This document shows, one piece after another, positions 1 to 64,000 of a stretch of 64,000 nucleotides of DNA. Below the pieces are notes generated by a model, which saw nothing but the letters and a program-made list of their open reading frames with translations, was not told the origin of the DNA and ran no database searches. The DNA lies in the NCBI GenBank assembly GCA_038064975.1, contig JBBTRX010000006.1, forward strand, positions 10,994 to 74,993, in the 5' to 3' direction. The DNA comes from Patescibacteria group bacterium. GTDB taxonomy: Bacteria > Patescibacteriota > Minisyncoccia > UBA6257 > 1-14-0-10-40-38. The position numbers were made by a program, and so were the translations under genes. The number at the start of each line of letters is the position of its first letter. Position 1 is the first letter of the stretch.

Positions 1-84
1 CTTATTGCCGGTACACCAGAAGTAGTTGCTCGCAAAGCAGGGAGTTCTACGGGAGAATACCTTCGTAAAGTGCTGAAACAATAA
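1..84 (+). CDS. 3' end of an upstream CDS (partial; translates ...LIAGTPEVVARKAGSSTGEYLRKVLKQ*), product not identified
   Basis: Frame is open from the window edge to a TAA at 82-84. Too little sequence to name the family. Confidence 0.3.
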   Translation, partial: LIAGTPEVVARKAGSSTGEYLRKVLKQ

Positions 85-100
85 GGTTTTTAGGAGGTAA

Positions 101-128
101 TTGACAAAACTGTATTTTTGTGTATAAT
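101..128 (+). promoter_or_regulatory. Near-consensus sigma70-type promoter (TTGACA-16nt-TATAAT)
   Basis: TTGACA at 101-106 and TATAAT at 123-128 with a 16-nt spacer. AAGGAG RBS sites follow. Confidence 0.5.
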
Positions 129-190
129 TAAAGGAGTACGTTGAATGCGTTTCAGTCTCTCTTTCAGTAACACCTCGTGAGGAGTATTCC

Positions 191-514
191 ATGATCGTGG
201 CAAGAGGATCGAAAGGGCCGGAACACATCGGTGCGATCTTGAAAGGCATGGGTTTCATAGGAGGACCTAAACAGGTTTCCGATCTGACGAAGTGCGAGTG
301 CGAGAGTTTCTTGACTCCCGCCGAGTATGCCTGCATGGACTGTGGTCGGGAGAACCCCAACTTCAGTCGTGAGGAATTCGTACGTGAGAACGGCATCACG
401 CTTGAAGAGCGGCGCAGTGTCTGCTCTACCACGCATCGCAATATTCGTAGGCAGGTGCGGAGGGACCTGGAAGATCCGCGGTATTGCAGGGACTGCAAAA
501 TGAGGATCTGCTAA
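191..514 (+). CDS. Small Cys-rich protein (multiple CxxC pairs, zinc-ribbon-like), function unknown
   Basis: 107-aa ORF with a GAGGAG RBS 6 nt upstream. Motifs CECES, CMDCG and CRDCKMRIC. Local GC looks elevated (~50%). Confidence 0.45.
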   Translation: MIVARGSKGPEHIGAILKGMGFIGGPKQVSDLTKCECESFLTPAEYACMDCGRENPNFSREEFVRENGITLEERRSVCSTTHRNIRRQVRRDLEDPRYCRDCKMRIC

Positions 515-804
515 TGGTCGCTCGCATCGAAAAACGTTGTGAGAATTGTAAACGAATTCTCTATAACGAAGATGCGTTTTGCGCGCAATGTGGAGTTTCG
601 AATTCTTCCTTCTGTAGCCAGGAATTCGAAACGAAAGTAGAAATGCCGTATGTCCAATTTGTTCTTATTTCATGCACGCAGGAACATCCAGGGCTTGCTG
701 AAACCTTGGCAAACCTCACTGATGAGGAAGTGGAGATAGCATTGTTATATGTAGTCTTCTGCTCCGCGTGTGGTCACCGTCTGTTCCAAGAGGTTCACGA
801 GTGA
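514..804 (+). CDS. Small Cys-rich zinc-ribbon-like protein (start MVARIEKRCENCK)
   Basis: Its ATG overlaps the TAA of the previous ORF (TAATG), suggesting translational coupling. Contains CENCK, CAQCG and CSACGH pairs. Confidence 0.45.
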   Translation: MVARIEKRCENCKRILYNEDAFCAQCGVSNSSFCSQEFETKVEMPYVQFVLISCTQEHPGLAETLANLTDEEVEIALLYVVFCSACGHRLFQEVHE

Positions 805-893
805 TAATTCAAAGACCCTGTCGAGCTTCATCGCTCCGCAGGGTCTTTACTTATCAATTTACAACGATCGTAGAAAAATGATAAGTTTAAGAA

Positions 894-1448
894 ATGATGC
901 GATTGTCAAAAAAAGATGTTGTTCTTATTGGATTGTCAGTAATATTGGGCGGTTCTGGAGCTTCGCGAACATTGCTCTCAATAGCTCGAACGCAAATAAA
1001 AAATCAATTCAAGAAAAATATTTCCGCTGAAAAAGCTCTTAGTAAAAATTCATTTTATGTTATCCTTTCTCGCTTAAAAGAAGAGGGGCTTATTGCTAAA
1101 AATGATCATGGGTCTTGGTGTATTACCAAAGCGGGGAATATGGCAGTTTCTTTGCAACGACGTTATCTTGATTATCAAACTCGAATTGTGAATCATAATC
1201 AAAGCATGATCATTATCTTTGATATTCCCGAACGTGAGAGAAAGAAAAGAGATTGTCTGCGCACAGAGCTTATTGCTCTAAATTTCAAACAAGTACAAAA
1301 AAGCGTATGGATTGGTAATCCTCCCATACCTCGATCTTTTATAGAATATTTGCGCGATATCGAAACTATTCCATATTTACACATATTCACCGTTCAAAAA
1401 GCCGGTTCTTTACAGTTAGGCAAACTTAACAAATCTATACGATCGTAG
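894..1448 (+). CDS. PaaX-like transcriptional regulator (N-terminal winged helix plus Cas2-like/PaaX C-terminal fold)
   Basis: N-terminal wHTH-like segment (ILSRLKEEGLIAK...ITKAGN). C-terminal IIIFDIPERERKKRDCLRTELIALNFKQVQKSVWIG resembles the PaaX_C/Cas2-like motif. Confidence 0.5.
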   Translation: MMRLSKKDVVLIGLSVILGGSGASRTLLSIARTQIKNQFKKNISAEKALSKNSFYVILSRLKEEGLIAKNDHGSWCITKAGNMAVSLQRRYLDYQTRIVNHNQSMIIIFDIPERERKKRDCLRTELIALNFKQVQKSVWIGNPPIPRSFIEYLRDIETIPYLHIFTVQKAGSLQLGKLNKSIRS

Positions 1449-1452
1449 AGAA

Positions 1453-2727
1453 ATGATAAGTATGAAAAAAGAAGAACTATATCAAAATTTTCCAGAAAAC
1501 CCGGGCATTTATATCATGAGAGATTCCCAGGGCGGAATTTTGTATGTAGGAAAAGCGGGAAATTTAAAACGGCGCGTTTCCAGTTATTTTCAAAAAGCGC
1601 ATGATTCCCGAATTGAGAAACTTGTAAGCAGGATTCATTCCATTGAATACGAAGAAATGGGCACGGCAATAGAAGCGCTTATCCGCGAAGCGGAATTGAT
1701 TAAGAAATATGAACCGCCATTTAATGTTAGGGAAAAAGATGACAAAAGTTTTCTGTATGTAGAAATTACGAAAGAAAAATTCCCTCGCGTTCTTTTGGTA
1801 CGGGGTAAAAGCGTTGCTTCAGGAAAGCGCTATGGCCCATTTACGTCTGCGACCGCTATACGCGACGCGATGAAGATTATACGAAAAATATTTCCATTTG
1901 CGACTCATCCTACTCCCGAATGGGTATTAAACGGTGAACCGATGCCGCCAAGGACTCGTGCATGCTTTGATTATCAAATAGGGCTTTGTCCGGGAACGTG
2001 TATTGGGGCAATAAGCGTAAGCGAATATCGGGGAATCATTACTAACATGAAGCTTTTTTTGGATGGGAAGAAGAAGCGCGTGGCGACGAATATGGAGCGG
2101 GATATGAAATCCGCTGCAAAAGCACAGGAATTCGAAAAAGCAGAAAGCATCAAACGCCGCCTTTTTGCGCTCCAGCATATTCAGGATGTTGCGCTTCTCG
2201 GAGAAAATGAGATTCAAGATCCGGATGAAAAAATAAAAATGCGAATTGAAGGATACGACATTTCTAATATTTCAGGAGATTCCGCAGTTGGCTCTATGGT
2301 TGTTTTTATAGGAGAAAAGCCGGATAAGAATGAATATCGAAAATTTAAAATCAAAACTATTTCACAGGCAAATGACACCGGTATGCTGCGTGAAGTTTTA
2401 ATGCGCAGGTTTGCACATTCGCGAGAGGGAGGTCTGCCCGCCGCAGTCCGGCAAACTGGGACGAAGGAGGGGTGGGCATTCCCCGATGTAATTCTTATTG
2501 ATGGCGGGCTTCCGCAAGTAAATGCTGCGAAGGGAGTCCTGCTTGCGCTTGGGCTTCGCTTACCGATTATTGGTATTGCGAAGGGTCCCGATAGGAAGAA
2601 AAATGAATTTTTTGGATCTCCGCCTAAAGGAATAACCGAACAAACACTTATTAAAGTTCGCGATGAAGCGCATCGCTTTGCTGTAAAATATCATCGTGAG
2701 TTGCGCGGAAGAAAAACGATGGAATAA
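1453..2727 (+). CDS. uvrC: Excinuclease ABC subunit C, short form lacking the C-terminal (HhH)2 domain
   Basis: GIY-YIG motif (GIYIMRD...ILYVGKAGNLKRRV), a UVR-like helix (AQEFEKAESIKRRL) and an RNase H-like endonuclease domain (GYDISNISG...DEAHRFAV). At 424 aa it ends where the HhH domain normally begins. Confidence 0.8.
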   Translation: MISMKKEELYQNFPENPGIYIMRDSQGGILYVGKAGNLKRRVSSYFQKAHDSRIEKLVSRIHSIEYEEMGTAIEALIREAELIKKYEPPFNVREKDDKSFLYVEITKEKFPRVLLVRGKSVASGKRYGPFTSATAIRDAMKIIRKIFPFATHPTPEWVLNGEPMPPRTRACFDYQIGLCPGTCIGAISVSEYRGIITNMKLFLDGKKKRVATNMERDMKSAAKAQEFEKAESIKRRLFALQHIQDVALLGENEIQDPDEKIKMRIEGYDISNISGDSAVGSMVVFIGEKPDKNEYRKFKIKTISQANDTGMLREVLMRRFAHSREGGLPAAVRQTGTKEGWAFPDVILIDGGLPQVNAAKGVLLALGLRLPIIGIAKGPDRKKNEFFGSPPKGITEQTLIKVRDEAHRFAVKYHRELRGRKTME

Positions 2728-2783
2728 AAAAGACCCCTGCCAGCTCTGCCGAATTTTGGCGAGCGAAGACAGGGGTTGAGTGG

Positions 2784-3101
2784 CTACCAGCGAATAAAGG
2801 TGTCGTTCTTCCGATTGCCCTCAGGGGACAGTTGTCGTCGGATCTGCTTCTCCTTCACAAGGTAACGAAGAAGTTTTTTTAGGTCGAGAGGGTCAAGTTT
2901 GGGATCCATTTCTTCTCCAATGGATTCTGCAGTTGAAGCTCCGTTTGCTCTCAGAATGAAGAAGACTTGATCGCGGGGCGTTCGGGTTTTTTCCTTGCGG
3001 GTTTTACCTTTGATCATACGTTGCTTCCTTTCAGGGTTATGATCGGGGGTGTTTAGAAAAGGACATGTGGTGTTGGAGAGATTCGTTCGCAAGTACATCA
3101 A
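2784..3101 (-). CDS. Small basic protein, possibly winged-helix (likely start at internal Met MIKGK, near 3017)
   Basis: ORF in a GC-elevated patch. C-terminal half (ILRANGASTAESIGEEM...LLRYLVKEKQIRR) looks wHTH-like. Confidence 0.3.
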   Translation of the reverse strand: MMYLRTNLSNTTCPFLNTPDHNPERKQRMIKGKTRKEKTRTPRDQVFFILRANGASTAESIGEEMDPKLDPLDLKKLLRYLVKEKQIRRQLSPEGNRKNDTFIRW

Positions 3102-3273
3102 AGTTTGCTGCGCACCTGAAGCACGTGGCTTCTGGGAGAGAAACTAGCTCGGGGTCATCTCTCAGGCTCATCTTTTCTGTACTGCCGGGAATGGAAGAAC
3201 GAAGTTCTTCGTTACACATAGGACACTTTGCCACTGGTTTTTCCTCCGTAGAGACCACGTTCAGATATACCAA
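3037..3273 (-). CDS. Small Cys-rich protein (CPMC...CFRC), hypothetical
   Basis: 78-aa ORF upstream of and overlapping the previous one. Two CxxC pairs. Confidence 0.3.
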   Translation of the reverse strand: MVYLNVVSTEEKPVAKCPMCNEELRSSIPGSTEKMSLRDDPELVSLPEATCFRCAANFDVLANESLQHHMSFSKHPRS

Positions 3274-3303
3274 AAAATAGTCTTTTGGTCAACGAAATTG
3301 GGA

Positions 3304-3768
3304 TTAAAACTTTTTATTAGAAACTGCCATCATCCAGCGTTCTCCAGGTTCAAAACCATTACGCCAGCGGGGTAAAAAATTTTCTACGGAGATTTCAGTA
3401 TCTTTTCCGTTCCATGGATCGTTCATGGTAATGATATCTGATGAGATGTCGGTAATTATAGCGAAATGACCTTCTTCTCCGTCAGGATTAATATAACTTA
3501 CTACGATAGGGATGTTTTTGTGTAAGAAAAATTGAATTTCTTCAATCGTTGCATTTTCTTTTGCATAGCAATGTAATCCATATTTCATTGCAGTATGAAC
3601 AAGATCTTTATTGAGCGTGCCAAAGCTTCCGACTCTTGGGGTATTTGCTATTTTTGCTAGCTCGTCTTGCGAAATAGTAATGTTGAAGTAATTAAAAATC
3701 ATCTGCAATACTGCAGGTGCACAATAGTCTTCGTTTTCTTGTTTAAAAAATGGAATAAACATATACAA
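3304..3768 (-). CDS. Peptidase C39-like (papain-fold cysteine peptidase) domain protein
   Basis: DYCAPAVLQMIFNYFNI matches the catalytic Cys region of C39_2/BtrH-like peptidases. His/Asp candidates lie downstream. Confidence 0.55.
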   Translation of the reverse strand: MYMFIPFFKQENEDYCAPAVLQMIFNYFNITISQDELAKIANTPRVGSFGTLNKDLVHTAMKYGLHCYAKENATIEEIQFFLHKNIPIVVSYINPDGEEGHFAIITDISSDIITMNDPWNGKDTEISVENFLPRWRNGFEPGERWMMAVSNKKF

Positions 3769-3796
3769 CTATTACTAGCATATCACGCACACAAAA

Positions 3797-3829
3797 CACC
3801 CCGCCAGTTGGCGGGGTGTTTTGTTTATT
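3797..3829. terminator. Bidirectional intrinsic terminator hairpin (CACCCCGCC-AGTT-GGCGGGGTG plus T-run)
   Basis: Perfect 9-bp stem followed by TTTTGTTT. Lies 3' of the helicase gene. Confidence 0.6.
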
Positions 3830-5015
3830 CAACGAAGGTAAGCGCTTTTCCTTTCTTGGATCCGCGTCCGGTTCTACCGATGCGGTGAACGTAGTCGTCA
3901 TACGTTGCGGGGAGGTCATAGTTGATGACGTGACTTACGTCATCAATGTCCAATCCGCGTGCGGCGACGTCAGTTGCAACAAGAATCTTAATGCGGCTTT
4001 CTTTGAATGATCCTAAGGCACGTTGGCGATTCATATGCGTTTTATTGCCATGAATGGATTCTACTTTGAATCCGCGGCCTGCGAGCAGTTTAGAAAGCTT
4101 TTCTACGCCATGCTTAGTTTTTCCGAAAATCAACACCTTACTGAATTCTGGCTGTATAAGCAGTTCGTGTAAGAGGTCAATCTTGTCTTTTCCTCGCTGT
4201 ACTTTGATCACGTCTTGGTCAACGTTCTTTGCGGTATCGCGTGTCTTTACGGAAATCGTAACCGGATTGCGAAGGAATTCCTTAATCAATCCTTCAATTT
4301 CTTGAGAGAGCGTTGCGGAGAAAAAGAGCGTATGTCGTTCTTTCGGAGTCTGGGAGAGCATAAAGCGGATATCGGCGATAAAGCCCATGTCCAACATTCT
4401 GTCTGCTTCGTCCAAAACAACAGTTTTAAAGCGCGCGAGATTAATCATCTTGCGTTTCATTAAATCTTTTATTCTTCCTGGTGTGCCGATGACAAAGCGA
4501 TGTGGACGGCGCAGATCAGAGATCTGGCGGCCAATATTCGCTCCACCAACGCAACAGACGGAAAAGAGACGCATGCCTGCCGCAAACTCACGAAGCTCTT
4601 GGTCAATTTGAATGGCAAGTTCGCGAGTCGGTACGACTACGAGAATATTTTCAGAAGGATCATGAGCCACCTTATTAATAAGAGGAATCAAGAATGCTCC
4701 GGTTTTTCCCGTGCCGGTATTTGCAATACCGACAATATCGTCTCCGCGCAAAATATGCGGAATCGCGCGATCTTGAATCGGCGTAGGAGCAATATATCCC
4801 TTTGCGGCAATATTACTCTTAATGTGGTTATGTATCGCAAAATCACTAAACGCGTGTTCCGGCTTAAATTGCTCTACAGCTTCAGTAATAACAGCTTTGT
4901 TGATAAATTTTGAGACATCAAGGCGCTTTTCATAAGGTCTCCGGCGGCCGGTAAACGGTCTCTGGGGACGGAAAGAATTGCGACCAAAAGATCTCGTCTT
5001 AAAGTTTCTATTCAT
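3825..5015 (-). CDS. DEAD-box ATP-dependent RNA helicase
   Basis: Q-motif, Walker A (GTGKT), PTRELA, DEAD (VLDEADRMLDMGF), SAT and HRIGRTGRG motifs. Confidence 0.9.
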   Translation of the reverse strand: MNRNFKTRSFGRNSFRPQRPFTGRRRPYEKRLDVSKFINKAVITEAVEQFKPEHAFSDFAIHNHIKSNIAAKGYIAPTPIQDRAIPHILRGDDIVGIANTGTGKTGAFLIPLINKVAHDPSENILVVVPTRELAIQIDQELREFAAGMRLFSVCCVGGANIGRQISDLRRPHRFVIGTPGRIKDLMKRKMINLARFKTVVLDEADRMLDMGFIADIRFMLSQTPKERHTLFFSATLSQEIEGLIKEFLRNPVTISVKTRDTAKNVDQDVIKVQRGKDKIDLLHELLIQPEFSKVLIFGKTKHGVEKLSKLLAGRGFKVESIHGNKTHMNRQRALGSFKESRIKILVATDVAARGLDIDDVSHVINYDLPATYDDYVHRIGRTGRGSKKGKALTFVE

Positions 5016-5135
5016 ATATTTTTTAAAGCCAAAGGCTCTATTAAATATAATTAGAGCGAGCCCAGGAGAAGGAGGCTCGCTGCGACATTTCTATCAGTGA
5101 GACTCTAGCTTTGAAGCTATGATAGCGCAAAGCTT

Positions 5136-5594
5136 TTATTTTGTCAAGCGAGAGCGTTTATCAGATAAGGGAGTAAGCTGGGCAGCGATACCGATCGCAA
5201 GGGCGATAATAAGTACGTTTTTCAGGATATATTGGCCTTCCAACGTAGGAATAAGGAATCCGCTCCAGGTTTCTTGAGGGAGGAGAAAAAGAGGCATTGC
5301 CGTCGTTACCATGTGGATCGCAAGAAGGGGCATAACCATGCGCTCCAATCCCTTTATAAGAAAAAGGACACCGATAACCATTTCAAAAAGCCCGAAGAGA
5401 ATAAGGAAAGTATCAAAGGGCATGAAAGAAATCGTGCGCTCAAAGAGGTGCTGCACAAGCGGAGTTGCGGGGCTTACCCCGATAACTTTCAAAATTCCAA
5501 ACCAGAAGAAAACCAGAAAAATGCCAAATCGTGCGAAGGGGTTAGCAATTCGTTTGAAAAAGGTGATGAGCGTCTTATCAATCGCGGATATCAT
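5136..5594 (-). CDS. DoxX-like small integral membrane protein
   Basis: Four predicted TM helices of DoxX/DUF417-like length and hydropathy. No catalytic motif. Confidence 0.4.
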   Translation of the reverse strand: MISAIDKTLITFFKRIANPFARFGIFLVFFWFGILKVIGVSPATPLVQHLFERTISFMPFDTFLILFGLFEMVIGVLFLIKGLERMVMPLLAIHMVTTAMPLFLLPQETWSGFLIPTLEGQYILKNVLIIALAIGIAAQLTPLSDKRSRLTK

Positions 5595-5601
5595 GCAATG
5601 G

Positions 5602-5874
5602 TTAATCTAAGCTTCTAAAAATCCATGCAAGTAGGGCGAAAACAATGGCGTAGAAAATACCGTTCAATGTTGCGAAGAGTAGGATATTAAAAATCCCCGG
5701 AAGTGAAGCAAAATAGTCGGAAAAAGGCTGTATTACAAACCGCACCGGATAGAGAAATGGAATTGCGACAACTTCAACCCAACGGATTGCAAGTCCAAGT
5801 GTGGCGACAAAGGTTCCTACAAAACCAAAAATAAATCCTAATGTGGAGATTCTCATATATAATGATGTTACCAT
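5602..5874 (-). CDS. Small membrane protein (hypothetical)
   Basis: 90-aa hydrophobic ORF, divergent from the ferric-reductase gene. Confidence 0.35.
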   Translation of the reverse strand: MVTSLYMRISTLGFIFGFVGTFVATLGLAIRWVEVVAIPFLYPVRFVIQPFSDYFASLPGIFNILLFATLNGIFYAIVFALLAWIFRSLD

Positions 5875-5877
5875 ATC

Positions 5878-7188
5878 ATGAACGAAATTATGAGGAGATT
5901 CCTAATCTACACAATTTTTTTTGCTAATCTCGCCGCTATTCTTCTCCTGTGGTGGAACGGATCATTATTGTTTTTTGACGGAACAACGGACGGCACATTT
6001 ATTGCATTAGGGCGACTAGCAGGGCTTTTGGCAATGTTTTTTATTCTTGTCCAACTCATTCTTGTGAGCCGTGTCCCATTTATTGAGCGTGCCTATGGTT
6101 TTGATAAATTGAATAATTTGCATCGCATCTTGGGATACACGCTCGCCGCTACAATTCCCATGCATCCGATTTTACTTTCCTTGGGATATGCGATGTCACA
6201 TGGCATTTCACCGGTGGAACAATTTATTGATTTTATTTCTAACTGGGAAGAAGTGAATAATGCGCTTATTGGATTTATCATTATCCTCACCGCCGCAGTT
6301 TTCGCACTTCCTAAAATTCGCCGATTTTTAAAATATGAGACATGGCGCGTTACGCATCTCGCGATGTACTTTGGTATTTGGTTTATCTTTGATCATCAGA
6401 CCGAAGGGGCAACAGTAAGTCACGGACTCGGCATCACTTATTGGTTTGCACTGAATTTTAGCGTTTTTGGCCTAATACTTATCTATCGGTTTCTTCGCCC
6501 CTTCTGGCTATACTACCGACATCGATTTGTTGTAGATCGTGTTGAAAGGGAAACAGGGAGTGTAACCTCCGTTTATATTACCGGAAGAGATATGGAAAAA
6601 TTCCGATATGAAGCGGGGCAGTATATTAATGTTGTTTTTCTCGCGAGGGGATTTCTACAGCCACATCCGTTTTCTATTTCCGTAGCGCCAAATGGAAAGT
6701 ATCTTCGCCTCTCTATTAGAAACTCCGGAGACTTCACATCTCGCATTCCAAAACTTACTCCCGGAACGAAAGTTATCGTAGAAGGCCCGTTGGGGAGATT
6801 TACCGAACGCGCCGCGCGCACGGAGAAATATCTTTTTATTGCGGGAGGGATAGGGATTACTCCGATTCGCGCGATGGCAGAATCTATTAAAGAGAAGGGT
6901 GGAGACATGATCTTCGTCTACAATAATAGGAGTATGGCAGACGTTCCTCTCAAGTCCGAGTTGGACGCGCTCGTTATGAATCGTAAATATGTGTTTTCTG
7001 ATATGGCAGAATCCGGTCATGAATTTGGAAAAGTTACTGCAGAGATGATCGCGCGTTTCGCACGCGACTTCCGTGATCGGGATGTCTACATCTGCGGGCC
7101 ATGGCCGATGATGAAATCAGTCATCGCATCGTTACGGGAGTCCGGGGTTCCCAAGCGGCAAATCCACTTTGAAAAATTCTCGTATTAA
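5878..7188 (+). CDS. Ferric reductase/NADPH-oxidase-like flavocytochrome (6-TM heme domain plus FAD/NAD(P)-binding domain)
   Basis: Paired His residues in TM helices (HRILGYT...HPILL; HLAMYFGIWFIFDH). Then HPFSIS (FAD RxYS-like), GPLG and FIAGGIGITP (NAD-binding) motifs. Size and architecture resemble bacterial NOX (SpNOX-type). Confidence 0.75.
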   Translation: MNEIMRRFLIYTIFFANLAAILLLWWNGSLLFFDGTTDGTFIALGRLAGLLAMFFILVQLILVSRVPFIERAYGFDKLNNLHRILGYTLAATIPMHPILLSLGYAMSHGISPVEQFIDFISNWEEVNNALIGFIIILTAAVFALPKIRRFLKYETWRVTHLAMYFGIWFIFDHQTEGATVSHGLGITYWFALNFSVFGLILIYRFLRPFWLYYRHRFVVDRVERETGSVTSVYITGRDMEKFRYEAGQYINVVFLARGFLQPHPFSISVAPNGKYLRLSIRNSGDFTSRIPKLTPGTKVIVEGPLGRFTERAARTEKYLFIAGGIGITPIRAMAESIKEKGGDMIFVYNNRSMADVPLKSELDALVMNRKYVFSDMAESGHEFGKVTAEMIARFARDFRDRDVYICGPWPMMKSVIASLRESGVPKRQIHFEKFSY

Positions 7189-7301
7189 GGGAAGAAATAG
7201 GTGCTTTTCCGGTTATAAATTGGATTTTTGGACATTATGAAGATGTGATATATACTTATTCCTTAAGGTCTTATTATTAATCATTATTTTTATCGTTTGA
7301 T

Positions 7302-7715
7302 ATGAACAAAACACTAGGAATTATAGTTGTCGCAGTGTTGCTTATTGGTGGAGGTATTTATTTTGCGACCAAAGGTCCAGCTACGGTGGATATGGAGAAT
7401 GGAGATGCAAATGTAGGAGATGATATTGTAGAGAGTGAAATCCGAGAATTTACGGTTCAGGGATCAGGATTTTCATTCGCGCCTTCAACGATGAGAGTAA
7501 GAAAGGGAGATATAGTTCGCGTAACGTTTAAGAACACAGGAGGGATACATGATTTCGTGATTGACGAATTCAACGCTCGCACCAAACAGATTGCAAGCGG
7601 AGCAGAAGAAACGATTGAGTTCGTTGCAGATCAGGCAGGAACGTTTGAATATTATTGCTCAGTTGGCGATCATCGCGCAAAGGGTATGGTTGGGACGATA
7701 ACGGTAGAAGAATAG
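7302..7715 (+). CDS. Blue-copper (type 1) cupredoxin, plastocyanin/azurin-like, with N-terminal membrane anchor
   Basis: Type-1 Cu ligands: His (GGIHDF) and the C-terminal Cys-x-x-His-x-x-x-x-Met (CSVGDHRAKGM). Confidence 0.75.
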   Translation: MNKTLGIIVVAVLLIGGGIYFATKGPATVDMENGDANVGDDIVESEIREFTVQGSGFSFAPSTMRVRKGDIVRVTFKNTGGIHDFVIDEFNARTKQIASGAEETIEFVADQAGTFEYYCSVGDHRAKGMVGTITVEE

Positions 7716-7786
7716 TTAAGAAAGTTGATGAGTGGACAGTTAATGAGTTGAACAGTCTACTCAAAAGGAAACGACACAAAACAAAA

Positions 7787-7817
7787 CACCCTCCGTAAAA
7801 CGAGGGTGTTTTATTTT
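7787..7817. terminator. Bidirectional intrinsic terminator (CACCCTC-CGTAAAA-GAGGGTG plus TTTTATTTT)
   Basis: Hairpin with A-run and T-run on both sides, between the convergent cupredoxin and fur genes. Confidence 0.6.
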
Positions 7818-8284
7818 GCTAGTTTAGAACATTCTTTGCATAGTCCGTAAAATTCCAGCGCATGCTCATGAATACTTTTAAAATGTTTTGACTTTTTGAG
7901 AATCGTATCTTCCAAGATCTGAATATCGCATCCCGCTATTTCTTCCACACGCGCGCATGCAGTGCAAATAAGATGGTGATGATCTTGAGCTTTTACAATT
8001 TCATAGTGGGCGTGCCCGTGGCGAAGCTCCACACGGCGGAGGATTCCTTTTTCAAGAAGGAAAGAGGTATTTCGGTAAATCGTGACCGGATCAATATGGG
8101 GGAGCTGTTTCGAAATTCCCTTAATAGAGAGAGGAAGGGAAGAATTGAATAACAGCCCTAAAATGGCAAGTCGTTGTGGTGTGGCTTTAAGTCCCAATCT
8201 TTGCAGAATGGGAGCGGGAGAATCCGGTAGAGATGGAGAATGCGGTGAGGTTGTTGCTTCGCTTGACGCTGTCATAACTATCAT
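7811..8284 (-). CDS. fur: Fur family transcriptional regulator
   Basis: Winged helix (TPQRLAILGLL), the HHHxxCxxC motif (HHHLICTACARVEE) and C-terminal CKECS, as in Fur/Zur/PerR. Confidence 0.85.
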   Translation of the reverse strand: MIVMTASSEATTSPHSPSLPDSPAPILQRLGLKATPQRLAILGLLFNSSLPLSIKGISKQLPHIDPVTIYRNTSFLLEKGILRRVELRHGHAHYEIVKAQDHHHLICTACARVEEIAGCDIQILEDTILKKSKHFKSIHEHALEFYGLCKECSKLAK

Positions 8285-8295
8285 GTTAATCTAAA

Positions 8296-8310
8296 TGCAA
8301 ATAATTTGCA
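8296..8310. promoter_or_regulatory. Fur-box-like 7-1-7 perfect palindrome TGCAAAT-A-ATTTGCA
   Basis: 15-bp inverted repeat 12 bp upstream of the fur start codon, in the divergent region shared with ORF 8528. Confidence 0.45.
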
Positions 8311-8527
8311 ATTAAATAGTAGTTAATAGATATAGTAGCTAATAGAGTGGATACGGTAGACTTGGTTTTTGGGTTGATGAATGGCGGGTTTAGTCTTTGA
8401 TTCTTATAAGTCTCATAGATATTGCCTCGCCATTCACCAGGCTAAAAAGCACGTTTTCATCCTTTCTGCAGCAAGAACGCCTGGGTTCTCTGACTACGGA
8501 AAAACTCTCAACAAGGAGTAGCTCTTC

Positions 8528-9244
8528 GTGAAAATCAACGTCATACCGCTAGACATGACAGGAGAAGTGGAACTTCCGGAAGTCTGGAGGCAGCTCCAAG
8601 ATCGGGGATTCCATGCGGATCTCTTGGATCGCGCAGACCGATTCGCACGACTTGGAGAACGAGATGGCTTCAGAGAGCAAGCGCAAGAAGTTCTTCGCAT
8701 CACCGGGGAAGGGTTTTTGAAGCCCTTCAATTCCGCCGATTTCGCCCCGCTTGCCGATGATCCGCATTACGTCTTAAAGACCAATGTGCTCGCGGCTCTC
8801 CAAAAGCTCTCGTACGATTTTAGCAATCGCGTACCCTCTTCTGTATGGAATTCTCTTGCGTGTCTTATGACGCGAGAAAACCCAACGGAAGAAGCTTCCA
8901 TTCTCTCCCAGCAAGATCGCTTGCCGATTGACTGGTGGTACGTGGATGCTGTGCTTCATGCGCTTGGAAAACCGCATGCACTCTTTCTCCATGTGCAGTC
9001 ACGCATCTTCCAAGAAAGCGGCATGTTCTTTGATCACAACTGCGACTGCGAACACAGTTTGCAGAAACCGATCGAAGGAGGAATGCTTCGCTACAGTCTT
9101 CCGAAGGAGAACATCCGCAAGGCGACAGCAGCTCTTTTGTCTCACCTGCTTTCGGAGTCAGTGCTCATCCTGGTAGACAAGCTTCCGTTTGCGATGGGAC
9201 TTTCTCCCGAAACCAATGAAGTGATGGCGCTTGAGGGCGCCTGA
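8528..9244 (+). CDS. Hypothetical protein (GTG start, GC-elevated, no recognisable domain)
   Basis: 238-aa ORF with AAGGAG 9 nt upstream of the GTG. Composition visibly richer in G+C than its flanks. Confidence 0.5.
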   Translation: MKINVIPLDMTGEVELPEVWRQLQDRGFHADLLDRADRFARLGERDGFREQAQEVLRITGEGFLKPFNSADFAPLADDPHYVLKTNVLAALQKLSYDFSNRVPSSVWNSLACLMTRENPTEEASILSQQDRLPIDWWYVDAVLHALGKPHALFLHVQSRIFQESGMFFDHNCDCEHSLQKPIEGGMLRYSLPKENIRKATAALLSHLLSESVLILVDKLPFAMGLSPETNEVMALEGA

Positions 9245-9352
9245 ACTCCCAATTCACTCCAGCGTGCGAGCTTTCACGCTTGCACTCTGGAGTACTTTTA
9301 AAAAACTTTCGAATATTCATTCATATAAAAATATAATATATCTTACAGAACT

Positions 9353-9745
9353 ATGATCTGGTCCAATTTTTTCATGACAAGTATTGTTGTTGCTGGAACC
9401 GCGGTTCTTTGGCGTAGTTTACTGAATAATTCAGCATGGCTTCGCAATGCTGTAAAAAATATTCTTCCAGGAAAAATTGCGAAAGCAGTAACCTGCGGAC
9501 TTTGCTTCACATATTGGCTTGCCCTCTTCGCTGTCATTATTTCCGATCCGCTTCGGGGATGGGTTCCGCCATGGCGCTTTGCTATGGCCGTGGAATTAGA
9601 AAGTTTATTGAGTTTTATGACCTCGTGGATGGCGATTGGATTTGGAGCAGTCGCATTAAGATTTGTCTACGTCGTTATTCAAGAATCAGTTAATTACTTT
9701 ACTCATACGCTTAATGCTTCTCACGGAAAAACACACGAACACTAA
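9353..9745 (+). CDS. DUF1360-like small membrane protein
   Basis: TM helices with the CGLCFTYW (CxxC...W) motif characteristic of DUF1360. Confidence 0.4.
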   Translation: MIWSNFFMTSIVVAGTAVLWRSLLNNSAWLRNAVKNILPGKIAKAVTCGLCFTYWLALFAVIISDPLRGWVPPWRFAMAVELESLLSFMTSWMAIGFGAVALRFVYVVIQESVNYFTHTLNASHGKTHEH

Positions 9746-9790
9746 TTTTTTTGTGAAGCACTGCCTCTATACTCTAACCCCCCCTAGCCC

Positions 9791-10231
9791 CTATCCCAAA
9801 AGTTTAAGCAATTCAAACGGATGGCGGTCTGTTCTGTTGCCGAAGATTGTTTTTGTAATGCGCTTGCGGTCGCTGGTATGAAACGACTTTTGCATGATTC
9901 GCGCGACTTGCTGGGGCGCGCAGAAATATACAGTTTCAGGTTGATGACGCTCCGCGTTGTCATGCAGTGCTTCGGCAAAAAGCTTCATGAATTCCGCACG
10001 GATTTTATCACGGATAGGTTCGCGTACCGCGCCGGAACGAGTAGCACCACGTCCACTGCGTGTCATAAAAAATCCTTCATTATCCGAATAGTGAGGGATT
10101 GGCGTCCGGATAGTTTGCAGTTCTTTGAGTGATCCGTTCTCCGCAAGGTAGAGTTTTCCCGCCCGTTCACCGGTAACGGCGATAAGAACACGTTTATTTT
10201 TAAATTGTGGAAGTTCTCGTTGTATTTTCAT
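9791..10231 (-). CDS. Host-attachment/baeRF-like (eRF1-fold) protein, tentative
   Basis: About 146 aa with N-terminal VLIAVTGERAGKLY and C-terminal VYFCAPQQVARIM...ELLKLL, resembling the host_attach (PF10116) pattern. Weak. Confidence 0.35.
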   Translation of the reverse strand: MKIQRELPQFKNKRVLIAVTGERAGKLYLAENGSLKELQTIRTPIPHYSDNEGFFMTRSGRGATRSGAVREPIRDKIRAEFMKLFAEALHDNAERHQPETVYFCAPQQVARIMQKSFHTSDRKRITKTIFGNRTDRHPFELLKLLG

Positions 10232-10375
10232 ATATAGTGGTGCATCTATAACACCAGTCGTGGCATATAAATTTCTTAAACGGGCTTTCCTGGCTTTTAA
10301 ATTCTGTTCTGTTGTTAGTTATAAGTTCTAAGTTGTCAGTTTCTGTATTTTGGCTTTTCTGCTACGATATCGGAA

Positions 10376-11644
10376 ATGTTGAAAGACACGCTATGGGATG
10401 TAATCGTGATCGGGGGAGGGCCCTCCGGCATGATGGCCGCCGGTACTGCCGCGGAAAAGGGAGCAAAAGTACTTCTTATTGAAAAGAACGCGACGCTCGG
10501 CAAAAAACTGCTTATCACGGGCGGGGGTAGGTGCAATGTTACAAATTCCGAATTTGATACCCGAAAATTCTTGGCAAAGTTTAAAGACGATGGGAAATTC
10601 CTTTTCTCTGCATTTGCGCGGTGGAGCGTGAAGGAAACGCTGGATTTTTTTCATGTCCGAGGCATGGCTACAAAAGTAGAAAATGAACTACGTACGTTTC
10701 CTGTTTCTAATGCTGCTAAGTCAGTATTTGATACGCTCGTAAAATATATCCAAAAACATAACGTAACGGTGCTTTCTAATGCGAGCGTTGTTGAAATAGC
10801 GCGCGAAAGCAACGTGCTTGTTGGCGTAAAACTAAAGAATAAAAAAGTGATTAAAGGTAAATCGCTCATTATGGCGACGGGTGGAACGTCGCGTCCGGAA
10901 ACTGGCTCCACGGGCGATGGCTACAAATGGCTGAAAAAAATCGGTCATACCGTTATTGAACCGACTCCTTCCCTCGTTCCCGTGGCGATCAAAGACGCGT
11001 GGGTAAAAAGATTGGCTGGAGTAAGTCTCTCGGATATTAAGATTACGATTCTCCAAAACGGCGAGAAGCAGGGTATGACAAAGGGGAAGATACTGTTTAC
11101 TCACGTCGGCGTGAGCGGTCCCACGATACTTAATATGAGCAAAGATATCGGCGAACTGTTGCGTTATGGCGATGTCGTTCTCTCTCTTGATATATTGCCC
11201 GCGTACGATCATGGAAAGTTGAATACTAAACTCCAGGAATTATTCAAAGAACATGATAAGAAGAAATTCAGAAACGCGCTCGCCACGCTTATTCCACCCG
11301 GCATTGCATCCGTCATTGCGGAACTTTCGGACATTAATAAAGAAGTCGCGTGCAATAGCGTTACTCGCGAAGATCGATTAAAACTCGTAACACTCTTAAA
11401 AAATGTCCCGCTTAACGTACACAAGCTTCTTGGTGTTGAAAAGGCAGTTATCACGAGCGGCGGAGTGGTTCTAGAAGAAATAGATTTCAAAACCATGCGT
11501 TCCCGACTCTTCTCTAATCTCTATATTATCGGCGACTTATTAAACATTGATCGTCCGTCGGGCGGCTATAGTCTCCAACTCTGCTGGACGACCGGATTTA
11601 TTGCAGGAGCAACAGCCGCGGAGCAAGTAGGGTATACTGCATAA
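10376..11644 (+). CDS. HI0933/BaiN-like NAD(P)/FAD-dependent oxidoreductase
   Basis: DVIVIGGGPSGMMAA Rossmann dinucleotide motif, GGGRCNVTN and a C-terminal GG...GY pattern typical of the HI0933 (aminoacetone oxidase-like) family. Confidence 0.85.
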   Translation: MLKDTLWDVIVIGGGPSGMMAAGTAAEKGAKVLLIEKNATLGKKLLITGGGRCNVTNSEFDTRKFLAKFKDDGKFLFSAFARWSVKETLDFFHVRGMATKVENELRTFPVSNAAKSVFDTLVKYIQKHNVTVLSNASVVEIARESNVLVGVKLKNKKVIKGKSLIMATGGTSRPETGSTGDGYKWLKKIGHTVIEPTPSLVPVAIKDAWVKRLAGVSLSDIKITILQNGEKQGMTKGKILFTHVGVSGPTILNMSKDIGELLRYGDVVLSLDILPAYDHGKLNTKLQELFKEHDKKKFRNALATLIPPGIASVIAELSDINKEVACNSVTREDRLKLVTLLKNVPLNVHKLLGVEKAVITSGGVVLEEIDFKTMRSRLFSNLYIIGDLLNIDRPSGGYSLQLCWTTGFIAGATAAEQVGYTA

Positions 11645-11649
11645 TATAT

Positions 11650-11832
11650 ATGGAAGAACCAATATTTCCCATACGGATTAACAAGTTTCTGGCGCTTCGA
11701 AGAAACTGCACGCGGAGAGCCGCCGATGAATTGGTGTCTAAAAAACAAGTTTTTATCAACGGCAGACTTGCGGTGCTTGGGGACAAAGTACAAGCAGGGG
11801 ATAAGGTAGAAGTGCGCTATCGACGGAAGTAG
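11650..11832 (+). CDS. S4-domain RNA-binding protein
   Basis: 60 aa: INKFLALRR...VFINGRLAV...GDKVEV is the canonical S4 fold signature. Confidence 0.65.
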   Translation: MEEPIFPIRINKFLALRRNCTRRAADELVSKKQVFINGRLAVLGDKVQAGDKVEVRYRRK

Positions 11833-11854
11833 GGCGAGTGTTTTTATAGTCATT

Positions 11855-11886
11855 ACATTCCAACATTCTGCAGAATGTTGGAATGT
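11855..11886. repeat. Perfect 32-bp palindrome ACATTCCAACATTCTGCAGAATGTTGGAATGT (copy 1)
   Basis: Self-complementary with a central CTGCAG. The same sequence recurs at 13749-13780. Confidence 0.9.
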
Positions 11887-12016
11887 TGTAGTTATCAAAG
11901 TGAGTATAGGAAGTATTGTAATTTATATGCATATATGATATAATAAAGGAAGTTTCCAGCTTGGAAACCCGTTCTCCCGACGGTATTGGGAAAAGCACTT
12001 TCACAAGGATACTGCT

Positions 12017-12814
12017 ATGACTCGTTCGAAAGTCATGGTCGCGGACTCGAGCATTTCGGCTCCGCAGATGATGGATTTCTGGCGTAAGATCGGCGATGGA
12101 TCAATCGATGGCATTCGGCTCCAACGCTTCCTTCATAATCCCTCTTGGGATAGTGATAAGACGGAAGTCACGCTCGCGCGAGCGATTAACATACTCGGCG
12201 AGCAAAAAATCGTCAGCATCGATCTGGCGGCAAAAGCTCGAAAAATTGGAGTGGGATTTATTGCGGAATTCTATAATCGTAGGATTCGTTACTCTGAGAT
12301 GACACTTCGTGAGTGTGCTGAACAGAATCGCGATGGCGACGCCGACTGGCGTCTCACCTACTGTTTCGGCTTCTCGCTTCGCGAGCTTCGGGATCAGATC
12401 GGAACGGATCCGAAGAGCCAGCCTTGCTGTTACAGCAATGATTGGTGGTTGAAGAAACAAGAGGACGAGTGGGCAACGGCAAAACCCGAAACCGGCTACT
12501 ACCTCGTTGACTTCAACGGCCGCTTCGCGAGGACCTCTTGGAATAACCAAGAACGGGAAATCGCAAAGCTCGGTGGTCAGTTCTTCCGGACTCCGGAAGC
12601 GGTGATCGCCGAAGCCATCACGACGATCTTCCAAGTTCACAAAGAACGCTTGCTGGAAGAGTGGTACCATTGGGGTTCCTCTCTTGGCTCGGGCGGCGGC
12701 CGCGTGTTCGTCGGTCTCTTCGTTCAGAAGGGATGGGACCTCTACGGCGGTCTTCCTGACTACGACAGCGACGGCGACCTGCGTGTCTGTATCGCCCAGA
12801 AGTTCCAGAGCTGA
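12017..12814 (+). CDS. Hypothetical protein (GC-rich, no recognisable domain)
   Basis: 265-aa ORF with a TTGTAA-17-TATAAT promoter and AAGGA RBS upstream and a GC-hairpin terminator at 12844-12885. G+C clearly above flanks. Confidence 0.5.
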   Translation: MTRSKVMVADSSISAPQMMDFWRKIGDGSIDGIRLQRFLHNPSWDSDKTEVTLARAINILGEQKIVSIDLAAKARKIGVGFIAEFYNRRIRYSEMTLRECAEQNRDGDADWRLTYCFGFSLRELRDQIGTDPKSQPCCYSNDWWLKKQEDEWATAKPETGYYLVDFNGRFARTSWNNQEREIAKLGGQFFRTPEAVIAEAITTIFQVHKERLLEEWYHWGSSLGSGGGRVFVGLFVQKGWDLYGGLPDYDSDGDLRVCIAQKFQS

Positions 12815-12843
12815 ACGTTAACAAAACGAGTCTGTAAAAACAT

Positions 12844-12885
12844 CGGCCGTAGAGGGAGACCTCTGCGGCCGCTTTTAATTTTTTA
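12844..12885 (+). terminator. Intrinsic terminator (GC-rich hairpin plus T-run)
   Basis: CGGCCGTAGAGGG...CTCTGCGGCCG followed by CTTTTAATTTTTT. Confidence 0.55.
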
Positions 12886-13016
12886 ACGAAGCTCCGACGT
12901 TTTGATCGGAGTACTAAAAAATGAAAATAGTATTAAAATAAGGGATTTTTTAGTGAAATTTTCATGAACTTCATAGGAAATTTACAAAACTTTTCTTCTG
13001 GGTATACTTAGTTCGC

Positions 13017-13733
13017 ATGCCGAGTTTTATAAAATTTACTATCGCAATTGAAATAGCAGTTATAGTGCTGGCGTATCCCGCGAGCGCCGCTATTCCTCCG
13101 AATATTCTTATACTAGAAAAATTCGCATCAGTTCCTATTGTTACACCTCTCTCCGTATCGGAAGATATATTAAATGACGAATTAGAAACTGTAATTGAGA
13201 ATGCACCGGAAATCACGACGAATGTGAACGTTGATGTGGAGCCAAAAAAAATAGTAGAACCGGAGAAACCGGCGCCAGCCCCAAAGAAAATCTTTTCTAT
13301 TGATCAAAGCCGTCTCATTATCCCTACCATTTCACTAGATAAGCCGATTGCTCCTGTTGGTCTTACCCCTGAAGGAGATATGGATGTATTGGATGATCCG
13401 AGTCGCGTAGGGTGGTTTAACGGCCGTGCCCTGCCGGGCGAAGTGGGAAGCGCGGTCATTGGTGCGCACGTGTACCAGGCATTCGCGAATTTAAAAAAAC
13501 TCAAAGTAGGGGATGAAATATATGTTAAGCAGGCAGACGGCTCACAACTGCGTTTTGAAGTAGAGGAAATTGCCGTGATCCCTTACACGGATACTACCCA
13601 TCTTCCAAAGATTTTTAATCGTACCGATGGATTGTATCTGAACCTTATTACCTGCCACGGCGAACCCGTTCCCGGTAAGTCTACATACACGCACCGCCTT
13701 GTCGTCTACACTAAACTCGTAGCAACGACGTAA
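13017..13733 (+). CDS. Sortase family transpeptidase (class E/F-like), N-terminal TM anchor
   Basis: Catalytic His (VIGAHV), the TLxTC motif (LITCHG) and a downstream Arg (HRLV). Long Pro/Lys-rich linker after the TM. Confidence 0.8.
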   Translation: MPSFIKFTIAIEIAVIVLAYPASAAIPPNILILEKFASVPIVTPLSVSEDILNDELETVIENAPEITTNVNVDVEPKKIVEPEKPAPAPKKIFSIDQSRLIIPTISLDKPIAPVGLTPEGDMDVLDDPSRVGWFNGRALPGEVGSAVIGAHVYQAFANLKKLKVGDEIYVKQADGSQLRFEVEEIAVIPYTDTTHLPKIFNRTDGLYLNLITCHGEPVPGKSTYTHRLVVYTKLVATT

Positions 13734-13745
13734 AGAAATCTTACA

Positions 13746-13783
13746 CAACATTCCAACATTCTGCAGAATGTTGGAATGTTGTA
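13746..13783. repeat. Perfect 38-bp palindrome (copy 2; contains the same 32-bp core as 11855-11886)
   Basis: ACAACATTCCAACATTCTGCAGAATGTTGGAATGTTGT, immediately after the sortase stop codon. Confidence 0.9.
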
Positions 13784-13878
13784 ATTACTTGATTAGAAAA
13801 TCCAATTGATCTTCTGGGACTCCGATTGACTTGCCGTGCTTGGCGACGGAGAATAAAAATCTCTAATGTTTCTTGGTT

Positions 13879-14958
13879 TTATCCGAACGTAAATGCAAAT
13901 AGTAACGTGCCGGAATCCAAAACACGGAGTTCTAGCGTATGCTCACCAGGTTCGGTATTGCGGATGAGTTTATAAAGCTTACTCTCTTGTATCACTACTA
14001 TTCCATTGTCGTTTACATCAACTCCCGCTTCTCCGGTAACGCGCTTGCCATCTTGCAAGACTTCAATTTCCACCGGCTTATCCGAACTCGCGACGATATA
14101 GACTTCCTTAGCGTTGTATTTGTATACAACCATTGCGTCTTGGATGGATTCCGCATGCTCGCCAGTGATATTCCATATCCCGCCGAGATAGAGCGTGTTA
14201 GGAGAAGGTTTCTCCGGTATTATAAAAGTTTGCTTTCCAGATTTTCCCTGCTGTCCGTTACCGAGATATTCGTTTCGCAATGAACCGAAATACGTTTCCG
14301 GGCTTTTGGCGGCTGTAGTCTCACTCGTGATAGTTGAAGAGACGAGATTATTTTCGGACAATACCATTTCACTCTCATCCAGTACTTGGGCGCGTTCGGC
14401 AAGGAGCTCCCTGATTTTCATCTCCGTTTCTTCGTACGCTCCTTCGCCGATGTGGTCATAGACGATATTGCCGTAAATATCTATCAGATATTTTCTTGGC
14501 CAAAAACGATTACCATAGGCATTCCACGTACCATAGTCATTGTCTAGAACTACGGGATAGGTAATGCCGAATTCCTGCATTGCGTTTTCAACATTCTCTT
14601 TATTTTTTTCAAACGCAAATTCTGGCGTGTGGATACCGATAATAATCAACCCCTGGTCTTTGTACCGTTCGTACCACGAAGTCACATATGGGAACGTGCG
14701 CTGGCAATTGATGCAGGAATACGTCATGACATCCAAAAGAATAACTTTTTCGCCGATATAGTCCGCAATGGTAATAGGGAGATCGTTTGTATTCACAAAT
14801 CCTGAAGGGTTAACGATCTCTTTGTAGGGAATACCTTCCGGTACTCCTGATGCATTACGCGGAGTAATGTCGGGATTTTGAGGAGATGCAAAAAGCACGG
14901 CAACTCCGACGCCGACAAGAATAAGGATAGTAATGCCAAGATGATATTCTTTCCTCAT
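13879..14958 (-). CDS. TlpA/ResA-like thiol-disulfide oxidoreductase with long C-terminal extension
   Basis: Signal-anchor, then a thioredoxin fold with CINC (CxxC) in the redoxin context (VILLDVMTYSCINCQRTFP). About 180 extra C-terminal residues of unknown fold. Confidence 0.75.
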   Translation of the reverse strand: MRKEYHLGITILILVGVGVAVLFASPQNPDITPRNASGVPEGIPYKEIVNPSGFVNTNDLPITIADYIGEKVILLDVMTYSCINCQRTFPYVTSWYERYKDQGLIIIGIHTPEFAFEKNKENVENAMQEFGITYPVVLDNDYGTWNAYGNRFWPRKYLIDIYGNIVYDHIGEGAYEETEMKIRELLAERAQVLDESEMVLSENNLVSSTITSETTAAKSPETYFGSLRNEYLGNGQQGKSGKQTFIIPEKPSPNTLYLGGIWNITGEHAESIQDAMVVYKYNAKEVYIVASSDKPVEIEVLQDGKRVTGEAGVDVNDNGIVVIQESKLYKLIRNTEPGEHTLELRVLDSGTLLFAFTFG

Positions 14959-14959
14959 A

Positions 14960-15685
14960 TTATTTTACGCGCTCAAGGAGAATGTTTTCTATCTTCGTGA
15001 TGTCAAAATAGCCGCTATCAAGAATTGCCGTTTCCAGCTTTTTTTCATATCCCAAGGCAATCAAGAGCCCGAGAACGATAAAAAGAATGCCGATGCCGCG
15101 TTTGAATTTACTTTTAGGATCAGAAAATCCCGAGAGTTTACTTGCAAACCGTTCGCCAAGAAGAGCGATAAAAAGCAGTATAAGAGACAAGCCAAGCGTG
15201 TATGCTAGTAAGTACGTTGTTCCTAAGAAAAAACTTGCTGGAAGCACCGATGCGAGAATCACAAAATACGTGGGCGAGCATGTAGAGAAGATAGGACCAA
15301 GTGCGGCGCCGATAACGATATCTCCCCAGATGCTTTTCTTTTCGTAGCCGGAGCCTAAAAGCTTATTAGAACCAATAGAGAGTTTTGCTATGCCAGGAAT
15401 CTTGCTCCAAAGGTCGGGGAAGAGGAGCGTGATTCCGAAGAGGAATAAAATACCTCCAGAAATGTACGTCCATACTTCCGGCGAAACCATAATGAATGCC
15501 GTTGAAGCTTTGAGAGCGTAGGTAAAAAGAATAATAGAAACAGCAAGAGAGCCGACGACGATGTATGGCGTTGCCTTACTTCTACCGGACGCGGAAGAAC
15601 CGACGACCACCGGAAGAAGCGGTAAAATACACGGTGCGAGAACGGTCAGTACTCCCGCGATAAACGAAACGGCGAGGAACGTCAT
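14960..15685 (-). CDS. ccdA: Cytochrome c-type biogenesis/thiol-disulfide transporter CcdA (DsbD transmembrane domain family)
   Basis: Six TM helices with conserved Cys in TM1 (LAPCILPLLP) and TM4 (FSTCSPTY), typical of CcdA/DsbD_2. Confidence 0.8.
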   Translation of the reverse strand: MTFLAVSFIAGVLTVLAPCILPLLPVVVGSSASGRSKATPYIVVGSLAVSIILFTYALKASTAFIMVSPEVWTYISGGILFLFGITLLFPDLWSKIPGIAKLSIGSNKLLGSGYEKKSIWGDIVIGAALGPIFSTCSPTYFVILASVLPASFFLGTTYLLAYTLGLSLILLFIALLGERFASKLSGFSDPKSKFKRGIGILFIVLGLLIALGYEKKLETAILDSGYFDITKIENILLERVK

Positions 15686-15687
15686 AC

Positions 15688-16305
15688 TTATTTAATATTT
15701 GAGATAAGGGCGGCAAGGGTTGGGGAGCCAGTCCATTTTGTTATCTGGTTTCCCAAAGAGTCCACTTGTACAAGCGTGTGCTGATAAGTAACACCATATT
15801 TCTGTTTGAGCGCGGTTGAGTTGTCATAATTTACGTCAAGGATAGTCACTCCTTCGGGAATGGCGTTCAAGTTTGATTTGATATCCGCATCAAGTGTGCG
15901 GCATGTTGGGCACCATGACGCCCGGAAGAAAAGTACTACCTTGCCTTTGTCCGCGAGAGCGAGCTTCTCTGGGCTGTATGCTTCGTATGATCCTTTTTTT
16001 GCCATCATTACATCTCCCTTGTCCATCACTTCCGTATCTTTATTCTCCATCATTACGTCCCCTTCTTTTTCCATAACGTTGCTGTCAGTTTTTTCCATCA
16101 TCGCGCTATCTTCTGTGGCTGTATCGGGCGTAAGCCAGCTATATGAGCCGATACCAACGACCGCGAGCACGATAACTACTATAAGAATTGATTTTGTACT
16201 GTTCATAATTTTTTTAAATAATATTGCTAATACCTGTAAGTATATAACAACAAAAAACAATGTAAAGTCTGCTTTACATTCCTGTGGATATCTTTCAAAC
16301 GTCAA
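15688..16305 (-). CDS. Thioredoxin-like protein (WCPTC) with Met-rich N-terminal repeats; start codon uncertain (internal Met MNSTK plausible)
   Basis: FFRASWCPTCR thioredoxin active site. Preceded by the MxxM-rich segment VMEKEGDVMMENKDTEVMDKGDVMMAKKG and a TM anchor. Confidence 0.7.
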   Translation of the reverse strand: MTFERYPQECKADFTLFFVVIYLQVLAILFKKIMNSTKSILIVVIVLAVVGIGSYSWLTPDTATEDSAMMEKTDSNVMEKEGDVMMENKDTEVMDKGDVMMAKKGSYEAYSPEKLALADKGKVVLFFRASWCPTCRTLDADIKSNLNAIPEGVTILDVNYDNSTALKQKYGVTYQHTLVQVDSLGNQITKWTGSPTLAALISNIK

Positions 16306-16308
16306 CGT

Positions 16309-16671
16309 TTACTGATACCGCTCAAAATAGATGCGTGCGATTAATTTTGAGACGACCATAACCACGAGTGCGATCGGGATCCACGGGTCAATAGCGTGCG
16401 AAAATCCTTGCATAACAAACGCAATCGTAAGGACAGCAAGGCCGGAAAGGTAAGCAATTCTCCCAGCGTTCATTCTGTGGATCATTTCTCGTTCGTCCCC
16501 TGATCGTTCTTTAATAACAAATCCAGCTAACACGCACATTACTGTAGCAACGCCGAGTAGTGCGAGCGTAACCGCAAGCGGAGGCATCCAGAGCATAAAT
16601 GGGTCTGAGAGGAGGATAAGAAGCACGACGAGCACAAGGACTATGACAATATGTAGAATATTATTCTTCAT
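16309..16671 (-). CDS. Small 4-TM membrane protein, partner of the upstream XRE regulator
   Basis: Hydrophobic 120-aa ORF whose start overlaps the XRE gene's stop by 4 nt. Confidence 0.5.
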   Translation of the reverse strand: MKNNILHIVIVLVLVVLLILLSDPFMLWMPPLAVTLALLGVATVMCVLAGFVIKERSGDEREMIHRMNAGRIAYLSGLAVLTIAFVMQGFSHAIDPWIPIALVVMVVSKLIARIYFERYQ

Positions 16672-16874
16672 TGCGTAAGATGGAATATGTCTTCCACGGG
16701 ACGTTTAAAAATATCCGCGATTTTAAGCGCAAGCAAAACCGAAGGGGTATAGTTTCCCTTTTCTATCGCGATAATCGTTTGACGACTCACGCCGACTTTT
16801 TGAGCGAAATCTTCTTGAGTTAATCCCTGTTTGTTCCTCAAAAGATAAACGTTATTTGCAACGGATTTTTTCAT
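16668..16874 (-). CDS. XRE-family helix-turn-helix transcriptional regulator
   Basis: LRNKQGLTQEDFAQKVGVSRQTIIAIEKG is the canonical Cro/C1-type HTH. Confidence 0.85.
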   Translation of the reverse strand: MKKSVANNVYLLRNKQGLTQEDFAQKVGVSRQTIIAIEKGNYTPSVLLALKIADIFKRPVEDIFHLTQ

Positions 16875-16930
16875 TGTCTCATTTTGCGGGAGCGCTCATT
16901 TTTTATGTTCGCTCTGCAAGCACATAGTAA

Positions 16931-16960
16931 ACCCGACTTTACCACAAAGGCAAGTCGGGG
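16931..16960. repeat. Hairpin element CCCGACTT-TACCACAAAGGC-AAGTCGGG (copy 1 of 2)
   Basis: 8-bp inverted repeat. A close copy occurs at 17419-17444. Confidence 0.7.
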
Positions 16961-17108
16961 ATTTGATGTAAGATAATTCTTCAACGCATGTTCAGGATAC
17001 TTTTCTGCAAGCACAAAAAAACCGCCGCATCCCAGGTAGGGATAGGACGGTCGTGGAAACCAATTGAGACGAATGAAATGTTCGTTGGTCGTGATGTAAT
17101 TGCAGATT

Positions 17109-17345
17109 CTATTTTTGTGTGACGACTTCCAATTCTGAACCATCATAACTTCCTATCGTTCCATTGGGGTGTCGGACGAAATAGAAAAGGCCATGTGCGG
17201 TGTGGTAGCCAATAGTACGCCCTTCAATATTCCATTCACGGGTTTGCCAACCTTCTTCTGTCCATTCTTCGCGGAGAGCAATATTTGGCTTGGTTGTTCT
17301 CACGAGCGATCCGGTAGGAATCGGCGGAAATCTTTCTTCGGTCAT
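17109..17345 (-). CDS. Hypothetical small protein
   Basis: 78-aa ORF between two copies of a hairpin repeat. No recognisable motif. Confidence 0.3.
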   Translation of the reverse strand: MTEERFPPIPTGSLVRTTKPNIALREEWTEEGWQTREWNIEGRTIGYHTAHGLFYFVRHPNGTIGSYDGSELEVVTQK

Positions 17346-17418
17346 CGAATCCTCCTTGTGACTTAGATGGAAAAGAACACTAAATTATAAAATACACTAT
17401 TTCGATCGGTGCGGGCAA

Positions 17419-17444
17419 CCGACTTACCACAAGGGCAAGTCGGG
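17419..17444. repeat. Hairpin element CCGACTT-ACCACAAGGGC-AAGTCGG (copy 2 of 2)
   Basis: Same orientation as, and near-identical to, the copy at 16931-16960. Confidence 0.7.
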
Positions 17445-17500
17445 TTTAATGTACGTCGAAAGCATACTTGTTTCGACGCGATTTTTACGCTTAAAAATCG

Positions 17501-17516
17501 GCTGCGGGGCAGGGAC
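17501..17516. repeat. 16-nt direct repeat of the tRNA-Gln 3' end (GCTGCGGGGCAGGGAC), att-site-like
   Basis: Exact 16/16 match to 17676-17691, which is the T-stem 3' half plus acceptor 3' strand of the tRNA. Confidence 0.6.
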
Positions 17517-17640
17517 ATCTCACGCGTCACTTCACTCCTTAAAAACCCTCGGTTTTTAACAATTTTCCTACACGGGAGGAATACCTCTCCTCCCGACCCC
17601 TCCTTTCAGTTCGAGTCCTGCCTACAATATAGATACAAAA

Positions 17641-17670
17641 TAAGCCCACTACAGGAGTGGGCTTATTTTG
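17641..17670. terminator. Bidirectional hairpin terminator (AAGCCCACT-ACAGG-AGTGGGCTT plus T-runs)
   Basis: 9-bp perfect stem flanked by A and T runs. Lies 3' of the tRNA-Gln. Confidence 0.55.
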
Positions 17671-17676
17671 TATATG

Positions 17677-17747
17677 CTGCGGGGCAGGGACTCGAACCCC
17701 GATACCATGCTCCAGAGGCATGTGTCCTACCATTAGACGACCCCGCA
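17677..17747 (-). tRNA. tRNA-Gln (anticodon CUG)
   Basis: Reverse complement reads UGCGGGG-UC-GUCUAAUGGUAGGAC-A-CAUGC-CUCUGGA-GCAUG-GUAU-CGGGGUUCGAGUCCCUG-CCCCGCA-G. Cloverleaf with U1:A72 and G73 as in bacterial tRNA-Gln. Anticodon loop CU-CUG-GA. CCA not encoded. Confidence 0.85.
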
Positions 17748-17804
17748 TTCAAATAAGAATCTAGAAGCTAATAAGTAGAATCTAGAAGATACAAATAAAC
17801 TCTT

Positions 17805-17866
17805 TAACTGATTAACTCATTATCTGCTTTTAACTGTTCAACTCATCAACTGTCCACTCATTAACC
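17805..17866. repeat. Intergenic repeat family 1 (iterated YAACTNAT units ...TCAACTGTCCACTCATTAAC)
   Basis: Shares the core AACTGTCCACTCAT(C/T)AAC with copies at 7722-7762, 24804-24845 and 31315-31350. Confidence 0.7.
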
Positions 17867-17901
17867 TCCCCAAATGCTTCGCGTGTAGTATACTTAAACT
17901 T

Positions 17902-18369
17902 ATGAGGAAAAACAAACCGATTCTTGTTTGGATTTTTCTTGTTGTTATCCTCGGCGTTGTTGTATTTTTCGCGTGGAAATTGATAAGTCCAAATCAGCGG
18001 AACGTTGCCGCATGGAAAAATGCAGACGTACGCTGCCTTTCAAATCGCGAACCGGTAAGCGGAGGGGATTATTCTGTACTACAAATTCTGGTGGACGGCT
18101 CACCAGAAGCTATTCCGGAACAAATCGGTGTAGCAAAGCGTTGCATGGCGGAACTTTATACGTCGGATATATCGGGAACAATCTATATTGATCCTGCGAC
18201 TCCGGAGAAAACATTTACGCTTGGTCAATTTTTTAAAATTTGGAGAGAGCCGATGGAACGCGAGGGATATAAAATGCATATGACGGTAAACGGACTTCCT
18301 AATACACAATTTGAAAATCTAGTTTTAGAAGACAAACAGCTTATTATTCTGGAATATGACCGAAAATAA
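17902..18369 (+). CDS. Membrane-anchored hypothetical protein at the head of the pilus locus
   Basis: N-terminal TM helix plus ~125-aa extracytoplasmic domain. Overlaps pilB by 14 nt (operon). Confidence 0.45.
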   Translation: MRKNKPILVWIFLVVILGVVVFFAWKLISPNQRNVAAWKNADVRCLSNREPVSGGDYSVLQILVDGSPEAIPEQIGVAKRCMAELYTSDISGTIYIDPATPEKTFTLGQFFKIWREPMEREGYKMHMTVNGLPNTQFENLVLEDKQLIILEYDRK

Positions 18370-19651
18370 TAATCAAAATACGGGGCAGCAGGCAGCGCCG
18401 AACGCGGAAGCTGAAAGCAGTCATCGGCATACGGAGAGTATTGAAGAGATGAAACAGCAATTGGAAGGGAATCCAAACCAGATTTCCGTCATTAAGCTTG
18501 TGGACGCGATTGTTGTTGCAGCTTTTGAAGCTCGTGCTTCGGATATCCACGTTGATCCGGAGGGGGATAAAATCCGCATCCGGTTCAGAATTGACGGCGT
18601 TCTTCACGACAATTTTTCTCTGCCAAAAAATCTGCAATCGGAACTTGTAACGCGCATTAAAATTCTTGCCGGCCTTCGCACGGACGAACATCAAGCCGCG
18701 CAAGACGGAAGGTTTAAGATGCAAGTTCCGGGCCACGACCACTTAGACGTCCGTGTTTCCATCGCGCCCACATACTATGGAGAAAACTGCGTGATGCGCT
18801 TGCTTGCAGAGCAGTCACAGGGGCTTTCGCTGGAATCTCTCGGATATTCTGTAAAAAATCTTGAAATTTTAAACAGCTCGATGCGCCGCCCGTACGGCAT
18901 GATCTTGGCAACGGGACCAACCGGTTCCGGAAAAACGACATCGCTCTATGCGGTGCTTAAAAAATTAAACATCCCGGACGTATCTATCATTACGATTGAA
19001 GACCCAATTGAATACTCCATCGGCGGCATTGACCAAGTGCAGGTGAATACGAGAACCGGACTTACGTTCTCAGACGGACTGCGCTTTATCTTGCGTCAAG
19101 ATCCGAACATTATCATGGTCGGCGAAATTAGAGACGACGACACGGCAAAAATCGCAGTTAACGCCGCGATGACGGGGCACTTAGTGCTCTCCACGCTCCA
19201 CACAAATGACTCTGCGACGACTCTTCCTCGGCTTTTAGACATGGGAGTAGAGCCCTTCCTAATTGCTTCCACAATCAATATTGCGATCGGCCAACGCTTG
19301 GTACGCAAAGTGTGTAATGATTGTAGGGCAGAACGGCAGTTAAAACCGGAAGAGATTGTATCGCTTAAAGGCACGGTGCCGGATAAATATTTAAATCGCG
19401 ACCAGACATTTGTGGTCGGAGTAGGGTGCAAGAAATGTGAAGGAACTGGCTACAAAGGCAGAATCGGTATCCATGAAGTCCTTCAAATTACGGAACCGAT
19501 CCGCAAACTTATTATGCAGAGGGCAACCGCGGCGGAGATTCGGAGAGCCGCAATCGCGGAAGGGATGGTACCCATGTTGGAAGACGGTATTGAAAAAGCG
19601 ATGAGCGGAGTAACTACAATAGAAGAAGTCTTACGTGTATTCCATGAATAA
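18356..19651 (+). CDS. pilB: Type IV pilus assembly ATPase PilB/GspE family (short form lacking N-terminal domains)
   Basis: Walker A (ATGPTGSGKTTSLYA), Asp box, Walker B/His box (VLSTLHTND) and the tetracysteine motif CNDC...CKKCEG specific to PilB/GspE rather than PilT. Confidence 0.85.
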   Translation: MTENNNQNTGQQAAPNAEAESSHRHTESIEEMKQQLEGNPNQISVIKLVDAIVVAAFEARASDIHVDPEGDKIRIRFRIDGVLHDNFSLPKNLQSELVTRIKILAGLRTDEHQAAQDGRFKMQVPGHDHLDVRVSIAPTYYGENCVMRLLAEQSQGLSLESLGYSVKNLEILNSSMRRPYGMILATGPTGSGKTTSLYAVLKKLNIPDVSIITIEDPIEYSIGGIDQVQVNTRTGLTFSDGLRFILRQDPNIIMVGEIRDDDTAKIAVNAAMTGHLVLSTLHTNDSATTLPRLLDMGVEPFLIASTINIAIGQRLVRKVCNDCRAERQLKPEEIVSLKGTVPDKYLNRDQTFVVGVGCKKCEGTGYKGRIGIHEVLQITEPIRKLIMQRATAAEIRRAAIAEGMVPMLEDGIEKAMSGVTTIEEVLRVFHE

Positions 19652-20711
19652 AAAATTTGAAAACATGTTTTTGCACGTTTCGTTGGATGAAAGAATTCTT
19701 TTCACCAAGAATCTTGCGCTTGCGTTAAAATCTGGCATCTCGCTCGTGAATAGCTTGAAGCTGATTGACCGGCAGACAAAAAGCAAATCCTTTAAAAAAG
19801 TTTTAGCATCGCTCATGGAAGACGCGAATCGCGGAGTTTTCCTTTCGGATGGGCTCGTGAAATTCAAAAATATTTTCGGAGATTTATTTATCAACGTCAT
19901 CAAAGTCGCGGAAACAAGCGGTACGTTGCCGGAAAACTTGATTTATCTCGGCAATGAGCTCGGAAAAAAAGCTGAGCTGCGGAAAAAAATCCGCGGTGCG
20001 CTTATCTACCCGATTATTATTTTAATCGCGACAGTCGTCATTGGCGTAACGATGGTGGTCTTTGTATTCCCAAAAATTCTTCCGCTTTTTGAAAATACGG
20101 ACGTCGTACTTCCATTTACCACGCGTACGCTTATTTGGTTCTCCGCAGTCATCTCCTCATACGGCATTTGGATCGGCTTGGGACTCATCGCTCTCTTTAT
20201 CGGGCTTCGTTTCTTACTCAAATTAAAGCCGATAAGATATATCTATGACAGCTCGCTCTTTTATGTTCCTTTTTTGGGAAAATCTATTGTGAACTACAAC
20301 ATTGCGAACTTTACACGTACCTTCGGATTACTCCTTACGAGCGGCGTGCAAATCACAGAAGCATTGAACATCGCAGCGCTTACGCTTACGAATACCGTCT
20401 ATCGGAGCGAGCTGGAAGAAGCGGCGAACGGCGTGCGCAAAGGAGAATTCCTTTCAAAATTTATTACAACGCGCCCTCGCCATTTTCCGATTATCGCTTC
20501 TAACATGATTGAAGTGGGCGAAAACACAGGCAATCTTACTGAAAATTTGAAATATCTTTCCGAGTACTACGAAAACGAAGTTGATGATTTTGTAAAAAAC
20601 TTATCCAGCATCTTAGAACCGATTTTACTCCTCGTTATGGGTGGTATTGTGGGGTTTATCGCGCTTTCATTTATTACGCCGATTTATCAGGTGACACAAA
20701 CGATTAGGTAA
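19635..20711 (+). CDS. pilC: Type IV pilus platform protein PilC/GspF family
   Basis: Two T2SSF-like repeats with three TM segments. Start overlaps the pilB stop. Confidence 0.85.
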   Translation: MYSMNKKFENMFLHVSLDERILFTKNLALALKSGISLVNSLKLIDRQTKSKSFKKVLASLMEDANRGVFLSDGLVKFKNIFGDLFINVIKVAETSGTLPENLIYLGNELGKKAELRKKIRGALIYPIIILIATVVIGVTMVVFVFPKILPLFENTDVVLPFTTRTLIWFSAVISSYGIWIGLGLIALFIGLRFLLKLKPIRYIYDSSLFYVPFLGKSIVNYNIANFTRTFGLLLTSGVQITEALNIAALTLTNTVYRSELEEAANGVRKGEFLSKFITTRPRHFPIIASNMIEVGENTGNLTENLKYLSEYYENEVDDFVKNLSSILEPILLLVMGGIVGFIALSFITPIYQVTQTIR

Positions 20712-20715
20712 AAAT

Positions 20716-20745
20716 AGAATAAGGAATAAAGAATAAGGAATTAAG
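20716..20745. repeat. Intergenic repeat family 2, inverted copy (GAATAAGGAATAAAGAATAAGGAAT)
   Basis: Reverse complement matches the CCTTATTCTTTATTCCTTAT core of 34212-34238. Confidence 0.5.
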
Positions 20746-20851
20746 AATGAAGCAAAAAATACAAATCCTTTATTCTTTATACTTGATTCTTTATACTCGT
20801 TTATTCTTGTGCACAACCCTTCGCACGGAAGGCGGGGTATAATAAGAAGTA

Positions 20852-22651
20852 ATGCGCTTTTCATTTTTGAAACAAAAGCGTGGCGTTACATTGCTTGAAA
20901 CGCTCATTAGCATAACGATACTTTTGATTATCGCTGTTAGCGTGTATCGCGGATTTTCCGCGCTCTTAGATATTCTCGGAGCATCACGTACGCGTATCGC
21001 GGCTGCTCAAGTTGCGAATGAGCAAATAGAAATTATTCGTAATCTTCCGTACGCAAGTGTAGGTACGGTGGGAGGCGCGCCGACAGGAGTTATTACAGCG
21101 CTGGTTACAAAAGAAAAAGGAGGGCTTACGTTTACAATAGAAACAACTATTCGCAATGTGGACGATCCGTTTGACGGATTGCTCGGCGGCTCGCCAAACG
21201 ATCTTTCTCCTGCGGATTACAAACTAATTGAATTAAATATCACATGCGTGTTGTGTGATGACCCCACGACGTTTACATTTACAGGAAGAGCGGCTCCTAA
21301 AGGATTAGAGACGGCAAGCACGAATGGAGCGTTATTCGTTCAAGTAGTGGACGCTAATGGGCAAGCAGTTTCGGGGGCGACTGTTACTATCACAAATACA
21401 ACAGTAGTTCCTAACATCAATATTACTGACGTTACAGATGCAAGCGGATTTTTAAAAATTATTGATGCTCCGCCGGCAGTCCAGTCGTATCGTATTACAG
21501 TAAGCAAATCAGGATATTCTTCGGATCAGACCTACACATCAAGCGTAGCAAATCCTAACCCTACAAAGCCCCATGTTACGGTTGCCATACAGACGGTGAC
21601 TCAAGCGACATTCTCTATAGACCGCGTGAGTACAATTAATGCTTCCAGTCTTACACAAACCTGCGGAGGAGTCGGGAGTTTTGATTTTAGAGTAACGGGG
21701 AGCAAACTTATCGGCACCGCTCCCGATGTTCCAAAATTTAATCAAACGGTTATGACGAACAGTTCAGGACTACTTACATTAAATACTATAGAGTGGGGCA
21801 ATTACGTTATGGATTTCACTCTGGATTCTAATTTAGATGTGTTAGGTACCATCCCGGGGCTTCCGCTTACCGTAAACCCAAATAGTACGCAAGATTTTAA
21901 AATTATTACGGGACCGAAAAATCCACGCGCGCTCGTCGTTACGGTCCGCGACGCGACGAATTCCCAGCCGCTTGCGAACGCAAGCGTAGTTATTGATTCG
22001 GGGCCCTACAGTGCGATAAAGACGACAGGTAAGGGATCTCTCACACAAACGGATTGGTCCGGCGGAGACGGACAATTAGTTTTTGGAAGCGATACGCAAT
22101 ATTTCAGCCAGGACGGAAATATTGTAACCAATAATCCTGTAGGGGACATAACGCTCGCGGAAACGGAGCCGTCCGTATACGCTGCTTCAGGAAACCTTAC
22201 TTCGTCTCTCTTTGATACAGGTTCGCCCAGCAACTTTTTTCATCTCACATGGGAGCCGATAAGCCAACCTGCTGAAACTAACGTGAAATTTCAAATCGCG
22301 AGTGCGACTACGACAACACCATTTGAATGGACGTATCTCGGTCCTGATGGTACGGAAGGCACCTATTACACAACGAGCGGTACTGCTATTGCCGCGGAGC
22401 ATAACGGCGACCAATATATTAGGTACCGTGCATTTTTGGAAACCGCGAGCACAACCTTTACTCCGTCCATTTCCGACGTGGGGATTACGTTCGCTTCCGA
22501 TTGCGTTCCTCCCGGCCAGGCATATTTTGGTGGGCTTGCAATTGATACCTATAATGTAGACGTTACTATTCCGGGCTTCGCTCCGGAAAGCCAGCTCATG
22601 ACAGTAAATAATGATTGGCAGGAATTAGAAGTAATGATGAATCCGCAATAA
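20852..22651 (+). CDS. Giant (599 aa) type IV pilin-like protein with prepilin N-terminal methylation motif
   Basis: KRG|VTLLETLISITILLIIAV is a class III signal (Gly, hydrophobic helix, Glu+5). Followed by ~560 aa of Thr/Ser/Asn-rich beta-type domains. Confidence 0.75.
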   Translation: MRFSFLKQKRGVTLLETLISITILLIIAVSVYRGFSALLDILGASRTRIAAAQVANEQIEIIRNLPYASVGTVGGAPTGVITALVTKEKGGLTFTIETTIRNVDDPFDGLLGGSPNDLSPADYKLIELNITCVLCDDPTTFTFTGRAAPKGLETASTNGALFVQVVDANGQAVSGATVTITNTTVVPNINITDVTDASGFLKIIDAPPAVQSYRITVSKSGYSSDQTYTSSVANPNPTKPHVTVAIQTVTQATFSIDRVSTINASSLTQTCGGVGSFDFRVTGSKLIGTAPDVPKFNQTVMTNSSGLLTLNTIEWGNYVMDFTLDSNLDVLGTIPGLPLTVNPNSTQDFKIITGPKNPRALVVTVRDATNSQPLANASVVIDSGPYSAIKTTGKGSLTQTDWSGGDGQLVFGSDTQYFSQDGNIVTNNPVGDITLAETEPSVYAASGNLTSSLFDTGSPSNFFHLTWEPISQPAETNVKFQIASATTTTPFEWTYLGPDGTEGTYYTTSGTAIAAEHNGDQYIRYRAFLETASTTFTPSISDVGITFASDCVPPGQAYFGGLAIDTYNVDVTIPGFAPESQLMTVNNDWQELEVMMNPQ

Positions 22652-22656
22652 ATGAT

Positions 22657-23328
22657 ATGAAGAAAAAAATATATAATGTTCGTCGCGTTTTGCTAAACCA
22701 CGACATCTTCGTCGCTCTTCGCTCCTCGAAAGGTTTTACGCTGATTGAGTTTTTGATTACATTTGCCGTCATTCTTGCGGTTGGTGGCGGCATTGTCGTA
22801 TTCCAGAGGGATTTATTTGTATTCAATTCATACATTGGAAAATCTCTTTCCATCGGACGGGATGCGGAGCGGGTGGTGCGTGATATCGTGAGAGAAGTTC
22901 GATCTGCTTCCCAATCTAGTATTGGGGCATATCCGATAGAAATTGCGAAAGACAATGAGTTTATTTTCTTTGCCAATATTGATAAAGGGGCAGAGCGCGA
23001 GAGAATTCATTACTATCTTTCCGGCGATGAACTAAAAAGGAGTATTATTTACCCCACCGGTCAGCCGCTTACTTACAGTACAACGACAGGAGCGCAGGAA
23101 AGTGTGCGGACGGTGCTTAGGAATATCATCTCAACTACCACTCCTATTTTTACGTACTATAATAATACCTATGCGGGTACGACGACACCGCTTACCCAAC
23201 CCGTTCCGGTATTAAACATTCGTGTCGTAGGTATCATGATTACTGTTGACGAAGTATTAAATCAACTTCCTCCTCCACTCTCATTTTCCAGTAAAGTTAC
23301 TATTAGAAATTTGAGAGATAATCCGTAA
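22657..23328 (+). CDS. Type IV pilin-like protein with unusually long (about 29 aa) leader
   Basis: SSKG|FTLIEFLITFAVILAV prepilin motif. ATG at 22657 follows the upstream TAA by 5 nt. A shorter TTG-initiated leader is possible. Confidence 0.7.
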   Translation: MKKKIYNVRRVLLNHDIFVALRSSKGFTLIEFLITFAVILAVGGGIVVFQRDLFVFNSYIGKSLSIGRDAERVVRDIVREVRSASQSSIGAYPIEIAKDNEFIFFANIDKGAERERIHYYLSGDELKRSIIYPTGQPLTYSTTTGAQESVRTVLRNIISTTTPIFTYYNNTYAGTTTPLTQPVPVLNIRVVGIMITVDEVLNQLPPPLSFSSKVTIRNLRDNP

Positions 23329-23382
23329 ACCATAACCATGTGTAGTTTCAAAAAAAACAAATTGACGACAAGGAGTGGACAG

Positions 23383-24804
23383 ATGCTTATCCACACCCTT
23401 CTTTTAATGACGCTTTCCGTTGCCTTTCTTACCGTACTTACGAATCTCGCGCTTACTAATATTACGGAAGTTACTCGATCGGTGCAGTCCGAGCAAGCAT
23501 TCCAAATCGCCGAGGCGGGAATTGAATATTATCGGTGGCATTTAGCGCATTCTCCAGAGGACTATACTAACGGTACCGGACTTCCCGGTCCATATGCTGT
23601 TGATTATTATAATCGTGAGGGAAATAAAATTGGGCAATTTATTTTAACTATTACAGCCCCTATTCTTGGTTCAACGGTTACAACAATACGCTCCACCGGC
23701 ATATTAGACGATGCGCCGGGAAGTGCGCGCACTATTGAAGCAAAGATGGGTATTGCATCATTTACAAAATTTGCTGTTGTGGCGAACGACACGATGTACT
23801 TTGGTGTGGGTACGGAAACCTTTGGACTTATTCACTCCAATGGAGGAATTCGTTTTGACGGACTTGCCCATAATTTAATCACGAGCGCCGTTGCGAGCTA
23901 TAACGATCCCGATCACTCGGGACAAGATGAATTTGGCGTTCATACGCATGTTTCGCCCGTTGATCCGCTTCCTCCAGCACAGGTTCCCGAACGACCAGAT
24001 GTCTTCATGGCGGGCAGGCAATTTCCAGTTCCAGCAATTGATTTTGACGGCATTATTGCAGATTTGGCGGAAATAAAATCCGATGCACAAGCAAATGGAA
24101 CTTATTTTCCGGATTCCGGCCAATCTGGTTATGACGTCATTGTAAAAACTAACGATACGTTTGATGTATATCGGGTAAACAGTATCGTTCCAAAACCACA
24201 AGGATGTTCTAACGTTGTAGCGGATAACGACTGGGACACGTGGAGCGTCAATACAAAGACATTTTTAGGTAATTATCCCTTTCCTGCAAACGGACTCATC
24301 TTTTTTGAAGATGATATTTGGGTAAGTGGGCAAATTGATTCCGCACGCATTACGATAGGCGCCGCGCGTTTCCCCGAAACTCCCGGACAGATTAAAAATA
24401 TCAATATCAATAATGATCTTCGGTACACGAATTACGACGGGACTGACGTTATTGGTCTTATCTCCCAAAACGATATCAACGTAGGGTTATATAGTGAAGA
24501 TGATTTACGTATTGACGGTGCTCTCATTTCTAAAAATGAGCGAATCGGGCGCCTGTATTACCGTGCTCCAACGGAAAATAATACCTATTGCGGGCCTGAA
24601 GCCCTGCGGGATACCGTGACCCTTTTTGGCATGTTGGCCACAAATGAACGCTATGGATTCAGCTGGACCTGTGGGGGAGTGTACTGCTCAGGATACGAAA
24701 CCCGTACCATTATTTACGATAATAATTTACTCTTCAGTCCGCCACCCGGATTTCCATTAACGTCTGACCAGTACGAAGTTTTCTCGTGGGAAGAGATCCG
24801 TTGA
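23383..24804 (+). CDS. PilX-like N-terminal domain protein (putative pilus-associated minor component)
   Basis: Start chosen at MLIHTLLL, which has AAGGAG 7 nt upstream. N-terminus (hydrophobic helix then SVQSEQAFQIAEAGIEYY) resembles the PilX_N pattern. Large Asn/Asp-rich C-terminal region. Confidence 0.5.
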   Translation: MLIHTLLLMTLSVAFLTVLTNLALTNITEVTRSVQSEQAFQIAEAGIEYYRWHLAHSPEDYTNGTGLPGPYAVDYYNREGNKIGQFILTITAPILGSTVTTIRSTGILDDAPGSARTIEAKMGIASFTKFAVVANDTMYFGVGTETFGLIHSNGGIRFDGLAHNLITSAVASYNDPDHSGQDEFGVHTHVSPVDPLPPAQVPERPDVFMAGRQFPVPAIDFDGIIADLAEIKSDAQANGTYFPDSGQSGYDVIVKTNDTFDVYRVNSIVPKPQGCSNVVADNDWDTWSVNTKTFLGNYPFPANGLIFFEDDIWVSGQIDSARITIGAARFPETPGQIKNININNDLRYTNYDGTDVIGLISQNDINVGLYSEDDLRIDGALISKNERIGRLYYRAPTENNTYCGPEALRDTVTLFGMLATNERYGFSWTCGGVYCSGYETRTIIYDNNLLFSPPPGFPLTSDQYEVFSWEEIR

Positions 24805-24845
24805 TCAGTTAATCAGTGGACAGTTAATGAGTTGAACAGTTTAAG
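24804..24845. repeat. Intergenic repeat family 1 (inverted orientation)
   Basis: TCAGTTAATCAGTGGACAGTTAATGAGTTGAACAGTTTAAG is the reverse complement of the 17805-17866 core. Confidence 0.7.
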
Positions 24846-24877
24846 AAACGGAGATTGATTTCTTATCGGTCTTAAAA

Positions 24878-24925
24878 TAAAAAAGAGCTCCCTCCCGTAC
24901 ATGATGTACGAAAGGGAGCTTTGTT
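24878..24925. terminator. Nested hairpin terminator (GCTCCCT...CGTACATGATGTACG...AGGGAGC) flanked by A/T runs
   Basis: Lies 3' of the minus-strand GC-rich ORF. Confidence 0.5.
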
Positions 24926-24931
24926 CCTGGG

Positions 24932-25558
24932 CTAGGAGGGCTTGCGAACGCCGGCAAACCACCAGTCGTCGTCCCAGTCGAGGTCGTCGCGGTTGACGAA
25001 CACCCCGCGCCCGTCGTGCCAACGGCCGAACGTGGCGTAGCACCAGTTGCCCTCGGCATCCTTCCAGTGAGTGCCGTGAGGCTTCTCATCCGCGAAGGCG
25101 GGGTCGGCTTCGTTCACGGCGGCGAGGGAGTAGGGGTCGGCGGGATTGAGGCCACGCAGATCGAACTCATGTGCAAGGTCGTCATCGGAGATGAAACCGT
25201 TGCGGTTTGAGAGGTCAGGTTTGAAGAACACAACCTCCACTTCATCGGCCGAGGCCTTAGGCATCGCATCCACGATCTTGCGGTACGTGTACTGCGCGCG
25301 ATGAGTGGCATCGAGCGCCTCTTGTGGAGAGCGGCTGCGATTCACGTTGACCGTACGGACGATGAGATTCGAGATCGCGTGAGTGCAATCGCGGAAGGGA
25401 GCGAACATCATCATTCCAAGATTCGGGATACCGAGAACGTGTTGAGCGACATCCGAGGTGATCTGGGAACGATGCTTGCGCATCGCGTCGCGAAGTTTGT
25501 TCACGGCATTTTCGATCTGGCCGTCAGTCATTTCGGTTGCGGTCATGATCTTCGTCAT
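24932..25558 (-). CDS. Hypothetical protein, strongly GC-rich (about 60-67% by eye); start taken at MTKIM, which has AAAGGA 7 nt upstream
   Basis: Long ORF in a sharply bounded high-GC block. Asp/Trp-rich C-terminus (DDLDWDDDWWFAG). No recognisable domain. Confidence 0.5.
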   Translation of the reverse strand: MTKIMTATEMTDGQIENAVNKLRDAMRKHRSQITSDVAQHVLGIPNLGMMMFAPFRDCTHAISNLIVRTVNVNRSRSPQEALDATHRAQYTYRKIVDAMPKASADEVEVVFFKPDLSNRNGFISDDDLAHEFDLRGLNPADPYSLAAVNEADPAFADEKPHGTHWKDAEGNWCYATFGRWHDGRGVFVNRDDLDWDDDWWFAGVRKPS

Positions 25559-25720
25559 GGCGTCATCCTTTCTTGTTTTCCGTCGGCTGGCGGATTTCCT
25601 CTGCGCCGAGGAGGCACTATGGTCCGATGTGGTCATAGCGAGGAGAGGCCTTTCACTAGGTAGGGAATAAGCCGCTTTTCGCTATGACCATCTAAATTCG
25701 TATCAAAGAGCTATGAACAT

Positions 25721-25750
25721 ATTATAGCATACTTTTATGTATTCTGTCAA
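25721..25750 (-). promoter_or_regulatory. Consensus sigma70-type promoter (TTGACA-18-TATAAT) driving the GC-rich ORF
   Basis: The reverse complement of 25721-25750 reads TTGACAgaatacataaaagtatgcTATAAT. A large inverted repeat follows in the 5' UTR. Confidence 0.5.
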
Positions 25751-25757
25751 TATGCCA

Positions 25758-25797
25758 CAAAAAAGCCGCATCATCTGCGGCCTTCTTGTTGTATATT
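25758..25797 (-). terminator. Intrinsic terminator of the 945-aa surface protein gene
   Basis: Minus strand reads GCCGCAGATGATGCGGC followed by TTTTTT. Confidence 0.55.
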
Positions 25798-25800
25798 TTT

Positions 25801-25827
25801 TTCGCTTTATACTTTATTCCTTATACC
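25801..25827. repeat. Intergenic repeat family 2 (TTCGCTTTATACTTTATTCCTTATACC)
   Basis: Near-identical to 34212-34238 and 53703-53728. Confidence 0.7.
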
Positions 25828-25838
25828 TACTACTTTCC

Positions 25839-28676
25839 TTAATTCTTATAATACACTCGTTTCGTACTAAACTCTCGTGCGATGAAGAAGATTATCAAGA
25901 TAAGAAGAATGATGAGAAGAATCCATCCGAAGGGAATAGAGAGTCCAAAGATAGATGCAAGGAATCCTGAACCGCTGACCGTAAACGTGCGGTATGCGCT
26001 TGTGGATTGATCCTGATTGTTTGCGTCGCGATAATTCATAACAGCACCAGCAGTAAGCGTGTCGCCGGTTTCCATATTGTCTCTTACACGCAATGTAAGT
26101 CGTACGGAATTTTGATCCAGCGGATTAAGATTTCCAAGGTTAAAGGTTACAACGTTATTTGATTCAGAAGCTACCGAATTCGAAGATGAAATAAATTCCA
26201 ATCCATCGGAAAGCGTGATGCGGAGCATAAGACGAGATACCGCGTGACGATCACTGTCATTCCAATAGTTCAATGTGTAGATAATCGTTTCTCCCGGAGC
26301 CGGATTATTATTGTCAGCTGTTGGAGAAAGTACTATTGACGGAGAAATTTGAGAAACTGGAGTGGATGGTTTTGGAGGCGTTGTCGGTTGTGGCGGAACA
26401 AAGACGCTTCGCGTTTTAAAGCTCGTTATCGTTCCGTAGGATGTGCCAAAGTTATTTGTTGCGGTTACGCGATAATAGTAGGTAGTATTCGGCGAAAGGC
26501 TAGGAAGGAACCATGAGAAAGGAATTGATCCTTGTCCAAATCCAATATCGCGAGAAACAGTTGAATTGCCGAGCGATGGAGTCGTACCCCATTCAAAGCG
26601 TGCAGTCGTCTGCGATCCGCGAGGATCAACAGTGCTGTTTAACTGCGCGGAGATAGTTTCTACAAGTGAAGCGCCATTTGTGGAAACAAAGGGAATATTA
26701 CCCGATCCATTGAATCCCGATGAGGTATTAAATGAGAGGACAGAGCCGTATACGGTACCGAAACTATTCTGTGCAACAGCGCGGAAGTAGTACGTGGTAT
26801 TCTGTGAAAGATTAAAGAGGCTAGTGAAGTATGTTGAACCTCCAAATCCGCTTCCAATGAATTGCTGATTGGTTGTATTGCCGAGCGACTGCGAAGTGCC
26901 ATATTCAAACCATGCATTCATTTGCGATCCGTTCGGATTTGCGAATCCTTGAAGCGTTGCCGATGTTTGATTGATTGATGTTGCATTCAAGGTTGAAACA
27001 GTTGGGAAGTTGCCCTGCGAACCGCCGCTGCCAGATGTCGTAAATGAGAGGATACTGCCATAACTTGTGCTAAACGTGTTTTGTCCGACTGCACGGAAGT
27101 AGTAGGTAGTATTTGGAGCAAGATTTTGGATGGTGGATGAGAAATTCAAACTGGAATTTCCTGAACCGATACCCATGGATGCAGTTGAATTGCCGAGGAA
27201 TTGTGAAGTGCCGTATTCAAACCAGCCGCTCGTGAAAGCAGAGTTCGGATTTACGGATCCATGCAAGGTTGCGCTATTCGCACTAATATTGCTTGAAAAA
27301 ATCGTGTTCACAAATGGGCTGCCCGATCCGCCACCACCTCCGGTATTTCCACCTTGGGTAGTAAAGGAAAGAATGCTTCCAAATGTGGTCCCTGAAGAAT
27401 TCTGCGCGACAACGCGGAAGTAATAGGTAGTATTCTGTGAAAGATTAAAGAGTGAAGCACTTACATTAACGTTCCCATTTCCGTTGCCGACAGTCTGAGA
27501 ACCAACCGTGTTGCCAAGACTGAATGATGTGCCCCATTCAAATCGAACGTCAGTAAAGCCGCCATTTGGATTTACGGTACCGTTCAAAAGCGCACTGTTC
27601 TGTCCCACCCCGGAAGCGCTGTTCGTAGTTGCGGAAGGTGCCGATCCTGAAGATTGATTCGCCTGCGTAGTAAAGGAAAGGATGCTTCCTTGGGTTGTGC
27701 CGTAACTATTTGATCCGACGGCGCGGAAATAATAGGTCGTATTCGGAGAAAGATTTTGGATTGAGAACGAATAGTTTACGGATCCGTTGCCACTGCCTAC
27801 GTTTTGATTGCCTACGGTGTTGCCGAGCGACTGCGAAGTGCCATATTCAAACCATGCGTTGGTTGAGTTGCCGTTTGGATTTGCGGAACCCTGAAGTGTT
27901 GCGGATGTTTGTTCGATGCTATATGCAGAGAGGGTAGTAATGTTCGGTGCTGATCCGGACTGTCCTCCACCTTGAGTTGTAAAAGAAAGGATAGTTCCTT
28001 CACTTGCTCCAACATTAGACGCTCCGACCGCCCGGAAATAATACGTCGTGTTTGGGGAAAGATTATTAATAGATTTGGAAACGTTTACGAAGGAAGATCC
28101 GCTTCCTGCTGATTGCTGATTTGTTGCGTTTCCGAGTGATTGCGATGTACCCCACTCAAACCATACATCGGTATTTTTGCCTTCAGGGTTTACAGAAGCA
28201 TTTAAAGTTGCGGAAGTCTGACTTACATTAGTCGCTGGTTTTGTGATTACCGTTGGAAGGGAACCTGTAGGAGGATTGTCGGTCGTAGTGAAGCTGACTA
28301 TTGCTCCATAGCCGATGCCGAATGTATTTTTAGAAACTGCACGAACATAATAGGTAGTTCCCGCGGTAAGGCTTGATACTGATGCGGAAAAATCAGTACT
28401 TAACGATTTTGGATAACTTGTAATATTGTGTCCCGTTGAGAATGAATTAGAGGGCGTAAGGGAAGGGCTTGTGCCATATTCAAACCACGTAATGACATTT
28501 CCAGTAGAGGATTGCGTTTCGTGGCCAGAGAAAGTTGCGGATGTTTTGGTTACATTTTCAGCGGAAAATGTAGTGACGTCTGGTGCTGACGTTGCGGAAA
28601 CGGGGAACGCGAACGCAAGGGCTCCTATGAGTCCAAGTGCTATAAATACTGTATTTCTGGATAATTTTGCTGTCAT
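25839..28676 (-). CDS. Large secreted surface protein: signal peptide, about 8 tandem FN3-like repeats (~100 aa each), DUF11-like domain, conserved C-terminal GFLAS-TM-basic tail
   Basis: Repeats of ...WFEYGTSQSLGN...NLSPNTTYYFRAVG.N..G...GSILSFTTQ. C-terminus SGSGFLASIFGLSIP plus a 20-residue hydrophobic helix plus REFSTKR. The repeats are also visible as ~300-bp periodic near-identity at DNA level. Confidence 0.8.
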   Translation of the reverse strand: MTAKLSRNTVFIALGLIGALAFAFPVSATSAPDVTTFSAENVTKTSATFSGHETQSSTGNVITWFEYGTSPSLTPSNSFSTGHNITSYPKSLSTDFSASVSSLTAGTTYYVRAVSKNTFGIGYGAIVSFTTTDNPPTGSLPTVITKPATNVSQTSATLNASVNPEGKNTDVWFEWGTSQSLGNATNQQSAGSGSSFVNVSKSINNLSPNTTYYFRAVGASNVGASEGTILSFTTQGGGQSGSAPNITTLSAYSIEQTSATLQGSANPNGNSTNAWFEYGTSQSLGNTVGNQNVGSGNGSVNYSFSIQNLSPNTTYYFRAVGSNSYGTTQGSILSFTTQANQSSGSAPSATTNSASGVGQNSALLNGTVNPNGGFTDVRFEWGTSFSLGNTVGSQTVGNGNGNVNVSASLFNLSQNTTYYFRVVAQNSSGTTFGSILSFTTQGGNTGGGGGSGSPFVNTIFSSNISANSATLHGSVNPNSAFTSGWFEYGTSQFLGNSTASMGIGSGNSSLNFSSTIQNLAPNTTYYFRAVGQNTFSTSYGSILSFTTSGSGGSQGNFPTVSTLNATSINQTSATLQGFANPNGSQMNAWFEYGTSQSLGNTTNQQFIGSGFGGSTYFTSLFNLSQNTTYYFRAVAQNSFGTVYGSVLSFNTSSGFNGSGNIPFVSTNGASLVETISAQLNSTVDPRGSQTTARFEWGTTPSLGNSTVSRDIGFGQGSIPFSWFLPSLSPNTTYYYRVTATNNFGTSYGTITSFKTRSVFVPPQPTTPPKPSTPVSQISPSIVLSPTADNNNPAPGETIIYTLNYWNDSDRHAVSRLMLRITLSDGLEFISSSNSVASESNNVVTFNLGNLNPLDQNSVRLTLRVRDNMETGDTLTAGAVMNYRDANNQDQSTSAYRTFTVSGSGFLASIFGLSIPFGWILLIILLILIIFFIAREFSTKRVYYKN

Positions 28677-28919
28677 ACGGGTGTTTTTGATAATTTTACT
28701 TCATTAAGATGTGAATATTATGACGTTTAGGGCGTGATATTGTGACGCCTATAGTTCACAGATAATAGTAGATATATATGTATTTGTCAAGGGTAAGGGG
28801 TGGGAGGCATTGACAAATCCTCTATATTCGGATATTCTAATTCCCGGAAACTAGTGCATGGTGTCGGATCTACTGGCGTGCATAAGTTACTTGAAAACCA
28901 AGAAAGAAGGAGCTCTGTA

Positions 28920-30440
28920 ATGAGCATTTCTCGCTTGTATCTCTGCATGATGCTTCTCATCGCTTTCGCTTGTCATGGGGGAGGCGGCGATGAAATGCTC
29001 GCGAGTCCCAAAGCCAGTTTCGGTTTCAAAGGGCGCGGTGCTGACATTCTGAATGTCAGGATCGACAACCCCGACGTCAACGCGACTCACTACGCAAGGT
29101 GGTATCTCGGTTCAGGATTTGTTGTGGAGAACCCGGCTGTTCAAGAGGGTTTTCACCAAGAAGATCCTCAGCAGGAAGTTTTCTACCGCGCGCGATTCGC
29201 AATTCCTTTGGGAAGAATGGATCCCGGGAGTGACGGCATCGAAACTGGAGTAGTGATGGTGGAGATTGTCCGGAAAAAAAACGGCCAATCAGCATCATCG
29301 CCGCCTCAGGACTTTTTCATCTCCCAGTTTACGGGAGGGTTCGTGGAGCCTCCTGGCGGAGTTGCTCTTGCTGCGGTTAACGCAATGAGAGATTCTGTCG
29401 TTCGCGGTATTGCCGGGATGCAGAAACTCGACGAATTCGCGAAGGGGCAATTGGTCTTTGATAATCCGCTTCATGCGGCTGTCCAAGATCTGATCGCATT
29501 GGATACGCTTGCCAATCTGGTGGAGCGGGCAATGGGAGGTGAGGTAATCTTCCTCGGCTTCCATGGTTCTGAGCTGATTGTGCTGGATACGTTCAGTCTT
29601 TCACTCATGGACCGTCTCGTTGCTACTATGAACGGCGCTCTTGCGAACCAATTGGCTCCGAATTCGCCGCCACCGGATATCTCGTCCTTCGGAAGCTTCT
29701 ACCTCGTGATTGCTCATAACTTTGACGAGGATGCGGCAGACGCAATCAGAGTTGTCGGCGGTGCCGCAAGGTGCGGCTTGTCACTCTACGAAATCGCTCT
29801 CCAGGCAGACGGAAGTTCCGTTGCAAAGCTGGACGGTTCGACTCTGGGAGCGATTGCGTGGTTCAACACGTTCGCGACTGGATTCACTTCCGTTCTTATG
29901 CTGGATGCGCTTCCTGCGCATGCGGGAGTATCTCAAGGATCATTCGTGATCGTGATGGATGCTTCCGAAAGGATGGTTCCGTACGTGCATGACATTGCGA
30001 AATCTCATTTCGGTTCAGGGAACACGTTCTCTACGAAATACGGAGATGAGCTTTCGTCGGCGGGTGAGAAATCCGTCGCAGGTCTTCTTTCCAAGAAGGA
30101 CATCATTCTGGGTGTCCAAGGTGGATACGTAAACACCTCGGTACCCACAAACGGTTTGCCGCCTCCTGAATTCACTGTGGAGCTCAATGCAGATAAGGTA
30201 GGAGGTGAGTACAACACCAATGTCTCAACCGATCCAGCTACAGCCGGCCAAACTCTGGTAATCTTCATCCTCGGATCTGACGGGTTCGTCAGTGGTCAGG
30301 AGGTCGTTACCGATTCTTCGGGCGTTGCTGTCGCAGGGCCGTTCAATGGCACTGGCAACGGCTTCGACATCGTGACCGTGGTAAACCCCAACACTGGGGG
30401 ATTGGAATCCCAGGACGGCACGATCATCACCTTCCCGTGA
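28920..30440 (+). CDS. Putative lipoprotein, GC-rich (about 55% by eye), function unknown
   Basis: Start MSISRLYLCMMLLIAFAC has GAAGGAG 7 nt upstream and a lipobox-like LIAFAC. Terminator at 30477-30512. The long upstream extension in the ORF track is unlikely. Confidence 0.5.
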   Translation: MSISRLYLCMMLLIAFACHGGGGDEMLASPKASFGFKGRGADILNVRIDNPDVNATHYARWYLGSGFVVENPAVQEGFHQEDPQQEVFYRARFAIPLGRMDPGSDGIETGVVMVEIVRKKNGQSASSPPQDFFISQFTGGFVEPPGGVALAAVNAMRDSVVRGIAGMQKLDEFAKGQLVFDNPLHAAVQDLIALDTLANLVERAMGGEVIFLGFHGSELIVLDTFSLSLMDRLVATMNGALANQLAPNSPPPDISSFGSFYLVIAHNFDEDAADAIRVVGGAARCGLSLYEIALQADGSSVAKLDGSTLGAIAWFNTFATGFTSVLMLDALPAHAGVSQGSFVIVMDASERMVPYVHDIAKSHFGSGNTFSTKYGDELSSAGEKSVAGLLSKKDIILGVQGGYVNTSVPTNGLPPPEFTVELNADKVGGEYNTNVSTDPATAGQTLVIFILGSDGFVSGQEVVTDSSGVAVAGPFNGTGNGFDIVTVVNPNTGGLESQDGTIITFP

Positions 30441-30476
30441 TCGGAGACAAGTCTCCAGTCATGACACAAAACGCAC

Positions 30477-30512
30477 GCGGCGTCTCGGTGAAGAGACGCC
30501 GCTCTTTTATTT
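30477..30512 (+). terminator. Intrinsic terminator (GCGGCGTCTC-GGTGAA-GAGACGCCGC plus TCTTTTATTT)
   Basis: 10-bp perfect stem plus T-run, 37 nt after the stop codon. Confidence 0.6.
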
Positions 30513-30611
30513 AAAATACAGGGTTTAGAAATTTGACGAATATAATAGAAAAATGTTTCTATATTAATAGTTCTTAACCACAAAAAGCACAACTCTAGTC
30601 AGGAGGGGCAG

Positions 30612-31172
30612 ATGAGTCAAAAGATAGATCGGATTGCGGTGAATGCAGCAATTGAGGTACTTATTTCTCAGAATGATGAAAATGGCGAAGCTGCCCGCAC
30701 CGTTATTGCTTATGGATCTGAATTGCAGCGATCAGGATTCGTGACATTTGAGAGTGTTAAGAGCACTAAATCATCGGGCAAGAAGATGTCTGGATATTCT
30801 CCAGGCCATGGAGATGTCCCAATTCAAGATCAGGAACGCAAAGAACGAAAAGAATGGCAGTTTGGTATTCACAAGGAAAGAATTGGATACTTCCGGCTTT
30901 GGAAGGAAGATGAGGGAGAGCTATGCTTCCATCATTTCTGGCAATCAAGTATTGCCACAAAATCCTGTGCTAATAGAGATCCTGATGTGTACGTTCTTGG
31001 ATATGAAACTACCTCCCTGCAAATGGAATATTTTGCTATTGAGCGCTTGAAAACCATATGGACTTTCAGTATTGGAAGGAGGACGTACACAGTTCAACTC
31101 CTTTATCTTGAAGAGATCTATGGCAAGTCGCCAAAAATTTGTGGGATAAGGATTCACTCAAACTCCTCCTAG
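30612..31172 (+). CDS. Hypothetical protein
   Basis: 186-aa ORF with an AGGAGG RBS. No recognisable motif. Confidence 0.4.
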   Translation: MSQKIDRIAVNAAIEVLISQNDENGEAARTVIAYGSELQRSGFVTFESVKSTKSSGKKMSGYSPGHGDVPIQDQERKERKEWQFGIHKERIGYFRLWKEDEGELCFHHFWQSSIATKSCANRDPDVYVLGYETTSLQMEYFAIERLKTIWTFSIGRRTYTVQLLYLEEIYGKSPKICGIRIHSNSS

Positions 31173-31239
31173 GGAAACATCTACCGCTTTCTTTCTTCTG
31201 AAAGGAGGCGGTCTTTTTTTAGACCGATACGAAGCAGAA

Positions 31240-31318
31240 TATGCAAATGATACGAAACAATAGGTTCGTCGCGTTTTACTAAACTACGACATCTTCGTCG
31301 CTCTTCACTCCTCGAACT
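31240..31318 (+). pseudogene. Truncated duplicate of the 5' end (start-codon region and leader-peptide codons) of the pilin gene at 22651-22730
   Basis: 52-nt stretch GTTCGTCGCGTTTTaCTAAACtACGACATCTTCGTCGCTCTTCaCTCCTCGAA differs from 22678-22730 at 3 positions. AATGATAcGAA upstream echoes AATGATAtGAA. The frame is closed by TAG upstream and TGA at the cleavage-site position. Confidence 0.45.
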
Positions 31319-31350
31319 GATCAACTGTCCACTCATCAACTTCTTTAACT
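31315..31350. repeat. Intergenic repeat family 1
   Basis: AACTGATCAACTGTCCACTCATCAACTTCTTTAACT, fused to the pilin 5' fragment. Confidence 0.7.
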
Positions 31351-32896
31351 AGTTGTTAGTCGTATCAAAAATACTTGTACTTCTGCCTTGGGGAGCTTGC
31401 GGAGCTTTTGGTTTGCGCCGTTCGTAAATTACGAACGAAAGGCCAAGAAGCGTTGCGAAGACAATTCCTCCTACAACAATGACTCGTTTTCTAGTAAAGG
31501 GATTCACTCCTCCTAGATCGCCAATTGTGAACGGAATCGGATCGCCAACGAGTTCGGGGACACCGTTTCGTATCGCATAAATTTTAACTAAATATTTTCC
31601 GTTGCCGAGGCGTTCCACAATAACCTGACGTGAAGCTGCATCTACAAAGAGACTTTTTTGAAGAATATTATTTTCGTCAAAAATATCAATTCGGTATCCG
31701 GTAATCCCATCGGTATTTTCCGGAGCTTCCCAGGAAATAGTAACCGTGCCGGTACCGTCCTCGTTGTCTTCGGTCGCAGCTGACTCTTCGCCAGATCCGG
31801 ATCCTGTAGGCGGTTCGTTATCTCCACCGGTTGGCGGAGGTTCGTTTCCGGAAGGAGGATTATTATTGTCTGGAGGAGGGGGTGGTGGCGGGGGAATAAA
31901 TGCACCACAGTTTGGATCTGTGAGATCAATCAGTCCATCACCATCATTATCTATATTGTCTGAGCAGAGAGCTTGCGTGTTTTCAACTCCTCCAGTTGGC
32001 GGAGGCGGAGGCGGAGGCGGAGGCGGCGGAGGCGGCGGTTCGTTGTCTCCACCGGTTGGCGGAGGAGTTCCGGACGAGGGGCTTTCAAATGTTCCTGAAA
32101 CATTTGTTTCGTTTCCCCAATTGTCTTTTGCAAATAGGATATAGGAATAGGTCTCATCAGGAATTACGGAGATCGTAAGTGTGCACGGAGTTTGTACGTA
32201 GGGGCAGACAGTGTAATTGCCGATGTACGCTGTACTTTGCGTTCCACTACCTTCCGGCCCGTACGTTACACGGTAATCCACAGGCTCATTCGCGGTAAAA
32301 GAAATTTTGACTGAATTCAATGAAAGTTCAGTTACCGTCGTCGTTCCAAGAATTGGGGGAGCGGTTTCATTTGTTTCATAGAGTCCATATTTAAACGCAA
32401 AACTTTGATCGTCTTGGCCTAAAAGCGCGGGCTCTACAGGGAAAAGAGTTGAAGCTCCTGCATTATGCGTAAGAATTTGGAATTGAGTTGAATAATGTAG
32501 TTGAAGATTCGGCATCGTCGTCACCATACGGATGCGATATTTTTTTGTGACGGTAATCGGAATTTGCGTGTCCAAATCTACATGGAATTTTGTTCCTCCA
32601 TATTTTTCCGCAATAGTAGGAATGGTAACTGTTTTTGAACTGAGGAGCGTATTTGCTTCGTCACGGATTCCAAATGTAGCAGTTCCGGATGATCCAGTAT
32701 TCGTGAGCCACACGTCAAAGCCGCTCAAAAAATCATTTGCTGCGTAGAATGGTTGGGCGGGCGTTTCTCCGAATGCGGCGAGCAGGCTTTCGTTGTCATC
32801 GGGAGCAAATTCAAAAAAGTTCGTGCCGTGCGCGAATGCAGTGCTTACGACAACAACTCCCAAAAAGATCGCGAGTAATCTATGGAGAAAGAGCAT
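31349..32896 (-). CDS. Secreted/anchored surface protein with poly-Pro linkers, Ca-binding-like DxDxDG loop and C-terminal TM anchor
   Basis: Signal peptide MLFLHRLLAIFLGVVVVSTAFA. PPPPPPPPPPPPPP and PPPPPPP runs. DNDGDGLIDLTD (EF-hand/dockerin-like). C-terminal hydrophobic helix plus ERRKPK. Confidence 0.6.
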   Translation of the reverse strand: MLFLHRLLAIFLGVVVVSTAFAHGTNFFEFAPDDNESLLAAFGETPAQPFYAANDFLSGFDVWLTNTGSSGTATFGIRDEANTLLSSKTVTIPTIAEKYGGTKFHVDLDTQIPITVTKKYRIRMVTTMPNLQLHYSTQFQILTHNAGASTLFPVEPALLGQDDQSFAFKYGLYETNETAPPILGTTTVTELSLNSVKISFTANEPVDYRVTYGPEGSGTQSTAYIGNYTVCPYVQTPCTLTISVIPDETYSYILFAKDNWGNETNVSGTFESPSSGTPPPTGGDNEPPPPPPPPPPPPPPTGGVENTQALCSDNIDNDGDGLIDLTDPNCGAFIPPPPPPPPDNNNPPSGNEPPPTGGDNEPPTGSGSGEESAATEDNEDGTGTVTISWEAPENTDGITGYRIDIFDENNILQKSLFVDAASRQVIVERLGNGKYLVKIYAIRNGVPELVGDPIPFTIGDLGGVNPFTRKRVIVVGGIVFATLLGLSFVIYERRKPKAPQAPQGRSTSIFDTTNN

Positions 32897-32991
32897 TGCC
32901 TTAATTGTATCAGGAAATGTGAAAAGAGCAGAAAAAGCTCGAGTGTTCTCATGGTGTACTAAAGCCCATATTTTCGGCTATAATCCATTCT

Positions 32992-33351
32992 ATGGAGCCC
33001 ATAAAACCAGATGATTCTTATCTTGAGGGGTTAAAGAAGCGCTCTATGGAGCCTATCAAGTCAGAGAATTCTTATCTGGATGAGCTTAAAAGCCGTTCCA
33101 AACAAACTCGTGCTTATACGCGTTATCAGGATACCGGCGTGCAGATTGCGTATCTCTTAGGAGATCTGAAGCATAAATCGCTCTATATTAAGCTTGCAAA
33201 AGAAGGAGATGCAGATATGCTTTTCCGTCTTGCAAAGAGTATTGCGGAAAATAAATTAATCAAAAATCCCGGAGCATATTTTATGCGCCTAGTTACTAAA
33301 AAAGACGATTCCAAATCACATGAAAATCGTAACGATAGAAAACGACGATAA
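32992..33351 (+). CDS. Hypothetical protein with tandem 18-aa N-terminal repeat (MEPIKPDDSYLEGLKKRS / MEPIKSENSYLDELKSRS)
   Basis: ORF overlaps the def start by 32 nt. Repeat visible at protein and DNA level. Confidence 0.3.
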   Translation: MEPIKPDDSYLEGLKKRSMEPIKSENSYLDELKSRSKQTRAYTRYQDTGVQIAYLLGDLKHKSLYIKLAKEGDADMLFRLAKSIAENKLIKNPGAYFMRLVTKKDDSKSHENRNDRKRR

Positions 33352-33820
33352 AGCGGAGATTCTCAAAACAAGAATTCCTGATGTTGATATTCACGCGATG
33401 AATAAGAGTGTTATTCGCGAACTTGCACGTGATATGCGCAAAATTATGCGCGCCGCGGATGGCGTCGGTCTTGCCGCGAATCAAATCGGATTGAATATTA
33501 GAATGTTTGTAGCAGAAGTACCTGGCGAACGTGGTGGTCGCCCGAAATTTTACGCCCTCTTAAATCCCGAAATTATTAAAGTTTCTAAAGAGAAGCAAGT
33601 TGTGGAAGAAGGGTGTCTGAGTGTTCCCGGTATATTCGGTCCAACTCCGCGAGCCGAAAAAATAACTTTCGTGGGATACGATGCGAATGGGAAAAAAGTA
33701 AAAATAAAAGCCTGGGGTTTTCTCGCGCGCGTACTTCAGCATGAAACTGATCATTTGAACGGACATCTCTTTACGGAAAAAGCTAAATCTTTGCATCCCG
33801 TAGAAATAAAAAAAGTATAA
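33320..33820 (+). CDS. def: Peptide deformylase
   Basis: GVGLAANQIG, EGCLSVPG and QHETDHLNG motifs. Confidence 0.9.
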   Translation: MKIVTIENDDKAEILKTRIPDVDIHAMNKSVIRELARDMRKIMRAADGVGLAANQIGLNIRMFVAEVPGERGGRPKFYALLNPEIIKVSKEKQVVEEGCLSVPGIFGPTPRAEKITFVGYDANGKKVKIKAWGFLARVLQHETDHLNGHLFTEKAKSLHPVEIKKV

Positions 33821-33845
33821 GGAAGAAGGTATAAGGTATAAAGGT

Positions 33846-34211
33846 ATGTCAAAAATAATTAATTTCACTGATCTTATTGCATGGCAAGAGGCGCATAAAG
33901 TAGTTTTGTCGTTATATAAAGCTACGGAACAATTTCCTAATAAGGAAATATATGGACTTACTAGCCAAATGCGCCGCGCCGCTATTTCTCTGACAAGTAA
34001 TATTGCCGAAGGATTTTCTCGTAAATCTTCAAAAGAGAAAATACAATTTTATGCCATTACGTTGGGTTCAAATACCGAATTACAGAATCAACTTATGCTT
34101 GCTCGAGATCTGGGATATATTCCGCCGGAGCAGTTTCATTCTATATTTCAAGATATAATAAGAGTTCATAAACTAACTAATGGTCTTATTCGCGGTCTTC
34201 GGGAAGCATAA
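33846..34211 (+). CDS. Four-helix-bundle protein (23S rRNA intervening-sequence protein family)
   Basis: Characteristic 120-aa pattern IAWQ.A..L...IY..T..FP..E.Y.L..Q.RRAA.SI..NIAEGF, often found between def and fmt. Confidence 0.75.
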   Translation: MSKIINFTDLIAWQEAHKVVLSLYKATEQFPNKEIYGLTSQMRRAAISLTSNIAEGFSRKSSKEKIQFYAITLGSNTELQNQLMLARDLGYIPPEQFHSIFQDIIRVHKLTNGLIRGLREA

Positions 34212-34238
34212 TTCGCCTTATTCTTTATTCCTTATACC
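34212..34238. repeat. Intergenic repeat family 2 (TTCGCCTTATTCTTTATTCCTTATACC)
   Basis: Directly after the preceding stop codon. Also followed by TACCTACT as at 25828. Confidence 0.7.
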
Positions 34239-34250
34239 AAATACCTACTC

Positions 34251-35084
34251 ATGAAATTCGCTTTCCTTGGTACTCCTGAATTTGCAAAAATTGTTCTTGA
34301 ACAGCTGATAAGGGAAGGAATGCCCCCTACAGTCGTGGTATGCAATCCTGACCGCCCCGTGGGTAGAAAACACGCCATCACTCCTCCTCCGGTGAAAATA
34401 TTAGCGGAAGAACACAAGATTCCTGTATTCCAGCCAGAAACTCTTATCAGAGACGAGTGGCAAGTAAGAATGAAAGGCGTTGAGTTTGCCGTTGTCGCCG
34501 CATACGCAAAAATACTACCAAAAGAAATTTTGGATATTTTTCAAAAAGGCATTATTGGCGTACATCCTTCGCTTCTGCCGGAATTCCGTGGATCTACTCC
34601 GATCCAAAGCGCAATTATTTCGGGAGTAAAAGAAACGGGCGTAACTTTATTTATAACTGATAAAAAAACAGATCACGGCCCGATATTGGCTATAAAGCGT
34701 TTTAAAATAGCTTCAAACGATACGTCGTTTACGCTTATGAGCAAACTTGCGGAACTAGGAGGAATGCTTCTTGTGGAAACTATTCCTCAATGGGTAAGTG
34801 GGAAGATTAAGCCGCACGAGCAAGACCACAAGAAAGCAATAATGACTAAAAAGATTCAGACGACCGAGGCATATATTAATCCTGAAGATTTAACCATTGC
34901 AGAAGATGGAGATAAAGAAAAAGCAGGCGTAATCGAAAGGAAAATTCGCGCGTTCAATCCGGAACCCGGTGCATGGACGATGAAAGATGGAAAGCGCCTT
35001 AAGCTTCTCCAAGCAATTGTAAAAGACGATAAGCTAGTGCTTCAAAAAATACAGTGGGAAGGGAAAAAACCAACGAAGAAATAA
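34251..35084 (+). CDS. fmt: Methionyl-tRNA formyltransferase
   Basis: N-terminal FLGTPEFA, the catalytic formyltransferase signature IIGVHPSLLPEFRGSTPIQ and a C-terminal tRNA-binding domain. Confidence 0.9.
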   Translation: MKFAFLGTPEFAKIVLEQLIREGMPPTVVVCNPDRPVGRKHAITPPPVKILAEEHKIPVFQPETLIRDEWQVRMKGVEFAVVAAYAKILPKEILDIFQKGIIGVHPSLLPEFRGSTPIQSAIISGVKETGVTLFITDKKTDHGPILAIKRFKIASNDTSFTLMSKLAELGGMLLVETIPQWVSGKIKPHEQDHKKAIMTKKIQTTEAYINPEDLTIAEDGDKEKAGVIERKIRAFNPEPGAWTMKDGKRLKLLQAIVKDDKLVLQKIQWEGKKPTKK

Positions 35085-35087
35085 AAT

Positions 35088-35681
35088 ATGGATAAACTTC
35101 GGCTTTTTGCGGCAATTCCGATACCGGACGACATTGTGAAGAGGATCTTTAAAGAACTTGAGTCGGTAGAGAGAAATATTAGTTTCCCGATCCGTTTTAT
35201 ACGAACGGAGGATATGCATATTACACTCACATTTCTTGGAGAGCAAAAAAAAGATGTCATTGCGAGCATAACAAATGCTCTTTTACATACCGCGGAGCGG
35301 TTTGATTCGCCGCGCATAACATTCACGGATATTACGTATGGCCCTAAAAATCGAGGAGAGCATGTGTATACGCCACGCATGATTTGGCTGAATGGTTCCG
35401 TAGAAACGTCAGATGCGCTCGGTAAAATTAAAGAAGATTTTGAAGATCAATTATTAGACGAAGGATTGCGATTCACAAGAGAGTATCGAAAATTTACTTG
35501 TCATGTCACGCTCGCGCGGTTTCAAGCAGAGCATAAGATTGATTCTTCGGAACTTAATATTCCGTTTAATGTTGCCTTTGACGCATCAGAAATCCAACTT
35601 GTGCAATCGCGTCTTAAAAAATCGGGTTCTGAATACGAAACATTAGCGGAGTTTGAATTCCAGGAACAACCGAGCAATTAA
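35088..35681 (+). CDS. thpR: RNA 2',3'-cyclic phosphodiesterase (2H phosphoesterase, ThpR/LigT-like)
   Basis: Two H-x-T/S-x motifs (HITLTFLG and HVTLARF). Confidence 0.8.
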   Translation: MDKLRLFAAIPIPDDIVKRIFKELESVERNISFPIRFIRTEDMHITLTFLGEQKKDVIASITNALLHTAERFDSPRITFTDITYGPKNRGEHVYTPRMIWLNGSVETSDALGKIKEDFEDQLLDEGLRFTREYRKFTCHVTLARFQAEHKIDSSELNIPFNVAFDASEIQLVQSRLKKSGSEYETLAEFEFQEQPSN

Positions 35682-35741
35682 TTAGTATAATATCTGAACT
35701 TTTCTTGTAGTTAATTTTAGGTTGTTAGTTATGCGTAATTT

Positions 35742-37013
35742 TTGTACACTAATATAATGAAAGCTTTTTGGAAACATCAACTTGGAACTATCGGTGCGGC
35801 ACTTTTGATTGTTGTTGTGCTTGGCGCTGGTTTTTTCTATGTCGGATACCGTGTTGGCAGTGAAAATCCGAAAACAATCCTCGTACAGGGTGTTTCAAAC
35901 ATAAATGATACGACGAAGGATGTTGATTTTGCTCTTTTTTGGGAAGCGTGGAACTTGCTTAAGAATACTCACTTAAAAGGCGAGGAGGTGAGCAATCAAG
36001 ATTTTCTCTATGGCGCAATAGAGGGTATCACGACTGCGATTGGCGATCCGAACACAAACTTTTTCCGTCCGGAAGATTCTAAAAAATTTGAAGAAGATAT
36101 TAGTGGAAAATTTGGCGGTATTGGTGCAGAAATAGGTATGCGCGAAGATCAGGTTGTCGTTGTTGCTCCGCTTAAAGCTTCTCCTGCAGAAAAAGCGGGA
36201 CTGAAGAGCGGGGACTCCATTATTGCTGTTGATGGTCATCCAACGGCCGGACTCACCGTGGGCGACGCAGTTAAATATATTCGCGGCCCCATCGGCCAAG
36301 CAGTAGTTTTGAGCATTCTAAGAGAGGGGTGGTCGGAGATTAAAGATATTTCTATCGTAAGGGATACAATAACGGTTCCTACGTTAAAACACGAGGTTCT
36401 TGATGGGAATATCTCACACATCAGTATTTATAGTTTTAACGAGATCGCCCCTCGGGAGTTTGCAGAAGCGGCGCTTGCTGCGACCCTAAATAACACAAAC
36501 GGAATTATTCTGGATGTCCGCAATGATCCGGGAGGGTACTTGGAAGTCGCGATTAATATTGCGGGTTGGTTTTTAAACAAGGGAGATATTGTGGTCAGCG
36601 AAAAATTCAAATCAGGGCCGGATCGGGTATTCCGAGCAGACGGTAACGGTCTTTTAAAGAACATTCCCGTGGTGGTACTTATGAATCAAGGATCCGCTTC
36701 CGCGTCAGAAATTCTCGCCGGAGCGCTTCGTGACCAGCGTGGCACAAAGCTTGTAGGGGAGCATAGTTTCGGTAAAGGCACGGTACAGGAGCTTCTCCCG
36801 CTCCGCGACGGCTCTAAGCTTAAAATCACAATAGCAAACTGGCTTTTGCCGAATGGTACTATCATTGAAGAAAATGGTTTGAAACCCGATATTGAAGTCA
36901 CGATAACGGAAGCAGATGTAACTGCCGGGAAAGATCCACAGCTCAAAAAAGCAATTGAAGTTTTGCAGGCAGAAATTGAGAACAGAGAACAGCCGGTCGC
37001 GATAACAGAATAA
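35742..37013 (+). CDS. ctpA: Carboxyl-terminal processing protease (peptidase S41, CtpA/Prc-like)
   Basis: PDZ domain (GIGAEIG...SPAEKAGLKSGDSIIAVDG). Catalytic LMNQGSASASE (Ser) and GEHSFGKG (Lys) motifs. Confidence 0.9.
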   Translation: MYTNIMKAFWKHQLGTIGAALLIVVVLGAGFFYVGYRVGSENPKTILVQGVSNINDTTKDVDFALFWEAWNLLKNTHLKGEEVSNQDFLYGAIEGITTAIGDPNTNFFRPEDSKKFEEDISGKFGGIGAEIGMREDQVVVVAPLKASPAEKAGLKSGDSIIAVDGHPTAGLTVGDAVKYIRGPIGQAVVLSILREGWSEIKDISIVRDTITVPTLKHEVLDGNISHISIYSFNEIAPREFAEAALAATLNNTNGIILDVRNDPGGYLEVAINIAGWFLNKGDIVVSEKFKSGPDRVFRADGNGLLKNIPVVVLMNQGSASASEILAGALRDQRGTKLVGEHSFGKGTVQELLPLRDGSKLKITIANWLLPNGTIIEENGLKPDIEVTITEADVTAGKDPQLKKAIEVLQAEIENREQPVAITE

Positions 37014-37026
37014 GTATACTAACCAT

Positions 37027-37461
37027 ATGACCCGAGTAGTTCTTATCAAAGACGTAAAAGGCCTCGGTAAAAAGATGGAAGTAAAAGACGTTGCCGATGG
37101 CTACGCCAGGAATTTTCTTATCCCGCGGCAACTTGCCACACTCGCGGATGAAAAGATATTGAAAGAAAAATTCGCATGGGACGCGAACATTGCTCAAGAT
37201 TCTGAAGACAGAACGAGTCTTGCAAAACAGATTGGGAGGAAGGAATTTATTTTTTTTGTTAAAACAGGGGAGCAGGGTCAGATTTTTGAATCAGTACACG
37301 CTGAAGATATTGATATAGAAATCGCAAAGCACGGTTTTGCAGCAGGGAAAGCAATTTTAGAACGTCCGATTAAAGTGCTGGGAATGCATGACGTCGTTAT
37401 TGATTTTGGTAAAGGAATTAAAGGAACGGCAAAAGTGCGTATAGAGGCGAAGAAAAAATAA
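37027..37461 (+). CDS. rplI: 50S ribosomal protein L9
   Basis: MTRVVLIKDVKGLGKKMEVKDVADGYARNFLIPRQLA is the conserved L9 N-domain. Confidence 0.9.
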   Translation: MTRVVLIKDVKGLGKKMEVKDVADGYARNFLIPRQLATLADEKILKEKFAWDANIAQDSEDRTSLAKQIGRKEFIFFVKTGEQGQIFESVHAEDIDIEIAKHGFAAGKAILERPIKVLGMHDVVIDFGKGIKGTAKVRIEAKKK

Positions 37462-37464
37462 AGT

Positions 37465-37499
37465 CCCCCGCAGCGCGTGCGGGGGTTCGAGAGTTTTTA
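37465..37499 (+). terminator. Intrinsic terminator after rplI (CCCCCGCAGCGCGTGCGGGGG ... TTTTT)
   Basis: GC-rich hairpin 4 nt after the stop codon. Confidence 0.5.
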
Positions 37500-37892
37500 T
37501 AAATCTTGGATAAAGAAGTTGTCTCCAAGCTTTACCCATTCGGCATTATCTTCCGGCTTGTCTTGATGTAGAGTCCTCGTGACATAGAGGAGGCGAGGAA
37601 AGCAGGATTTCTCTCCAGGATGAGGGGCATGATCCAAAGAGTCATCCAAATACAAAATTGAATGCTTTTCTAGTCTGTGTGTTTCGAAATCTTCCCTCCA
37701 GTCCGGGCTATCTGGGCATGGAGCTGCGACCCAAAAGCCTTTCTCTGCATTCTTCAGTTCGGTTGTGGGTTTGGGGGATTTAAAGAATGGAGCCAGATGG
37801 ACACCAACAAGAGTTCCAAGAGCAAAAACCATGACAAATTCTACTGGTCTGGGAAATATATGGAGAAAAGAAAAACTCTTCTTAATGGGCAT
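37497..37892 (-). CDS. Hypothetical secreted/membrane protein (start taken at MPIKKSF, which has AAAGGA upstream)
   Basis: N-terminal hydrophobic segment. No recognisable domain. Confidence 0.35.
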   Translation of the reverse strand: MPIKKSFSFLHIFPRPVEFVMVFALGTLVGVHLAPFFKSPKPTTELKNAEKGFWVAAPCPDSPDWREDFETHRLEKHSILYLDDSLDHAPHPGEKSCFPRLLYVTRTLHQDKPEDNAEWVKLGDNFFIQDL

Positions 37893-38024
37893 GACGGTGT
37901 TTCCTTTTGAGTTAGGAAAGATCGGGGCGTATCGGGAACTAAAATAGTTATAGCACGGCATATGTGTTTTGAAAAACACAAATCAAAGCAAAATAAAAAC
38001 CGCCTTCAATACTGAAAGCGGTTT

Positions 38025-38309
38025 TTATTTTGATGGGGCTTCTACGGTGACAAGCTTGATTTTCGCAGGCGTGCCGTCAAATCGAGTCTTTCTTTTGGAT
38101 GCAATCCGTACCGTTCCTGCGGTTACGGCATAGAGCGTGTCGTCTCCTCCTTTGCGGACGTTCTTTCCTGCTGAAAAGTATGTCCCGCGTTGGCGAATGA
38201 TAACTCCTCCTGCATTCACTGTTTGACCGTTATTGACCTTGACCCCGAGGCGTTTGGATATTGAATCCCGCCCCAGTTTTGTAGAGCCACCCGATTTAGT
38301 ATGTGCCAT
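38025..38309 (-). CDS. rpmA: 50S ribosomal protein L27
   Basis: [24 protein letters not shown]...[10 protein letters not shown]... is the canonical L27 sequence. Confidence 0.95.
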
Positions 38310-38469
38310 AATTTCGCGAAATACGCAGTGTTGAGCTTGAAATTATGAGCATCTCGCCGAAGTTCTGTTTATGGAACGAAGGCGGAGGCCATTTCTCGCT
38401 CGCGGTGCTATTTCTCACTTCACTAAACTGCTTTAGTAAAGCCAGTAGACAGTATAGTATAATGATTAT

Positions 38470-39192
38470 ATGCCGTCAAACAGCAGAAAACTTGTCTTTG
38501 ATATTGAGACCATTGGAGAAGATTTTGAGGAGCTTGATAAGACTACCCAGGACGCGCTGACGCGTTGGATTGAACGGGAATCAGGAGACGATACGGAATA
38601 TCGCCTTCGGCTTGATGATCTTAAAAATGGAATGGGTTTTTCTCCGCTTACGGGGCAAATCGTCGCGATTGGTGTTTTAGACGTGGAAAAAATGAAAGGA
38701 GGGGTGTACTACCAAGCGCCGGGACAAAAATCAAAACGCTTTGACGAAGATGGCGTAACCTATGAAGCCATGACAGAGGTAGATATGGTACGAAAATTTT
38801 GGGATATTGCGCGCGAGTATGATGTATTTGTTACATTTAACGGCAGGCAGTTTGATGTGCCATTCCTCGTAACTCGTTCAGCAATCAACGGTGTAAAGCC
38901 CACAAAAGATTTAATGCGCGGCAGATATCTCTATCAACAGCATGCAGATGCGATTCATATTGATCTGCAGGATCAGCTTTCGTTTTATGGCGCAATGCGG
39001 AGAAAAGGAAGCTTACACCTATGGACGCGCGCCTTCGGTATAGTAAGTCCAAAGTCCGGTGGTGTAACAGGGGATGATGTTACTGATCTTTTTAAAAGGA
39101 AAAAATATTTAGATATTGCTCGATATAACGTACGAGATATTGTTGCAACAAAAGAATTGTATGAGAAATGGGAAACGTACTTTAATGTTTGA
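38470..39192 (+). CDS. RNase H-fold 3'-5' exonuclease (PolB-exonuclease-domain-like, YprB-type)
   Basis: Exo motif I (LVFDIETIG). Downstream acidic and Tyr-containing motifs (FNGRQFDVPFL; YNVRDI) fit DEDDy exonucleases. Confidence 0.55.
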   Translation: MPSNSRKLVFDIETIGEDFEELDKTTQDALTRWIERESGDDTEYRLRLDDLKNGMGFSPLTGQIVAIGVLDVEKMKGGVYYQAPGQKSKRFDEDGVTYEAMTEVDMVRKFWDIAREYDVFVTFNGRQFDVPFLVTRSAINGVKPTKDLMRGRYLYQQHADAIHIDLQDQLSFYGAMRRKGSLHLWTRAFGIVSPKSGGVTGDDVTDLFKRKKYLDIARYNVRDIVATKELYEKWETYFNV

Positions 39193-39200
39193 AAAATGAA

Positions 39201-39226
39201 CAATGGATAATGGACGATAAACTATC
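39201..39226. repeat. Intergenic repeat family 3 (contains CAATGGATAATGGACGAT, reverse complement of 46826-46843)
   Basis: 18/18 match to ATCGTCCATTATCCATTG at 46826. Confidence 0.55.
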
Positions 39227-39270
39227 ATCAATCTGTTTCGCAACATTCGCATTATAAATTTCGCATCGGT

Positions 39271-39426
39271 ATGCAACTTTGGCTTCAACAACATAAGCAG
39301 ATAGTACTTCTTTTCGTAATTGTATTTTTACTTGTCGTATTAAGTTTCGGGCTTGGATTTTTAGCAGGTAGTGAAACGGAGCACGCGCCGATTATTATTG
39401 AGAAAGCAGGAGAAAGTATAAAGTAG
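39271..39426 (+). CDS. Small single-TM peptide (51 aa) not in the ORF track, tentative
   Basis: ATG at 39271. Hydrophobic core VLLFVIVFLLVVLSFGLGFLAG. Flanked by TTCGCATCGG-type direct repeats. Confidence 0.25.
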   Translation: MQLWLQQHKQIVLLFVIVFLLVVLSFGLGFLAGSETEHAPIIIEKAGESIK

Positions 39427-39496
39427 AAGATATAAAGTATAAAGCGAAAAAAAATTTCGCATCATTCGCATATTTTACTTCGCATCGGAATATAAA

Positions 39497-39540
39497 AAAA
39501 GACCGCCTCCGTCCCGAAGGACGTGGCGGTTTCACTAACT
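39497..39540 (-). terminator. Intrinsic terminator for the minus-strand small genes
   Basis: Minus strand reads ACCGCCACGTCCTTCGGGACGGAGGCGGT followed by CTTTTTTT. Confidence 0.55.
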
Positions 39541-39560
39541 ACTTGGCTTCTGCTGGATGT

Positions 39561-39749
39561 TTACAGTGGGCGAACGTGAACAGTGATTTTCCCTGCGTTC
39601 TCTGACATACTGCACTGGAGAAAGCATGGTTCATATGCAGTATACATATCACTCAAAATCTGTCCCGTTCTTTCCCTCTCTTCATATGTGTCGTAGGGAA
39701 GTTCTCGTGTAAGAAGCTTGTTGTGTATGGGTTTCTGTGACTGGGTCAT
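39561..39749 (-). CDS. Hypothetical small protein
   Basis: 62-aa ORF only. Confidence 0.25.
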   Translation of the reverse strand: MTQSQKPIHNKLLTRELPYDTYEERERTGQILSDMYTAYEPCFLQCSMSENAGKITVHVRPL

Positions 39750-39769
39750 GGATGTTGCCTCTTGAGCGA

Positions 39770-39973
39770 TTACTTCTCAACCTCTTCGTAGAAGACAGTT
39801 ATGGCAAGCATGCCCTGATCCACAATTGTCTGAAAAAGATGTTTGACCTCAATCGGTCCAGCAAGAAATTCATTGACAAGGGTTTCTCCCAATAGTTCCG
39901 ATCCTGTTTCGATCGGACCACTGTGGTTTGCATGTTCATCTACTAGCATGACTCTGAATATTTTAACTTGCAT
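39770..39973 (-). CDS. Hypothetical small protein
   Basis: 67-aa ORF, co-oriented with the previous one. Confidence 0.3.
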   Translation of the reverse strand: MQVKIFRVMLVDEHANHSGPIETGSELLGETLVNEFLAGPIEVKHLFQTIVDQGMLAITVFYEEVEK

Positions 39974-40000
39974 GGCTAGTCCTTTCCGTTGAGGTTGCTG

Positions 40001-40387
40001 TTAGAGAATCGTTACGTCCAGTTTTTGTATTCCCCATGCACGCGCTGCTTCGTGAGATTCCATCCGGAGATCAATATGCCAGATGCCTTTCTTAGCATCC
40101 TGTCGCATACGGCCACCCGTATCATCCACTTCGCGTTCTCCAACTCCAGGAATCCAAAGCCGAGTACGATAGGGAATGAGTTTTGGATCTGCGGCGACGC
40201 CGTCGCAGATATGCGCGTCGTCACCGATTGAAGTTACTCGCTTTGTCTCACAAGCCCACTCGCCACAGCATTGCTCACAAAGGCAGTATGCGGTGACGGT
40301 CATAGGAATGGTGTCGGGCACGAGGAATTGAGCGAGCCAAACAAGTGGCCCCCAGATAAGTACCGCAAAAAGAATAAACTTCTTCAT
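40001..40387 (-). CDS. 3D (Asp-Asp-Asp) domain protein, MltA/YabE-like cell-wall-associated, secreted
   Basis: Signal peptide, then TAYCLCEQCCG...VAADPKLIPYRTRLWIPGVGEREVDDTGG...IDL, the conserved 3D-domain pattern. Confidence 0.7.
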   Translation of the reverse strand: MKKFILFAVLIWGPLVWLAQFLVPDTIPMTVTAYCLCEQCCGEWACETKRVTSIGDDAHICDGVAADPKLIPYRTRLWIPGVGEREVDDTGGRMRQDAKKGIWHIDLRMESHEAARAWGIQKLDVTIL

Positions 40388-40451
40388 CTCTCCCTCCTTC
40401 GGTTGTAAAGGTGCTTAAAAGTAGGCCTAATGGTTACACTTTTCGGATATA

Positions 40452-40480
40452 TTGTCAATATATAACCGATATGCTATAAT
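40452..40480 (+). promoter_or_regulatory. Strong promoter for rnpB (TTGTCA-17-TATAAT)
   Basis: -35 at 40452-40457, -10 at 40475-40480. Confidence 0.55.
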
Positions 40481-40487
40481 ATACAAA

Positions 40488-40866
40488 GCAATTCAGACGA
40501 CTACTGGATGTGTAGTAATACACATTTAGAGGAAAGTCCGGACACACAGTCTTCGCGCAAGCGAAGATAAAGGTAGCGGGTAACGCCCGTCAGCAGTAAT
40601 GCAGAGGTGCGAACAGTGACGCTCCGCGGCGAAAGTTTGCGGAGGAGCCCTATCCCAAGCTTGATGGCTTAATTCCGTTATAGGGAGAACAAAACGGAAG
40701 TGAAACGGCTAAATTCCTTATCTGTGTGCAAGGCCGTGTCCGTCCGCCAACCGGCGGACGGAAGTGCCGCTTGACCCTTTGAGTAATTGAAGGGCTAGAT
40801 AAATTGTCGTCCTCCGTTTCGCAGAAGCGAAATGGGACAGAATCCGGCTTACGAATTGCCGATAAC
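40488..40866 (+). ncRNA. rnpB: RNase P RNA (bacterial type A-like)
   Basis: P4 5' strand GAGGAAAGUCCGG, GGUAACGCC, and the 3' ACAGAAUCCGGCUUA (P4 3' strand). P1 pairing GCAAUUC (40488-94) with GAAUUGC (40853-59). Terminator hairpin at 40868-40893. Ends are approximate. Confidence 0.8.
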
Positions 40867-40910
40867 CGTCCAGCGAAAGCTGGGCGGTTTTTCGTTATAA
40901 GCTAGATGAA

Positions 40911-41366
40911 CTAAAACATCCCTTCGGATTCCAAATCAGCTCTTATTTTTCCATCAAGCGCGAGATTTACCATTGCGTCTGCTTCTTTATTTTGTTCTCG
41001 CGGAATATGCGTAAATGTTACGGATTTAAAATCTAATCTCATATTCCATATTTCCATAAAATATTTCTGCAGTTCCGGTTCTTGGATCTTATATTTTCCG
41101 TTCATCTGTTTCACAATAAGCTCGCTATCCATACGCATATCAATATCCGTTTTCTTAGCCATAATTTTTCCAAGCAATTGTTTTGCTTTTTTAAGCGCTG
41201 AAACAACGGCACGGTATTCGGCGACATTATTGGTTGCGTATCCGATGGTCTCGCCGTATTTTTTATTTCCCACGATAAACCCGATGCCGGCAGGGCCCGG
41301 GTTTCCGCGCGATCCGCCGTCGGTAAATATCTTTAACGTTGAACTTTGGAATAATTCTTCGGACAT
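40911..41366 (-). CDS. rnhA: Ribonuclease HI (start taken at internal Met MSEEL)
   Basis: IFTDGGSRGNPGPAGIG, TNNVAEYRA, DSELIVKQMNG and HIPREQNKEAD motifs (DEDD catalytic set). Confidence 0.85.
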   Translation of the reverse strand: MSEELFQSSTLKIFTDGGSRGNPGPAGIGFIVGNKKYGETIGYATNNVAEYRAVVSALKKAKQLLGKIMAKKTDIDMRMDSELIVKQMNGKYKIQEPELQKYFMEIWNMRLDFKSVTFTHIPREQNKEADAMVNLALDGKIRADLESEGMF

Positions 41367-41370
41367 ATGA

Positions 41371-42258
41371 TTATTTCGTATATCGCCACGGCGCTTTTTG
41401 ATCGGATGGAAATGAGAATCCCGATGCTGCTTTATGCCCTCCACCACCTAACTTCTGAGCTATTTTTGAAACATCCATTTTTTTACCGTCAGATCGTAGG
41501 GATACATCAACTCTTTTCCCATTATCGGACCAAATAACTCCGGCAGGGTATCCATTCAACATAATTTGGTGTCCTATTTCTGATTTCAGCATAGCAGAAT
41601 TGACCACACCTACGCGAACTCCGTTTAATATCGCAGGAGTAGCGCGAGAAGCAATTTCTTTTATTTTCTTTTCTTGATATGCAAGTATTGCCGATCCTTT
41701 TTCAGCTAATTTTTTCCGACCAACAGGGCTTTCAACTACTTTTGAAAGTTTATTCATTTCTATAAAAGACTCTCGAGTAAGAGTTATTCCAAATTCAGCA
41801 GTAATTTCCTTGGTTTTTGGAAGCTTAAATTTCCAGAGATCAATATCCTCTATATAACGGATGATGCGGGGAGTAGGTGTGCCTGGATGGAAATAATTCC
41901 AAGCGATCCAAGCTCCCGAATGAGTATCGCTATATCGATACTCGGGGGCACTAATAATAGCTGATTTTGAGCTTATATGATGATCTAAAATAATTATGCG
42001 CTTATTATTTTTTATGAGATTTTTTAATTCCTCTCCTCGGAATGTGAAATCAATCAAATAGATGGTTTTATTTTTAAAATTTGAATTGATAGGAATATTG
42101 TATTGTGTAGGAAAATATTCAGCTTGGGAGCCAAATTTTTTCCACGCCGCCCATGCACCAGCAAATCCGTCATTGCAATATGCATGATAAATAACCACAA
42201 TATCTTTTTTTGGATTGGCGAGCGCAAAATCTTCTGCTTTATAAATAGTATTCGCCAT
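41371..42258 (-). CDS. DHH-DHHA1 family phosphoesterase (NrnA-like nanoRNase/pAp phosphatase)
   Basis: DHH motif (ILDHHIS) and the C-terminal DHHA1 GGGHKAASGF. Confidence 0.8.
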   Translation of the reverse strand: MANTIYKAEDFALANPKKDIVVIYHAYCNDGFAGAWAAWKKFGSQAEYFPTQYNIPINSNFKNKTIYLIDFTFRGEELKNLIKNNKRIIILDHHISSKSAIISAPEYRYSDTHSGAWIAWNYFHPGTPTPRIIRYIEDIDLWKFKLPKTKEITAEFGITLTRESFIEMNKLSKVVESPVGRKKLAEKGSAILAYQEKKIKEIASRATPAILNGVRVGVVNSAMLKSEIGHQIMLNGYPAGVIWSDNGKRVDVSLRSDGKKMDVSKIAQKLGGGGHKAASGFSFPSDQKAPWRYTK

Positions 42259-42260
42259 AC

Positions 42261-43370
42261 CTATTTCTTTTTAGTTAAAACTGCAATACCCGGTAATTCT
42301 TTGCCACTCATATATTCCAACATTGCTCCGCCTCCGGTAGAAAGAAAGCCAAATTTATTTTCTAGCTTGAGCGATCGAATACAGGAAACGGTTTCTCCAC
42401 CGCCTGCGACAGTAAATCCTTTATGGTTTGCGAGAGCTTTCGCAATCTCTTCTGACCCTCTTGCAAACTTTTTCCGTTCAAAGAGCCCTAATGGCCCATT
42501 CCAAACTATTGTCTTAGCACCTTTAAGCGCTGCGACAAAGAGATCTGTTGAGAGCGGACCGATATCCAAAAGCTTGTTTTCCGCCCGCACAAAGTCTATA
42601 GGAAGGATGACTTTCTTTTCCCTCAGCATTTTTTTCGCGAAGGGTAGGGATGTCGGATCATATACGGAGTCTCCAATAGGGAATTTGCGTGCGGCAAGAA
42701 GAGTATTTGCTACGCCCCCGCCCAAAAGAATCGCTGCGGCGTCGTAAAGGAAATACCGAATGACTCCGATTTTATCCTTTGCCTTCGCGCCGCCTAGGAT
42801 AAGTACGAGTGGTTTCTTTGGATGTTTCATGATCATATCCAGCGTTTCTATTTCTCGCTCAAGCTGAATGCCGGCATACGAAGGCAAAAGTTTTGGCAGG
42901 GCATAGACCGAGGCATGCTTGCGATGAGACGCCGCAAACGCGTCGTTAACGTAGATATCTCCGAGCGAAGCGAGCTCTTTCGCGAAGGCGGAACTATTTT
43001 CTTCCTCTCCCGGGTGGAATCGCAGATTTTCTAGGATAAATACTGAACCTAGAGGACTTTCTGAAATAGTCGTGCGGATATGTTCAGGGTGAAGTTCGGA
43101 AAAGAATATTGGGGCCGTGCCCAGCTTTTTTTTGAGATAAGGTAACGTGATATGGAGAGAAAACTCGCCATGCTTTATAGAGGACGGTGTAGGGCGTCCC
43201 CGATGGCTCATGATAAGAACTCTCGCTCCGGCATTCATAAGAAAGCGGATGCTTGGAATTGATGCATCAATGCGGAACGTATCAGTTTTTTGCTCAATAT
43301 TAAAATCAACACGGAGGATAACCGTCTTTCCCTTAAGCTCTCCTTTTTTGCACGCTCTCAAATATTGCAT
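42261..43370 (-). CDS. pgk: Phosphoglycerate kinase
   Basis: Full-length colinear PGK with RVDFN and MSHRGRP N-domain motifs and C-terminal nucleotide-binding motifs. Confidence 0.95.
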   Translation of the reverse strand: MQYLRACKKGELKGKTVILRVDFNIEQKTDTFRIDASIPSIRFLMNAGARVLIMSHRGRPTPSSIKHGEFSLHITLPYLKKKLGTAPIFFSELHPEHIRTTISESPLGSVFILENLRFHPGEEENSSAFAKELASLGDIYVNDAFAASHRKHASVYALPKLLPSYAGIQLEREIETLDMIMKHPKKPLVLILGGAKAKDKIGVIRYFLYDAAAILLGGGVANTLLAARKFPIGDSVYDPTSLPFAKKMLREKKVILPIDFVRAENKLLDIGPLSTDLFVAALKGAKTIVWNGPLGLFERKKFARGSEEIAKALANHKGFTVAGGGETVSCIRSLKLENKFGFLSTGGGAMLEYMSGKELPGIAVLTKKK

Positions 43371-43395
43371 TCACCTATTATACCCGAAATCAGGC

Positions 43396-45039
43396 TTAAT
43401 TCCTTTTATTTTTCGTAGCTGCGCTTAGGAATGACACGAAAAGTGGATTTGGATCCAAAGGTCTGGAAGTCAGCTCCGGATGAAATTGCGTGCCGAGGAA
43501 GAACGGATGTTTTTCTTTTGGCAGTTCGGTTATTTCGGCCAAACGCCTGTCCGGAGACATGCCGGAAAATACCAATCCTTTTTTCTCAAGTCGAGTGAGA
43601 TATTCGGGATTTACTTCATAGCGATGCCGATGCCGTTCTTTAATACGTGGCGATCCATATGCTTCACGGGCGATCGTGCCCGCACGGATGGAGGCGGAGT
43701 ATGTGCCCAAACGCATAGTCGCGCCATAATTTTTTACTTCAATATTTTTCTTTTGCTCGGGAAGAATATCAATTACAGGATGTTTTGTTTCAGGGTCAAT
43801 TTCTGTTGTATGAGCTTTTGGAAATCCATGAGTACGTGCAAATTCTATAACAGCGAGCTGCATACCATAGCAGAGCCCAAAATAGGGGATTTTCTTTTCC
43901 CGACAGTAGCGGATTGCTGCAATTTTTCCTTCAACGCCGCGACTGCCAAATCCTCCAGGCACGAGGACGCCACTATAGCTAGAAAGCTCCTTAAGTTTGC
44001 TCGGCTGTTTTTCAAATTCAGCGGCATCAATCCATTCAATTTTCGGTTTTACTCCCAGCGCGGCTCCGGCGTGCTTTATCGCTTCTAATACAGAAAGATA
44101 AGAATCCGTAAGGACAAAATCTCCACTGCCGAAATATTTGCCAACAATAGCGATTGAGGGAAAAATTTTTGCCTTATTGGTTTTTTCTACAAACTTCCTC
44201 CATTCTTTCAAGTCCGTCTTACGCGGCTTAACGCCTAGTTTTTCAAGAATAATCGTACTCAAATTATCTTTTTCAAAATTAAGAGGAACTTCGTAAATAT
44301 TGCTAATGTCCGGAGCGGAAATAACATCCTTTTCTCTGATATTGCAGTTCTCCGCGATTTTTTCTTTTCGTTTCGTATCAAGCGCGCGAGCGGCACGGGC
44401 AATAATAATATCGGCTTGGAGTCCGGCGGAATTCAGAGATCTTGCAGCATATTGAGTTGGTTTGGTTTTAAGTTCAGTGCCTCCCGCTCCAAGTGTGGGA
44501 ACGTAGCTTACGAGCACGACCAAAACATCTCCCGGATGCCGAACTTTCAGCATTCTGATCGCCTCTAAAAATAAAATATTTTGATATTCGCCAACGGTAC
44601 CTCCTACTTCTGTGATTACAATATCTGCTTTTGCAGAACGGGCAGCACGTTCAAAACGGCTGATAATTTCCAAGGGAATATGAGGAACTACGGATACACA
44701 CTTACCCGCATATTCTAAATTGCGTTCCCGGTTGATAACGGAAAGGTAAATACTCCCCGTTGTCATGTAATTCAACCCTGAAAGCTCTCGGTTTAAAAAA
44801 CGTTCATAATTGCCCATATCTTGATCGCATTCCGTTCCGTCACTCAAAACAAAAACCTCACCGTGTTCGGTGGGGTTCATGGTGCCTGCATCAACGTTAA
44901 CGTAGGGATCAATTTTTAGTGCAGTGACTTCAAAGCCGCGTGCCTGGAGAATTTTGCCGATGGATGAAGTGGCGACGCCTTTGCCGACTCCCGACATGAC
45001 GCCTCCTACTACAAAAATATATTTTGGCTTTTTTGCCAT
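43396..45039 (-). CDS. pyrG: CTP synthase
   Basis: N-terminal synthetase domain (YIFVVGGVMSGVGKG) and C-terminal class I glutamine amidotransferase (GLCYGMQ; HPE). Confidence 0.95.
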   Translation of the reverse strand: MAKKPKYIFVVGGVMSGVGKGVATSSIGKILQARGFEVTALKIDPYVNVDAGTMNPTEHGEVFVLSDGTECDQDMGNYERFLNRELSGLNYMTTGSIYLSVINRERNLEYAGKCVSVVPHIPLEIISRFERAARSAKADIVITEVGGTVGEYQNILFLEAIRMLKVRHPGDVLVVLVSYVPTLGAGGTELKTKPTQYAARSLNSAGLQADIIIARAARALDTKRKEKIAENCNIREKDVISAPDISNIYEVPLNFEKDNLSTIILEKLGVKPRKTDLKEWRKFVEKTNKAKIFPSIAIVGKYFGSGDFVLTDSYLSVLEAIKHAGAALGVKPKIEWIDAAEFEKQPSKLKELSSYSGVLVPGGFGSRGVEGKIAAIRYCREKKIPYFGLCYGMQLAVIEFARTHGFPKAHTTEIDPETKHPVIDILPEQKKNIEVKNYGATMRLGTYSASIRAGTIAREAYGSPRIKERHRHRYEVNPEYLTRLEKKGLVFSGMSPDRRLAEITELPKEKHPFFLGTQFHPELTSRPLDPNPLFVSFLSAATKNKRN

Positions 45040-45071
45040 GATTTCCCTCCCAGTATATCAGAAGTCCCGTC

Positions 45072-45569
45072 TTAATGGCTATGGGTTTTTGCGGCGAGGA
45101 TTTTTATGTCGTGAAGTACTTCGTCCGCGTGTTCCGCGGGTTTTACCTTTTCGTATATTTTAGCGATTCTGCCTGTCGGATCAATCAGAAAGGATGTGCG
45201 CAAAATGCCTTGGAATTTTTTACCCATAAACGATTTTTCTCCCCAAACGCCGTATGTTCGAATGACATCTTTGTTTTCATCCGAAAGTAGCGTAAACGGA
45301 AGATCGTATTTTTCTTTGAACTTTTTATGGCTTTTCTCCGAATCTGCACTTACGCCGAATACCGTGATATTGAGTTTCTTAAAATGAGGGAAACTGTCCC
45401 GAATCATACATGCCTCTTTAGTGCATCCCGGTGTGTCGTCTTTAGGGTAGAAATAAAGGAGTACCCATCTGCCTCCCTGATCTTTTAGCGTATGTGTATA
45501 TCCGCTTTCGTCGGGGAGAGAGAACTCTGGCGCCGGAGACCCTACAATAAGCTTTGTCGTTTTTTCCAT
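45072..45569 (-). CDS. bcp: Peroxiredoxin Bcp (thiol peroxidase, PrxQ-type)
   Basis: FYPKDDTPGCTKEAC peroxidatic/resolving Cys motif. Confidence 0.85.
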   Translation of the reverse strand: MEKTTKLIVGSPAPEFSLPDESGYTHTLKDQGGRWVLLYFYPKDDTPGCTKEACMIRDSFPHFKKLNITVFGVSADSEKSHKKFKEKYDLPFTLLSDENKDVIRTYGVWGEKSFMGKKFQGILRTSFLIDPTGRIAKIYEKVKPAEHADEVLHDIKILAAKTHSH

Positions 45570-45597
45570 AGTATATTACTCATTATACCTTTTCTCC

Positions 45598-46416
45598 CTA
45601 TGACTTTCCTATGAGGGAGATAAAGGTTCCTTTCTTTGCAACTAAACCGTCCCGTATGAGGCCTTCTAATGCCCCTAGAATGCGTTTTTTAGGGGTTTTT
45701 GTGGTAATACTTAGTTTCACTACGGGGAGCGTTGGGGACGCAATAAGGGCTTTAATAATCTTTCCACGCACTTGTCTGTTAGAGCCAGTAAACGCGGCTT
45801 GTTTTGTATAATGGCGGCTTCTGCGATTCGGATTTTCCCGTCGCATAATTTTGCCGAGGTGCGATCCATAATCCATAAGTGCCCAGTGCCATTCTCGAGG
45901 ATTTTTACGGTCTATGGTTTGCTCAATAATGCGAAGAATTTTTTGATCGGAGACATTCGTTTCCATAGGAAAAAAATGATGGAGATAGACTCTCCGGATA
46001 TTTGTTTCTATAAACGGTTGAGCGTCATTAAACGCATAGGCAAGAATAGCTCCCGCGGTAGCAGGACCAATACCGGGAAGGGAGACAAGCTCCTCCACCG
46101 TCTTTGGTATTTTTCCTTTATGGCGGAGAGTTATTTCTTTAGCGCTTTTCTGGAGTGAGAGCGCTCGGCGGTTATAACCAAGTCCCTGCCAAAGAGCGAG
46201 TACGGAGTGAGTATCGGCCATGGCAAGATGTCGAAATGTAGGGAATGCTTTGATAAAGACTCTAAACTTCTCTTGTACTCGATCTACTTGTGTCTGCTGA
46301 AGCATAATTTCCGAAACAAGAATTTTATATGGCGTTATGGATTTCCGCCATGGCAAATCTCTCGCGTGCTCGCGATAAAATTTCCATACCTCGCGCTGGA
46401 AAGTTGAGTAATCCAT
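45598..46416 (-). CDS. HhH-GPD superfamily DNA glycosylase (MutY/Nth-like; no NUDIX domain)
   Basis: ILVSEIMLQQTQ, the HhH hairpin LVSLPGIGPATAGAILAYAF and a catalytic Asp-containing loop. Confidence 0.7.
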   Translation of the reverse strand: MDYSTFQREVWKFYREHARDLPWRKSITPYKILVSEIMLQQTQVDRVQEKFRVFIKAFPTFRHLAMADTHSVLALWQGLGYNRRALSLQKSAKEITLRHKGKIPKTVEELVSLPGIGPATAGAILAYAFNDAQPFIETNIRRVYLHHFFPMETNVSDQKILRIIEQTIDRKNPREWHWALMDYGSHLGKIMRRENPNRRSRHYTKQAAFTGSNRQVRGKIIKALIASPTLPVVKLSITTKTPKKRILGALEGLIRDGLVAKKGTFISLIGKS

Positions 46417-46740
46417 CTAGCGTACGGATGATCCGGGTTCTACTGGCTTTTCCGGAGTAAGAAATACGGGAGTTTCGCCCGCGGCAAGGAGCATACCTTG
46501 GCTTTCTAGCCCCATCATCATGCGCGGTTCAAGATTTGCGACGATGACGATTTCTTTTCCGATAAGATAATCCGGCTCGTACGCCTTTCCAATACCGGCG
46601 ATAATTTGCCGGTGTTCTTCTGGAGTTCCTCCGAGAGAAACAGAGAGTTTAAGGAGTTTTTCCGAACCTTCTACGCGTTCTGCGTGTATTACTTTGCCAA
46701 CGCGCAATTCTACTTTTTTAAAATCATCAAAAGTTATCAT
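46417..46740 (-). CDS. tRNA-binding domain protein (CsaA/Trbp111-like, EMAP fold)
   Basis: FKKVELRVGKVIHAE...KLLKLSVSLG...IIAGIG is the Myf/CsaA OB-fold signature. Confidence 0.8.
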   Translation of the reverse strand: MITFDDFKKVELRVGKVIHAERVEGSEKLLKLSVSLGGTPEEHRQIIAGIGKAYEPDYLIGKEIVIVANLEPRMMMGLESQGMLLAAGETPVFLTPEKPVEPGSSVR

Positions 46741-46825
46741 TGTTACATAGAAATTTACAATTATTAATGCACAATTTACAACGAATTTTCATTATACATT
46801 ATGCATTGTCCATTACTTATTATCT

Positions 46826-46843
46826 ATCGTCCATTATCCATTG
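46826..46843. repeat. Intergenic repeat family 3 (ATCGTCCATTATCCATTG), within a run of GTCCATTA-like iterations
   Basis: Exact reverse complement of 39201-39218. Neighbouring iterations at 46804-46824. Confidence 0.55.
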
Positions 46844-46850
46844 TCTATAC

Positions 46851-46885
46851 AACAAAAAATCGCCCTGCTTGCGCGGGACGATTTT
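46851..46885. terminator. Bidirectional terminator (CGCCCTGCTTGCGCGGGACG with A-run and T-run)
   Basis: Hairpin flanked by AAAAAA and TTTTTT, 3' of the FKBP gene. Confidence 0.55.
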
Positions 46886-46903
46886 TTGTTGAACGAAACG
46901 TTC

Positions 46904-47362
46904 TTAGTTCCCAATGCTCAAAAGCTCTACTTCAAACACAAGTGTCGCGTCAGCAAGAATAGGATGTCCTGTTCCCTGATAGGCGAGTGAAGGCGGAATG
47001 GTGAGCATGCGCTTACCTCCAACTTGCATACCGAGAAGTCCCATATCCCAACCTTTGATCACGTCTCCTGCTCCAACCGTGAAAGAAAACGGCTCTCCAC
47101 GATCGTATGAACTATCAAACTTCTGGCCGTTAGTGAGTGTTCCCAAGTAGTTTACGGAAATAGTGTCTCCCGTTTTAACTTCACGGCCTTCTCCCTTCAC
47201 AACGTCCTCAATCTTGAGTCCTTCTGGGGTTGTCATAGTGGAATCGTTGTTTGTTAATGATGCGGTACCAGTATCTCCGGTAAGAACGCCCGTTTTCACT
47301 ATCGTAAAGACGATAGCAATCGCGAGAACTCCTCCCACAATGGTAAGTATGTTTTTATTCAT
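46904..47362 (-). CDS. FKBP-type peptidyl-prolyl cis-trans isomerase, secreted
   Basis: [21 protein letters not shown]...[33 protein letters not shown] is the canonical FKBP domain. Confidence 0.85.
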   Translation of the reverse strand: [152 protein letters not shown]

Positions 47363-47427
47363 GGTAAATAATGATTTCGACTATTTTTGTATTATAGCAA
47401 GGTTTATTAATAAAGTCAAGCGTCTAT

Positions 47428-47850
47428 CTACTGCCACTGGACCAAAATCGCTCCCATAATCATAAGCGCAAGAAGATTGCAGGCATTATTGATAAGGTAG
47501 AGCTTCATCGGCCGCTGTTCATAGACTACCTCATTAAATGTGAATGTAGCAACAAATCCGAGCCAAAGCCAGAATCCGAGCTGTATGCCGCCTGAAATGG
47601 TAGTCACGCCTACGAGCTTCACGAAATGTGCGAGAACATAGGCAATGACAAATGTGGGGATAAGACAGATTATAATCGCTTTTGTTCCAGAGCCAGATGC
47701 CCTTATTTCACTCTCGTTTCTTTTAACTAACTGCATCCATTGGCGGCCAAATACGCCTTTAGGTGAATACCAAATCATGCCGAGGATGATGTACGAAACG
47801 CCTGCCGCGAGAACAGACCAAAGATTAATATCGGTCATAGTATTGTACAT
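47428..47850 (-). CDS. DUF1761-like membrane protein
   Basis: Four TM helices with N-terminal WYSPKGVFGRQW. Confidence 0.35.
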   Translation of the reverse strand: MYNTMTDINLWSVLAAGVSYIILGMIWYSPKGVFGRQWMQLVKRNESEIRASGSGTKAIIICLIPTFVIAYVLAHFVKLVGVTTISGGIQLGFWLWLGFVATFTFNEVVYEQRPMKLYLINNACNLLALMIMGAILVQWQ

Positions 47851-48301
47851 AGTACTTTTTAGGGCACTTCGACCCGTGAGTCATCTTCCTTCATAAGTAT
47901 ATATTACTTTAGCAAACAAAAAACCGGGATAGTGCTTATAGGGCATTCCCGGTATCTAACCCCTTGATAGGTTATAGTGTCCGCGCTTCTTAGGAAGTAG
48001 GCGGTTAATGAAAGTAATATATTGAATTGTGAAGAACGACGATTCGAATTGTCCTGTCTGCACTGGTATTGATCGTCGTAACACGGAATTTTTTACATTA
48101 CCGTGATGTTAGTTGTGTGTGCGGATAAACGGAGAAGTCTTATGGGCAGTTTTGATTTTGTTGTTGCATAGATTACCAATCAAGATAATTGCTACGCCTT
48201 CTTGTGCTCTGTAAGCCTTCCTACGCACACTCCAGGTTCATAATGCGCTAGAAGTTTTTCTAGCCGAAGGTTCGACCAACCTTCACAATATGAAACACCT
48301 A

Positions 48302-48850
48302 CTAAGAAAAAAATGTGTCGTTTTTATCTTCCGCAAACTCTTCTTTGAGTCGTGTCCGTCCGCGGGAGATGAGTAGCTTCACGGCATTCTCTGTTTTACC
48401 AAGCTTTTTAGCGATATCTCTCGTGGAATATTTTTCTTCATAATGCATAACAAGCGCCGCGCGTTGCTCTTCGGTCAAGGATTCGGCTCCGTGCAAAATC
48501 GCTCGCGCCTCTATCGTATGTTCCATCGCGGGTTGTGTGTCTACGGGAATATCTCCATATTCTTCAAGCGAGATGGGCTTTTTTGATCGATAGTAATTAA
48601 CAAGCGTGTTGTGGGCTATACGGATAAGATAGGTAAAGTACGATGCCGATCTTTTAGTAAACGTAGGGAAGGCGCGGAACGCTTTCATGAAAGTCTCCTG
48701 GGCAAGCTCTTCCGCAATACCTTTGCTTTTTCCGACGCGATACCAGAAATACTGATATACACGCTTAACGTATTTCTCGTAAAGGAGTCCAAATTTGCTC
48801 GCGTCCGCTTTTGCCGCATCTACTAATTTTTCGTCATCTTTATCAGTCAT
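48302..48850 (-). CDS. ECF-type RNA polymerase sigma factor (sigma-70 regions 2 and 4)
   Basis: Region 2 (YFWYRVG...AEELAQETFMKAF) and region 4 HTH (STRDIAKKLGKTENAVKLLISRGRTRL). Confidence 0.8.
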   Translation of the reverse strand: MTDKDDEKLVDAAKADASKFGLLYEKYVKRVYQYFWYRVGKSKGIAEELAQETFMKAFRAFPTFTKRSASYFTYLIRIAHNTLVNYYRSKKPISLEEYGDIPVDTQPAMEHTIEARAILHGAESLTEEQRAALVMHYEEKYSTRDIAKKLGKTENAVKLLISRGRTRLKEEFAEDKNDTFFS

Positions 48851-48944
48851 AGGTTTCTACTTGATATAACTCGTTTGTGGGCTGAAGTGCTACAAAACCA
48901 GAACCTTAAAACCCCCGAGCACGACGTAGGGTTTTAAAGAATCT

Positions 48945-51155
48945 CTAAACTTGATTTTCAGTGCGTCTGAAGAAGAGAAGGAAAAGCGTTGCGAGAATGA
49001 TAAGCCAGACAATCCATCCGAAAAGCAGGCTTCCTGTGCCAAGTGTGAAAAGGCTGGAAAGTCTTCCTAGAAATCCATCCGCAATTCTTTCCTGACCTTC
49101 GTTTTCTTCGCTTATTCCGGCAAGAATTCCTTCATTTTCGTCATCTGCTCCACCTCCTGTACCGCTTGAATCATCACTACTTTGAGCAAGTACGCTTCTT
49201 ACTGGGATGAGATCAAACTGATTTCCTCCCACGCCAAAGGCGTTGTCTGCAGTGTTGATTTCAGTACCAGTACCAGTACCCGTACCCGAGCCATCTCCGT
49301 TATTTCCCGTTGGGGGAGGGACATTACCGCCACTGGACCCGCCTCCACCACCTCCGCCCCCGCCACCGCTAGATCCGCCCGATCCTCCATTTCCACCACT
49401 AGGAGGAGTGGAGTTATCAACTACAGTTACAAATAATCCGGTTTTTGAACTTCCAAAAACACAGTTTCCGGAAACGACGGTACAGGAATCAATACTTTCC
49501 GGTCCCCATGGGCCGGCTTCGTTCATTGCGCGGAGGATTTTGAGTGTAGTTCCTTCAAGAGTTGTATCAGAGATTGGCAGGCTTATCAGAAGTTCCGTAT
49601 TTGTAGTGAGCTCATCTGCTGAGAGTCCAAAACGGGCAGCAGATTTTGGCGCCATATCTTGAGGAATATTAGAGAGCGCGCTAGAGAGTACCTCGCTTAC
49701 GGCAATATCCATCATATTAAAATTCTCGCCGTTGGTTCTATCAAATCGAGTGAAAGCGGGAATTCCCACAAGGCCGAATGAGGTCCCCATCGGGAACATG
49801 ATTGTTGAAGCGTCGGGCACAAACGATGCGTAGGTGGTTGTTGAAACCCCGGAAAACGGAGCCATTTTAATTCCTAAAACATCGTAGAGTTTAATAACGC
49901 CAAAATTGCGATCAGTAAGAGTTGAGCCGCTCGTCGTAATTGTTTCAGAGAACGTATCGGGATTTGTCGGAGATATTTGTTTCCAGAGTGTGCTTGTATC
50001 ATTAATCGCGCCTTCCGAAGGAACTATAAGATCAAATACCCATGTGCCGAGTTTAAACGGATTAAAAGAAAATGAATATCGCCCATTTTCAGTAAGTTTA
50101 TTCACTTCCGTATCACCATAATACGCGATTACATTCCAACCCGAAATCGGGGATTCGGGATACTCTCCGTCAGTCTGCCAGACTCCATCTGCATTCAAGT
50201 CATACCATACCGCTCCGGATAGGGAGGCGTCAGCAAACGCTCCAAAATTCTTGTCAGTAATGTGCTCGTTTTCTCCGAGAGTAACTACATACACCGATCC
50301 GTTTCTCCGTTCCACGGAAGCGGTTATTTCAATTTGTTCAATAGATGTTGAAATAAAAGTGTCTTCTAATATCGACTGAAGGGCATTTTCTTCTGTTCCT
50401 AAAACGGACATTGCGGGTTGAGGTTCCGGAGTTGCTGGGGTTATTTGAGGAAACGTTTGAGTCCAAGCTTCATGGACTAAAACTTTTACTACATACGTCC
50501 CTGCTTCCAATGTATCAAAAAGGTAGTTGCCGGATTCATCACTGTCAGTCGTTTTAAGCGGAGCGTTTGTCGTTATGGGGGATGTGTATAACTCTACCGT
50601 CCAACCTGTGATTCCCGGTTCTTCCTCATCGCGCGTTCCATCGCCATCCATGTCTTCTATGATAGTTCCAGCGATAGATCCTCCCTGGATATTTGGCGAA
50701 ACCGACATCCCTCCTCCTACTGGGGCTCCATGTGTCCGTTCTATATCAGATACGGCAATACCTCCAGTTGCCGCATTATCCGTAGCGGTATTATTTTGGC
50801 AGATTTGCGCATCTCTTGTGCAGATCTCTCTAGAAACAATGTCATCTGTTCTTTCCGGAGTAGATATTGCGGCAACATCCGCAGTAATTTTACTACTTGC
50901 TTCTACCTGGGTATCCAGCAATACGGCAACGCCGGTACCTGGTTCAAGTATGGTGATTGCCGAATCGTTAGTTTCACTACGTTCTTCCGGTAATGTGGCA
51001 ACATCAACGGGTTGCCGAAATTCAATTGCCGTATTTTCAACTTCAGTTGCCGCATAGGTTATGGCAATTGCCGGATTGCCGATTGTTGTAATTAAAGTAA
51101 TCGCGGAGATAACGGCAAACAATTTATTTTTAATAGCGAGAGAGGATTTTGACAT
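48945..51155 (-). CDS. Large secreted surface protein with SdrD-B/Cna-B-like domains, Gly-rich linker and conserved C-terminal GFLG-TM-basic tail
   Basis: Signal peptide. DGDGTRDEEEPGITGWTVELY...SGNYLFDTLEAGTYVVKV (Cna-B-like). GGNGGSGGSSGGGGGGGGGSSGG. C-terminus DGFLGRLSSLFTLG plus hydrophobic helix plus RRTENQV. Confidence 0.65.
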   Translation of the reverse strand: MSKSSLAIKNKLFAVISAITLITTIGNPAIAITYAATEVENTAIEFRQPVDVATLPEERSETNDSAITILEPGTGVAVLLDTQVEASSKITADVAAISTPERTDDIVSREICTRDAQICQNNTATDNAATGGIAVSDIERTHGAPVGGGMSVSPNIQGGSIAGTIIEDMDGDGTRDEEEPGITGWTVELYTSPITTNAPLKTTDSDESGNYLFDTLEAGTYVVKVLVHEAWTQTFPQITPATPEPQPAMSVLGTEENALQSILEDTFISTSIEQIEITASVERRNGSVYVVTLGENEHITDKNFGAFADASLSGAVWYDLNADGVWQTDGEYPESPISGWNVIAYYGDTEVNKLTENGRYSFSFNPFKLGTWVFDLIVPSEGAINDTSTLWKQISPTNPDTFSETITTSGSTLTDRNFGVIKLYDVLGIKMAPFSGVSTTTYASFVPDASTIMFPMGTSFGLVGIPAFTRFDRTNGENFNMMDIAVSEVLSSALSNIPQDMAPKSAARFGLSADELTTNTELLISLPISDTTLEGTTLKILRAMNEAGPWGPESIDSCTVVSGNCVFGSSKTGLFVTVVDNSTPPSGGNGGSGGSSGGGGGGGGGGSSGGNVPPPTGNNGDGSGTGTGTGTEINTADNAFGVGGNQFDLIPVRSVLAQSSDDSSGTGGGADDENEGILAGISEENEGQERIADGFLGRLSSLFTLGTGSLLFGWIVWLIILATLFLLFFRRTENQV

Positions 51156-51343
51156 GGAGGTCGATGTTTAATAATGAATAATTAAGTAATGTATCTATTC
51201 TAGCAATTTTTATGACTGGAGAATACGGCCTTAACTCATTTTATCTTCCTCGTGATTTCTACTTTAGAGGAAATATTGACGTTTATTATAAAAATGTTAA
51301 TCTGTAACCTGTTCCTTTTTTCCACCAGCCGTGAGGAGGGGAG

Positions 51344-51616
51344 ATGGTCAAGGAGAAGACTCGTCAAAAGAGCGGGAAAAAAATAAAGAAAGAAAAGCGA
51401 CGATATTCTGCGTGGCTTTTCACCACCAAAGAACCGAGTCCAGTATTGATGTATGTTTGTGGAGTTTCTATGAAGCAAGCGGAAGCTCGCCTTCTGCGAA
51501 ACTATCGGATGAAACATGCTCTCTCAAAGAGTTCACAAGTCGTTGTGGATCGATTGAGAGTTTCTCCACCGGAGAAGAAGTCGCAGGTCACTCCTTCTTT
51601 CCCTGAATTCGGGTAA
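51344..51616 (+). CDS. Small basic hypothetical protein
   Basis: GAGGAGGGGAG RBS 2 nt before the ATG. Terminator at 51641-51668. Lys/Arg-rich N-terminus. Confidence 0.35.
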   Translation: MVKEKTRQKSGKKIKKEKRRYSAWLFTTKEPSPVLMYVCGVSMKQAEARLLRNYRMKHALSKSSQVVVDRLRVSPPEKKSQVTPSFPEFG

Positions 51617-51640
51617 GTGGAAATCAAAAATTCCGAAGGC

Positions 51641-51668
51641 CCCGTACAGCAATGTACGGGCTTTTTTA
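51641..51668 (+). terminator. Intrinsic terminator (CCCGTACA-GCAA-TGTACGGG plus CTTTTTT)
   Basis: 8-bp perfect stem and T-run. Confidence 0.6.
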
Positions 51669-51733
51669 TCTCCATAAACAAAAAACCACCCCGCAGAGCG
51701 GGGCGATTTTTTGTATCAATCTGAAAAGCAATA

Positions 51734-52936
51734 TTATTGGATTTCAGCTTGAAGTTGAGAACGGGTTTCTATATCCCGAGTGGTATCTTCCAAAAGAGCA
51801 TCGAGCTGGTTCAAGAGATCTCCGGAGAAATCAGCTTGAGCATCAATCTCGTTTTTCAATTCCACAGTACCATTTACCTTAGTTTGGGTTTTAATGGTCG
51901 GGCGAAGAAAGATCGGGGCAGTATCAACAGTGTCATTGACTGTGTCCGATGCCGTGTTAGAGGCATTGGCTGCGCGGAGGTTTATTTCTGCATTGAGACG
52001 GATCATTGCCGTATTAGCAATAGTCCACGCGTCATTGAATTTCCGCGCTGCTTCAAGGGCATTATTACCCCGAAGAGCAGTTTCTCCTTCTGCAAAGGTC
52101 TTTTTTGCTAACTCCACTTGAGAAGTAAGGGCTCTCATCAACTCGTCGTTGATTTCGCCTTTTCTTGAATCGATTAAACGCTCAAGATCCTCAATTCTAT
52201 CTTCTGCTGCAAGCATGCGGCGTTCCGCATAAGGGCGAGAAGCATCGGTTTCCTCATCAAAACGTTCAGCAAGTGCAAGACGGATACGTCCTGCCGCTAC
52301 GCCACGAATGCGGGCGCGGTCGGCGAGTGTTTCAAGTGCATCTCTGTCATCTGCTTGGCGTTCTGCGAATCTACGAAGGATATCTTCGTGGACTCGTACA
52401 GCATTTTCGAAGCGGGCATTAACGTCAGCCGCAGCTTCAAAATTCTCTTTTGCTTCTAATTGCTTGATTCTTTCCTCAACGTTATCTGCGTGTCTTTGGA
52501 AATTTGCTTCAATGCGGGAAAGTACGGTGTCGTTGATATCTCCATCTTGTGCAACCTGTTCGGCTTCAACAAGGCGGCGGGCAACGAGCGCTACTTGGTA
52601 GTTCGCTCTAGCTTCATCTGAAGTAAGAGTGAGTGCTCCGCGAATTCTTTCATTAATGTTAACTTTGACGGGATAAAGGGCATCTCCAGGAAGCGAATTT
52701 TGCGCTCCAAGGGAAACTCCTCCTCCAAGTAATAGTGTGATAGCTAGTATAATTGGCATAGTTCGTGTATATAAGGTGAATCTTTGTAGTATCGACCTTT
52801 GCAATGTATGACGGATAAAATCAGTGTTTCTTACCGGATGTAATTCCGCAAACGCTTCAAGATAACGCTTAGTGGTGGATTTCTCCTCCTGCGTCATCAT
52901 GATCTTTGCGAATAACTTTTTGAGATTGTTCTCCAT
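51734..52936 (-). CDS. Putative anti-sigma factor (cytoplasmic N-terminus, one TM, DUF5667-like coiled-coil ectodomain)
   Basis: Immediately downstream of, and nearly abutting, the ECF sigma gene. Single TM (MPIILAITLLLGGGVSL). Long Ala/Glu/Arg-rich helical periplasmic region. Confidence 0.5.
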   Translation of the reverse strand: MENNLKKLFAKIMMTQEEKSTTKRYLEAFAELHPVRNTDFIRHTLQRSILQRFTLYTRTMPIILAITLLLGGGVSLGAQNSLPGDALYPVKVNINERIRGALTLTSDEARANYQVALVARRLVEAEQVAQDGDINDTVLSRIEANFQRHADNVEERIKQLEAKENFEAAADVNARFENAVRVHEDILRRFAERQADDRDALETLADRARIRGVAAGRIRLALAERFDEETDASRPYAERRMLAAEDRIEDLERLIDSRKGEINDELMRALTSQVELAKKTFAEGETALRGNNALEAARKFNDAWTIANTAMIRLNAEINLRAANASNTASDTVNDTVDTAPIFLRPTIKTQTKVNGTVELKNEIDAQADFSGDLLNQLDALLEDTTRDIETRSQLQAEIQ

Positions 52937-52948
52937 AAAATGAATTTA

Positions 52949-53446
52949 TTATGAACCAAGGGTATCTCGTAATTTCTTTACACCCCGGTGGATTCGTACG
53001 GAAACCGTATTTTCGCTTTCGCCTAGAATGTCCGCAATCTCTTTTGGTTGGAGATCATCGATATAGCGCATGATAACCGCGGTGCGGTATGGCTCTTCGA
53101 TATTCTCTATAGCCCGTGTTGCGCGAAAGAGTTCAGCGTTTGCTTCCGGACCTCGTTCATCTGAGACGGGAGAAAACCCTGCATCATGAAGTATCTCTAG
53201 TGAAGATTCTCGTTTTTTGCGGGATTCATCAATAATCAGATTTGTCAGCGTTTTATAGAGAAAGGCACGAATATTGTCCGCATCTTTACCACCTATAAAA
53301 TACTGCCATGTCCGAATGAAAGCCTCTTGAACGAAGTCTCTTGCGCGGGCTCTATCCCGAACGCGCACATATGCGTGTCGGAAGAGGGCATCGGCATATA
53401 ATTCGTAGGCGGAAAGCAGTTTCTGTTTTTGGTTTTCGTGTTCCAT
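52949..53446 (-). CDS. ECF-type RNA polymerase sigma factor
   Basis: Region 2 (DFVQEAFIRTWQ) and region 4 (LQPKEIADILGESENTVSVRIHRGVKKLR). Confidence 0.8.
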   Translation of the reverse strand: MEHENQKQKLLSAYELYADALFRHAYVRVRDRARARDFVQEAFIRTWQYFIGGKDADNIRAFLYKTLTNLIIDESRKKRESSLEILHDAGFSPVSDERGPEANAELFRATRAIENIEEPYRTAVIMRYIDDLQPKEIADILGESENTVSVRIHRGVKKLRDTLGS

Positions 53447-53552
53447 GAGGTATGACGGATAATATAAGTAATTCTTACCAGCGGATAGTAATCTTCTTCA
53501 TATCTATGATACATTGAAATCAGGCCCTTGGTATCCACAGGAAAGGAGAAAC

Positions 53553-53657
53553 ATGGCCGTGTTATTCTCTAATCCGCTCGCCTGGATCCTCCTCGCTGTC
53601 GCAGTCATGATCGCGATTCGGAACTGTTCCAAGCAACGAACGCGATTCCGTCTGTGA
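53553..53657 (+). CDS. 34-aa hydrophobic peptide MAVLFSNPLAWILLAVAVMIAIRNCSKQRTRFRL (not in ORF track), type-I-toxin-like, tentative
   Basis: AAGGAG 5 nt upstream of the ATG. Single TM plus basic tail. Strong terminator at 53669-53699. Confidence 0.35.
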   Translation: MAVLFSNPLAWILLAVAVMIAIRNCSKQRTRFRL

Positions 53658-53668
53658 TAAGCGCAATC

Positions 53669-53699
53669 CGCTCCCTAGTTTCTAGGGGGCGGATTTTTT
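53669..53699 (+). terminator. Intrinsic terminator (CCGCTCCCTAG-TTTC-TAGGGGGCGG plus TTTTTT)
   Basis: Hairpin and T-run directly after the small ORF. Confidence 0.55.
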
Positions 53700-53702
53700 C
53701 AA

Positions 53703-53728
53703 TTCGCCTTATACTTTATTCCTTATAC
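53703..53728. repeat. Intergenic repeat family 2 (TTCGCCTTATACTTTATTCCTTATAC)
   Basis: Near-identical to the 25801 and 34212 copies. Confidence 0.7.
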
Positions 53729-53741
53729 TAGATTCTACTTT

Positions 53742-55061
53742 TTACGCCTTCGGAAATATCACCGGCTGTTTTGCTCTCTCCGATCTCTGCATAACGTAGA
53801 AAATTCCGAGAAGGACAAGAATAAAGAAGATAATAAGCCAAAGGGGAATATTCAAGCCTAAAATAGAAGCAAGGAATCCTTTGCCTTCTACAGTAAGCGT
53901 GAGCGAAGAGTTTACCGTATGTGAAAATCCGCGCGCATCCTGATAGGTCGCAATGGCTTTAAAGGGAAGTCTGTCGCCATCATCGGCATTGCGAGAAACT
54001 TGGAGTATGAGCACGATCTCGTGGGAATCATCCGGTGCAAGCGTGCCGATATCAAACGTAAGTTTATTTCCATTTTCTTCTGTAGGCATAGGACCGGCTT
54101 CCACGGCCGTCACATCGTCCGGCAACGTTACCACAATAGAGAGTTTGCGAAGTGATCGTGCACTATCCGTATTTTCATACGAGAGTACATATTCAATTCT
54201 GTCTCCTGGACGAGGGTTTTCTGTATCGGTTGCGGATTTAAGCGTAAGGGAAATAGGAAGTGGTGTTCCGTTAGAGACCGGAGTGACGGGCGTTGGACCG
54301 GAAGGAATTACGACAGGCGGAAGATATTGAAAACTGAAAATAGTTCCCTGTTGGATGCCGGCATTTGTTTGAGCGACTGCGCGGAAATAATATGTTCTTC
54401 CTGGAACAAGACCGCTAATAAATTGGCTGATGTATCGCACGCCGGAAACATCTCCAATATTTTGAAGTGGTGTAACATTGCCAAGGTTAGTTGTTTCTCC
54501 CCATGTAAACCAGGTAACGGTAGAATTGCCGTTTGTAATAACCCATCCGTTGAGTACTGCGTTGGTTGGGAGAATGTTCGTTGCAGGATAAGTCGTTACG
54601 GTTGCGAGCGTATTGGTAGTTCCTCCGCCAGCTGGCGGACTACCACCTCCGCCGGTAATTCCTCCGCTCGTAACTGGAGCACCCGTAGTAAATGAAGTGA
54701 TAGCTCCATACACGGTCCCAAAATCATTTTTTGCCGCTGAGCGGTAATAGTATGTAGTCTTTTCTTCAAGATTAAAAAGTGTATGGGCATATTGGAAACT
54801 ACCATCGCCTTTACCGGCATATTGGTATCCGGCTGAATGTTCTATTGCTTGGGTTTTTCCCCATTCAAACCACGCAGAAGTAGAGTTTCCGTTCGGGTTA
54901 ATGGATCCCACAAGGCGCGCAGAAGTCTCGCTCACATTAATAGGTGAGTTTGTTGATACATTTGGGGCCGATTGCTGGTCAGCAAAAGCTATATGTATAG
55001 GAGATCCAAAAAGAAGCGAAATAAGGCCGAAAATGGCTGCTTTCTTGAGTATTGTAATCAT
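53742..55061 (-). CDS. Secreted surface protein: signal peptide, FN3-like repeats, DUF11-like domain, conserved C-terminal GFLAS-TM-basic tail (paralog of the 945-aa protein)
   Basis: NLEEKTTYYYRSAAKNDFGTVYGAITSFTT and GRTYYFRAVAQTNAG. C-terminus GKGFLASILGLNIP plus hydrophobic helix plus RSERAK. Confidence 0.75.
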   Translation of the reverse strand: MITILKKAAIFGLISLLFGSPIHIAFADQQSAPNVSTNSPINVSETSARLVGSINPNGNSTSAWFEWGKTQAIEHSAGYQYAGKGDGSFQYAHTLFNLEEKTTYYYRSAAKNDFGTVYGAITSFTTGAPVTSGGITGGGGSPPAGGGTTNTLATVTTYPATNILPTNAVLNGWVITNGNSTVTWFTWGETTNLGNVTPLQNIGDVSGVRYISQFISGLVPGRTYYFRAVAQTNAGIQQGTIFSFQYLPPVVIPSGPTPVTPVSNGTPLPISLTLKSATDTENPRPGDRIEYVLSYENTDSARSLRKLSIVVTLPDDVTAVEAGPMPTEENGNKLTFDIGTLAPDDSHEIVLILQVSRNADDGDRLPFKAIATYQDARGFSHTVNSSLTLTVEGKGFLASILGLNIPLWLIIFFILVLLGIFYVMQRSERAKQPVIFPKA

Positions 55062-55164
55062 GGGTCATATTATATAGCGTATTCGTAATTTAGTCAAGTT
55101 TTCACGATAATTGCCGTATAAAGGGGGACTTGACTTCTATTGTGCTATATGCTAGGATGAGAGA

Positions 55165-55430
55165 GTAAAGTAAGATCATCTACATGGCTCGCCTTCGTAG
55201 GTGACCGGGTTGGGAAAGTAAGACGTCTTCGGCGTCTTCCCGCATCGGGCGATACTCCTCAACAAGAGAGACGAGGATTCTCGCAACAGAGACCGATATA
55301 ACTTTCCCCTGCACCTTCCTGTAGTCAGAGTCACTTGGTCAGAGTCATTGTCGCTGCTGCGCTTGCGCTGCTACACTGCTCTACTGCATCCCCGGAACCG
55401 CGCGTCGGTTCCGGGGATCTTCTTTTTTAT
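55165..55430 (+). ncRNA. Candidate small non-coding RNA (promoter-to-terminator unit, GC-rich, no ORF above 6 codons)
   Basis: TTGACT-17-TAGGAT promoter at 55130-55158. Terminator CCCCGGAACC-GCGCGTC-GGTTCCGGGG plus T-run at 55390-55428. No coding potential. Confidence 0.3.
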
Positions 55431-55477
55431 GAATAAAAAATCGTCCGATGCGTTCTGCACCGGACGATACTGGTTTT

Positions 55478-55798
55478 TCAGGCGGTCATCACCGCCTCCG
55501 TCATGAGACGGTAGTGCTCACTGAGCGCGTTCTTGGTTTCTTCCGAGATCTCCATTTTGAGGATGCCCTTTTTGCACGTCTCTTCCACAGCGTCGTGCTT
55601 CGCGCAGCTGGGCCTGTCGTAGGGAGTGATGAAGACGGCACCACCTTCGGGGACGGCAATCAGCCAGTTGTCTCCGATGGCGTAGGTGCCCTGATCTCCC
55701 ATGCGGAATTTTCTCCTGAACGGCACGCCCTTCAAGACGAGATGGCTTGCGTCCACGAACCCCGTTTCTTCCAAACGTCGGATCACGTGACTGGTCAT
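55478..55798 (-). CDS. Hypothetical protein, GC-rich (start tentatively MTSHV; alternative MGDQG with AGGAGA RBS)
   Basis: Long ORF in a GC-rich block. Upstream TTGATA-17-TATTGT promoter with a palindromic operator. Own hairpin terminator at 55442-55466. Confidence 0.4.
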   Translation of the reverse strand: MTSHVIRRLEETGFVDASHLVLKGVPFRRKFRMGDQGTYAIGDNWLIAVPEGGAVFITPYDRPSCAKHDAVEETCKKGILKMEISEETKNALSEHYRLMTEAVMTA

Positions 55799-55836
55799 GA
55801 GGCGAGGGAGCTTTCTCTCGTTAAGTGAAAAGGAGA

Positions 55837-55860
55837 ACACGAGACATGAGTGTCTCGTGT
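55837..55860. promoter_or_regulatory. Operator-like palindrome ACACGAGACA-TGAG-TGTCTCGTGT abutting the -10 of the promoter of ORF 55478-55798
   Basis: 10-bp perfect inverted repeat with a 4-nt spacer, positioned at +1 to +25 of the predicted promoter. Confidence 0.45.
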
Positions 55861-55996
55861 GACAATATGTACTGTTCACGAGTTTATCAAACACTATTTG
55901 AAATTTCAACCTCGCCTCGCCGTAGCTTCAGCGAAGGAGGGTTCGCCTCACCGAATCTAGGCGGGTTTATCTCGCCGAAACTTTAGTGGAGGCGGA

Positions 55997-56947
55997 CTAT
56001 GGCTGCAGAGCTTCTTCAACTTCTCCGTTTACGGAGATAATAACAGCAGTCACCGTAGGAAATTGTTTAAGTGTTTTTTCTATCTGCGCACGGATTGCGG
56101 TAACACGGCATGAACCTCCAACATTCTTATCTAACTCTTCGCTAAAATCTGCGTATGCCGTTCCATTAGTAATAGTAAGACTCTTGAGGAGTACGCCGGT
56201 ATTAATATTCGTTTTATAATTCTCCTGTAATTCATAAGTGAGTGGTCCTTTCAAAAGTTCGTTCAAAGCAGCTTTGCCAACGCTCTGTGTTTTTGGAACG
56301 GAACGGGTAACGGGGAAAACAGCTGTGCATGTTGCTTGCGGATCAAGATCGTCATTACTGAAATAGACTTGAACACTCGTTGTTTCAGTACTCGTAAAAC
56401 GAACAGGGATAAAGAGCGCGTCATCATGCTCTGCAAGCCCGGACGGATTATCTTTTCGGAGGATTAGCGTTCCTGTCGCGGTAGTGGGAGCGGTAAAGGA
56501 AATTATGCTGGAGTAGGGAACAAAATCTTCAGTCATCCATTCTCCTTGGGCGGTCGCGTAGTGTTGAACGAGTAGGTTGCCGTTGCCGTCTCGAAGCTCA
56601 ACAGGAAAACTTGCTTCAAAAAACCAATATCCTCGCGCTTCGCCGGTAATAGAAAGCGGAGAAGTTACTACCTCATTCGGTCGAGGGTTTGTGATTTTAA
56701 TTAAATTTGTTTTTTCCAACTCGTTACCGATGCTTTCAGTAAACGTAGTGCCGTCGGGCCGCTTACACTGGCGAGGATAGGATTCCATAATCGGGTATCC
56801 TGCTGCAACACACGCTTCAAAGCTTGTGATGTCTTTTGATTCTGAATAGTCGCCGAGTGCGTATACTCCCCAGAAAATAATTCCGGCGAGAAGGAGTAAG
56901 AGCGCGATGCTCGTTATCATTACATTTTTTGAGTAGTGGTGTGTCAT
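55997..56947 (-). CDS. Gmad2 Ig-like plus GerMN domain protein, membrane-anchored
   Basis: N-terminal TM. Gmad2 pattern (PRPNEVVTSPLSITGEARGYWFFEASFPVEL). C-terminal GerMN (KAALNELLKGP...GS...AIRAQIEKTLKQFPTV). Confidence 0.6.
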   Translation of the reverse strand: MTHHYSKNVMITSIALLLLLAGIIFWGVYALGDYSESKDITSFEACVAAGYPIMESYPRQCKRPDGTTFTESIGNELEKTNLIKITNPRPNEVVTSPLSITGEARGYWFFEASFPVELRDGNGNLLVQHYATAQGEWMTEDFVPYSSIISFTAPTTATGTLILRKDNPSGLAEHDDALFIPVRFTSTETTSVQVYFSNDDLDPQATCTAVFPVTRSVPKTQSVGKAALNELLKGPLTYELQENYKTNINTGVLLKSLTITNGTAYADFSEELDKNVGGSCRVTAIRAQIEKTLKQFPTVTAVIISVNGEVEEALQP

Positions 56948-56989
56948 ATGTTGTTTGTAGTGAGTATAGCCGAATGGATTATAAGGTTA

Positions 56990-57532
56990 CTAGAGGGTAA
57001 AGAGTCCGCGGAGAATCGCTGTGCCGTACGCGAGGTTGAAGACGGCGTTTCCGGCAATGAGAATGGGGAATATGCTAAGCAGTCGATATCCCAGAAATCC
57101 CATTGGCACAATGATAAGTTCATTAGGGAGGGGGACAAGGGCCGCGAAGAAGAACAAAATAGTGAACATGATCCACGGGCGCGTTTTAAATCGTTCAAGG
57201 AAAGCGTATATTTTTCGCTTCGGCGCATCTAACGCAACTTTGCGTGCCGCGTCTCCCACAAAGTAGGCAACGCTATCTGCAAGCACGGTGCCCGCGATAA
57301 TAATAAGGATTGTCGGCCAGAATTGCAGGCCCGATTCAATAAAAAGCGGCAAAAAAGATATAGCCGGAACCGGAGCAATAAAATTAAAACCTGCGATAAT
57401 AGAAGCAATAAAAACTCCGCCATACCCGAACCGCGCGACTTCTTCACGGATAAACTCATTCTGTCCTGCAAAATATCCAAGCCAAAGGATCAATACAAGA
57501 AGAGCGATGCCAAGGAAGAGATGCTTTGTCAT
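56990..57532 (-). CDS. DedA/VTT (SNARE-associated, TVP38/TMEM64) family membrane protein
   Basis: Conserved FGYGGVFIASIIAGFNFIAPVPAISFLPL re-entrant loop motif and G(T/A)VLAD. Confidence 0.7.
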   Translation of the reverse strand: MTKHLFLGIALLVLILWLGYFAGQNEFIREEVARFGYGGVFIASIIAGFNFIAPVPAISFLPLFIESGLQFWPTILIIIAGTVLADSVAYFVGDAARKVALDAPKRKIYAFLERFKTRPWIMFTILFFFAALVPLPNELIIVPMGFLGYRLLSIFPILIAGNAVFNLAYGTAILRGLFTL

Positions 57533-57773
57533 ACTGTAAACTTTTCTCTGCATGAAATGATAAATAATTAACAATCCACAATCGTCTTTTATTTTTGAGA
57601 TTTAAGATTTGGGATCTTATTTATTATATTGTCTATTATTGATTGTTTATTGTCTATTATTTTTATTTTTTAGATTAATTATGATAGCTATTGATTATGG
57701 GAGTGATGAGCGCCATACTTTAATCTAGTTCCTCCTCATAACTATCTACCGAAAACAAGAAAGGAGCCTCCTC

Positions 57774-58172
57774 GTGTTCTACATCATATTATCCGTGGCA
57801 CTAGCTTCTTTCGTTATGTACTTTTTTTTCTGGTGTGGGTATGAAGATATTCGATTGAATACCTTGTATGTAGTTTCTGCCAACAAGGCCACGCCTCTTG
57901 AAGGTCAAAAATTGTTGAAAGAAGAAATAGTAGTCCTTAGGCGGCATGTCGCAATCCTCCTTTTTTTGGGAATTGTTGTATCACTTGGATTCTATTGGGT
58001 ATTGGAACTTACTGTAGCTGAAGAATTAATGACGTTCGTCATTTTCCTCATGCCTACGGCCTTTATGTCCCTTGCGTGGTTGAGGGATTGGTTGCTCATT
58101 CGCAAGCTCCAGTCTTTTCCTATTCCACTGCCAGAAGTTGTAGAACCTTCATTAGAGACCAAGACAGTATAA
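57774..58172 (+). CDS. Hypothetical membrane protein
   Basis: Three predicted TM helices. No motif. Confidence 0.35.
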   Translation: MFYIILSVALASFVMYFFFWCGYEDIRLNTLYVVSANKATPLEGQKLLKEEIVVLRRHVAILLFLGIVVSLGFYWVLELTVAEELMTFVIFLMPTAFMSLAWLRDWLLIRKLQSFPIPLPEVVEPSLETKTV

Positions 58173-58312
58173 GAACCTTAATCTCAATGTGCGAGAGTAA
58201 GGTTCTTTTTTGTTAGTTTTAAGTTGCCCGGCGAAGCCGGGTCCGGCTTCGTTGGAAAATTTCTTTTATTCTATTTTACTAACTGCACAACTGATCAACT
58301 AAAAAACTGTTT

Positions 58313-58984
58313 TTAGTAGTCTACCGAGTTCGCCTTATGATACAAATCACTTCCATTACTTTCTCCATATAAAAGAGTGAGTACATAATCTACGAGCATG
58401 CTACTCCGTCTGGAAAAATTAAAAAGAATGGCAAAAGTAATAAATATGAAAGCTGCGGTCATATTCCAATAACTAAGAGGGATGGCAAGTAAAGAACTTA
58501 TAACGGGAGTAATGATACGGATGGTCCCATGGCGAAATTCGGTCGCCGTCATGGTGTGGTTTGCAATCTGGCGAGAGATCCACGCATACCGGCGCATCAT
58601 ATAGAGCGTAATGCCGAGCATTGCAACATTCGTCGCATAAATCGCAATCGCAAGTTCAAGATCGCTGTAGACGCCAAGGAGATGCGAAGAAAAGGGGATG
58701 AGCGCTACGAAAAGCAGAAACACCGCATTGATGTTCGTAAAATAATTATTAATATTTCGCGTAAGCACGCTCGCGATGTAGTGGTGGAGCCGCCAATACG
58801 TAAAGAGCACCGCAAAGCTTAAAAGATAGCTTAAAAATAAATTTGCTTCCTCTTTCAAATAAAAGAGTAATGCTTCGTTCGTAATCGCGCCGTTCAAAAC
58901 CGGTATGCGGATCTCGAGCACGAGAAGCGTCATGACGATGGCAAAAATGCCGTCTACTAAATTTTCAAACCGTTCCTGCTTCAT
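58313..58984 (-). CDS. TMEM175/DUF1211-like putative K+ channel
   Basis: RFENLVDGIFAIVMTLLVLEI matches the RxxxFSD..FA...TLL signature of helix 1. About six TM helices. Confidence 0.6.
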   Translation of the reverse strand: MKQERFENLVDGIFAIVMTLLVLEIRIPVLNGAITNEALLFYLKEEANLFLSYLLSFAVLFTYWRLHHYIASVLTRNINNYFTNINAVFLLFVALIPFSSHLLGVYSDLELAIAIYATNVAMLGITLYMMRRYAWISRQIANHTMTATEFRHGTIRIITPVISSLLAIPLSYWNMTAAFIFITFAILFNFSRRSSMLVDYVLTLLYGESNGSDLYHKANSVDY

Positions 58985-59030
58985 GTACTAATAATATCAC
59001 GGGTACCGTGATAGGTGACATAGCCTTAAT

Positions 59031-59513
59031 TTACACAAATCTACCGTATCGACTTAAAGCGCTAAAGACAATGCCCGTCCAGATCGAAATGCAGCCGAAG
59101 AGTATGATCAAACTTGAAAATCCATAGGTCAGAATACCTAAGTTAAGAGCAGTAGTCAGTGTTGTTGCCGTTATCCAAATATCGCGCGCGGTATTTGCAG
59201 TCATTACAGGTTTGCCACTTGCATCTAAAATTGGCTGATTATTCTGATCAAGTTTTGGGATCTGGCGCGGCATTTCAGCATATGTTTTTCCGCCTGTTAA
59301 TTTCAAAGCGTGCTCTCTGATAATATCCGCCTGCGCTTTCAGTGTTAGAGGTCCGCGCACGGGTTTTTCCGAAATACTTGCATCAGCGGGCGTTATAATT
59401 TTTTCTTGCGCTATACTTTTATAAGTAAACGCGATACCCAAAACACCACCAAATACCAATGCAACACCTGCAACAATTGCCAGTACTGATGAAATTTTTA
59501 GTAATTTTTTCAT
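59031..59513 (-). CDS. Hypothetical membrane protein (N- and C-terminal TM helices)
   Basis: ORF only. Confidence 0.35.
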   Translation of the reverse strand: MKKLLKISSVLAIVAGVALVFGGVLGIAFTYKSIAQEKIITPADASISEKPVRGPLTLKAQADIIREHALKLTGGKTYAEMPRQIPKLDQNNQPILDASGKPVMTANTARDIWITATTLTTALNLGILTYGFSSLIILFGCISIWTGIVFSALSRYGRFV

Positions 59514-59529
59514 AAAATTATTTTAAAGC

Positions 59530-60441
59530 TTAGTAAATTTGAGTCCACGTATTACCTGCATCACTGCTTGTATAGAGTTTATTTTCTTTCGTAAGCGCAT
59601 ATACCACCATCGGATCGCGAGGTGCGTAAGTAATGTAAATTGGAAAGTCGGTTGAAAAGCTTTCTATTACAATAGACCGCCATATGGAACCGCCATCCTC
59701 GGTAACAAGAATACCTTTCTTTCTTGAAAAACCGATCATTTTTAGTGGATCACTAGGGTTTATAGCAAAAGTAGTTGTAATGCCTTGATATAATTCAGGA
59801 AAAACGTTTTCCCATGTTTCCCCCTGGTCCGTACTCAAGGATGTCCCATAAATTGTGAGCGCATACAATTTTTTTTCATCTTTCGGATCAAAGATAAAAC
59901 CTATAGGTTGCGGTAGATTTGTTGTTTCTACAATTTCCCAGGCGTTCCCTCCATCAATACTTCTTTGTAATGTTCCTTCAAAATACCCATACATAAGCTG
60001 AGGATTTATAGGACTTATCGCCATTTCATGAAAATCCACAGGACCATTTACCCCATTTGAAATTTTTTCCCAAGTGAGTCCGCCATCTTCTGATTTTTGC
60101 ACTCCGAGATTACCACCTCTTGCGGGATGTCCGCTTGAAAAGAATATATTTGCTTCGGACGGATGGAGAGAAAATCCCATGTAATCATCCTTGCTTGTAC
60201 CAACTCGGTAGAGGTCTTTTTCATTCATGAGCACGAGAAGGCCGTGATGTGTTGCGATGTAGAGCTTGTTCGGATCTGCTATATCAACCGTGAGACCATG
60301 GCCATGAGAAATAGACTGTTCAGGGTATAGATTGTTTGCTGAAGAATTACTTCCTGCATCACTGCCACTACGCGAAAGTAATAGGATGCCACCCAGTACT
60401 GCCACTGCAATAATTCCGAATAAAAATAATTTATTTTGCAT
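59530..60441 (-). CDS. BNR/Asp-box repeat beta-propeller protein (Ycf48/sortilin-like), secreted (start taken at MQNKLF)
   Basis: Repeated SxDxGxTW motifs (SEDGGLTW, SIDGGNAW, STDQGETW, TEDGGSIW, SSDAGNTW). Confidence 0.6.
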   Translation of the reverse strand: MQNKLFLFGIIAVAVLGGILLLSRSGSDAGSNSSANNLYPEQSISHGHGLTVDIADPNKLYIATHHGLLVLMNEKDLYRVGTSKDDYMGFSLHPSEANIFFSSGHPARGGNLGVQKSEDGGLTWEKISNGVNGPVDFHEMAISPINPQLMYGYFEGTLQRSIDGGNAWEIVETTNLPQPIGFIFDPKDEKKLYALTIYGTSLSTDQGETWENVFPELYQGITTTFAINPSDPLKMIGFSRKKGILVTEDGGSIWRSIVIESFSTDFPIYITYAPRDPMVVYALTKENKLYTSSDAGNTWTQIY

Positions 60442-60442
60442 T

Positions 60443-60835
60443 TTAATTGAAATTAATGGAAAAATTATACATACCCATACTGCAAAGCCCTTGGAACGGC
60501 TGTCCTGCTTTTGGTATGCCCAGATCAATAACTTCTTCTCCTGTCTGAGCTAATATTTTTTGAAAACCAATCGAAGGAATCACAAGCGATGCCGAACAAT
60601 CATATGTGCTATTTGTTTTTAAAATTAATTTTGTCGGGATGTCGGCTTGTGCTGTAGATACTTTAGGCGAGTATCCACCCCGAGCGTTTATGGTGATGTA
60701 CTGAATACCATCTCTTATTTCGACGTTTTGTGCCGATCCGCCCGTATCCGTATTATTTTTTGACTGCCCAAAAAACACGATACCGATGCCTACGACAAGT
60801 GCGAGGGTGATGATTATATAAGGAATCTTGTTCAT
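60443..60835 (-). CDS. Cupredoxin-like small secreted protein (possible Cu-binding), tentative
   Basis: Signal anchor plus ~100-aa beta domain ending in C..MGMY. Sits in the copper-resistance cluster. Confidence 0.35.
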   Translation of the reverse strand: MNKIPYIIITLALVVGIGIVFFGQSKNNTDTGGSAQNVEIRDGIQYITINARGGYSPKVSTAQADIPTKLILKTNSTYDCSASLVIPSIGFQKILAQTGEEVIDLGIPKAGQPFQGLCSMGMYNFSINFN

Positions 60836-60842
60836 CGGGTAA

Positions 60843-61865
60843 TTATATATTAAATAGTGGACTAATGATTCCGAGTCCGGCAAGTCCTCCAAGAAGTGCG
60901 AATAATCCGAGACCGATTACTACTACTCCAGCAGACTTAAAAAATAATGGAGCGTGCTTGCCGTGAGCAAATGAAGCTGAACCGAATGAAAGAAGGGCGA
61001 GTATCGGTAATGTTCCAAGAGCAAATGCGAGCATGATGAGAAGTCCCGACATAAAAGATCCGCTACTTAGTGCAGAAATCTGCATTGACTGCGTAAAGCC
61101 GCATGGCAAGAAGAATGTGGCGAAGCCGATAATAAGTGGTGTGAAAGTCTTGTGCTCTATGCTTCTGAAGAAATTAAAAATTCCCGAAGGTAATGCAACT
61201 TTATTTTTCGCAAATACTCCAACCAGATTTAAACCTAGTAATAGCATCACGACAGAAGCCAGAAGTCCCAAAATTGCAGTAAAGGTAAAACTGATGCCGA
61301 TAGCATTACCGACTACTCCAAGAACTCCTCCTAATGCTGCGAAGCTAACAAGTCTCCCTGTGTGAAAAAGTAAAAATGTTTTAGTATCACTGACATTGTC
61401 CTGTGATACTTTTGCCGAAAGAGATAAGACCAACCCTCCGACGATAGCAAGACAGCTTGATACTGACGCAATAAGACCGATGATAAAACTAGTGACGGGT
61501 GTCACTGTTCCACCTAACCCGAAGTTGAGTATTCCTGATTTTTGTACAATGAAGAAAAGGGCGAGGAATGCGAGGCCAATAGGCAAAGCCTGCCAAATAA
61601 TCTCATTATCTTTTCTTTCTCCGTCTTTTTTCTCAACGGAGAGAGAATAGCCGTTGTGTTTTATCTTCTCGGTTAGTATTTCTGCGAGTTTGTATTGGTT
61701 TTCATCAAGAGTGGTGTTGATTGAGACGGTTTCACGCTTCAAATCAACATTGGTACGATCGATGCCAATCTGCTCGTTTAAAGTATCTTCAATAAAGATT
61801 TTGCATGATGGACAATGAGTACCGGAAACATGGAATGTGTAGGTTTTAAGAGTTTGTGTAGACAT
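60843..61865 (-). CDS. HMA-domain (heavy-metal-associated) fused to DsbD_2/TauE-like polytopic membrane permease
   Basis: N-terminal HMA with GTHCPSC, then about 8 TM helices with conserved Cys (SSCLAIVGG; FLPCGFTQ). Confidence 0.6.
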   Translation of the reverse strand: MSTQTLKTYTFHVSGTHCPSCKIFIEDTLNEQIGIDRTNVDLKRETVSINTTLDENQYKLAEILTEKIKHNGYSLSVEKKDGERKDNEIIWQALPIGLAFLALFFIVQKSGILNFGLGGTVTPVTSFIIGLIASVSSCLAIVGGLVLSLSAKVSQDNVSDTKTFLLFHTGRLVSFAALGGVLGVVGNAIGISFTFTAILGLLASVVMLLLGLNLVGVFAKNKVALPSGIFNFFRSIEHKTFTPLIIGFATFFLPCGFTQSMQISALSSGSFMSGLLIMLAFALGTLPILALLSFGSASFAHGKHAPLFFKSAGVVVIGLGLFALLGGLAGLGIISPLFNI

Positions 61866-61874
61866 AAGTAGATA

Positions 61875-62090
61875 TTATCTCTCCTCTCTCTCAAGCTGAC
61901 GGCGATACATAGCACATACTCCGGCCGAAATCGAAATGAGTGTGAGAATGATGGCATCATTGATGCAATGCTGGTATGTAAAACCCCAGACGGTTCCACC
62001 TTCTCCTGCGATCCATGCGCCGAGAAGAGCAAAAAATCCCCAAATACCAGCTACAATTGATACTCCGTGAATGAATGATGATTTTCCCAT
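61875..62090 (-). CDS. Small two-TM membrane protein
   Basis: 71-aa hydrophobic ORF between the DUF305 and HMA genes. Confidence 0.3.
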   Translation of the reverse strand: MGKSSFIHGVSIVAGIWGFFALLGAWIAGEGGTVWGFTYQHCINDAIILTLISISAGVCAMYRRQLEREER

Positions 62091-62115
62091 ATATTTTTTT
62101 ATTTATTATTTTTAA

Positions 62116-62739
62116 TTATTTGTACCAGACCGCATACCAGCCTTGCATCTGCTGTATTTCTGCCGCCTGTGAAGTTTGAATGTTCTTTGCGAGTTGAAGC
62201 ATCTCCGGACGTGCAGTTCCAGATTCAAGCATGCGTGCCATCATAATTGCCATCTGATGATGCGGAATCATCTGCTCTATGAACTCTTTGTCAAAGTCAT
62301 CTGCATTTTTAAGGACATTAATATCCTGACTGCCTCCCATGTGCATACCGCCTTGAGACATCATTCCACCCATCATTGCGCTGTCTTTAGGGACATCTTT
62401 TCCAAACCAGTCTTTATACCAGTTTTTCATCTGTTGATTTTCAGATTCTTGCGCACTTACAATTGCCTGAGCTAGTGTTTTTATCTCCGGACGCTTAGAT
62501 TTTTGGAGCGCAAGGTTTGCCATAGCGATTGCTCCATCGTGGTGAGGTATCATCTGCTCAATGAAATGTCTATCAATAGTACTTGTTCCAGCAAACTCTT
62601 GATTAGAAACGGAGTTAGTTCTCCAACCCATCATTCCGAAACCACCATTTCTATAGGGGAGTAGTGCTGACGTAAAAAATATTGCAAGAAGTAAACCAAT
62701 AATTATTCCTCCTACACCAAATACAATTTTATTGTTCAT
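62116..62739 (-). CDS. DUF305 (ferritin-like, copper-resistance-associated) protein, two tandem domains
   Basis: Two copies of FIEQMIPHH...IAMA/IMMA, the DUF305 His-pair motif. Signal anchor. Confidence 0.75.
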   Translation of the reverse strand: MNNKIVFGVGGIIIGLLLAIFFTSALLPYRNGGFGMMGWRTNSVSNQEFAGTSTIDRHFIEQMIPHHDGAIAMANLALQKSKRPEIKTLAQAIVSAQESENQQMKNWYKDWFGKDVPKDSAMMGGMMSQGGMHMGGSQDINVLKNADDFDKEFIEQMIPHHQMAIMMARMLESGTARPEMLQLAKNIQTSQAAEIQQMQGWYAVWYK

Positions 62740-62757
62740 AGTATGTATGGTTAATTT

Positions 62758-64000
62758 TTATATTTTTTTCGCTTTAATACGAAGCGAATTTGATACCACC
62801 GATACTGACGACATTGCCATAGCAAATCCTGCGAATACCGGATTTAAGAGCCACCCGAAGACTGGATATAAAACTCCAGCCGCAAGTGGAATACCAACAA
62901 TATTGTAGATAAATGCCCAGAATAGGTTTTGTTTAATACCTCTCATGGTAATTTTTGAGAGTTTGATTGCCTTCACTAACTTTGAAATATCGCCACCAAG
63001 GAGAGTGATCCCTGCCGACTCAATAGCAACGTCTGTCCCAGTACCCATGGCAATGCCCACATCTGCTTGAGCAAGTGCGGGAGCGTCATTTACTCCATCA
63101 CCAGCCATTGCCACCACCTTGCCCTGTGACTGCAGTTCTTTTATCTTCTCAAGTTTGTTTTGGGGTAGCACGTGAGCGACGACGTCATCAATGCCCACAA
63201 GCGATGCAATATATTTAGCCGCTTTTTCATCATCTCCCGTGAGCATGACAACCTTGATGCCTAGCTTGTGAAGATCGGCGACGGCCTGTTTTGATTCCTG
63301 CTTTATCTCATCCGCGACCATTACAAAGCCAAGTATTTTTCCCTCGCCCGAACGACCGGGGTCCTGCCCGACTGCGTTATTCAGGCGTGCGTCCGGTCGG
63401 GCGGGTTTTGTCGCAAGAACGACAGGAGTCTTTCCTTGAGCTGTGAATTGTTCGATCTTTGAAGTGTCGAACGCCACGCCGAGTTCCTTTATGAGCTTTG
63501 CATTGCCTGCAAAGTATTCCGTTCCATGTATAGTTCCCTTGAGACCTTTGCCTTGTATTCCTTCAAAATCAGACACGTCAGATATCGCAATATTCTTTTC
63601 TTGCGCATAATTCACGATTGCATGCGCAATTGGATGCTCTGATTTTTTCTCAAGCGAAGCAAGAATGGATACGAATTCGTCATCTTTGAGATTAGAGAAG
63701 TTTTGAATATCAACAAGAGTCGGTTTACCGATGGTAATAGTGCCGGTTTTGTCCACGATAACCGTATCCACTTTGTGCAATTTTTCTAGAGTTGCCGCAT
63801 CTTTAATGAGAATCCCTTCCTTAGCTCCTTTGCCCACTCCGACAATAATCGCGGTCGGTGTAGCAAGTCCAAGAGCGCAAGGGCAGGCAATGACGAGAAT
63901 TCCAACAAAAGATACAAGACCAAATGAAAGTGCCTGAGAGAATTCTAGATACTGTGACCCAATAATGAGCCACGCGCCAAGGGTAAGAAAAGCGATTACT
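62758..64000 (-). CDS. copA: Copper/heavy-metal translocating P1B-type ATPase, C-terminal ~414 aa (gene continues beyond window; listed Met is actually GTG/Val)
   Basis: CPC motif in TM6 ([14 protein letters not shown]), [37 protein letters not shown]. Frame is open to position 64000. Confidence 0.85.

What the first reader, a model, noticed from the sequence alone, without database searches (positions are those of the whole stretch)
25839..25990. Conserved C-terminal tail (G-F-L-[AG]-x-x-[IL] plus TM helix plus basic end) shared by three large surface proteins: candidate novel sorting signal
The 945-aa (25839-28676), 439-aa (53742-55061) and 736-aa (48945-51155) secreted proteins end with ..SGSGFLASIFGLSIP.., ..GKGFLASILGLNIP.. 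and ..ADGFLGRLSSLFTLG.. respectively. Each is followed by a ~20-residue hydrophobic helix and an Arg/Lys tail. That is the tripartite layout of sortase, exosortase and archaeosortase signals, but with a non-LPXTG, non-PEP, non-PGF motif. A sortase is encoded in the window (13017-13733), yet no LPXTG-type substrate is visible. The tail may be a lineage-specific anchoring or processing signal.
Basis: partly seen in the sequence, partly recalled or inferred. Interest (0 to 1): 0.6.

Follow-up and report, generated by a model that had tools for sequence, protein, structure and literature searches.

The report
Conserved membrane-anchor tail of Patescibacteria adhesins
Three secreted surface proteins of this ultra-small (Patescibacteria) bacterium end in a shared tail that is conserved across the lineage but matches no curated model; it most likely pins adhesin-like proteins to the cell membrane, and nothing links it to the nearby sortase.

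Summary
P1 (25839-28676), P2 (53742-55061) and P3 (48945-51155), all on the minus strand, have a signal peptide and end in G-F-L-[AG]..., a hydrophobic helix and basic residues.

The similarity is not just composition. A profile trained on 56 tails from other Patescibacteria proteins, with no window sequences, scores P1 at 31 bits and P2 at 17. P3 scores 10-14, its relatives 16-36. LPXTG, IPTL and MYXO-CTERM tails score at most 8.

The tail sits on two unrelated passengers: FN3-like repeats plus a DUF11/CLIPPER domain (P1, P2), and SdrD_B domains plus a low-complexity linker (P3 family). Homologues from other phyla carry MYXO-CTERM, T9SS, IPTL-CTERM or LPXTG signals at that position. No Pfam or NCBIfam model matches the window tails.

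AlphaFold2 predicts a short juxtamembrane helix, a Gly/Pro/Asn break, then a transmembrane helix.

Three things argue against a cleaved sortase-type signal. No residue is invariant. The membrane helix is nearly as conserved as the folded domain. The cytoplasmic extension has a median of 18 residues. No sortase lies within 10 kb in the roughly 20 related loci examined.

Best reading: a lineage-specific permanent type I membrane anchor. Processing by an unknown enzyme is not excluded.

The parts
25839..28676 (-). P1: 945-aa secreted protein. Signal peptide, about 7 FN3-like (Pur_ac_phosph_N-type) repeats, one DUF11/CLIPPER domain, then the tail. Deposited as NCBI MEK7612212.1, 'hypothetical protein [Patescibacteria group bacterium]'.
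26001..26330 (-). P1 DUF11/CLIPPER domain (residues 783-892), the membrane-proximal beta-sandwich.
   Evidence: Pfam PF01345, 30.2 bits. AF2 model with mean pLDDT 92. Foldseek match to the CLIPPER structure 9IFR, target TM-score 0.75.
25842..25976 (-). P1 tail module (residues 901-945): SGSGFLASIFGLSIPFGW, transmembrane helix, then REFSTKRVYYKN.
   Evidence: 31.1 bits against a tail profile trained without window sequences. AF2: helix 905-911, break 912-915, helix 916-939.
25923..25967 (-). P1 juxtamembrane motif G904-W918 (GFLASIFGLSIPFGW).
   Evidence: Pre-membrane profile 25.2 bits, 0 of 1000 shuffles reach it. Column statistics.
53742..55061 (-). P2: 439-aa paralogue of P1. Signal peptide, 2 FN3-like repeats, DUF11/CLIPPER domain (about 53985-54245), then the tail.
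53745..53888 (-). P2 tail module (residues 392-439): EGKGFLASILGLNIPLW, transmembrane helix, then RSERAKQPVIFPKA.
   Evidence: 16.9 bits. Pre-membrane profile 15.3 bits, 0 of 1000 shuffles reach it.
48945..51155 (-). P3: 736-aa secreted protein. SdrD_B domains, a conserved unnamed domain, a Gly/Pro-rich and acidic linker, then the tail. No DUF11 domain.
48948..49082 (-). P3 tail module (residues 692-736): ADGFLGRLSSLF, the insertion TLGTGS, LLFGW, transmembrane helix, then RRTENQV.
   Evidence: 9.6-14 bits. Not significant alone. Homologues P0233, P0179, P0176 and L022_12284-14569 score 16-36 bits, and GFL is invariant among the four aligned family members.
13017..13733 (+). Sortase-fold protein with an N-terminal membrane anchor. 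Considered as a partner; no link was found.
31349..32896 (-). [quoted passage not shown]
   Evidence: (-3.3 bits)

Best explanation
The tail is a Patescibacteria-specific C-terminal membrane-anchor module used by adhesin-like surface proteins.

Proposed mechanism. The N-terminal signal peptide sends the protein through Sec. The C-terminal helix of about 16-22 hydrophobic residues acts as a stop-transfer anchor, and the Arg/Lys residues after it stay in the cytoplasm. The result is a type I membrane protein whose CLIPPER domain (P1, P2) or flexible linker (P3) sits next to the membrane. This suits a cell that is thought to lack an outer membrane.

The conserved stretch is G-[FL]-[LT]-A-[ST]-[IVL]-[FL]-x-x-[FL]..[LF]-G-[NGS]-W. 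It forms a short hydrophobic to amphipathic helix at the outer face of the membrane. A Gly, Pro or Asn break separates it from the membrane helix, which begins at an interfacial Trp. I infer that this element is kept in the mature protein. It may orient or brace the stalk, or dock to a membrane partner.

Shown: the architecture, the conservation, the modularity and the restriction to this lineage in the sample examined. Inferred: the topology, retention in the mature protein, and the role of the juxtamembrane helix.
For: 1. Architecture. All three proteins have a signal-like N-terminus, one C-terminal hydrophobic helix and basic residues after it.

2. Family. 63 of the 120 best P1 homologues carry the tail. 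Of the 13 tail-bearing hits whose source names an organism, 12 are Patescibacteria lineages (Paceibacterota, Wolfebacteria, Harrisonbacteria, Pacebacteria, Parcubacteria, Minisyncoccia) and one is an 'uncultured bacterium'. All 11 bacterial GTDB loci are Patescibacteria or unclassified-bacterium MAGs, and the archaeal DUF11 locus L013 has no tail.

3. Discrimination. The training tails score 19.5-79 bits. Six tail-bearing hits left out of training score 36-49 bits. LPXTG, IPTL, MYXO and other TM-plus-basic tails score 8 bits or less.

4. Modularity. The same tail follows a CLIPPER domain in the P1/P2 family and a low-complexity linker in the SdrD_B family.

5. Functional equivalence. Tails of non-Patescibacteria homologues reach curated cut-offs for MYXO-CTERM (36.9 and 22.1 against 20), T9SS Por_Secre_tail (46.6 and 43.7 against 23), IPTL-CTERM (39.3 and 31 against 20.5) and LPXTG (23.3 against 15.9).

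6. Structure. AF2 predicts beta-sandwich, short helix, break, long helix in two subfamilies.

7. Signs of retention. In the close subfamily the pre-membrane helix is 72% conserved and the membrane helix 68%, against 78% for the folded domain, 56% for the linker and 36% for the distal tail. There are aromatic belts at both ends of the membrane helix: Trp in 44 of 58 tails at the start, and [YW]W..F[FY] before the basic residues. Cytoplasmic extensions have a median of 18 aa and reach 45 aa. 20 of 59 contain [DE][VI][LM], and inspection of the listed tails shows many of these form a VDVL[KR]-type motif.
Against: A plain stop-transfer anchor does not need a conserved extracytoplasmic motif. In the P3 family, G-F-L is invariant directly after a low-complexity linker that differs in length and aligns only through gaps. 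That is what a recognition site for some machinery would look like.

The three-part layout, the presence of several paralogues per genome, and replacement by genuine sorting signals in other phyla all fit a processed signal equally well.

For P1 and P2 the juxtamembrane segment is uniformly hydrophobic, not amphipathic (hydrophobic moment 0.05-0.11). The 'interfacial helix' picture therefore rests mainly on the other subfamilies and on AF2 regions of only moderate confidence (pLDDT 51-64 around the break).

There are no experimental data on the mature C-terminus.
Confidence: 0.55

Rival explanations
1. A true new protein-sorting or processing signal. A dedicated enzyme that is neither a sortase nor yet identified (for example a CPBP-type, exosortase-like or other membrane protease or transpeptidase) recognises the G-[FL]-x-A-[ST] element. 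It cleaves the protein there and releases it or re-attaches it to the envelope.
For: Three-part layout. Modular use on two unrelated passenger types. G-F-L is invariant directly after a low-complexity linker that aligns only through gaps. Three copies lie within 30 kb. Homologous passengers in other phyla end in MYXO-CTERM, T9SS, IPTL-CTERM or LPXTG signals at the same position. No curated model matches it.
Against: No residue is invariant across 58 tails; the best are Ala at 88% and Trp at 76%. The membrane helix is conserved almost as well as the folded domain. Many members have long cytoplasmic extensions, some with a recurrent motif, unlike known sorting signals, which sit at the extreme C-terminus. 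No candidate enzyme gene recurs next to tail proteins in about 20 loci, and none was found among the multi-pass membrane ORFs scanned with Pfam in the window.
Confidence: 0.2
2. A site for regulated shedding by a rhomboid-type or other intramembrane protease. Under this reading, [FL]-x-A-[ST] followed by [IVL]-[FL] supplies a bulky P4, a small P1 and a hydrophobic P2' residue, and the Gly/Pro residues downstream destabilise the helix. That matches the published rhomboid substrate pattern as I recall it, not as tested here.
For: Column pattern [LF]31 - x - A34 - [STA]35 - [LVI]36 - [FL]37, followed by Gly/Pro-rich positions before the membrane helix. AF2 predicts a break between the two helices.
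Against: The match is a pattern resemblance only. No rhomboid domain was found among the window's multi-pass membrane ORFs scanned with Pfam, and none appears in the annotated neighbourhoods. Thr is common at the putative P1 position, and several subfamilies do not fit the P4 rule.
Confidence: 0.08
3. A non-canonical sortase substrate. The sortase at 13017-13733 would cleave within the GFLAS or IPxGW region and attach the proteins to peptidoglycan.
For: A sortase-fold gene is present in the window, and no LPXTG-type substrate is visible there. About a third of the tails have a hydrophobic-Pro dipeptide just before the membrane helix, for example IPFGW, IPLGW and FPNTL. The substrates of Patescibacteria sortases are not defined in the papers I read.
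Against: The tails show no conserved Pro-x-Thr-Gly signature. LPXTG-family models do not match them, although they do match the LPNTG tail of a P3 homologue. No sortase lies within 10 kb of tail proteins in the related loci. Sortase is reported as patchy outside Microgenomates (PMC6744442), while the tail is common in Paceibacteria-type genomes. Cytoplasmic tails are long. The window sortase neighbours thiol-disulfide genes, not surface proteins.
Confidence: 0.05
4. Conservation by descent alone. The tail travels with the DUF11/CLIPPER domain as part of one protein family and has no role beyond being a hydrophobic anchor. The resemblance of P3 is coincidental.
For: P1 and P2 are paralogues (36% identity over the last 175 aa). 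All 63 tail-bearing P1 homologues have the tail directly after a DUF11-like last strand. P3's own pre-membrane match is not significant.
Against: The motif is 10 of 12 identical between P1 and P2, against 36% for the surrounding region. P3-family members without any DUF11 domain score 16-36 bits against a profile trained only on DUF11-type tails, while decoy tails score 8 or less. GFL is invariant directly after a low-complexity linker that aligns only through gaps.
Confidence: 0.1
5. Chance or purely compositional similarity of hydrophobic C-termini.
For: Transmembrane segments share composition. A tail-only profile gave no hit at E<=10 against 5.8 billion proteins because it is too short.
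Against: Shuffle tests give 0 of 1000 for P1, P2 and P0233. True tails and other TM-plus-basic tails separate cleanly. Position-specific conservation is clear.
Confidence: 0.02

Closest known systems
LPXTG-type sortase sorting signals (TIGR01167 and relatives)
   Same: C-terminal position on Sec-exported adhesin-like proteins. Layout of short motif, hydrophobic helix, then basic residues. Homologues of P3's SdrD_B passenger in other bacteria end in LPXTG or LAFTG signals.
   Different: No Pro-x-Thr-Gly signature and no model match. The conserved stretch is about 20 residues long and degenerate. The membrane helix itself is conserved. Cytoplasmic extensions have a median of 18 aa. No linkage to sortase was found.
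PGF-CTERM / archaeosortase, and PEP-CTERM, IPTL-CTERM and MYXO-CTERM / exosortase or myxosortase signals
   Same: Lineage-specific C-terminal three-part domains on many paralogous surface proteins. The Gly-Phe at the start of the window-type motif recalls P-G-F (from memory). Homologues of P1's passenger carry MYXO-CTERM and IPTL-CTERM.
   Different: No model match. No Pro before G-F. In the largest subfamily Phe is replaced by Leu. No exosortase, archaeosortase or CPBP-like multi-pass protein was found among the window ORFs scanned.
Simple type I (stop-transfer) C-terminal membrane anchors. Examples are the C-terminal transmembrane helices reported for the Patescibacteria Pam pilus chaperones and PamR (bioRxiv 10.64898/2026.03.03.709456), and beta-sandwich-plus-TM proteins such as the TRAP subunits and integrin alpha chains returned by Foldseek.
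   Same: Signal peptide, extracellular beta-sandwich domains, one C-terminal transmembrane helix, positive-inside residues. Retained anchoring in a cell without an outer membrane.
   Different: This tail has a family-wide conserved juxtamembrane motif. It is shared by unrelated passengers and is not described in Pfam or NCBIfam.
DUF11/CLIPPER-containing fibrillar adhesins (PMC12617251)
   Same: P1 and P2 carry a CLIPPER (CnaA-like) domain as the last folded domain before the anchor, like the stalk domains of fibrillar adhesins.
   Different: There is one CLIPPER domain, not tandem arrays. Anchoring is by this tail, not by LPXTG, OmpA-like or T9SS modules. That paper's main text contains neither 'Patescibacteria' nor 'transmembrane'.

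Membership tests
Sortase (LPXTG-type) sorting signal | Pentapeptide LPXTG or a close variant (Pro at position 2, Thr/Ala at 4, Gly/Asn/Ala at 5) directly before the hydrophobic segment | tested here: not met
   The regular-expression scan of all window ORFs found none. The tails read GFLASIFGLSIPFGW, GFLASILGLNIPLW and GFLGRLSSLF... Across 58 tails no Pro, Thr or Gly signature column exists.
Sortase (LPXTG-type) sorting signal | Match to curated LPXTG-family HMMs (TIGR01167, LAXTG, NPXTG and others) | tested here: not met
   No relevant hit at E<=10. The only one is LAXTG_small_WW at 13.8 bits against a cut-off of 65, over the membrane helix of P2. Positive control: the LPNTG tail of P0132 scores 23.3 against 15.9.
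Sortase (LPXTG-type) sorting signal | Hydrophobic helix followed by a short, mostly basic tail at the extreme C-terminus | tested here: inconclusive
   The helix and the Arg/Lys residues are present. However, cytoplasmic extensions are 7-14 aa in the window and have a median of 18 aa (up to 45) across the family, some with an acidic motif.
Sortase (LPXTG-type) sorting signal | Co-occurrence with a sortase gene across genomes | not testable with these tools
   A sortase is present in this window. None lies within 10 kb in the related loci. Whole genomes could not be read. The scan for relatives of the sortase found none.
Exosortase / archaeosortase / myxosortase / rhombosortase signals (PEP-, PGF-, IPTL-, MYXO-, GlyGly-CTERM) | Match to the curated C-terminal domain model | tested here: not met
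   No hit at E<=10 for the three tails. The same library detects MYXO-CTERM, IPTL-CTERM and the T9SS tail in non-Patescibacteria homologues.
Exosortase / archaeosortase / myxosortase / rhombosortase signals (PEP-, PGF-, IPTL-, MYXO-, GlyGly-CTERM) | Cognate multi-pass membrane enzyme encoded in the genome | tested here: inconclusive
   None was found among the multi-pass membrane ORFs of the 64-kb window that were scanned with Pfam; a few small ones were not scanned. None appears in the annotated neighbourhoods. The rest of the genome was not visible.
Type I stop-transfer membrane anchor | N-terminal signal peptide, a single C-terminal transmembrane helix, positive charges on the cytoplasmic side | tested here: met
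   Hydropathy and sequences. AF2 predicts a transmembrane helix of 20-24 residues. Arg/Lys is in the first position after the helix in 52 of 58 tails.
Rhomboid substrate | Small P1 residue, bulky hydrophobic P4 and P2' residues, helix-destabilising residues in the upper membrane helix (published motif, recalled from memory) | tested here: inconclusive
   The column pattern [LF]-x-A-[STA]-[LVI]-[FL] followed by Gly/Pro fits loosely. There are no cleavage data, and no rhomboid was found in the window ORFs scanned.
Patescibacteria GFL/AS-type tail (family defined here) | Score of 15 bits or more against the 46-position tail profile trained on non-window sequences, located at the C-terminus | tested here: met
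   P1 scores 31.1 and P2 16.9. P3 scores only 9.6-14, but its homologues score 16-36.5. Decoy tails score 8 or less.

The most novel reading that the evidence does not exclude
The tail is the recognition domain of a previously unrecognised, Patescibacteria-specific protein-sorting system. An unidentified membrane enzyme would cleave at the [FL]-x-A-[ST] element and release or covalently re-anchor a whole class of adhesin-like surface proteins. That would make it the counterpart in these bacteria of the LPXTG/sortase, PEP-CTERM/exosortase and MYXO-CTERM/myxosortase systems.
Probability: 0.2. Interest if true: 0.75.

Novelty: new variant of a known kind. Interest (0 to 1): 0.42.

Why it matters
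Patescibacteria make up a large share of bacterial diversity. The cultivated members live attached to other cells, yet how their surface proteins are held on an envelope thought to lack an outer membrane is largely unknown.

A recognisable C-terminal module shared by unrelated adhesin-like proteins would give a simple sequence handle for listing the surface proteome of these organisms. It would also mark where the membrane-proximal end of each adhesin lies.

If the tail turns out to be processed, it would point to a new sorting enzyme in a lineage with very few known envelope-assembly components. If it is a retained anchor, the conserved juxtamembrane helix and the cytoplasmic VDVL[KR] motif suggest contacts with partners on both sides of the membrane. 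Either outcome can be tested.

Tried and rejected
- Word-indexed homologue search with the last 184 aa of P1: no hit at E<=0.001. Full-length P1 worked.
- Tail-only profile A1 (42 tails) against 5.8 billion proteins: nothing at E<=10, because about 45 positions carry too little information at that database size. I therefore used local profiles on small sets, where 15-30 bits are meaningful.
- Sortase as query in genome contigs: 158 pattern matches, none a relative. The sortase neighbourhood test could not be done.
- The closer subfamily alignment A3 gave only 12 GTDB loci. Their flanks hold no second tail protein, no sortase and no LPXTG-like ORF.
- Full HMMER search with P3 was dominated by giant multi-repeat SdrD_B proteins. 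Only 3 of 150 hits were true full-length relatives.
- The metagenome scan with the P3 family gave 5 loci, which mostly re-found the same proteins.
- PGF-CTERM resemblance (G-F): rejected. No Pro, no model hit, and Phe is not conserved in the main subfamily.
- 'Amphipathic interfacial helix' as a general description: only partly upheld. The hydrophobic moment is about 0.3-0.36 in other subfamilies but 0.05-0.11 in P1 and P2.
- Literature searches found no description of this tail and no defined substrates for Patescibacteria sortases (papers read).


Full report
**Observation**

The three minus-strand ORFs are as described. P1 is 25839-28676 (945 aa), P2 is 53742-55061 (439 aa) and P3 is 48945-51155 (736 aa). 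Each starts with a hydrophobic, signal-peptide-like segment. Each ends with the quoted G-F-L-[AG] stretch, a single hydrophobic helix and Arg/Lys residues. The range given in the finding, 25839-25990, covers the last 50 codons and the stop codon of P1.

Exact look-up shows the proteins are deposited as hypothetical or 'SdrD B-like' proteins of a 'Patescibacteria group bacterium' MAG, on a 155-kb contig. The sortase ORF at 13017-13733 matches Pfam Sortase. It matches NCBIfam class F sortase only weakly, at 86.8 bits against a cut-off of 166. No window ORF of 60 aa or more has an LPXTG-like motif followed by a hydrophobic stretch.

**What the proteins are**

P1 and P2 have FN3-like (Pur_ac_phosph_N-type) repeats followed by one DUF11 domain. 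DUF11 is now called CLIPPER, a CnaA-like isopeptide stalk domain of fibrillar adhesins (PMC12617251). An AlphaFold2 model of P1's last 175 residues has a mean pLDDT of 92. Its beta-sandwich matches the CLIPPER crystal structure 9IFR (target TM-score 0.75) and Gram-positive pilins.

P3 has SdrD_B domains, a conserved unnamed domain and a long Gly/Pro-rich and acidic linker. It has no DUF11 domain.

**Is the shared tail real?**

Among the 120 best homologues of P1, 63 end in a related tail directly after the last DUF11 strand ('SAYLTxxV'). Of the 13 tail-bearing hits whose source names an organism, 12 are Patescibacteria lineages: Paceibacterota, Wolfebacteria, Harrisonbacteria, Pacebacteria, Parcubacteria and Minisyncoccia. 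The other is labelled 'uncultured bacterium'.

Column statistics over 58 distinct tails give this pattern:
- [LF]-x-A (51 of 58)-[STA]-[LVI]-[FL]-[DG]-x-[FL]
- then L-[FL]-G-[NGS]-W (W in 44 of 58)-[LI]-[FL]
- then about 16-22 hydrophobic residues
- then an aromatic cluster and [RK][KR]

I built a 46-position profile from 56 tails with no window sequences. It scores P1 at 31.1 bits and P2 at 16.9 bits. P3 scores 9.6 bits within the full-length ORF and 14.0 bits when only its last 90 residues are searched. All other window ORFs score 4 bits or less. Six tail-bearing homologues left out of training score 36-49 bits. IPTL-type, MYXO-type and LPXTG-type tails, which also have a membrane helix and basic residues, score 8 bits or less.

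A profile of the pre-membrane positions alone gives P1 25.2 bits and P2 15.3 bits, and 0 of 1000 shuffles reach either value. So the similarity is position-specific, not compositional.

**P3 is the weak member**

P3's pre-membrane segment alone is not significant (5.9 bits; 126 of 1000 shuffles reach it). A six-residue insertion, TLGTGS, interrupts the motif.

Its true full-length relatives connect it to the family. They were found by an exhaustive HMMER search, a metagenome scan and a neighbourhood look-up:
- P0233 ends ..ETGFLANLLDMFGFGGWMFWLLLIILALIIWYWLRRRNRRN and scores 36.5 bits on the tail and 19.6 on the pre-membrane part (0 of 1000 shuffles).
- P0179 scores 24 bits, P0176 scores 23, and the L022 orthologue scores 16.

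In the four-sequence P3-family alignment, G-F-L, two further Gly residues and the Arg-Arg pair are invariant in the tail. They follow a low-complexity linker that differs in length between members and aligns only through gaps. The tail therefore occurs on two unrelated passenger architectures.

**Comparison with known signals**

The three tails match no Pfam or NCBIfam sorting-domain model even at E<=10. The same search serves as a positive control on homologues from other phyla:

| Signal | Scores (bits) | Cut-off (bits) |
|---|---|---|
| MYXO-CTERM | 36.9, 22.1 | 20 |
| T9SS Por_Secre_tail | 46.6, 43.7 | 23 |
| IPTL-CTERM | 39.3, 31 | 20.5 |
| LPXTG anchor | 23.3 | 15.9 |

So in other phyla both passenger types end in established sorting signals at the position where Patescibacteria have this tail. 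That supports a role in surface retention.

**Structure**

AlphaFold2 predicts the same arrangement in two subfamilies. In P1 a short helix (FLASIFG, residues 905-911) is followed by a break at LSIP and then a long helix (residues 916-939). In the 'NWLFDLLL' subfamily a ten-residue helix is followed by a break at the Asn before the interfacial Trp and then a 20-residue helix. Confidence around the break is only moderate (pLDDT 51-64).

The short helix is moderately amphipathic in most subfamilies (hydrophobic moment about 0.3-0.36). In P1 and P2 it is uniformly hydrophobic (0.05-0.11).

**Anchor or processed signal?**

Features that favour a retained anchor:
- No residue is invariant across the family.
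- In the close subfamily the pre-membrane helix is 72% conserved and the membrane helix 68%. The folded domain is 78%, the linker 56% and the distal tail 36%.
- Cytoplasmic extensions have a median of 18 residues and reach 45. In 20 of 59 tails they contain [DE][VI][LM], and inspection of the listed tails shows many of these form an acidic VDVL[KR]-type motif. Known sorting signals end within a few residues of the membrane helix.

Features that favour recognition by some machinery:
- The tail is modular.
- G-F-L is invariant directly after a low-complexity linker.
- Several copies occur per genome.
- The tail stands where other phyla have true sorting signals.

I rate the retained-anchor reading at 0.55 and an unknown-enzyme sorting signal at 0.20.

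**The sortase link**

The sortase link is not supported. The tails lack a Pro/Thr/Gly signature. The sortase is 12 kb from P1 and sits beside a thiol-disulfide cluster: Redoxin/Thioredoxin_10, DsbD_2 and thioredoxin. No sortase homologue lies within 10 kb of a tail protein in the related loci examined.

A published survey reports sortase as near-ubiquitous in Microgenomates but patchy in other groups (PMC6744442). The papers I read do not define the substrates of Patescibacteria sortases. Genome-wide co-occurrence could not be tested with these tools, and the scan for relatives of the sortase found none.

**Surroundings**

No rhomboid, CPBP or exosortase-like protein was found among the window's multi-pass membrane ORFs scanned with Pfam. 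P2 and P3 are interleaved with two ECF sigma factors and a DUF5667 membrane protein. The same P2-type then P3-type order recurs on a related groundwater contig, L018. A fourth C-terminally anchored FN3 protein (31349-32896) lacks the motif, so the tail is not universal among such proteins in this genome.

**Verdict**

The tail is a lineage-specific C-terminal module that neither Pfam nor NCBIfam describes. It is best read as a conserved type I membrane anchor with a structured juxtamembrane element, which makes it a new variant of a known kind. The more novel reading, a new sorting system, remains open at about 0.2.

Noticed in passing
window 48302-53446 (minus strand); also L001 and L018: P2 and P3 are interleaved with regulators. 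The order is P2, ECF sigma factor (52949-53446), DUF5667 membrane protein (51734-52936, a possible anti-sigma factor), P3, second ECF sigma factor (48302-48850). The P2-type then P3-type order recurs on a related groundwater contig, which suggests regulated expression of these surface proteins.
   Followed up: partly
window 18356-24804 (+): A type IV pilus cluster: T2SSE ATPase, T2SSF platform protein, a 599-aa and a 237-aa protein with N-terminal methylation (pilin) motifs, and a 488-aa ORF with no Pfam match. The 599-aa protein also carries CarboxypepD_reg/SpaA-like domains. The cluster ends about 1 kb from the 3' end of P1, and the two are convergent.
   Followed up: no
window 13017-16305: The sortase lies next to an opposite-strand thiol-disulfide cluster: Redoxin + Thioredoxin_10 (13879-14958), a DsbD_2 membrane protein (14960-15685) and a membrane-anchored thioredoxin (15688-16305). 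This recalls the disulfide-forming machinery linked to sortase-dependent pilus assembly that is cited in PMC6744442.
   Followed up: no
window 35742-37013 (+): An S41 C-terminal processing peptidase with a PDZ domain (CtpA/Prc-like). It acts on C-termini by definition, so it is a formal candidate for tail processing. Nothing links it to the tail.
   Followed up: no
homologues P0005, P0010, P0017, P0020, P0023, P0025, P0030, P0083 and others (cytoplasmic ends): In the 'NWLFDLLL' tail subfamily, the cytoplasmic extension after the membrane helix often carries a conserved acidic motif, ..[DE]x-V-D-V-L-[KR]-[AT].. . 20 of 59 tails contain [DE][VI][LM]. This hints at a cytoplasmic binding partner.
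   Followed up: partly
L014 12571-13152 and L023 12877-13458: A YkuD-type L,D-transpeptidase gene lies directly downstream of the tail-bearing protein on two closely related Wolfebacteria-like contigs. L,D-transpeptidases can couple proteins to peptidoglycan in other bacteria. This was seen in one synteny group only.
   Followed up: no
window 48999-49016 (P3 residues 714-719, approximately); P0176, P0179, L022_12284-14569: The P3 family carries a conserved six-residue insertion, T-L-G-T-G-[NS], between the GFL helix and the G-W start of the membrane helix. P0233 lacks it. The insertion is why P3 scores poorly against the general tail profile.
   Followed up: yes
window 28800-30440 (+) and 24932-25636 (-): The two ORFs flanking P1 (546 aa and 234 aa) have no significant Pfam match. 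The 546-aa protein has a lipoprotein-like or signal-like N-terminus and no C-terminal anchor.
   Followed up: no
P0111 (Parcubacteria Gr01-1014_29) C-terminus: It ends ..ETGALASVASALGESGWTAAAFPSVLLAVLSFFHVRIRAREKK. This looks like a diverged tail (LAS..GW) but scores only 3.4 bits, so the current profile probably misses distant variants.
   Followed up: no

Follow-up and report, generated by a model that had tools for sequence, protein, structure and literature searches.

The question raised by this locus is why the start of a type IV pilus gene recurs, as a short fragment without coding capacity, in the spacer between two convergent genes 8.6 kb downstream of the gene itself. The 64,000-nucleotide stretch analysed here, referred to as the window, is part of a 155-kb contig from the Hainich groundwater metagenome (ENA ERZ1292623). 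Within it, positions 22678-22730 (in copy A) and 31264-31316 (in copy B), both on the plus strand, are identical at 50 of 53 positions (94%), and the three differences between them are transitions only. The original prediction had described a 52-nt match with three mismatches at 31264-31315, one base short of the 53 nt found, and had taken an identity under 80% as grounds against a duplication; the core was measured well above that level. In a mismatch-tolerant search the 53-mer gave no chance match in 100 shuffles and exactly two copies in the window, and a repeat finder likewise returned a two-copy family of 94% identity.

The homology extends beyond this core. A gapped local alignment widens it to 22650-22730 (81 nt) in copy A and 31245-31316 (72 nt) in copy B, taking in the start-codon context, where the ATG of the gene is matched by ACG in copy B. 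The aligned parts are a 12-nt echo of the start context (AAATGATATGAA in A and AAATGATACGAA in B), an A/T-rich tract with a net 9-nt deletion in B, and the 53-mer. The echo, predicted as AAATGATA[T/C]GAA, is present and becomes colinear with the core once the net deletion is allowed for; considered alone it is modestly significant (p ~0.014 against random 40-mers of the window and ~0.05 against shuffles). The longest perfect identity between the two copies is 21 nt. When core, echo and tract are aligned manually, about 5 transitions are counted over about 70 aligned bases, along with the indels, for a divergence of ~6-7%, and the differences are distributed fairly evenly over the homology. Both copies point the same way, as direct repeats, and bracket an interval of 8,586 bp. 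Copy B is not an assembly artefact, since a 271-nt region containing it is identical in two independent Logan assemblies of the same strain, ERR3858113 and SRR32696702.

Copy A, the presumed source, occupies positions 22650-22730 of the plus strand, as defined by the gapped local alignment and backed by the N_methyl match and the gene junctions of relatives. It consists of the last base of the upstream stop codon, a 5-nt junction, the ATG at 22657 and leader codons 1-25. The gene that it opens (22657-23328, plus strand) encodes a prepilin-type minor pilin of 223 aa, whose N-terminus reads MKKKIYNVRRVLLNHDIFVALRSSKG followed by FTLIEF and whose Pfam N_methyl motif falls at residues 22-46. The gene occupies fourth place in a Patescibacteria type IV pilus (T4P) operon, where it is preceded by a T2SSE-family (PilB-like) ATPase starting at 18356, a T2SSF (PilC-type) protein starting at 19635 and, immediately before it, a 599-aa pilin starting at 20852, and is followed by a 488-aa protein. 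Other Patescibacteria have a conserved three-gene module of ~600, 210 and 465 aa; the small pilin of these relatives starts 1-9 nt past the large pilin gene, and the tight junction is the native arrangement.

The leaders of the orthologues range from ~3 to ~49 residues and are not alignable, so the 25-residue leader of the 223-aa prepilin is not exceptional. No other protein or paralogue with this leader was found when a collection of 5.8 billion sequences was searched with the full-length pilin. Orthologous minor pilins from other metagenomes (P0018, P0007 and P0026) have leaders in which the prepilin cleavage motif is duplicated internally, GFTHAPSGAGFTHAPSGAGFTLIE being one of them, which suggests that small duplications arise easily in the leader and cleavage-site region of this pilin family. 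A sigma-70-like consensus match runs antisense inside copy A (22668-22696, minus strand), with TTAGCA and TATATT separated by a 17-nt spacer and 9 of 12 consensus positions matched. It is probably due to chance; its -10 part lies within the tract that is deleted in copy B.

Copy B (31245-31316, plus strand) is a partial duplicate that has lost its coding capacity. Its start codon is changed from ATG to ACG, and the net 9-nt deletion brings a TAG, in frame, right up against the 53-nt core. Translated in the pilin frame, the copy gives VRRVLLNYDIFVALHSSN and is then closed by TGA after codon 18; it contains no mature pilin sequence, and its homology to copy A stops 4 nt before the codon of the prepilin cleavage site. 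This translation, the TAG immediately before VRRVLLNYDIFVALHSSN and the consequent reading of the copy as non-coding had been predicted and hold, and the overall description of a truncated, non-coding duplicate of the pilin start and leader is correct.

The fragment lies inside a 176-nt spacer. The left border of this spacer is a 186-aa gene (30612-31172, plus strand), which ends 73 nt upstream of copy B and has an intrinsic terminator at 31183-31220 on the same strand, composed of a 13-pair stem (31183-31212) followed by CTTTTTTT. Plus-strand transcripts are therefore expected to end ahead of copy B, and no promoter-like site faces the copy on that strand; its transcription in the sense direction is unlikely. 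From the other side, the spacer is entered by a convergent gene (31349-32896, minus strand) for a 515-aa protein with a signal peptide, an Fn3 domain, a proline-rich region and a C-terminal TM anchor. No terminator-like site was called on the minus strand between the stop of this gene at 31349 and copy B, and only for the plus strand does the shared hairpin carry a U-tail. The antisense of copy B therefore probably forms part of the 3' UTR of the 515-aa gene.

At its right-hand end, copy B is fused to an intergenic repeat, 'family-1', just as had been proposed. The repeat copy at this site (31315-31343, minus strand; GAAGTTGATGAGTGGACAGTTGATCAGTT on that strand) begins 5 nt past the stop of the 515-aa gene, to which it is assigned. 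At the junction with copy B it is without the distal GAACAGTNTA (~10 nt) found in the other copies of the repeat, so that a break point links copy B to the repeat. 'Family-1' repeats are ~34 nt long, with the consensus AGTTGATGAGTGGACAGTTAATGAGTTGAACAGT and two similar halves of ~16 nt, and the window holds four of them: 7723-7759 and 24807-24843 on the plus strand, 31315-31343 and 17840-17868 on the minus strand. Read in the direction of transcription, three of the four begin 2-7 nt past a stop codon, and each of the two plus-strand copies has a hairpin after it. The fourth is found on the minus strand, ~90 nt upstream of tRNA-Gln. The repeat is possibly a 3'-end motif or a protein-binding motif.

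How often such a fragment recurs bears on what it is. The window and its 9-kb upstream flank (73 kb in all, from a genome presumably near 1 Mb) contain no third copy at either the DNA or the peptide level (blastn-short and tblastn), and the same searches gave nothing beyond A and B in the other loci retrieved. A 21-mer search of GTDB representative genomes returned only three chance matches, in Paraburkholderia and Sphingopyxis, and neither a 31-mer search of JGI metagenomes nor a two-pattern search of IMG/VR gave a further copy. The original prediction had asked whether more copies exist and had allowed that the match might be part of a generic intergenic repeat. None turned up in the 73 kb, the GTDB representatives, the JGI metagenomes or IMG/VR, and that option loses its footing, as no additional copies of the 53-mer were found. 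The pilin loci of relatives agree with this. Eight orthologous loci of other Patescibacteria, on at least four distinct contigs, have no duplicate of the pilin 5' end up to 10 kb on each side, as judged by a procedure that recovers copy B when run on the window. They were drawn from five distant loci of a profile scan of JGI metagenomes and from three look-ups, and the identity of their pilins is at most 52%.

Nor does the shared sequence behave as a structured RNA. Neither strand of A or B folds better than its shuffles (z -0.8 to +1.7), and Rfam gives nothing at gathering thresholds, with only chance-level matches at E up to 10. A conserved 5' regulatory or leader RNA reused elsewhere, which had also been put forward, thus finds no fold signal, no Rfam match and no further copies in the collections searched, and copy B stands behind a terminator with no promoter-like site facing it on the plus strand. 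The class of structured cis-regulatory or leader RNAs was rejected on these z values and the lack of an Rfam match.

The most satisfactory account of these features, and one that we regard as moderately probable, sees in copy B a stub without function, the remnant of an event that partially duplicated or rearranged the pilin 5' end. A short piece of the pilus operon, comprising the junction between the 599-aa gene and the pilin gene together with the start codon and leader codons of the pilin, would have reached its place 8.6 kb downstream by duplication, or would have remained there after a rearrangement or deletion. At its right-hand break point, which falls 4 nt before the cleavage-site codon, it would have been joined to the truncated 'family-1' repeat of the convergent gene. 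The fragment may have arisen as a short-patch copy, or as a larger duplicate that deletions then shortened, in which case the deletion on the right would end in the 'family-1' repeat. It would then have decayed as neutral DNA, its start codon turning into ACG, its A-rich tract losing a net 9 nt, an in-frame TAG appearing and a few transitions accumulating. The direction of copying, like the mechanism and the lack of function, is inferred: copy B carries the native gene junction of the operon, and this favours an origin of B from A over the opposite course. Transitions, together with indels in a low-complexity A/T tract, spread fairly evenly over the homology, are as expected for unconstrained decay. 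Among the origins suggested in the original prediction, a recombination footprint is therefore the best-supported reading, while a silent partial cassette is not borne out: the copy holds the leader only, without a mature or variable pilin part, it is single, and neither a recombinase nor a variant arrangement was found.

Three observations sit less easily with a relic. The genomes of CPR bacteria are streamlined, and a useless relic of 72 nt is somewhat unexpected in one of them. An identity of 94% means that copy B is either recent or constrained. Finally, both ends of the homology fall near functional boundaries, namely the gene junction on one side and the junction of leader and mature pilin on the other, which would be a mild coincidence for random breaks. 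One alternative would make the 53-mer a dispersed short repeat or miniature mobile element that sits in-frame in the pilin leader, as MKKKIYN-[17 aa]-KGFTLIE, and once more in the spacer. Deleting the 17 codons does restore a textbook short prepilin leader, leader length varies widely in this pilin family, and other short intergenic repeat families occur in the genome. However, just two copies exist in 73 kb and none was found elsewhere in the collections searched, the sequence has neither terminal inverted repeats nor a hairpin, and the homology runs upstream into the start-codon context, which is not expected of an inserted element; this alternative is improbable. We give still less credence to the idea that A and B are recombination sites, either att-like or substrates of deletion or phase variation, which would allow excision of the 8,586-bp segment, with the pilin body and five genes, or would reflect its insertion as a unit. 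The copies are indeed direct repeats in the same orientation around a block of lineage-specific surface genes and unknown genes, but Pfam annotation of the window and the 9-kb flank reveals no integrase, invertase, transposase or reverse transcriptase (the sole RVT_3 match is an RNase H-type protein), perfect identity reaches at most 21 nt, and GC content runs through the 8.6-kb interval without a clear break. Moreover, every independent contig with flanking genes, reached through the pilin, the 599-aa pilin or the 186-aa gene, has one and the same arrangement at the assembly level, IMG/VR holds no attP-like match, and excision would destroy the pilin gene. For the 515-aa product, a look-up returned no record. 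Both of these alternatives are less likely than a relic. The att-site and shufflon readings were rejected for want of a cognate recombinase and of an alternative arrangement among the contigs. A template and variable repeat (TR/VR) pair of a diversity-generating retroelement was dismissed as well: there is no reverse transcriptase, one of the three mismatches is T/C, only two of the ten adenines differ, and the repeat is located at the 5' leader and not at the 3' end of a gene.

The remaining alternative gives copy B a task. As a trans-acting antisense element, the minus-strand 3' UTR of the 515-aa surface-protein gene would base-pair with the start codon and leader of the pilin mRNA, so that production of the surface protein would lead to repression or destabilisation of the minor-pilin message. 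This is unlikely, if less so than either of the alternatives above. The absence of a terminator-like site between the 515-aa stop and copy B on the minus strand is in its favour, and the duplex predicted with pilin mRNA 22633-22755, which includes the AUG, reaches -123 kcal/mol against -45 +/- 5 for shuffles. An energy of this size, however, follows trivially from any duplicate of 94% identity. By a hand count, three of the four substitutions in core and echo would be G-U wobbles, a proportion that is not significant (p ~0.3), and self-folding of the minus-strand region is, if anything, weaker than in shuffles (z +1.7). The eight pilin loci of relatives contain no analogous copy, and no sRNA family matches. 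A combined history, in which the stub was later co-opted as a ~70-nt trans-antisense segment within the 3' UTR of the 515-aa Fn3 mRNA and would occlude the start codon and leader of the minor pilin, is likewise unlikely.

What the locus means depends on which of these holds. To our knowledge, almost nothing is known about RNA-level regulation in Patescibacteria. If copy B did act as antisense, an adhesin-like surface protein would be inversely coupled to the synthesis of a minor pilin in an ultrasmall episymbiont. This would raise the importance of the locus, since pili serve host attachment and RNA-level regulation is so little known in this group; type IV pili are presented as central to host attachment in cultivated Patescibacteria by one study (PMC11623550). 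If copy B is only a relic, it matters little, marking a past rearrangement beside the T4P operon of a groundwater member of the Patescibacteria and indicating that even streamlined genomes keep short gene-start fragments.

The window contains further repeats and irregularities. Two 40-nt repeats, at 11855-11894 and 13748-13787, are 98% identical, contain the palindrome ACATTCCAACATTCTGCAGAATGTTGGAATGT and flank a 1.9-kb segment with a 265-aa ORF that has no Pfam match and a sortase gene. A 33-nt AT-rich repeat, AATTCGCCTTATWCTTTATTCCTTATAC, occurs at 25799-25831, 34210-34242 and 53701-53733; the middle one comes immediately after a 23S-rRNA-intervening-sequence/bAvd-like four-helix-bundle gene (33846-34211), itself situated between def and fmt. 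A 945-aa surface protein (25839-28676, minus strand) contains six tandem repeats of ~312 nt, which resemble Fn3 and purple-acid-phosphatase-N domains and share 60-82% DNA identity; these repeats are probably the reason why one Logan contig (L005) ends inside the gene. Three independent Logan assemblies (L010-L012) end at the same point, ~63760, which falls within a P-type ATPase-like gene cut off by the right end of the window. The block of a CtpB-like S41 protease and ribosomal protein L9 (35742-37461) is oriented, with respect to the T4P operon, opposite to its counterpart in a distant relative (L022, 14885-16696). In that same relative, pilM and pilO come after the 468-aa gene, and no PilM or PilO Pfam domain was detected among the window proteins scanned. 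This neighbourhood has been rearranged between lineages.

A comparison of copy B with known arrangements of pilin genes and intergenic repeats helps to place it. In Neisseria, the pilS loci are silent cassettes that supply antigenic variation by gene conversion; they are present in several copies and carry the variable 3' part of the pilin without the 5' leader or constant region. Copy B is similar in being a promoterless partial pilin copy kilobases away from an expressed pilin gene, yet its content is the reverse of pilS, for it has the leader only, no mature pilin, and is single in the 73 kb searched. A pilS-type silent cassette was discarded, since copy B has neither a variable mature region nor, in those 73 kb, companion cassettes. 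Pilin switching of the Moraxella Piv or shufflon type proceeds by site-specific inversion and uses inverted repeats together with a dedicated recombinase. The break point of copy B near the conserved pilin N-terminus recalls these systems, but repeats A and B are direct and no recombinase gene was found in the window or its flank. The class of dispersed intergenic repeats and MITEs was set aside too, as 73 kb hold just these two copies, GTDB representatives, JGI metagenomes and IMG/VR gave no match, and the sequence forms no hairpin.

Antisense sRNAs that derive from 3' UTRs or are encoded in trans typically pair with their targets through a short seed. The potential for long complementarity to the translation-initiation region of a target, located at the 3' end of another mRNA, is what copy B would have in common with them. 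Its predicted complementarity to copy A is far longer than seed pairing, however, and is a simple result of duplication.

The closest parallel is found in the gene-fragment pseudogenes of reduced bacterial genomes. Copy B shares with them its partial homology to a functional gene, its lost start codon, its closure by stop codons, the lack of a promoter and its single occurrence; in the eight orthologous loci of distant relatives (pilin identity at most 52%) no such copy was seen up to 10 kb on each side. It departs from them in that it keeps only the junction, start and leader (~80 nt), ends near functional boundaries and adjoins a local repeat. Despite these peculiarities, copy B has two marks of a pseudogene, namely significant homology to a gene of the same genome and the loss of its coding capacity. 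It is most likely a mundane element that belongs to the ordinary category of gene-fragment pseudogenes.
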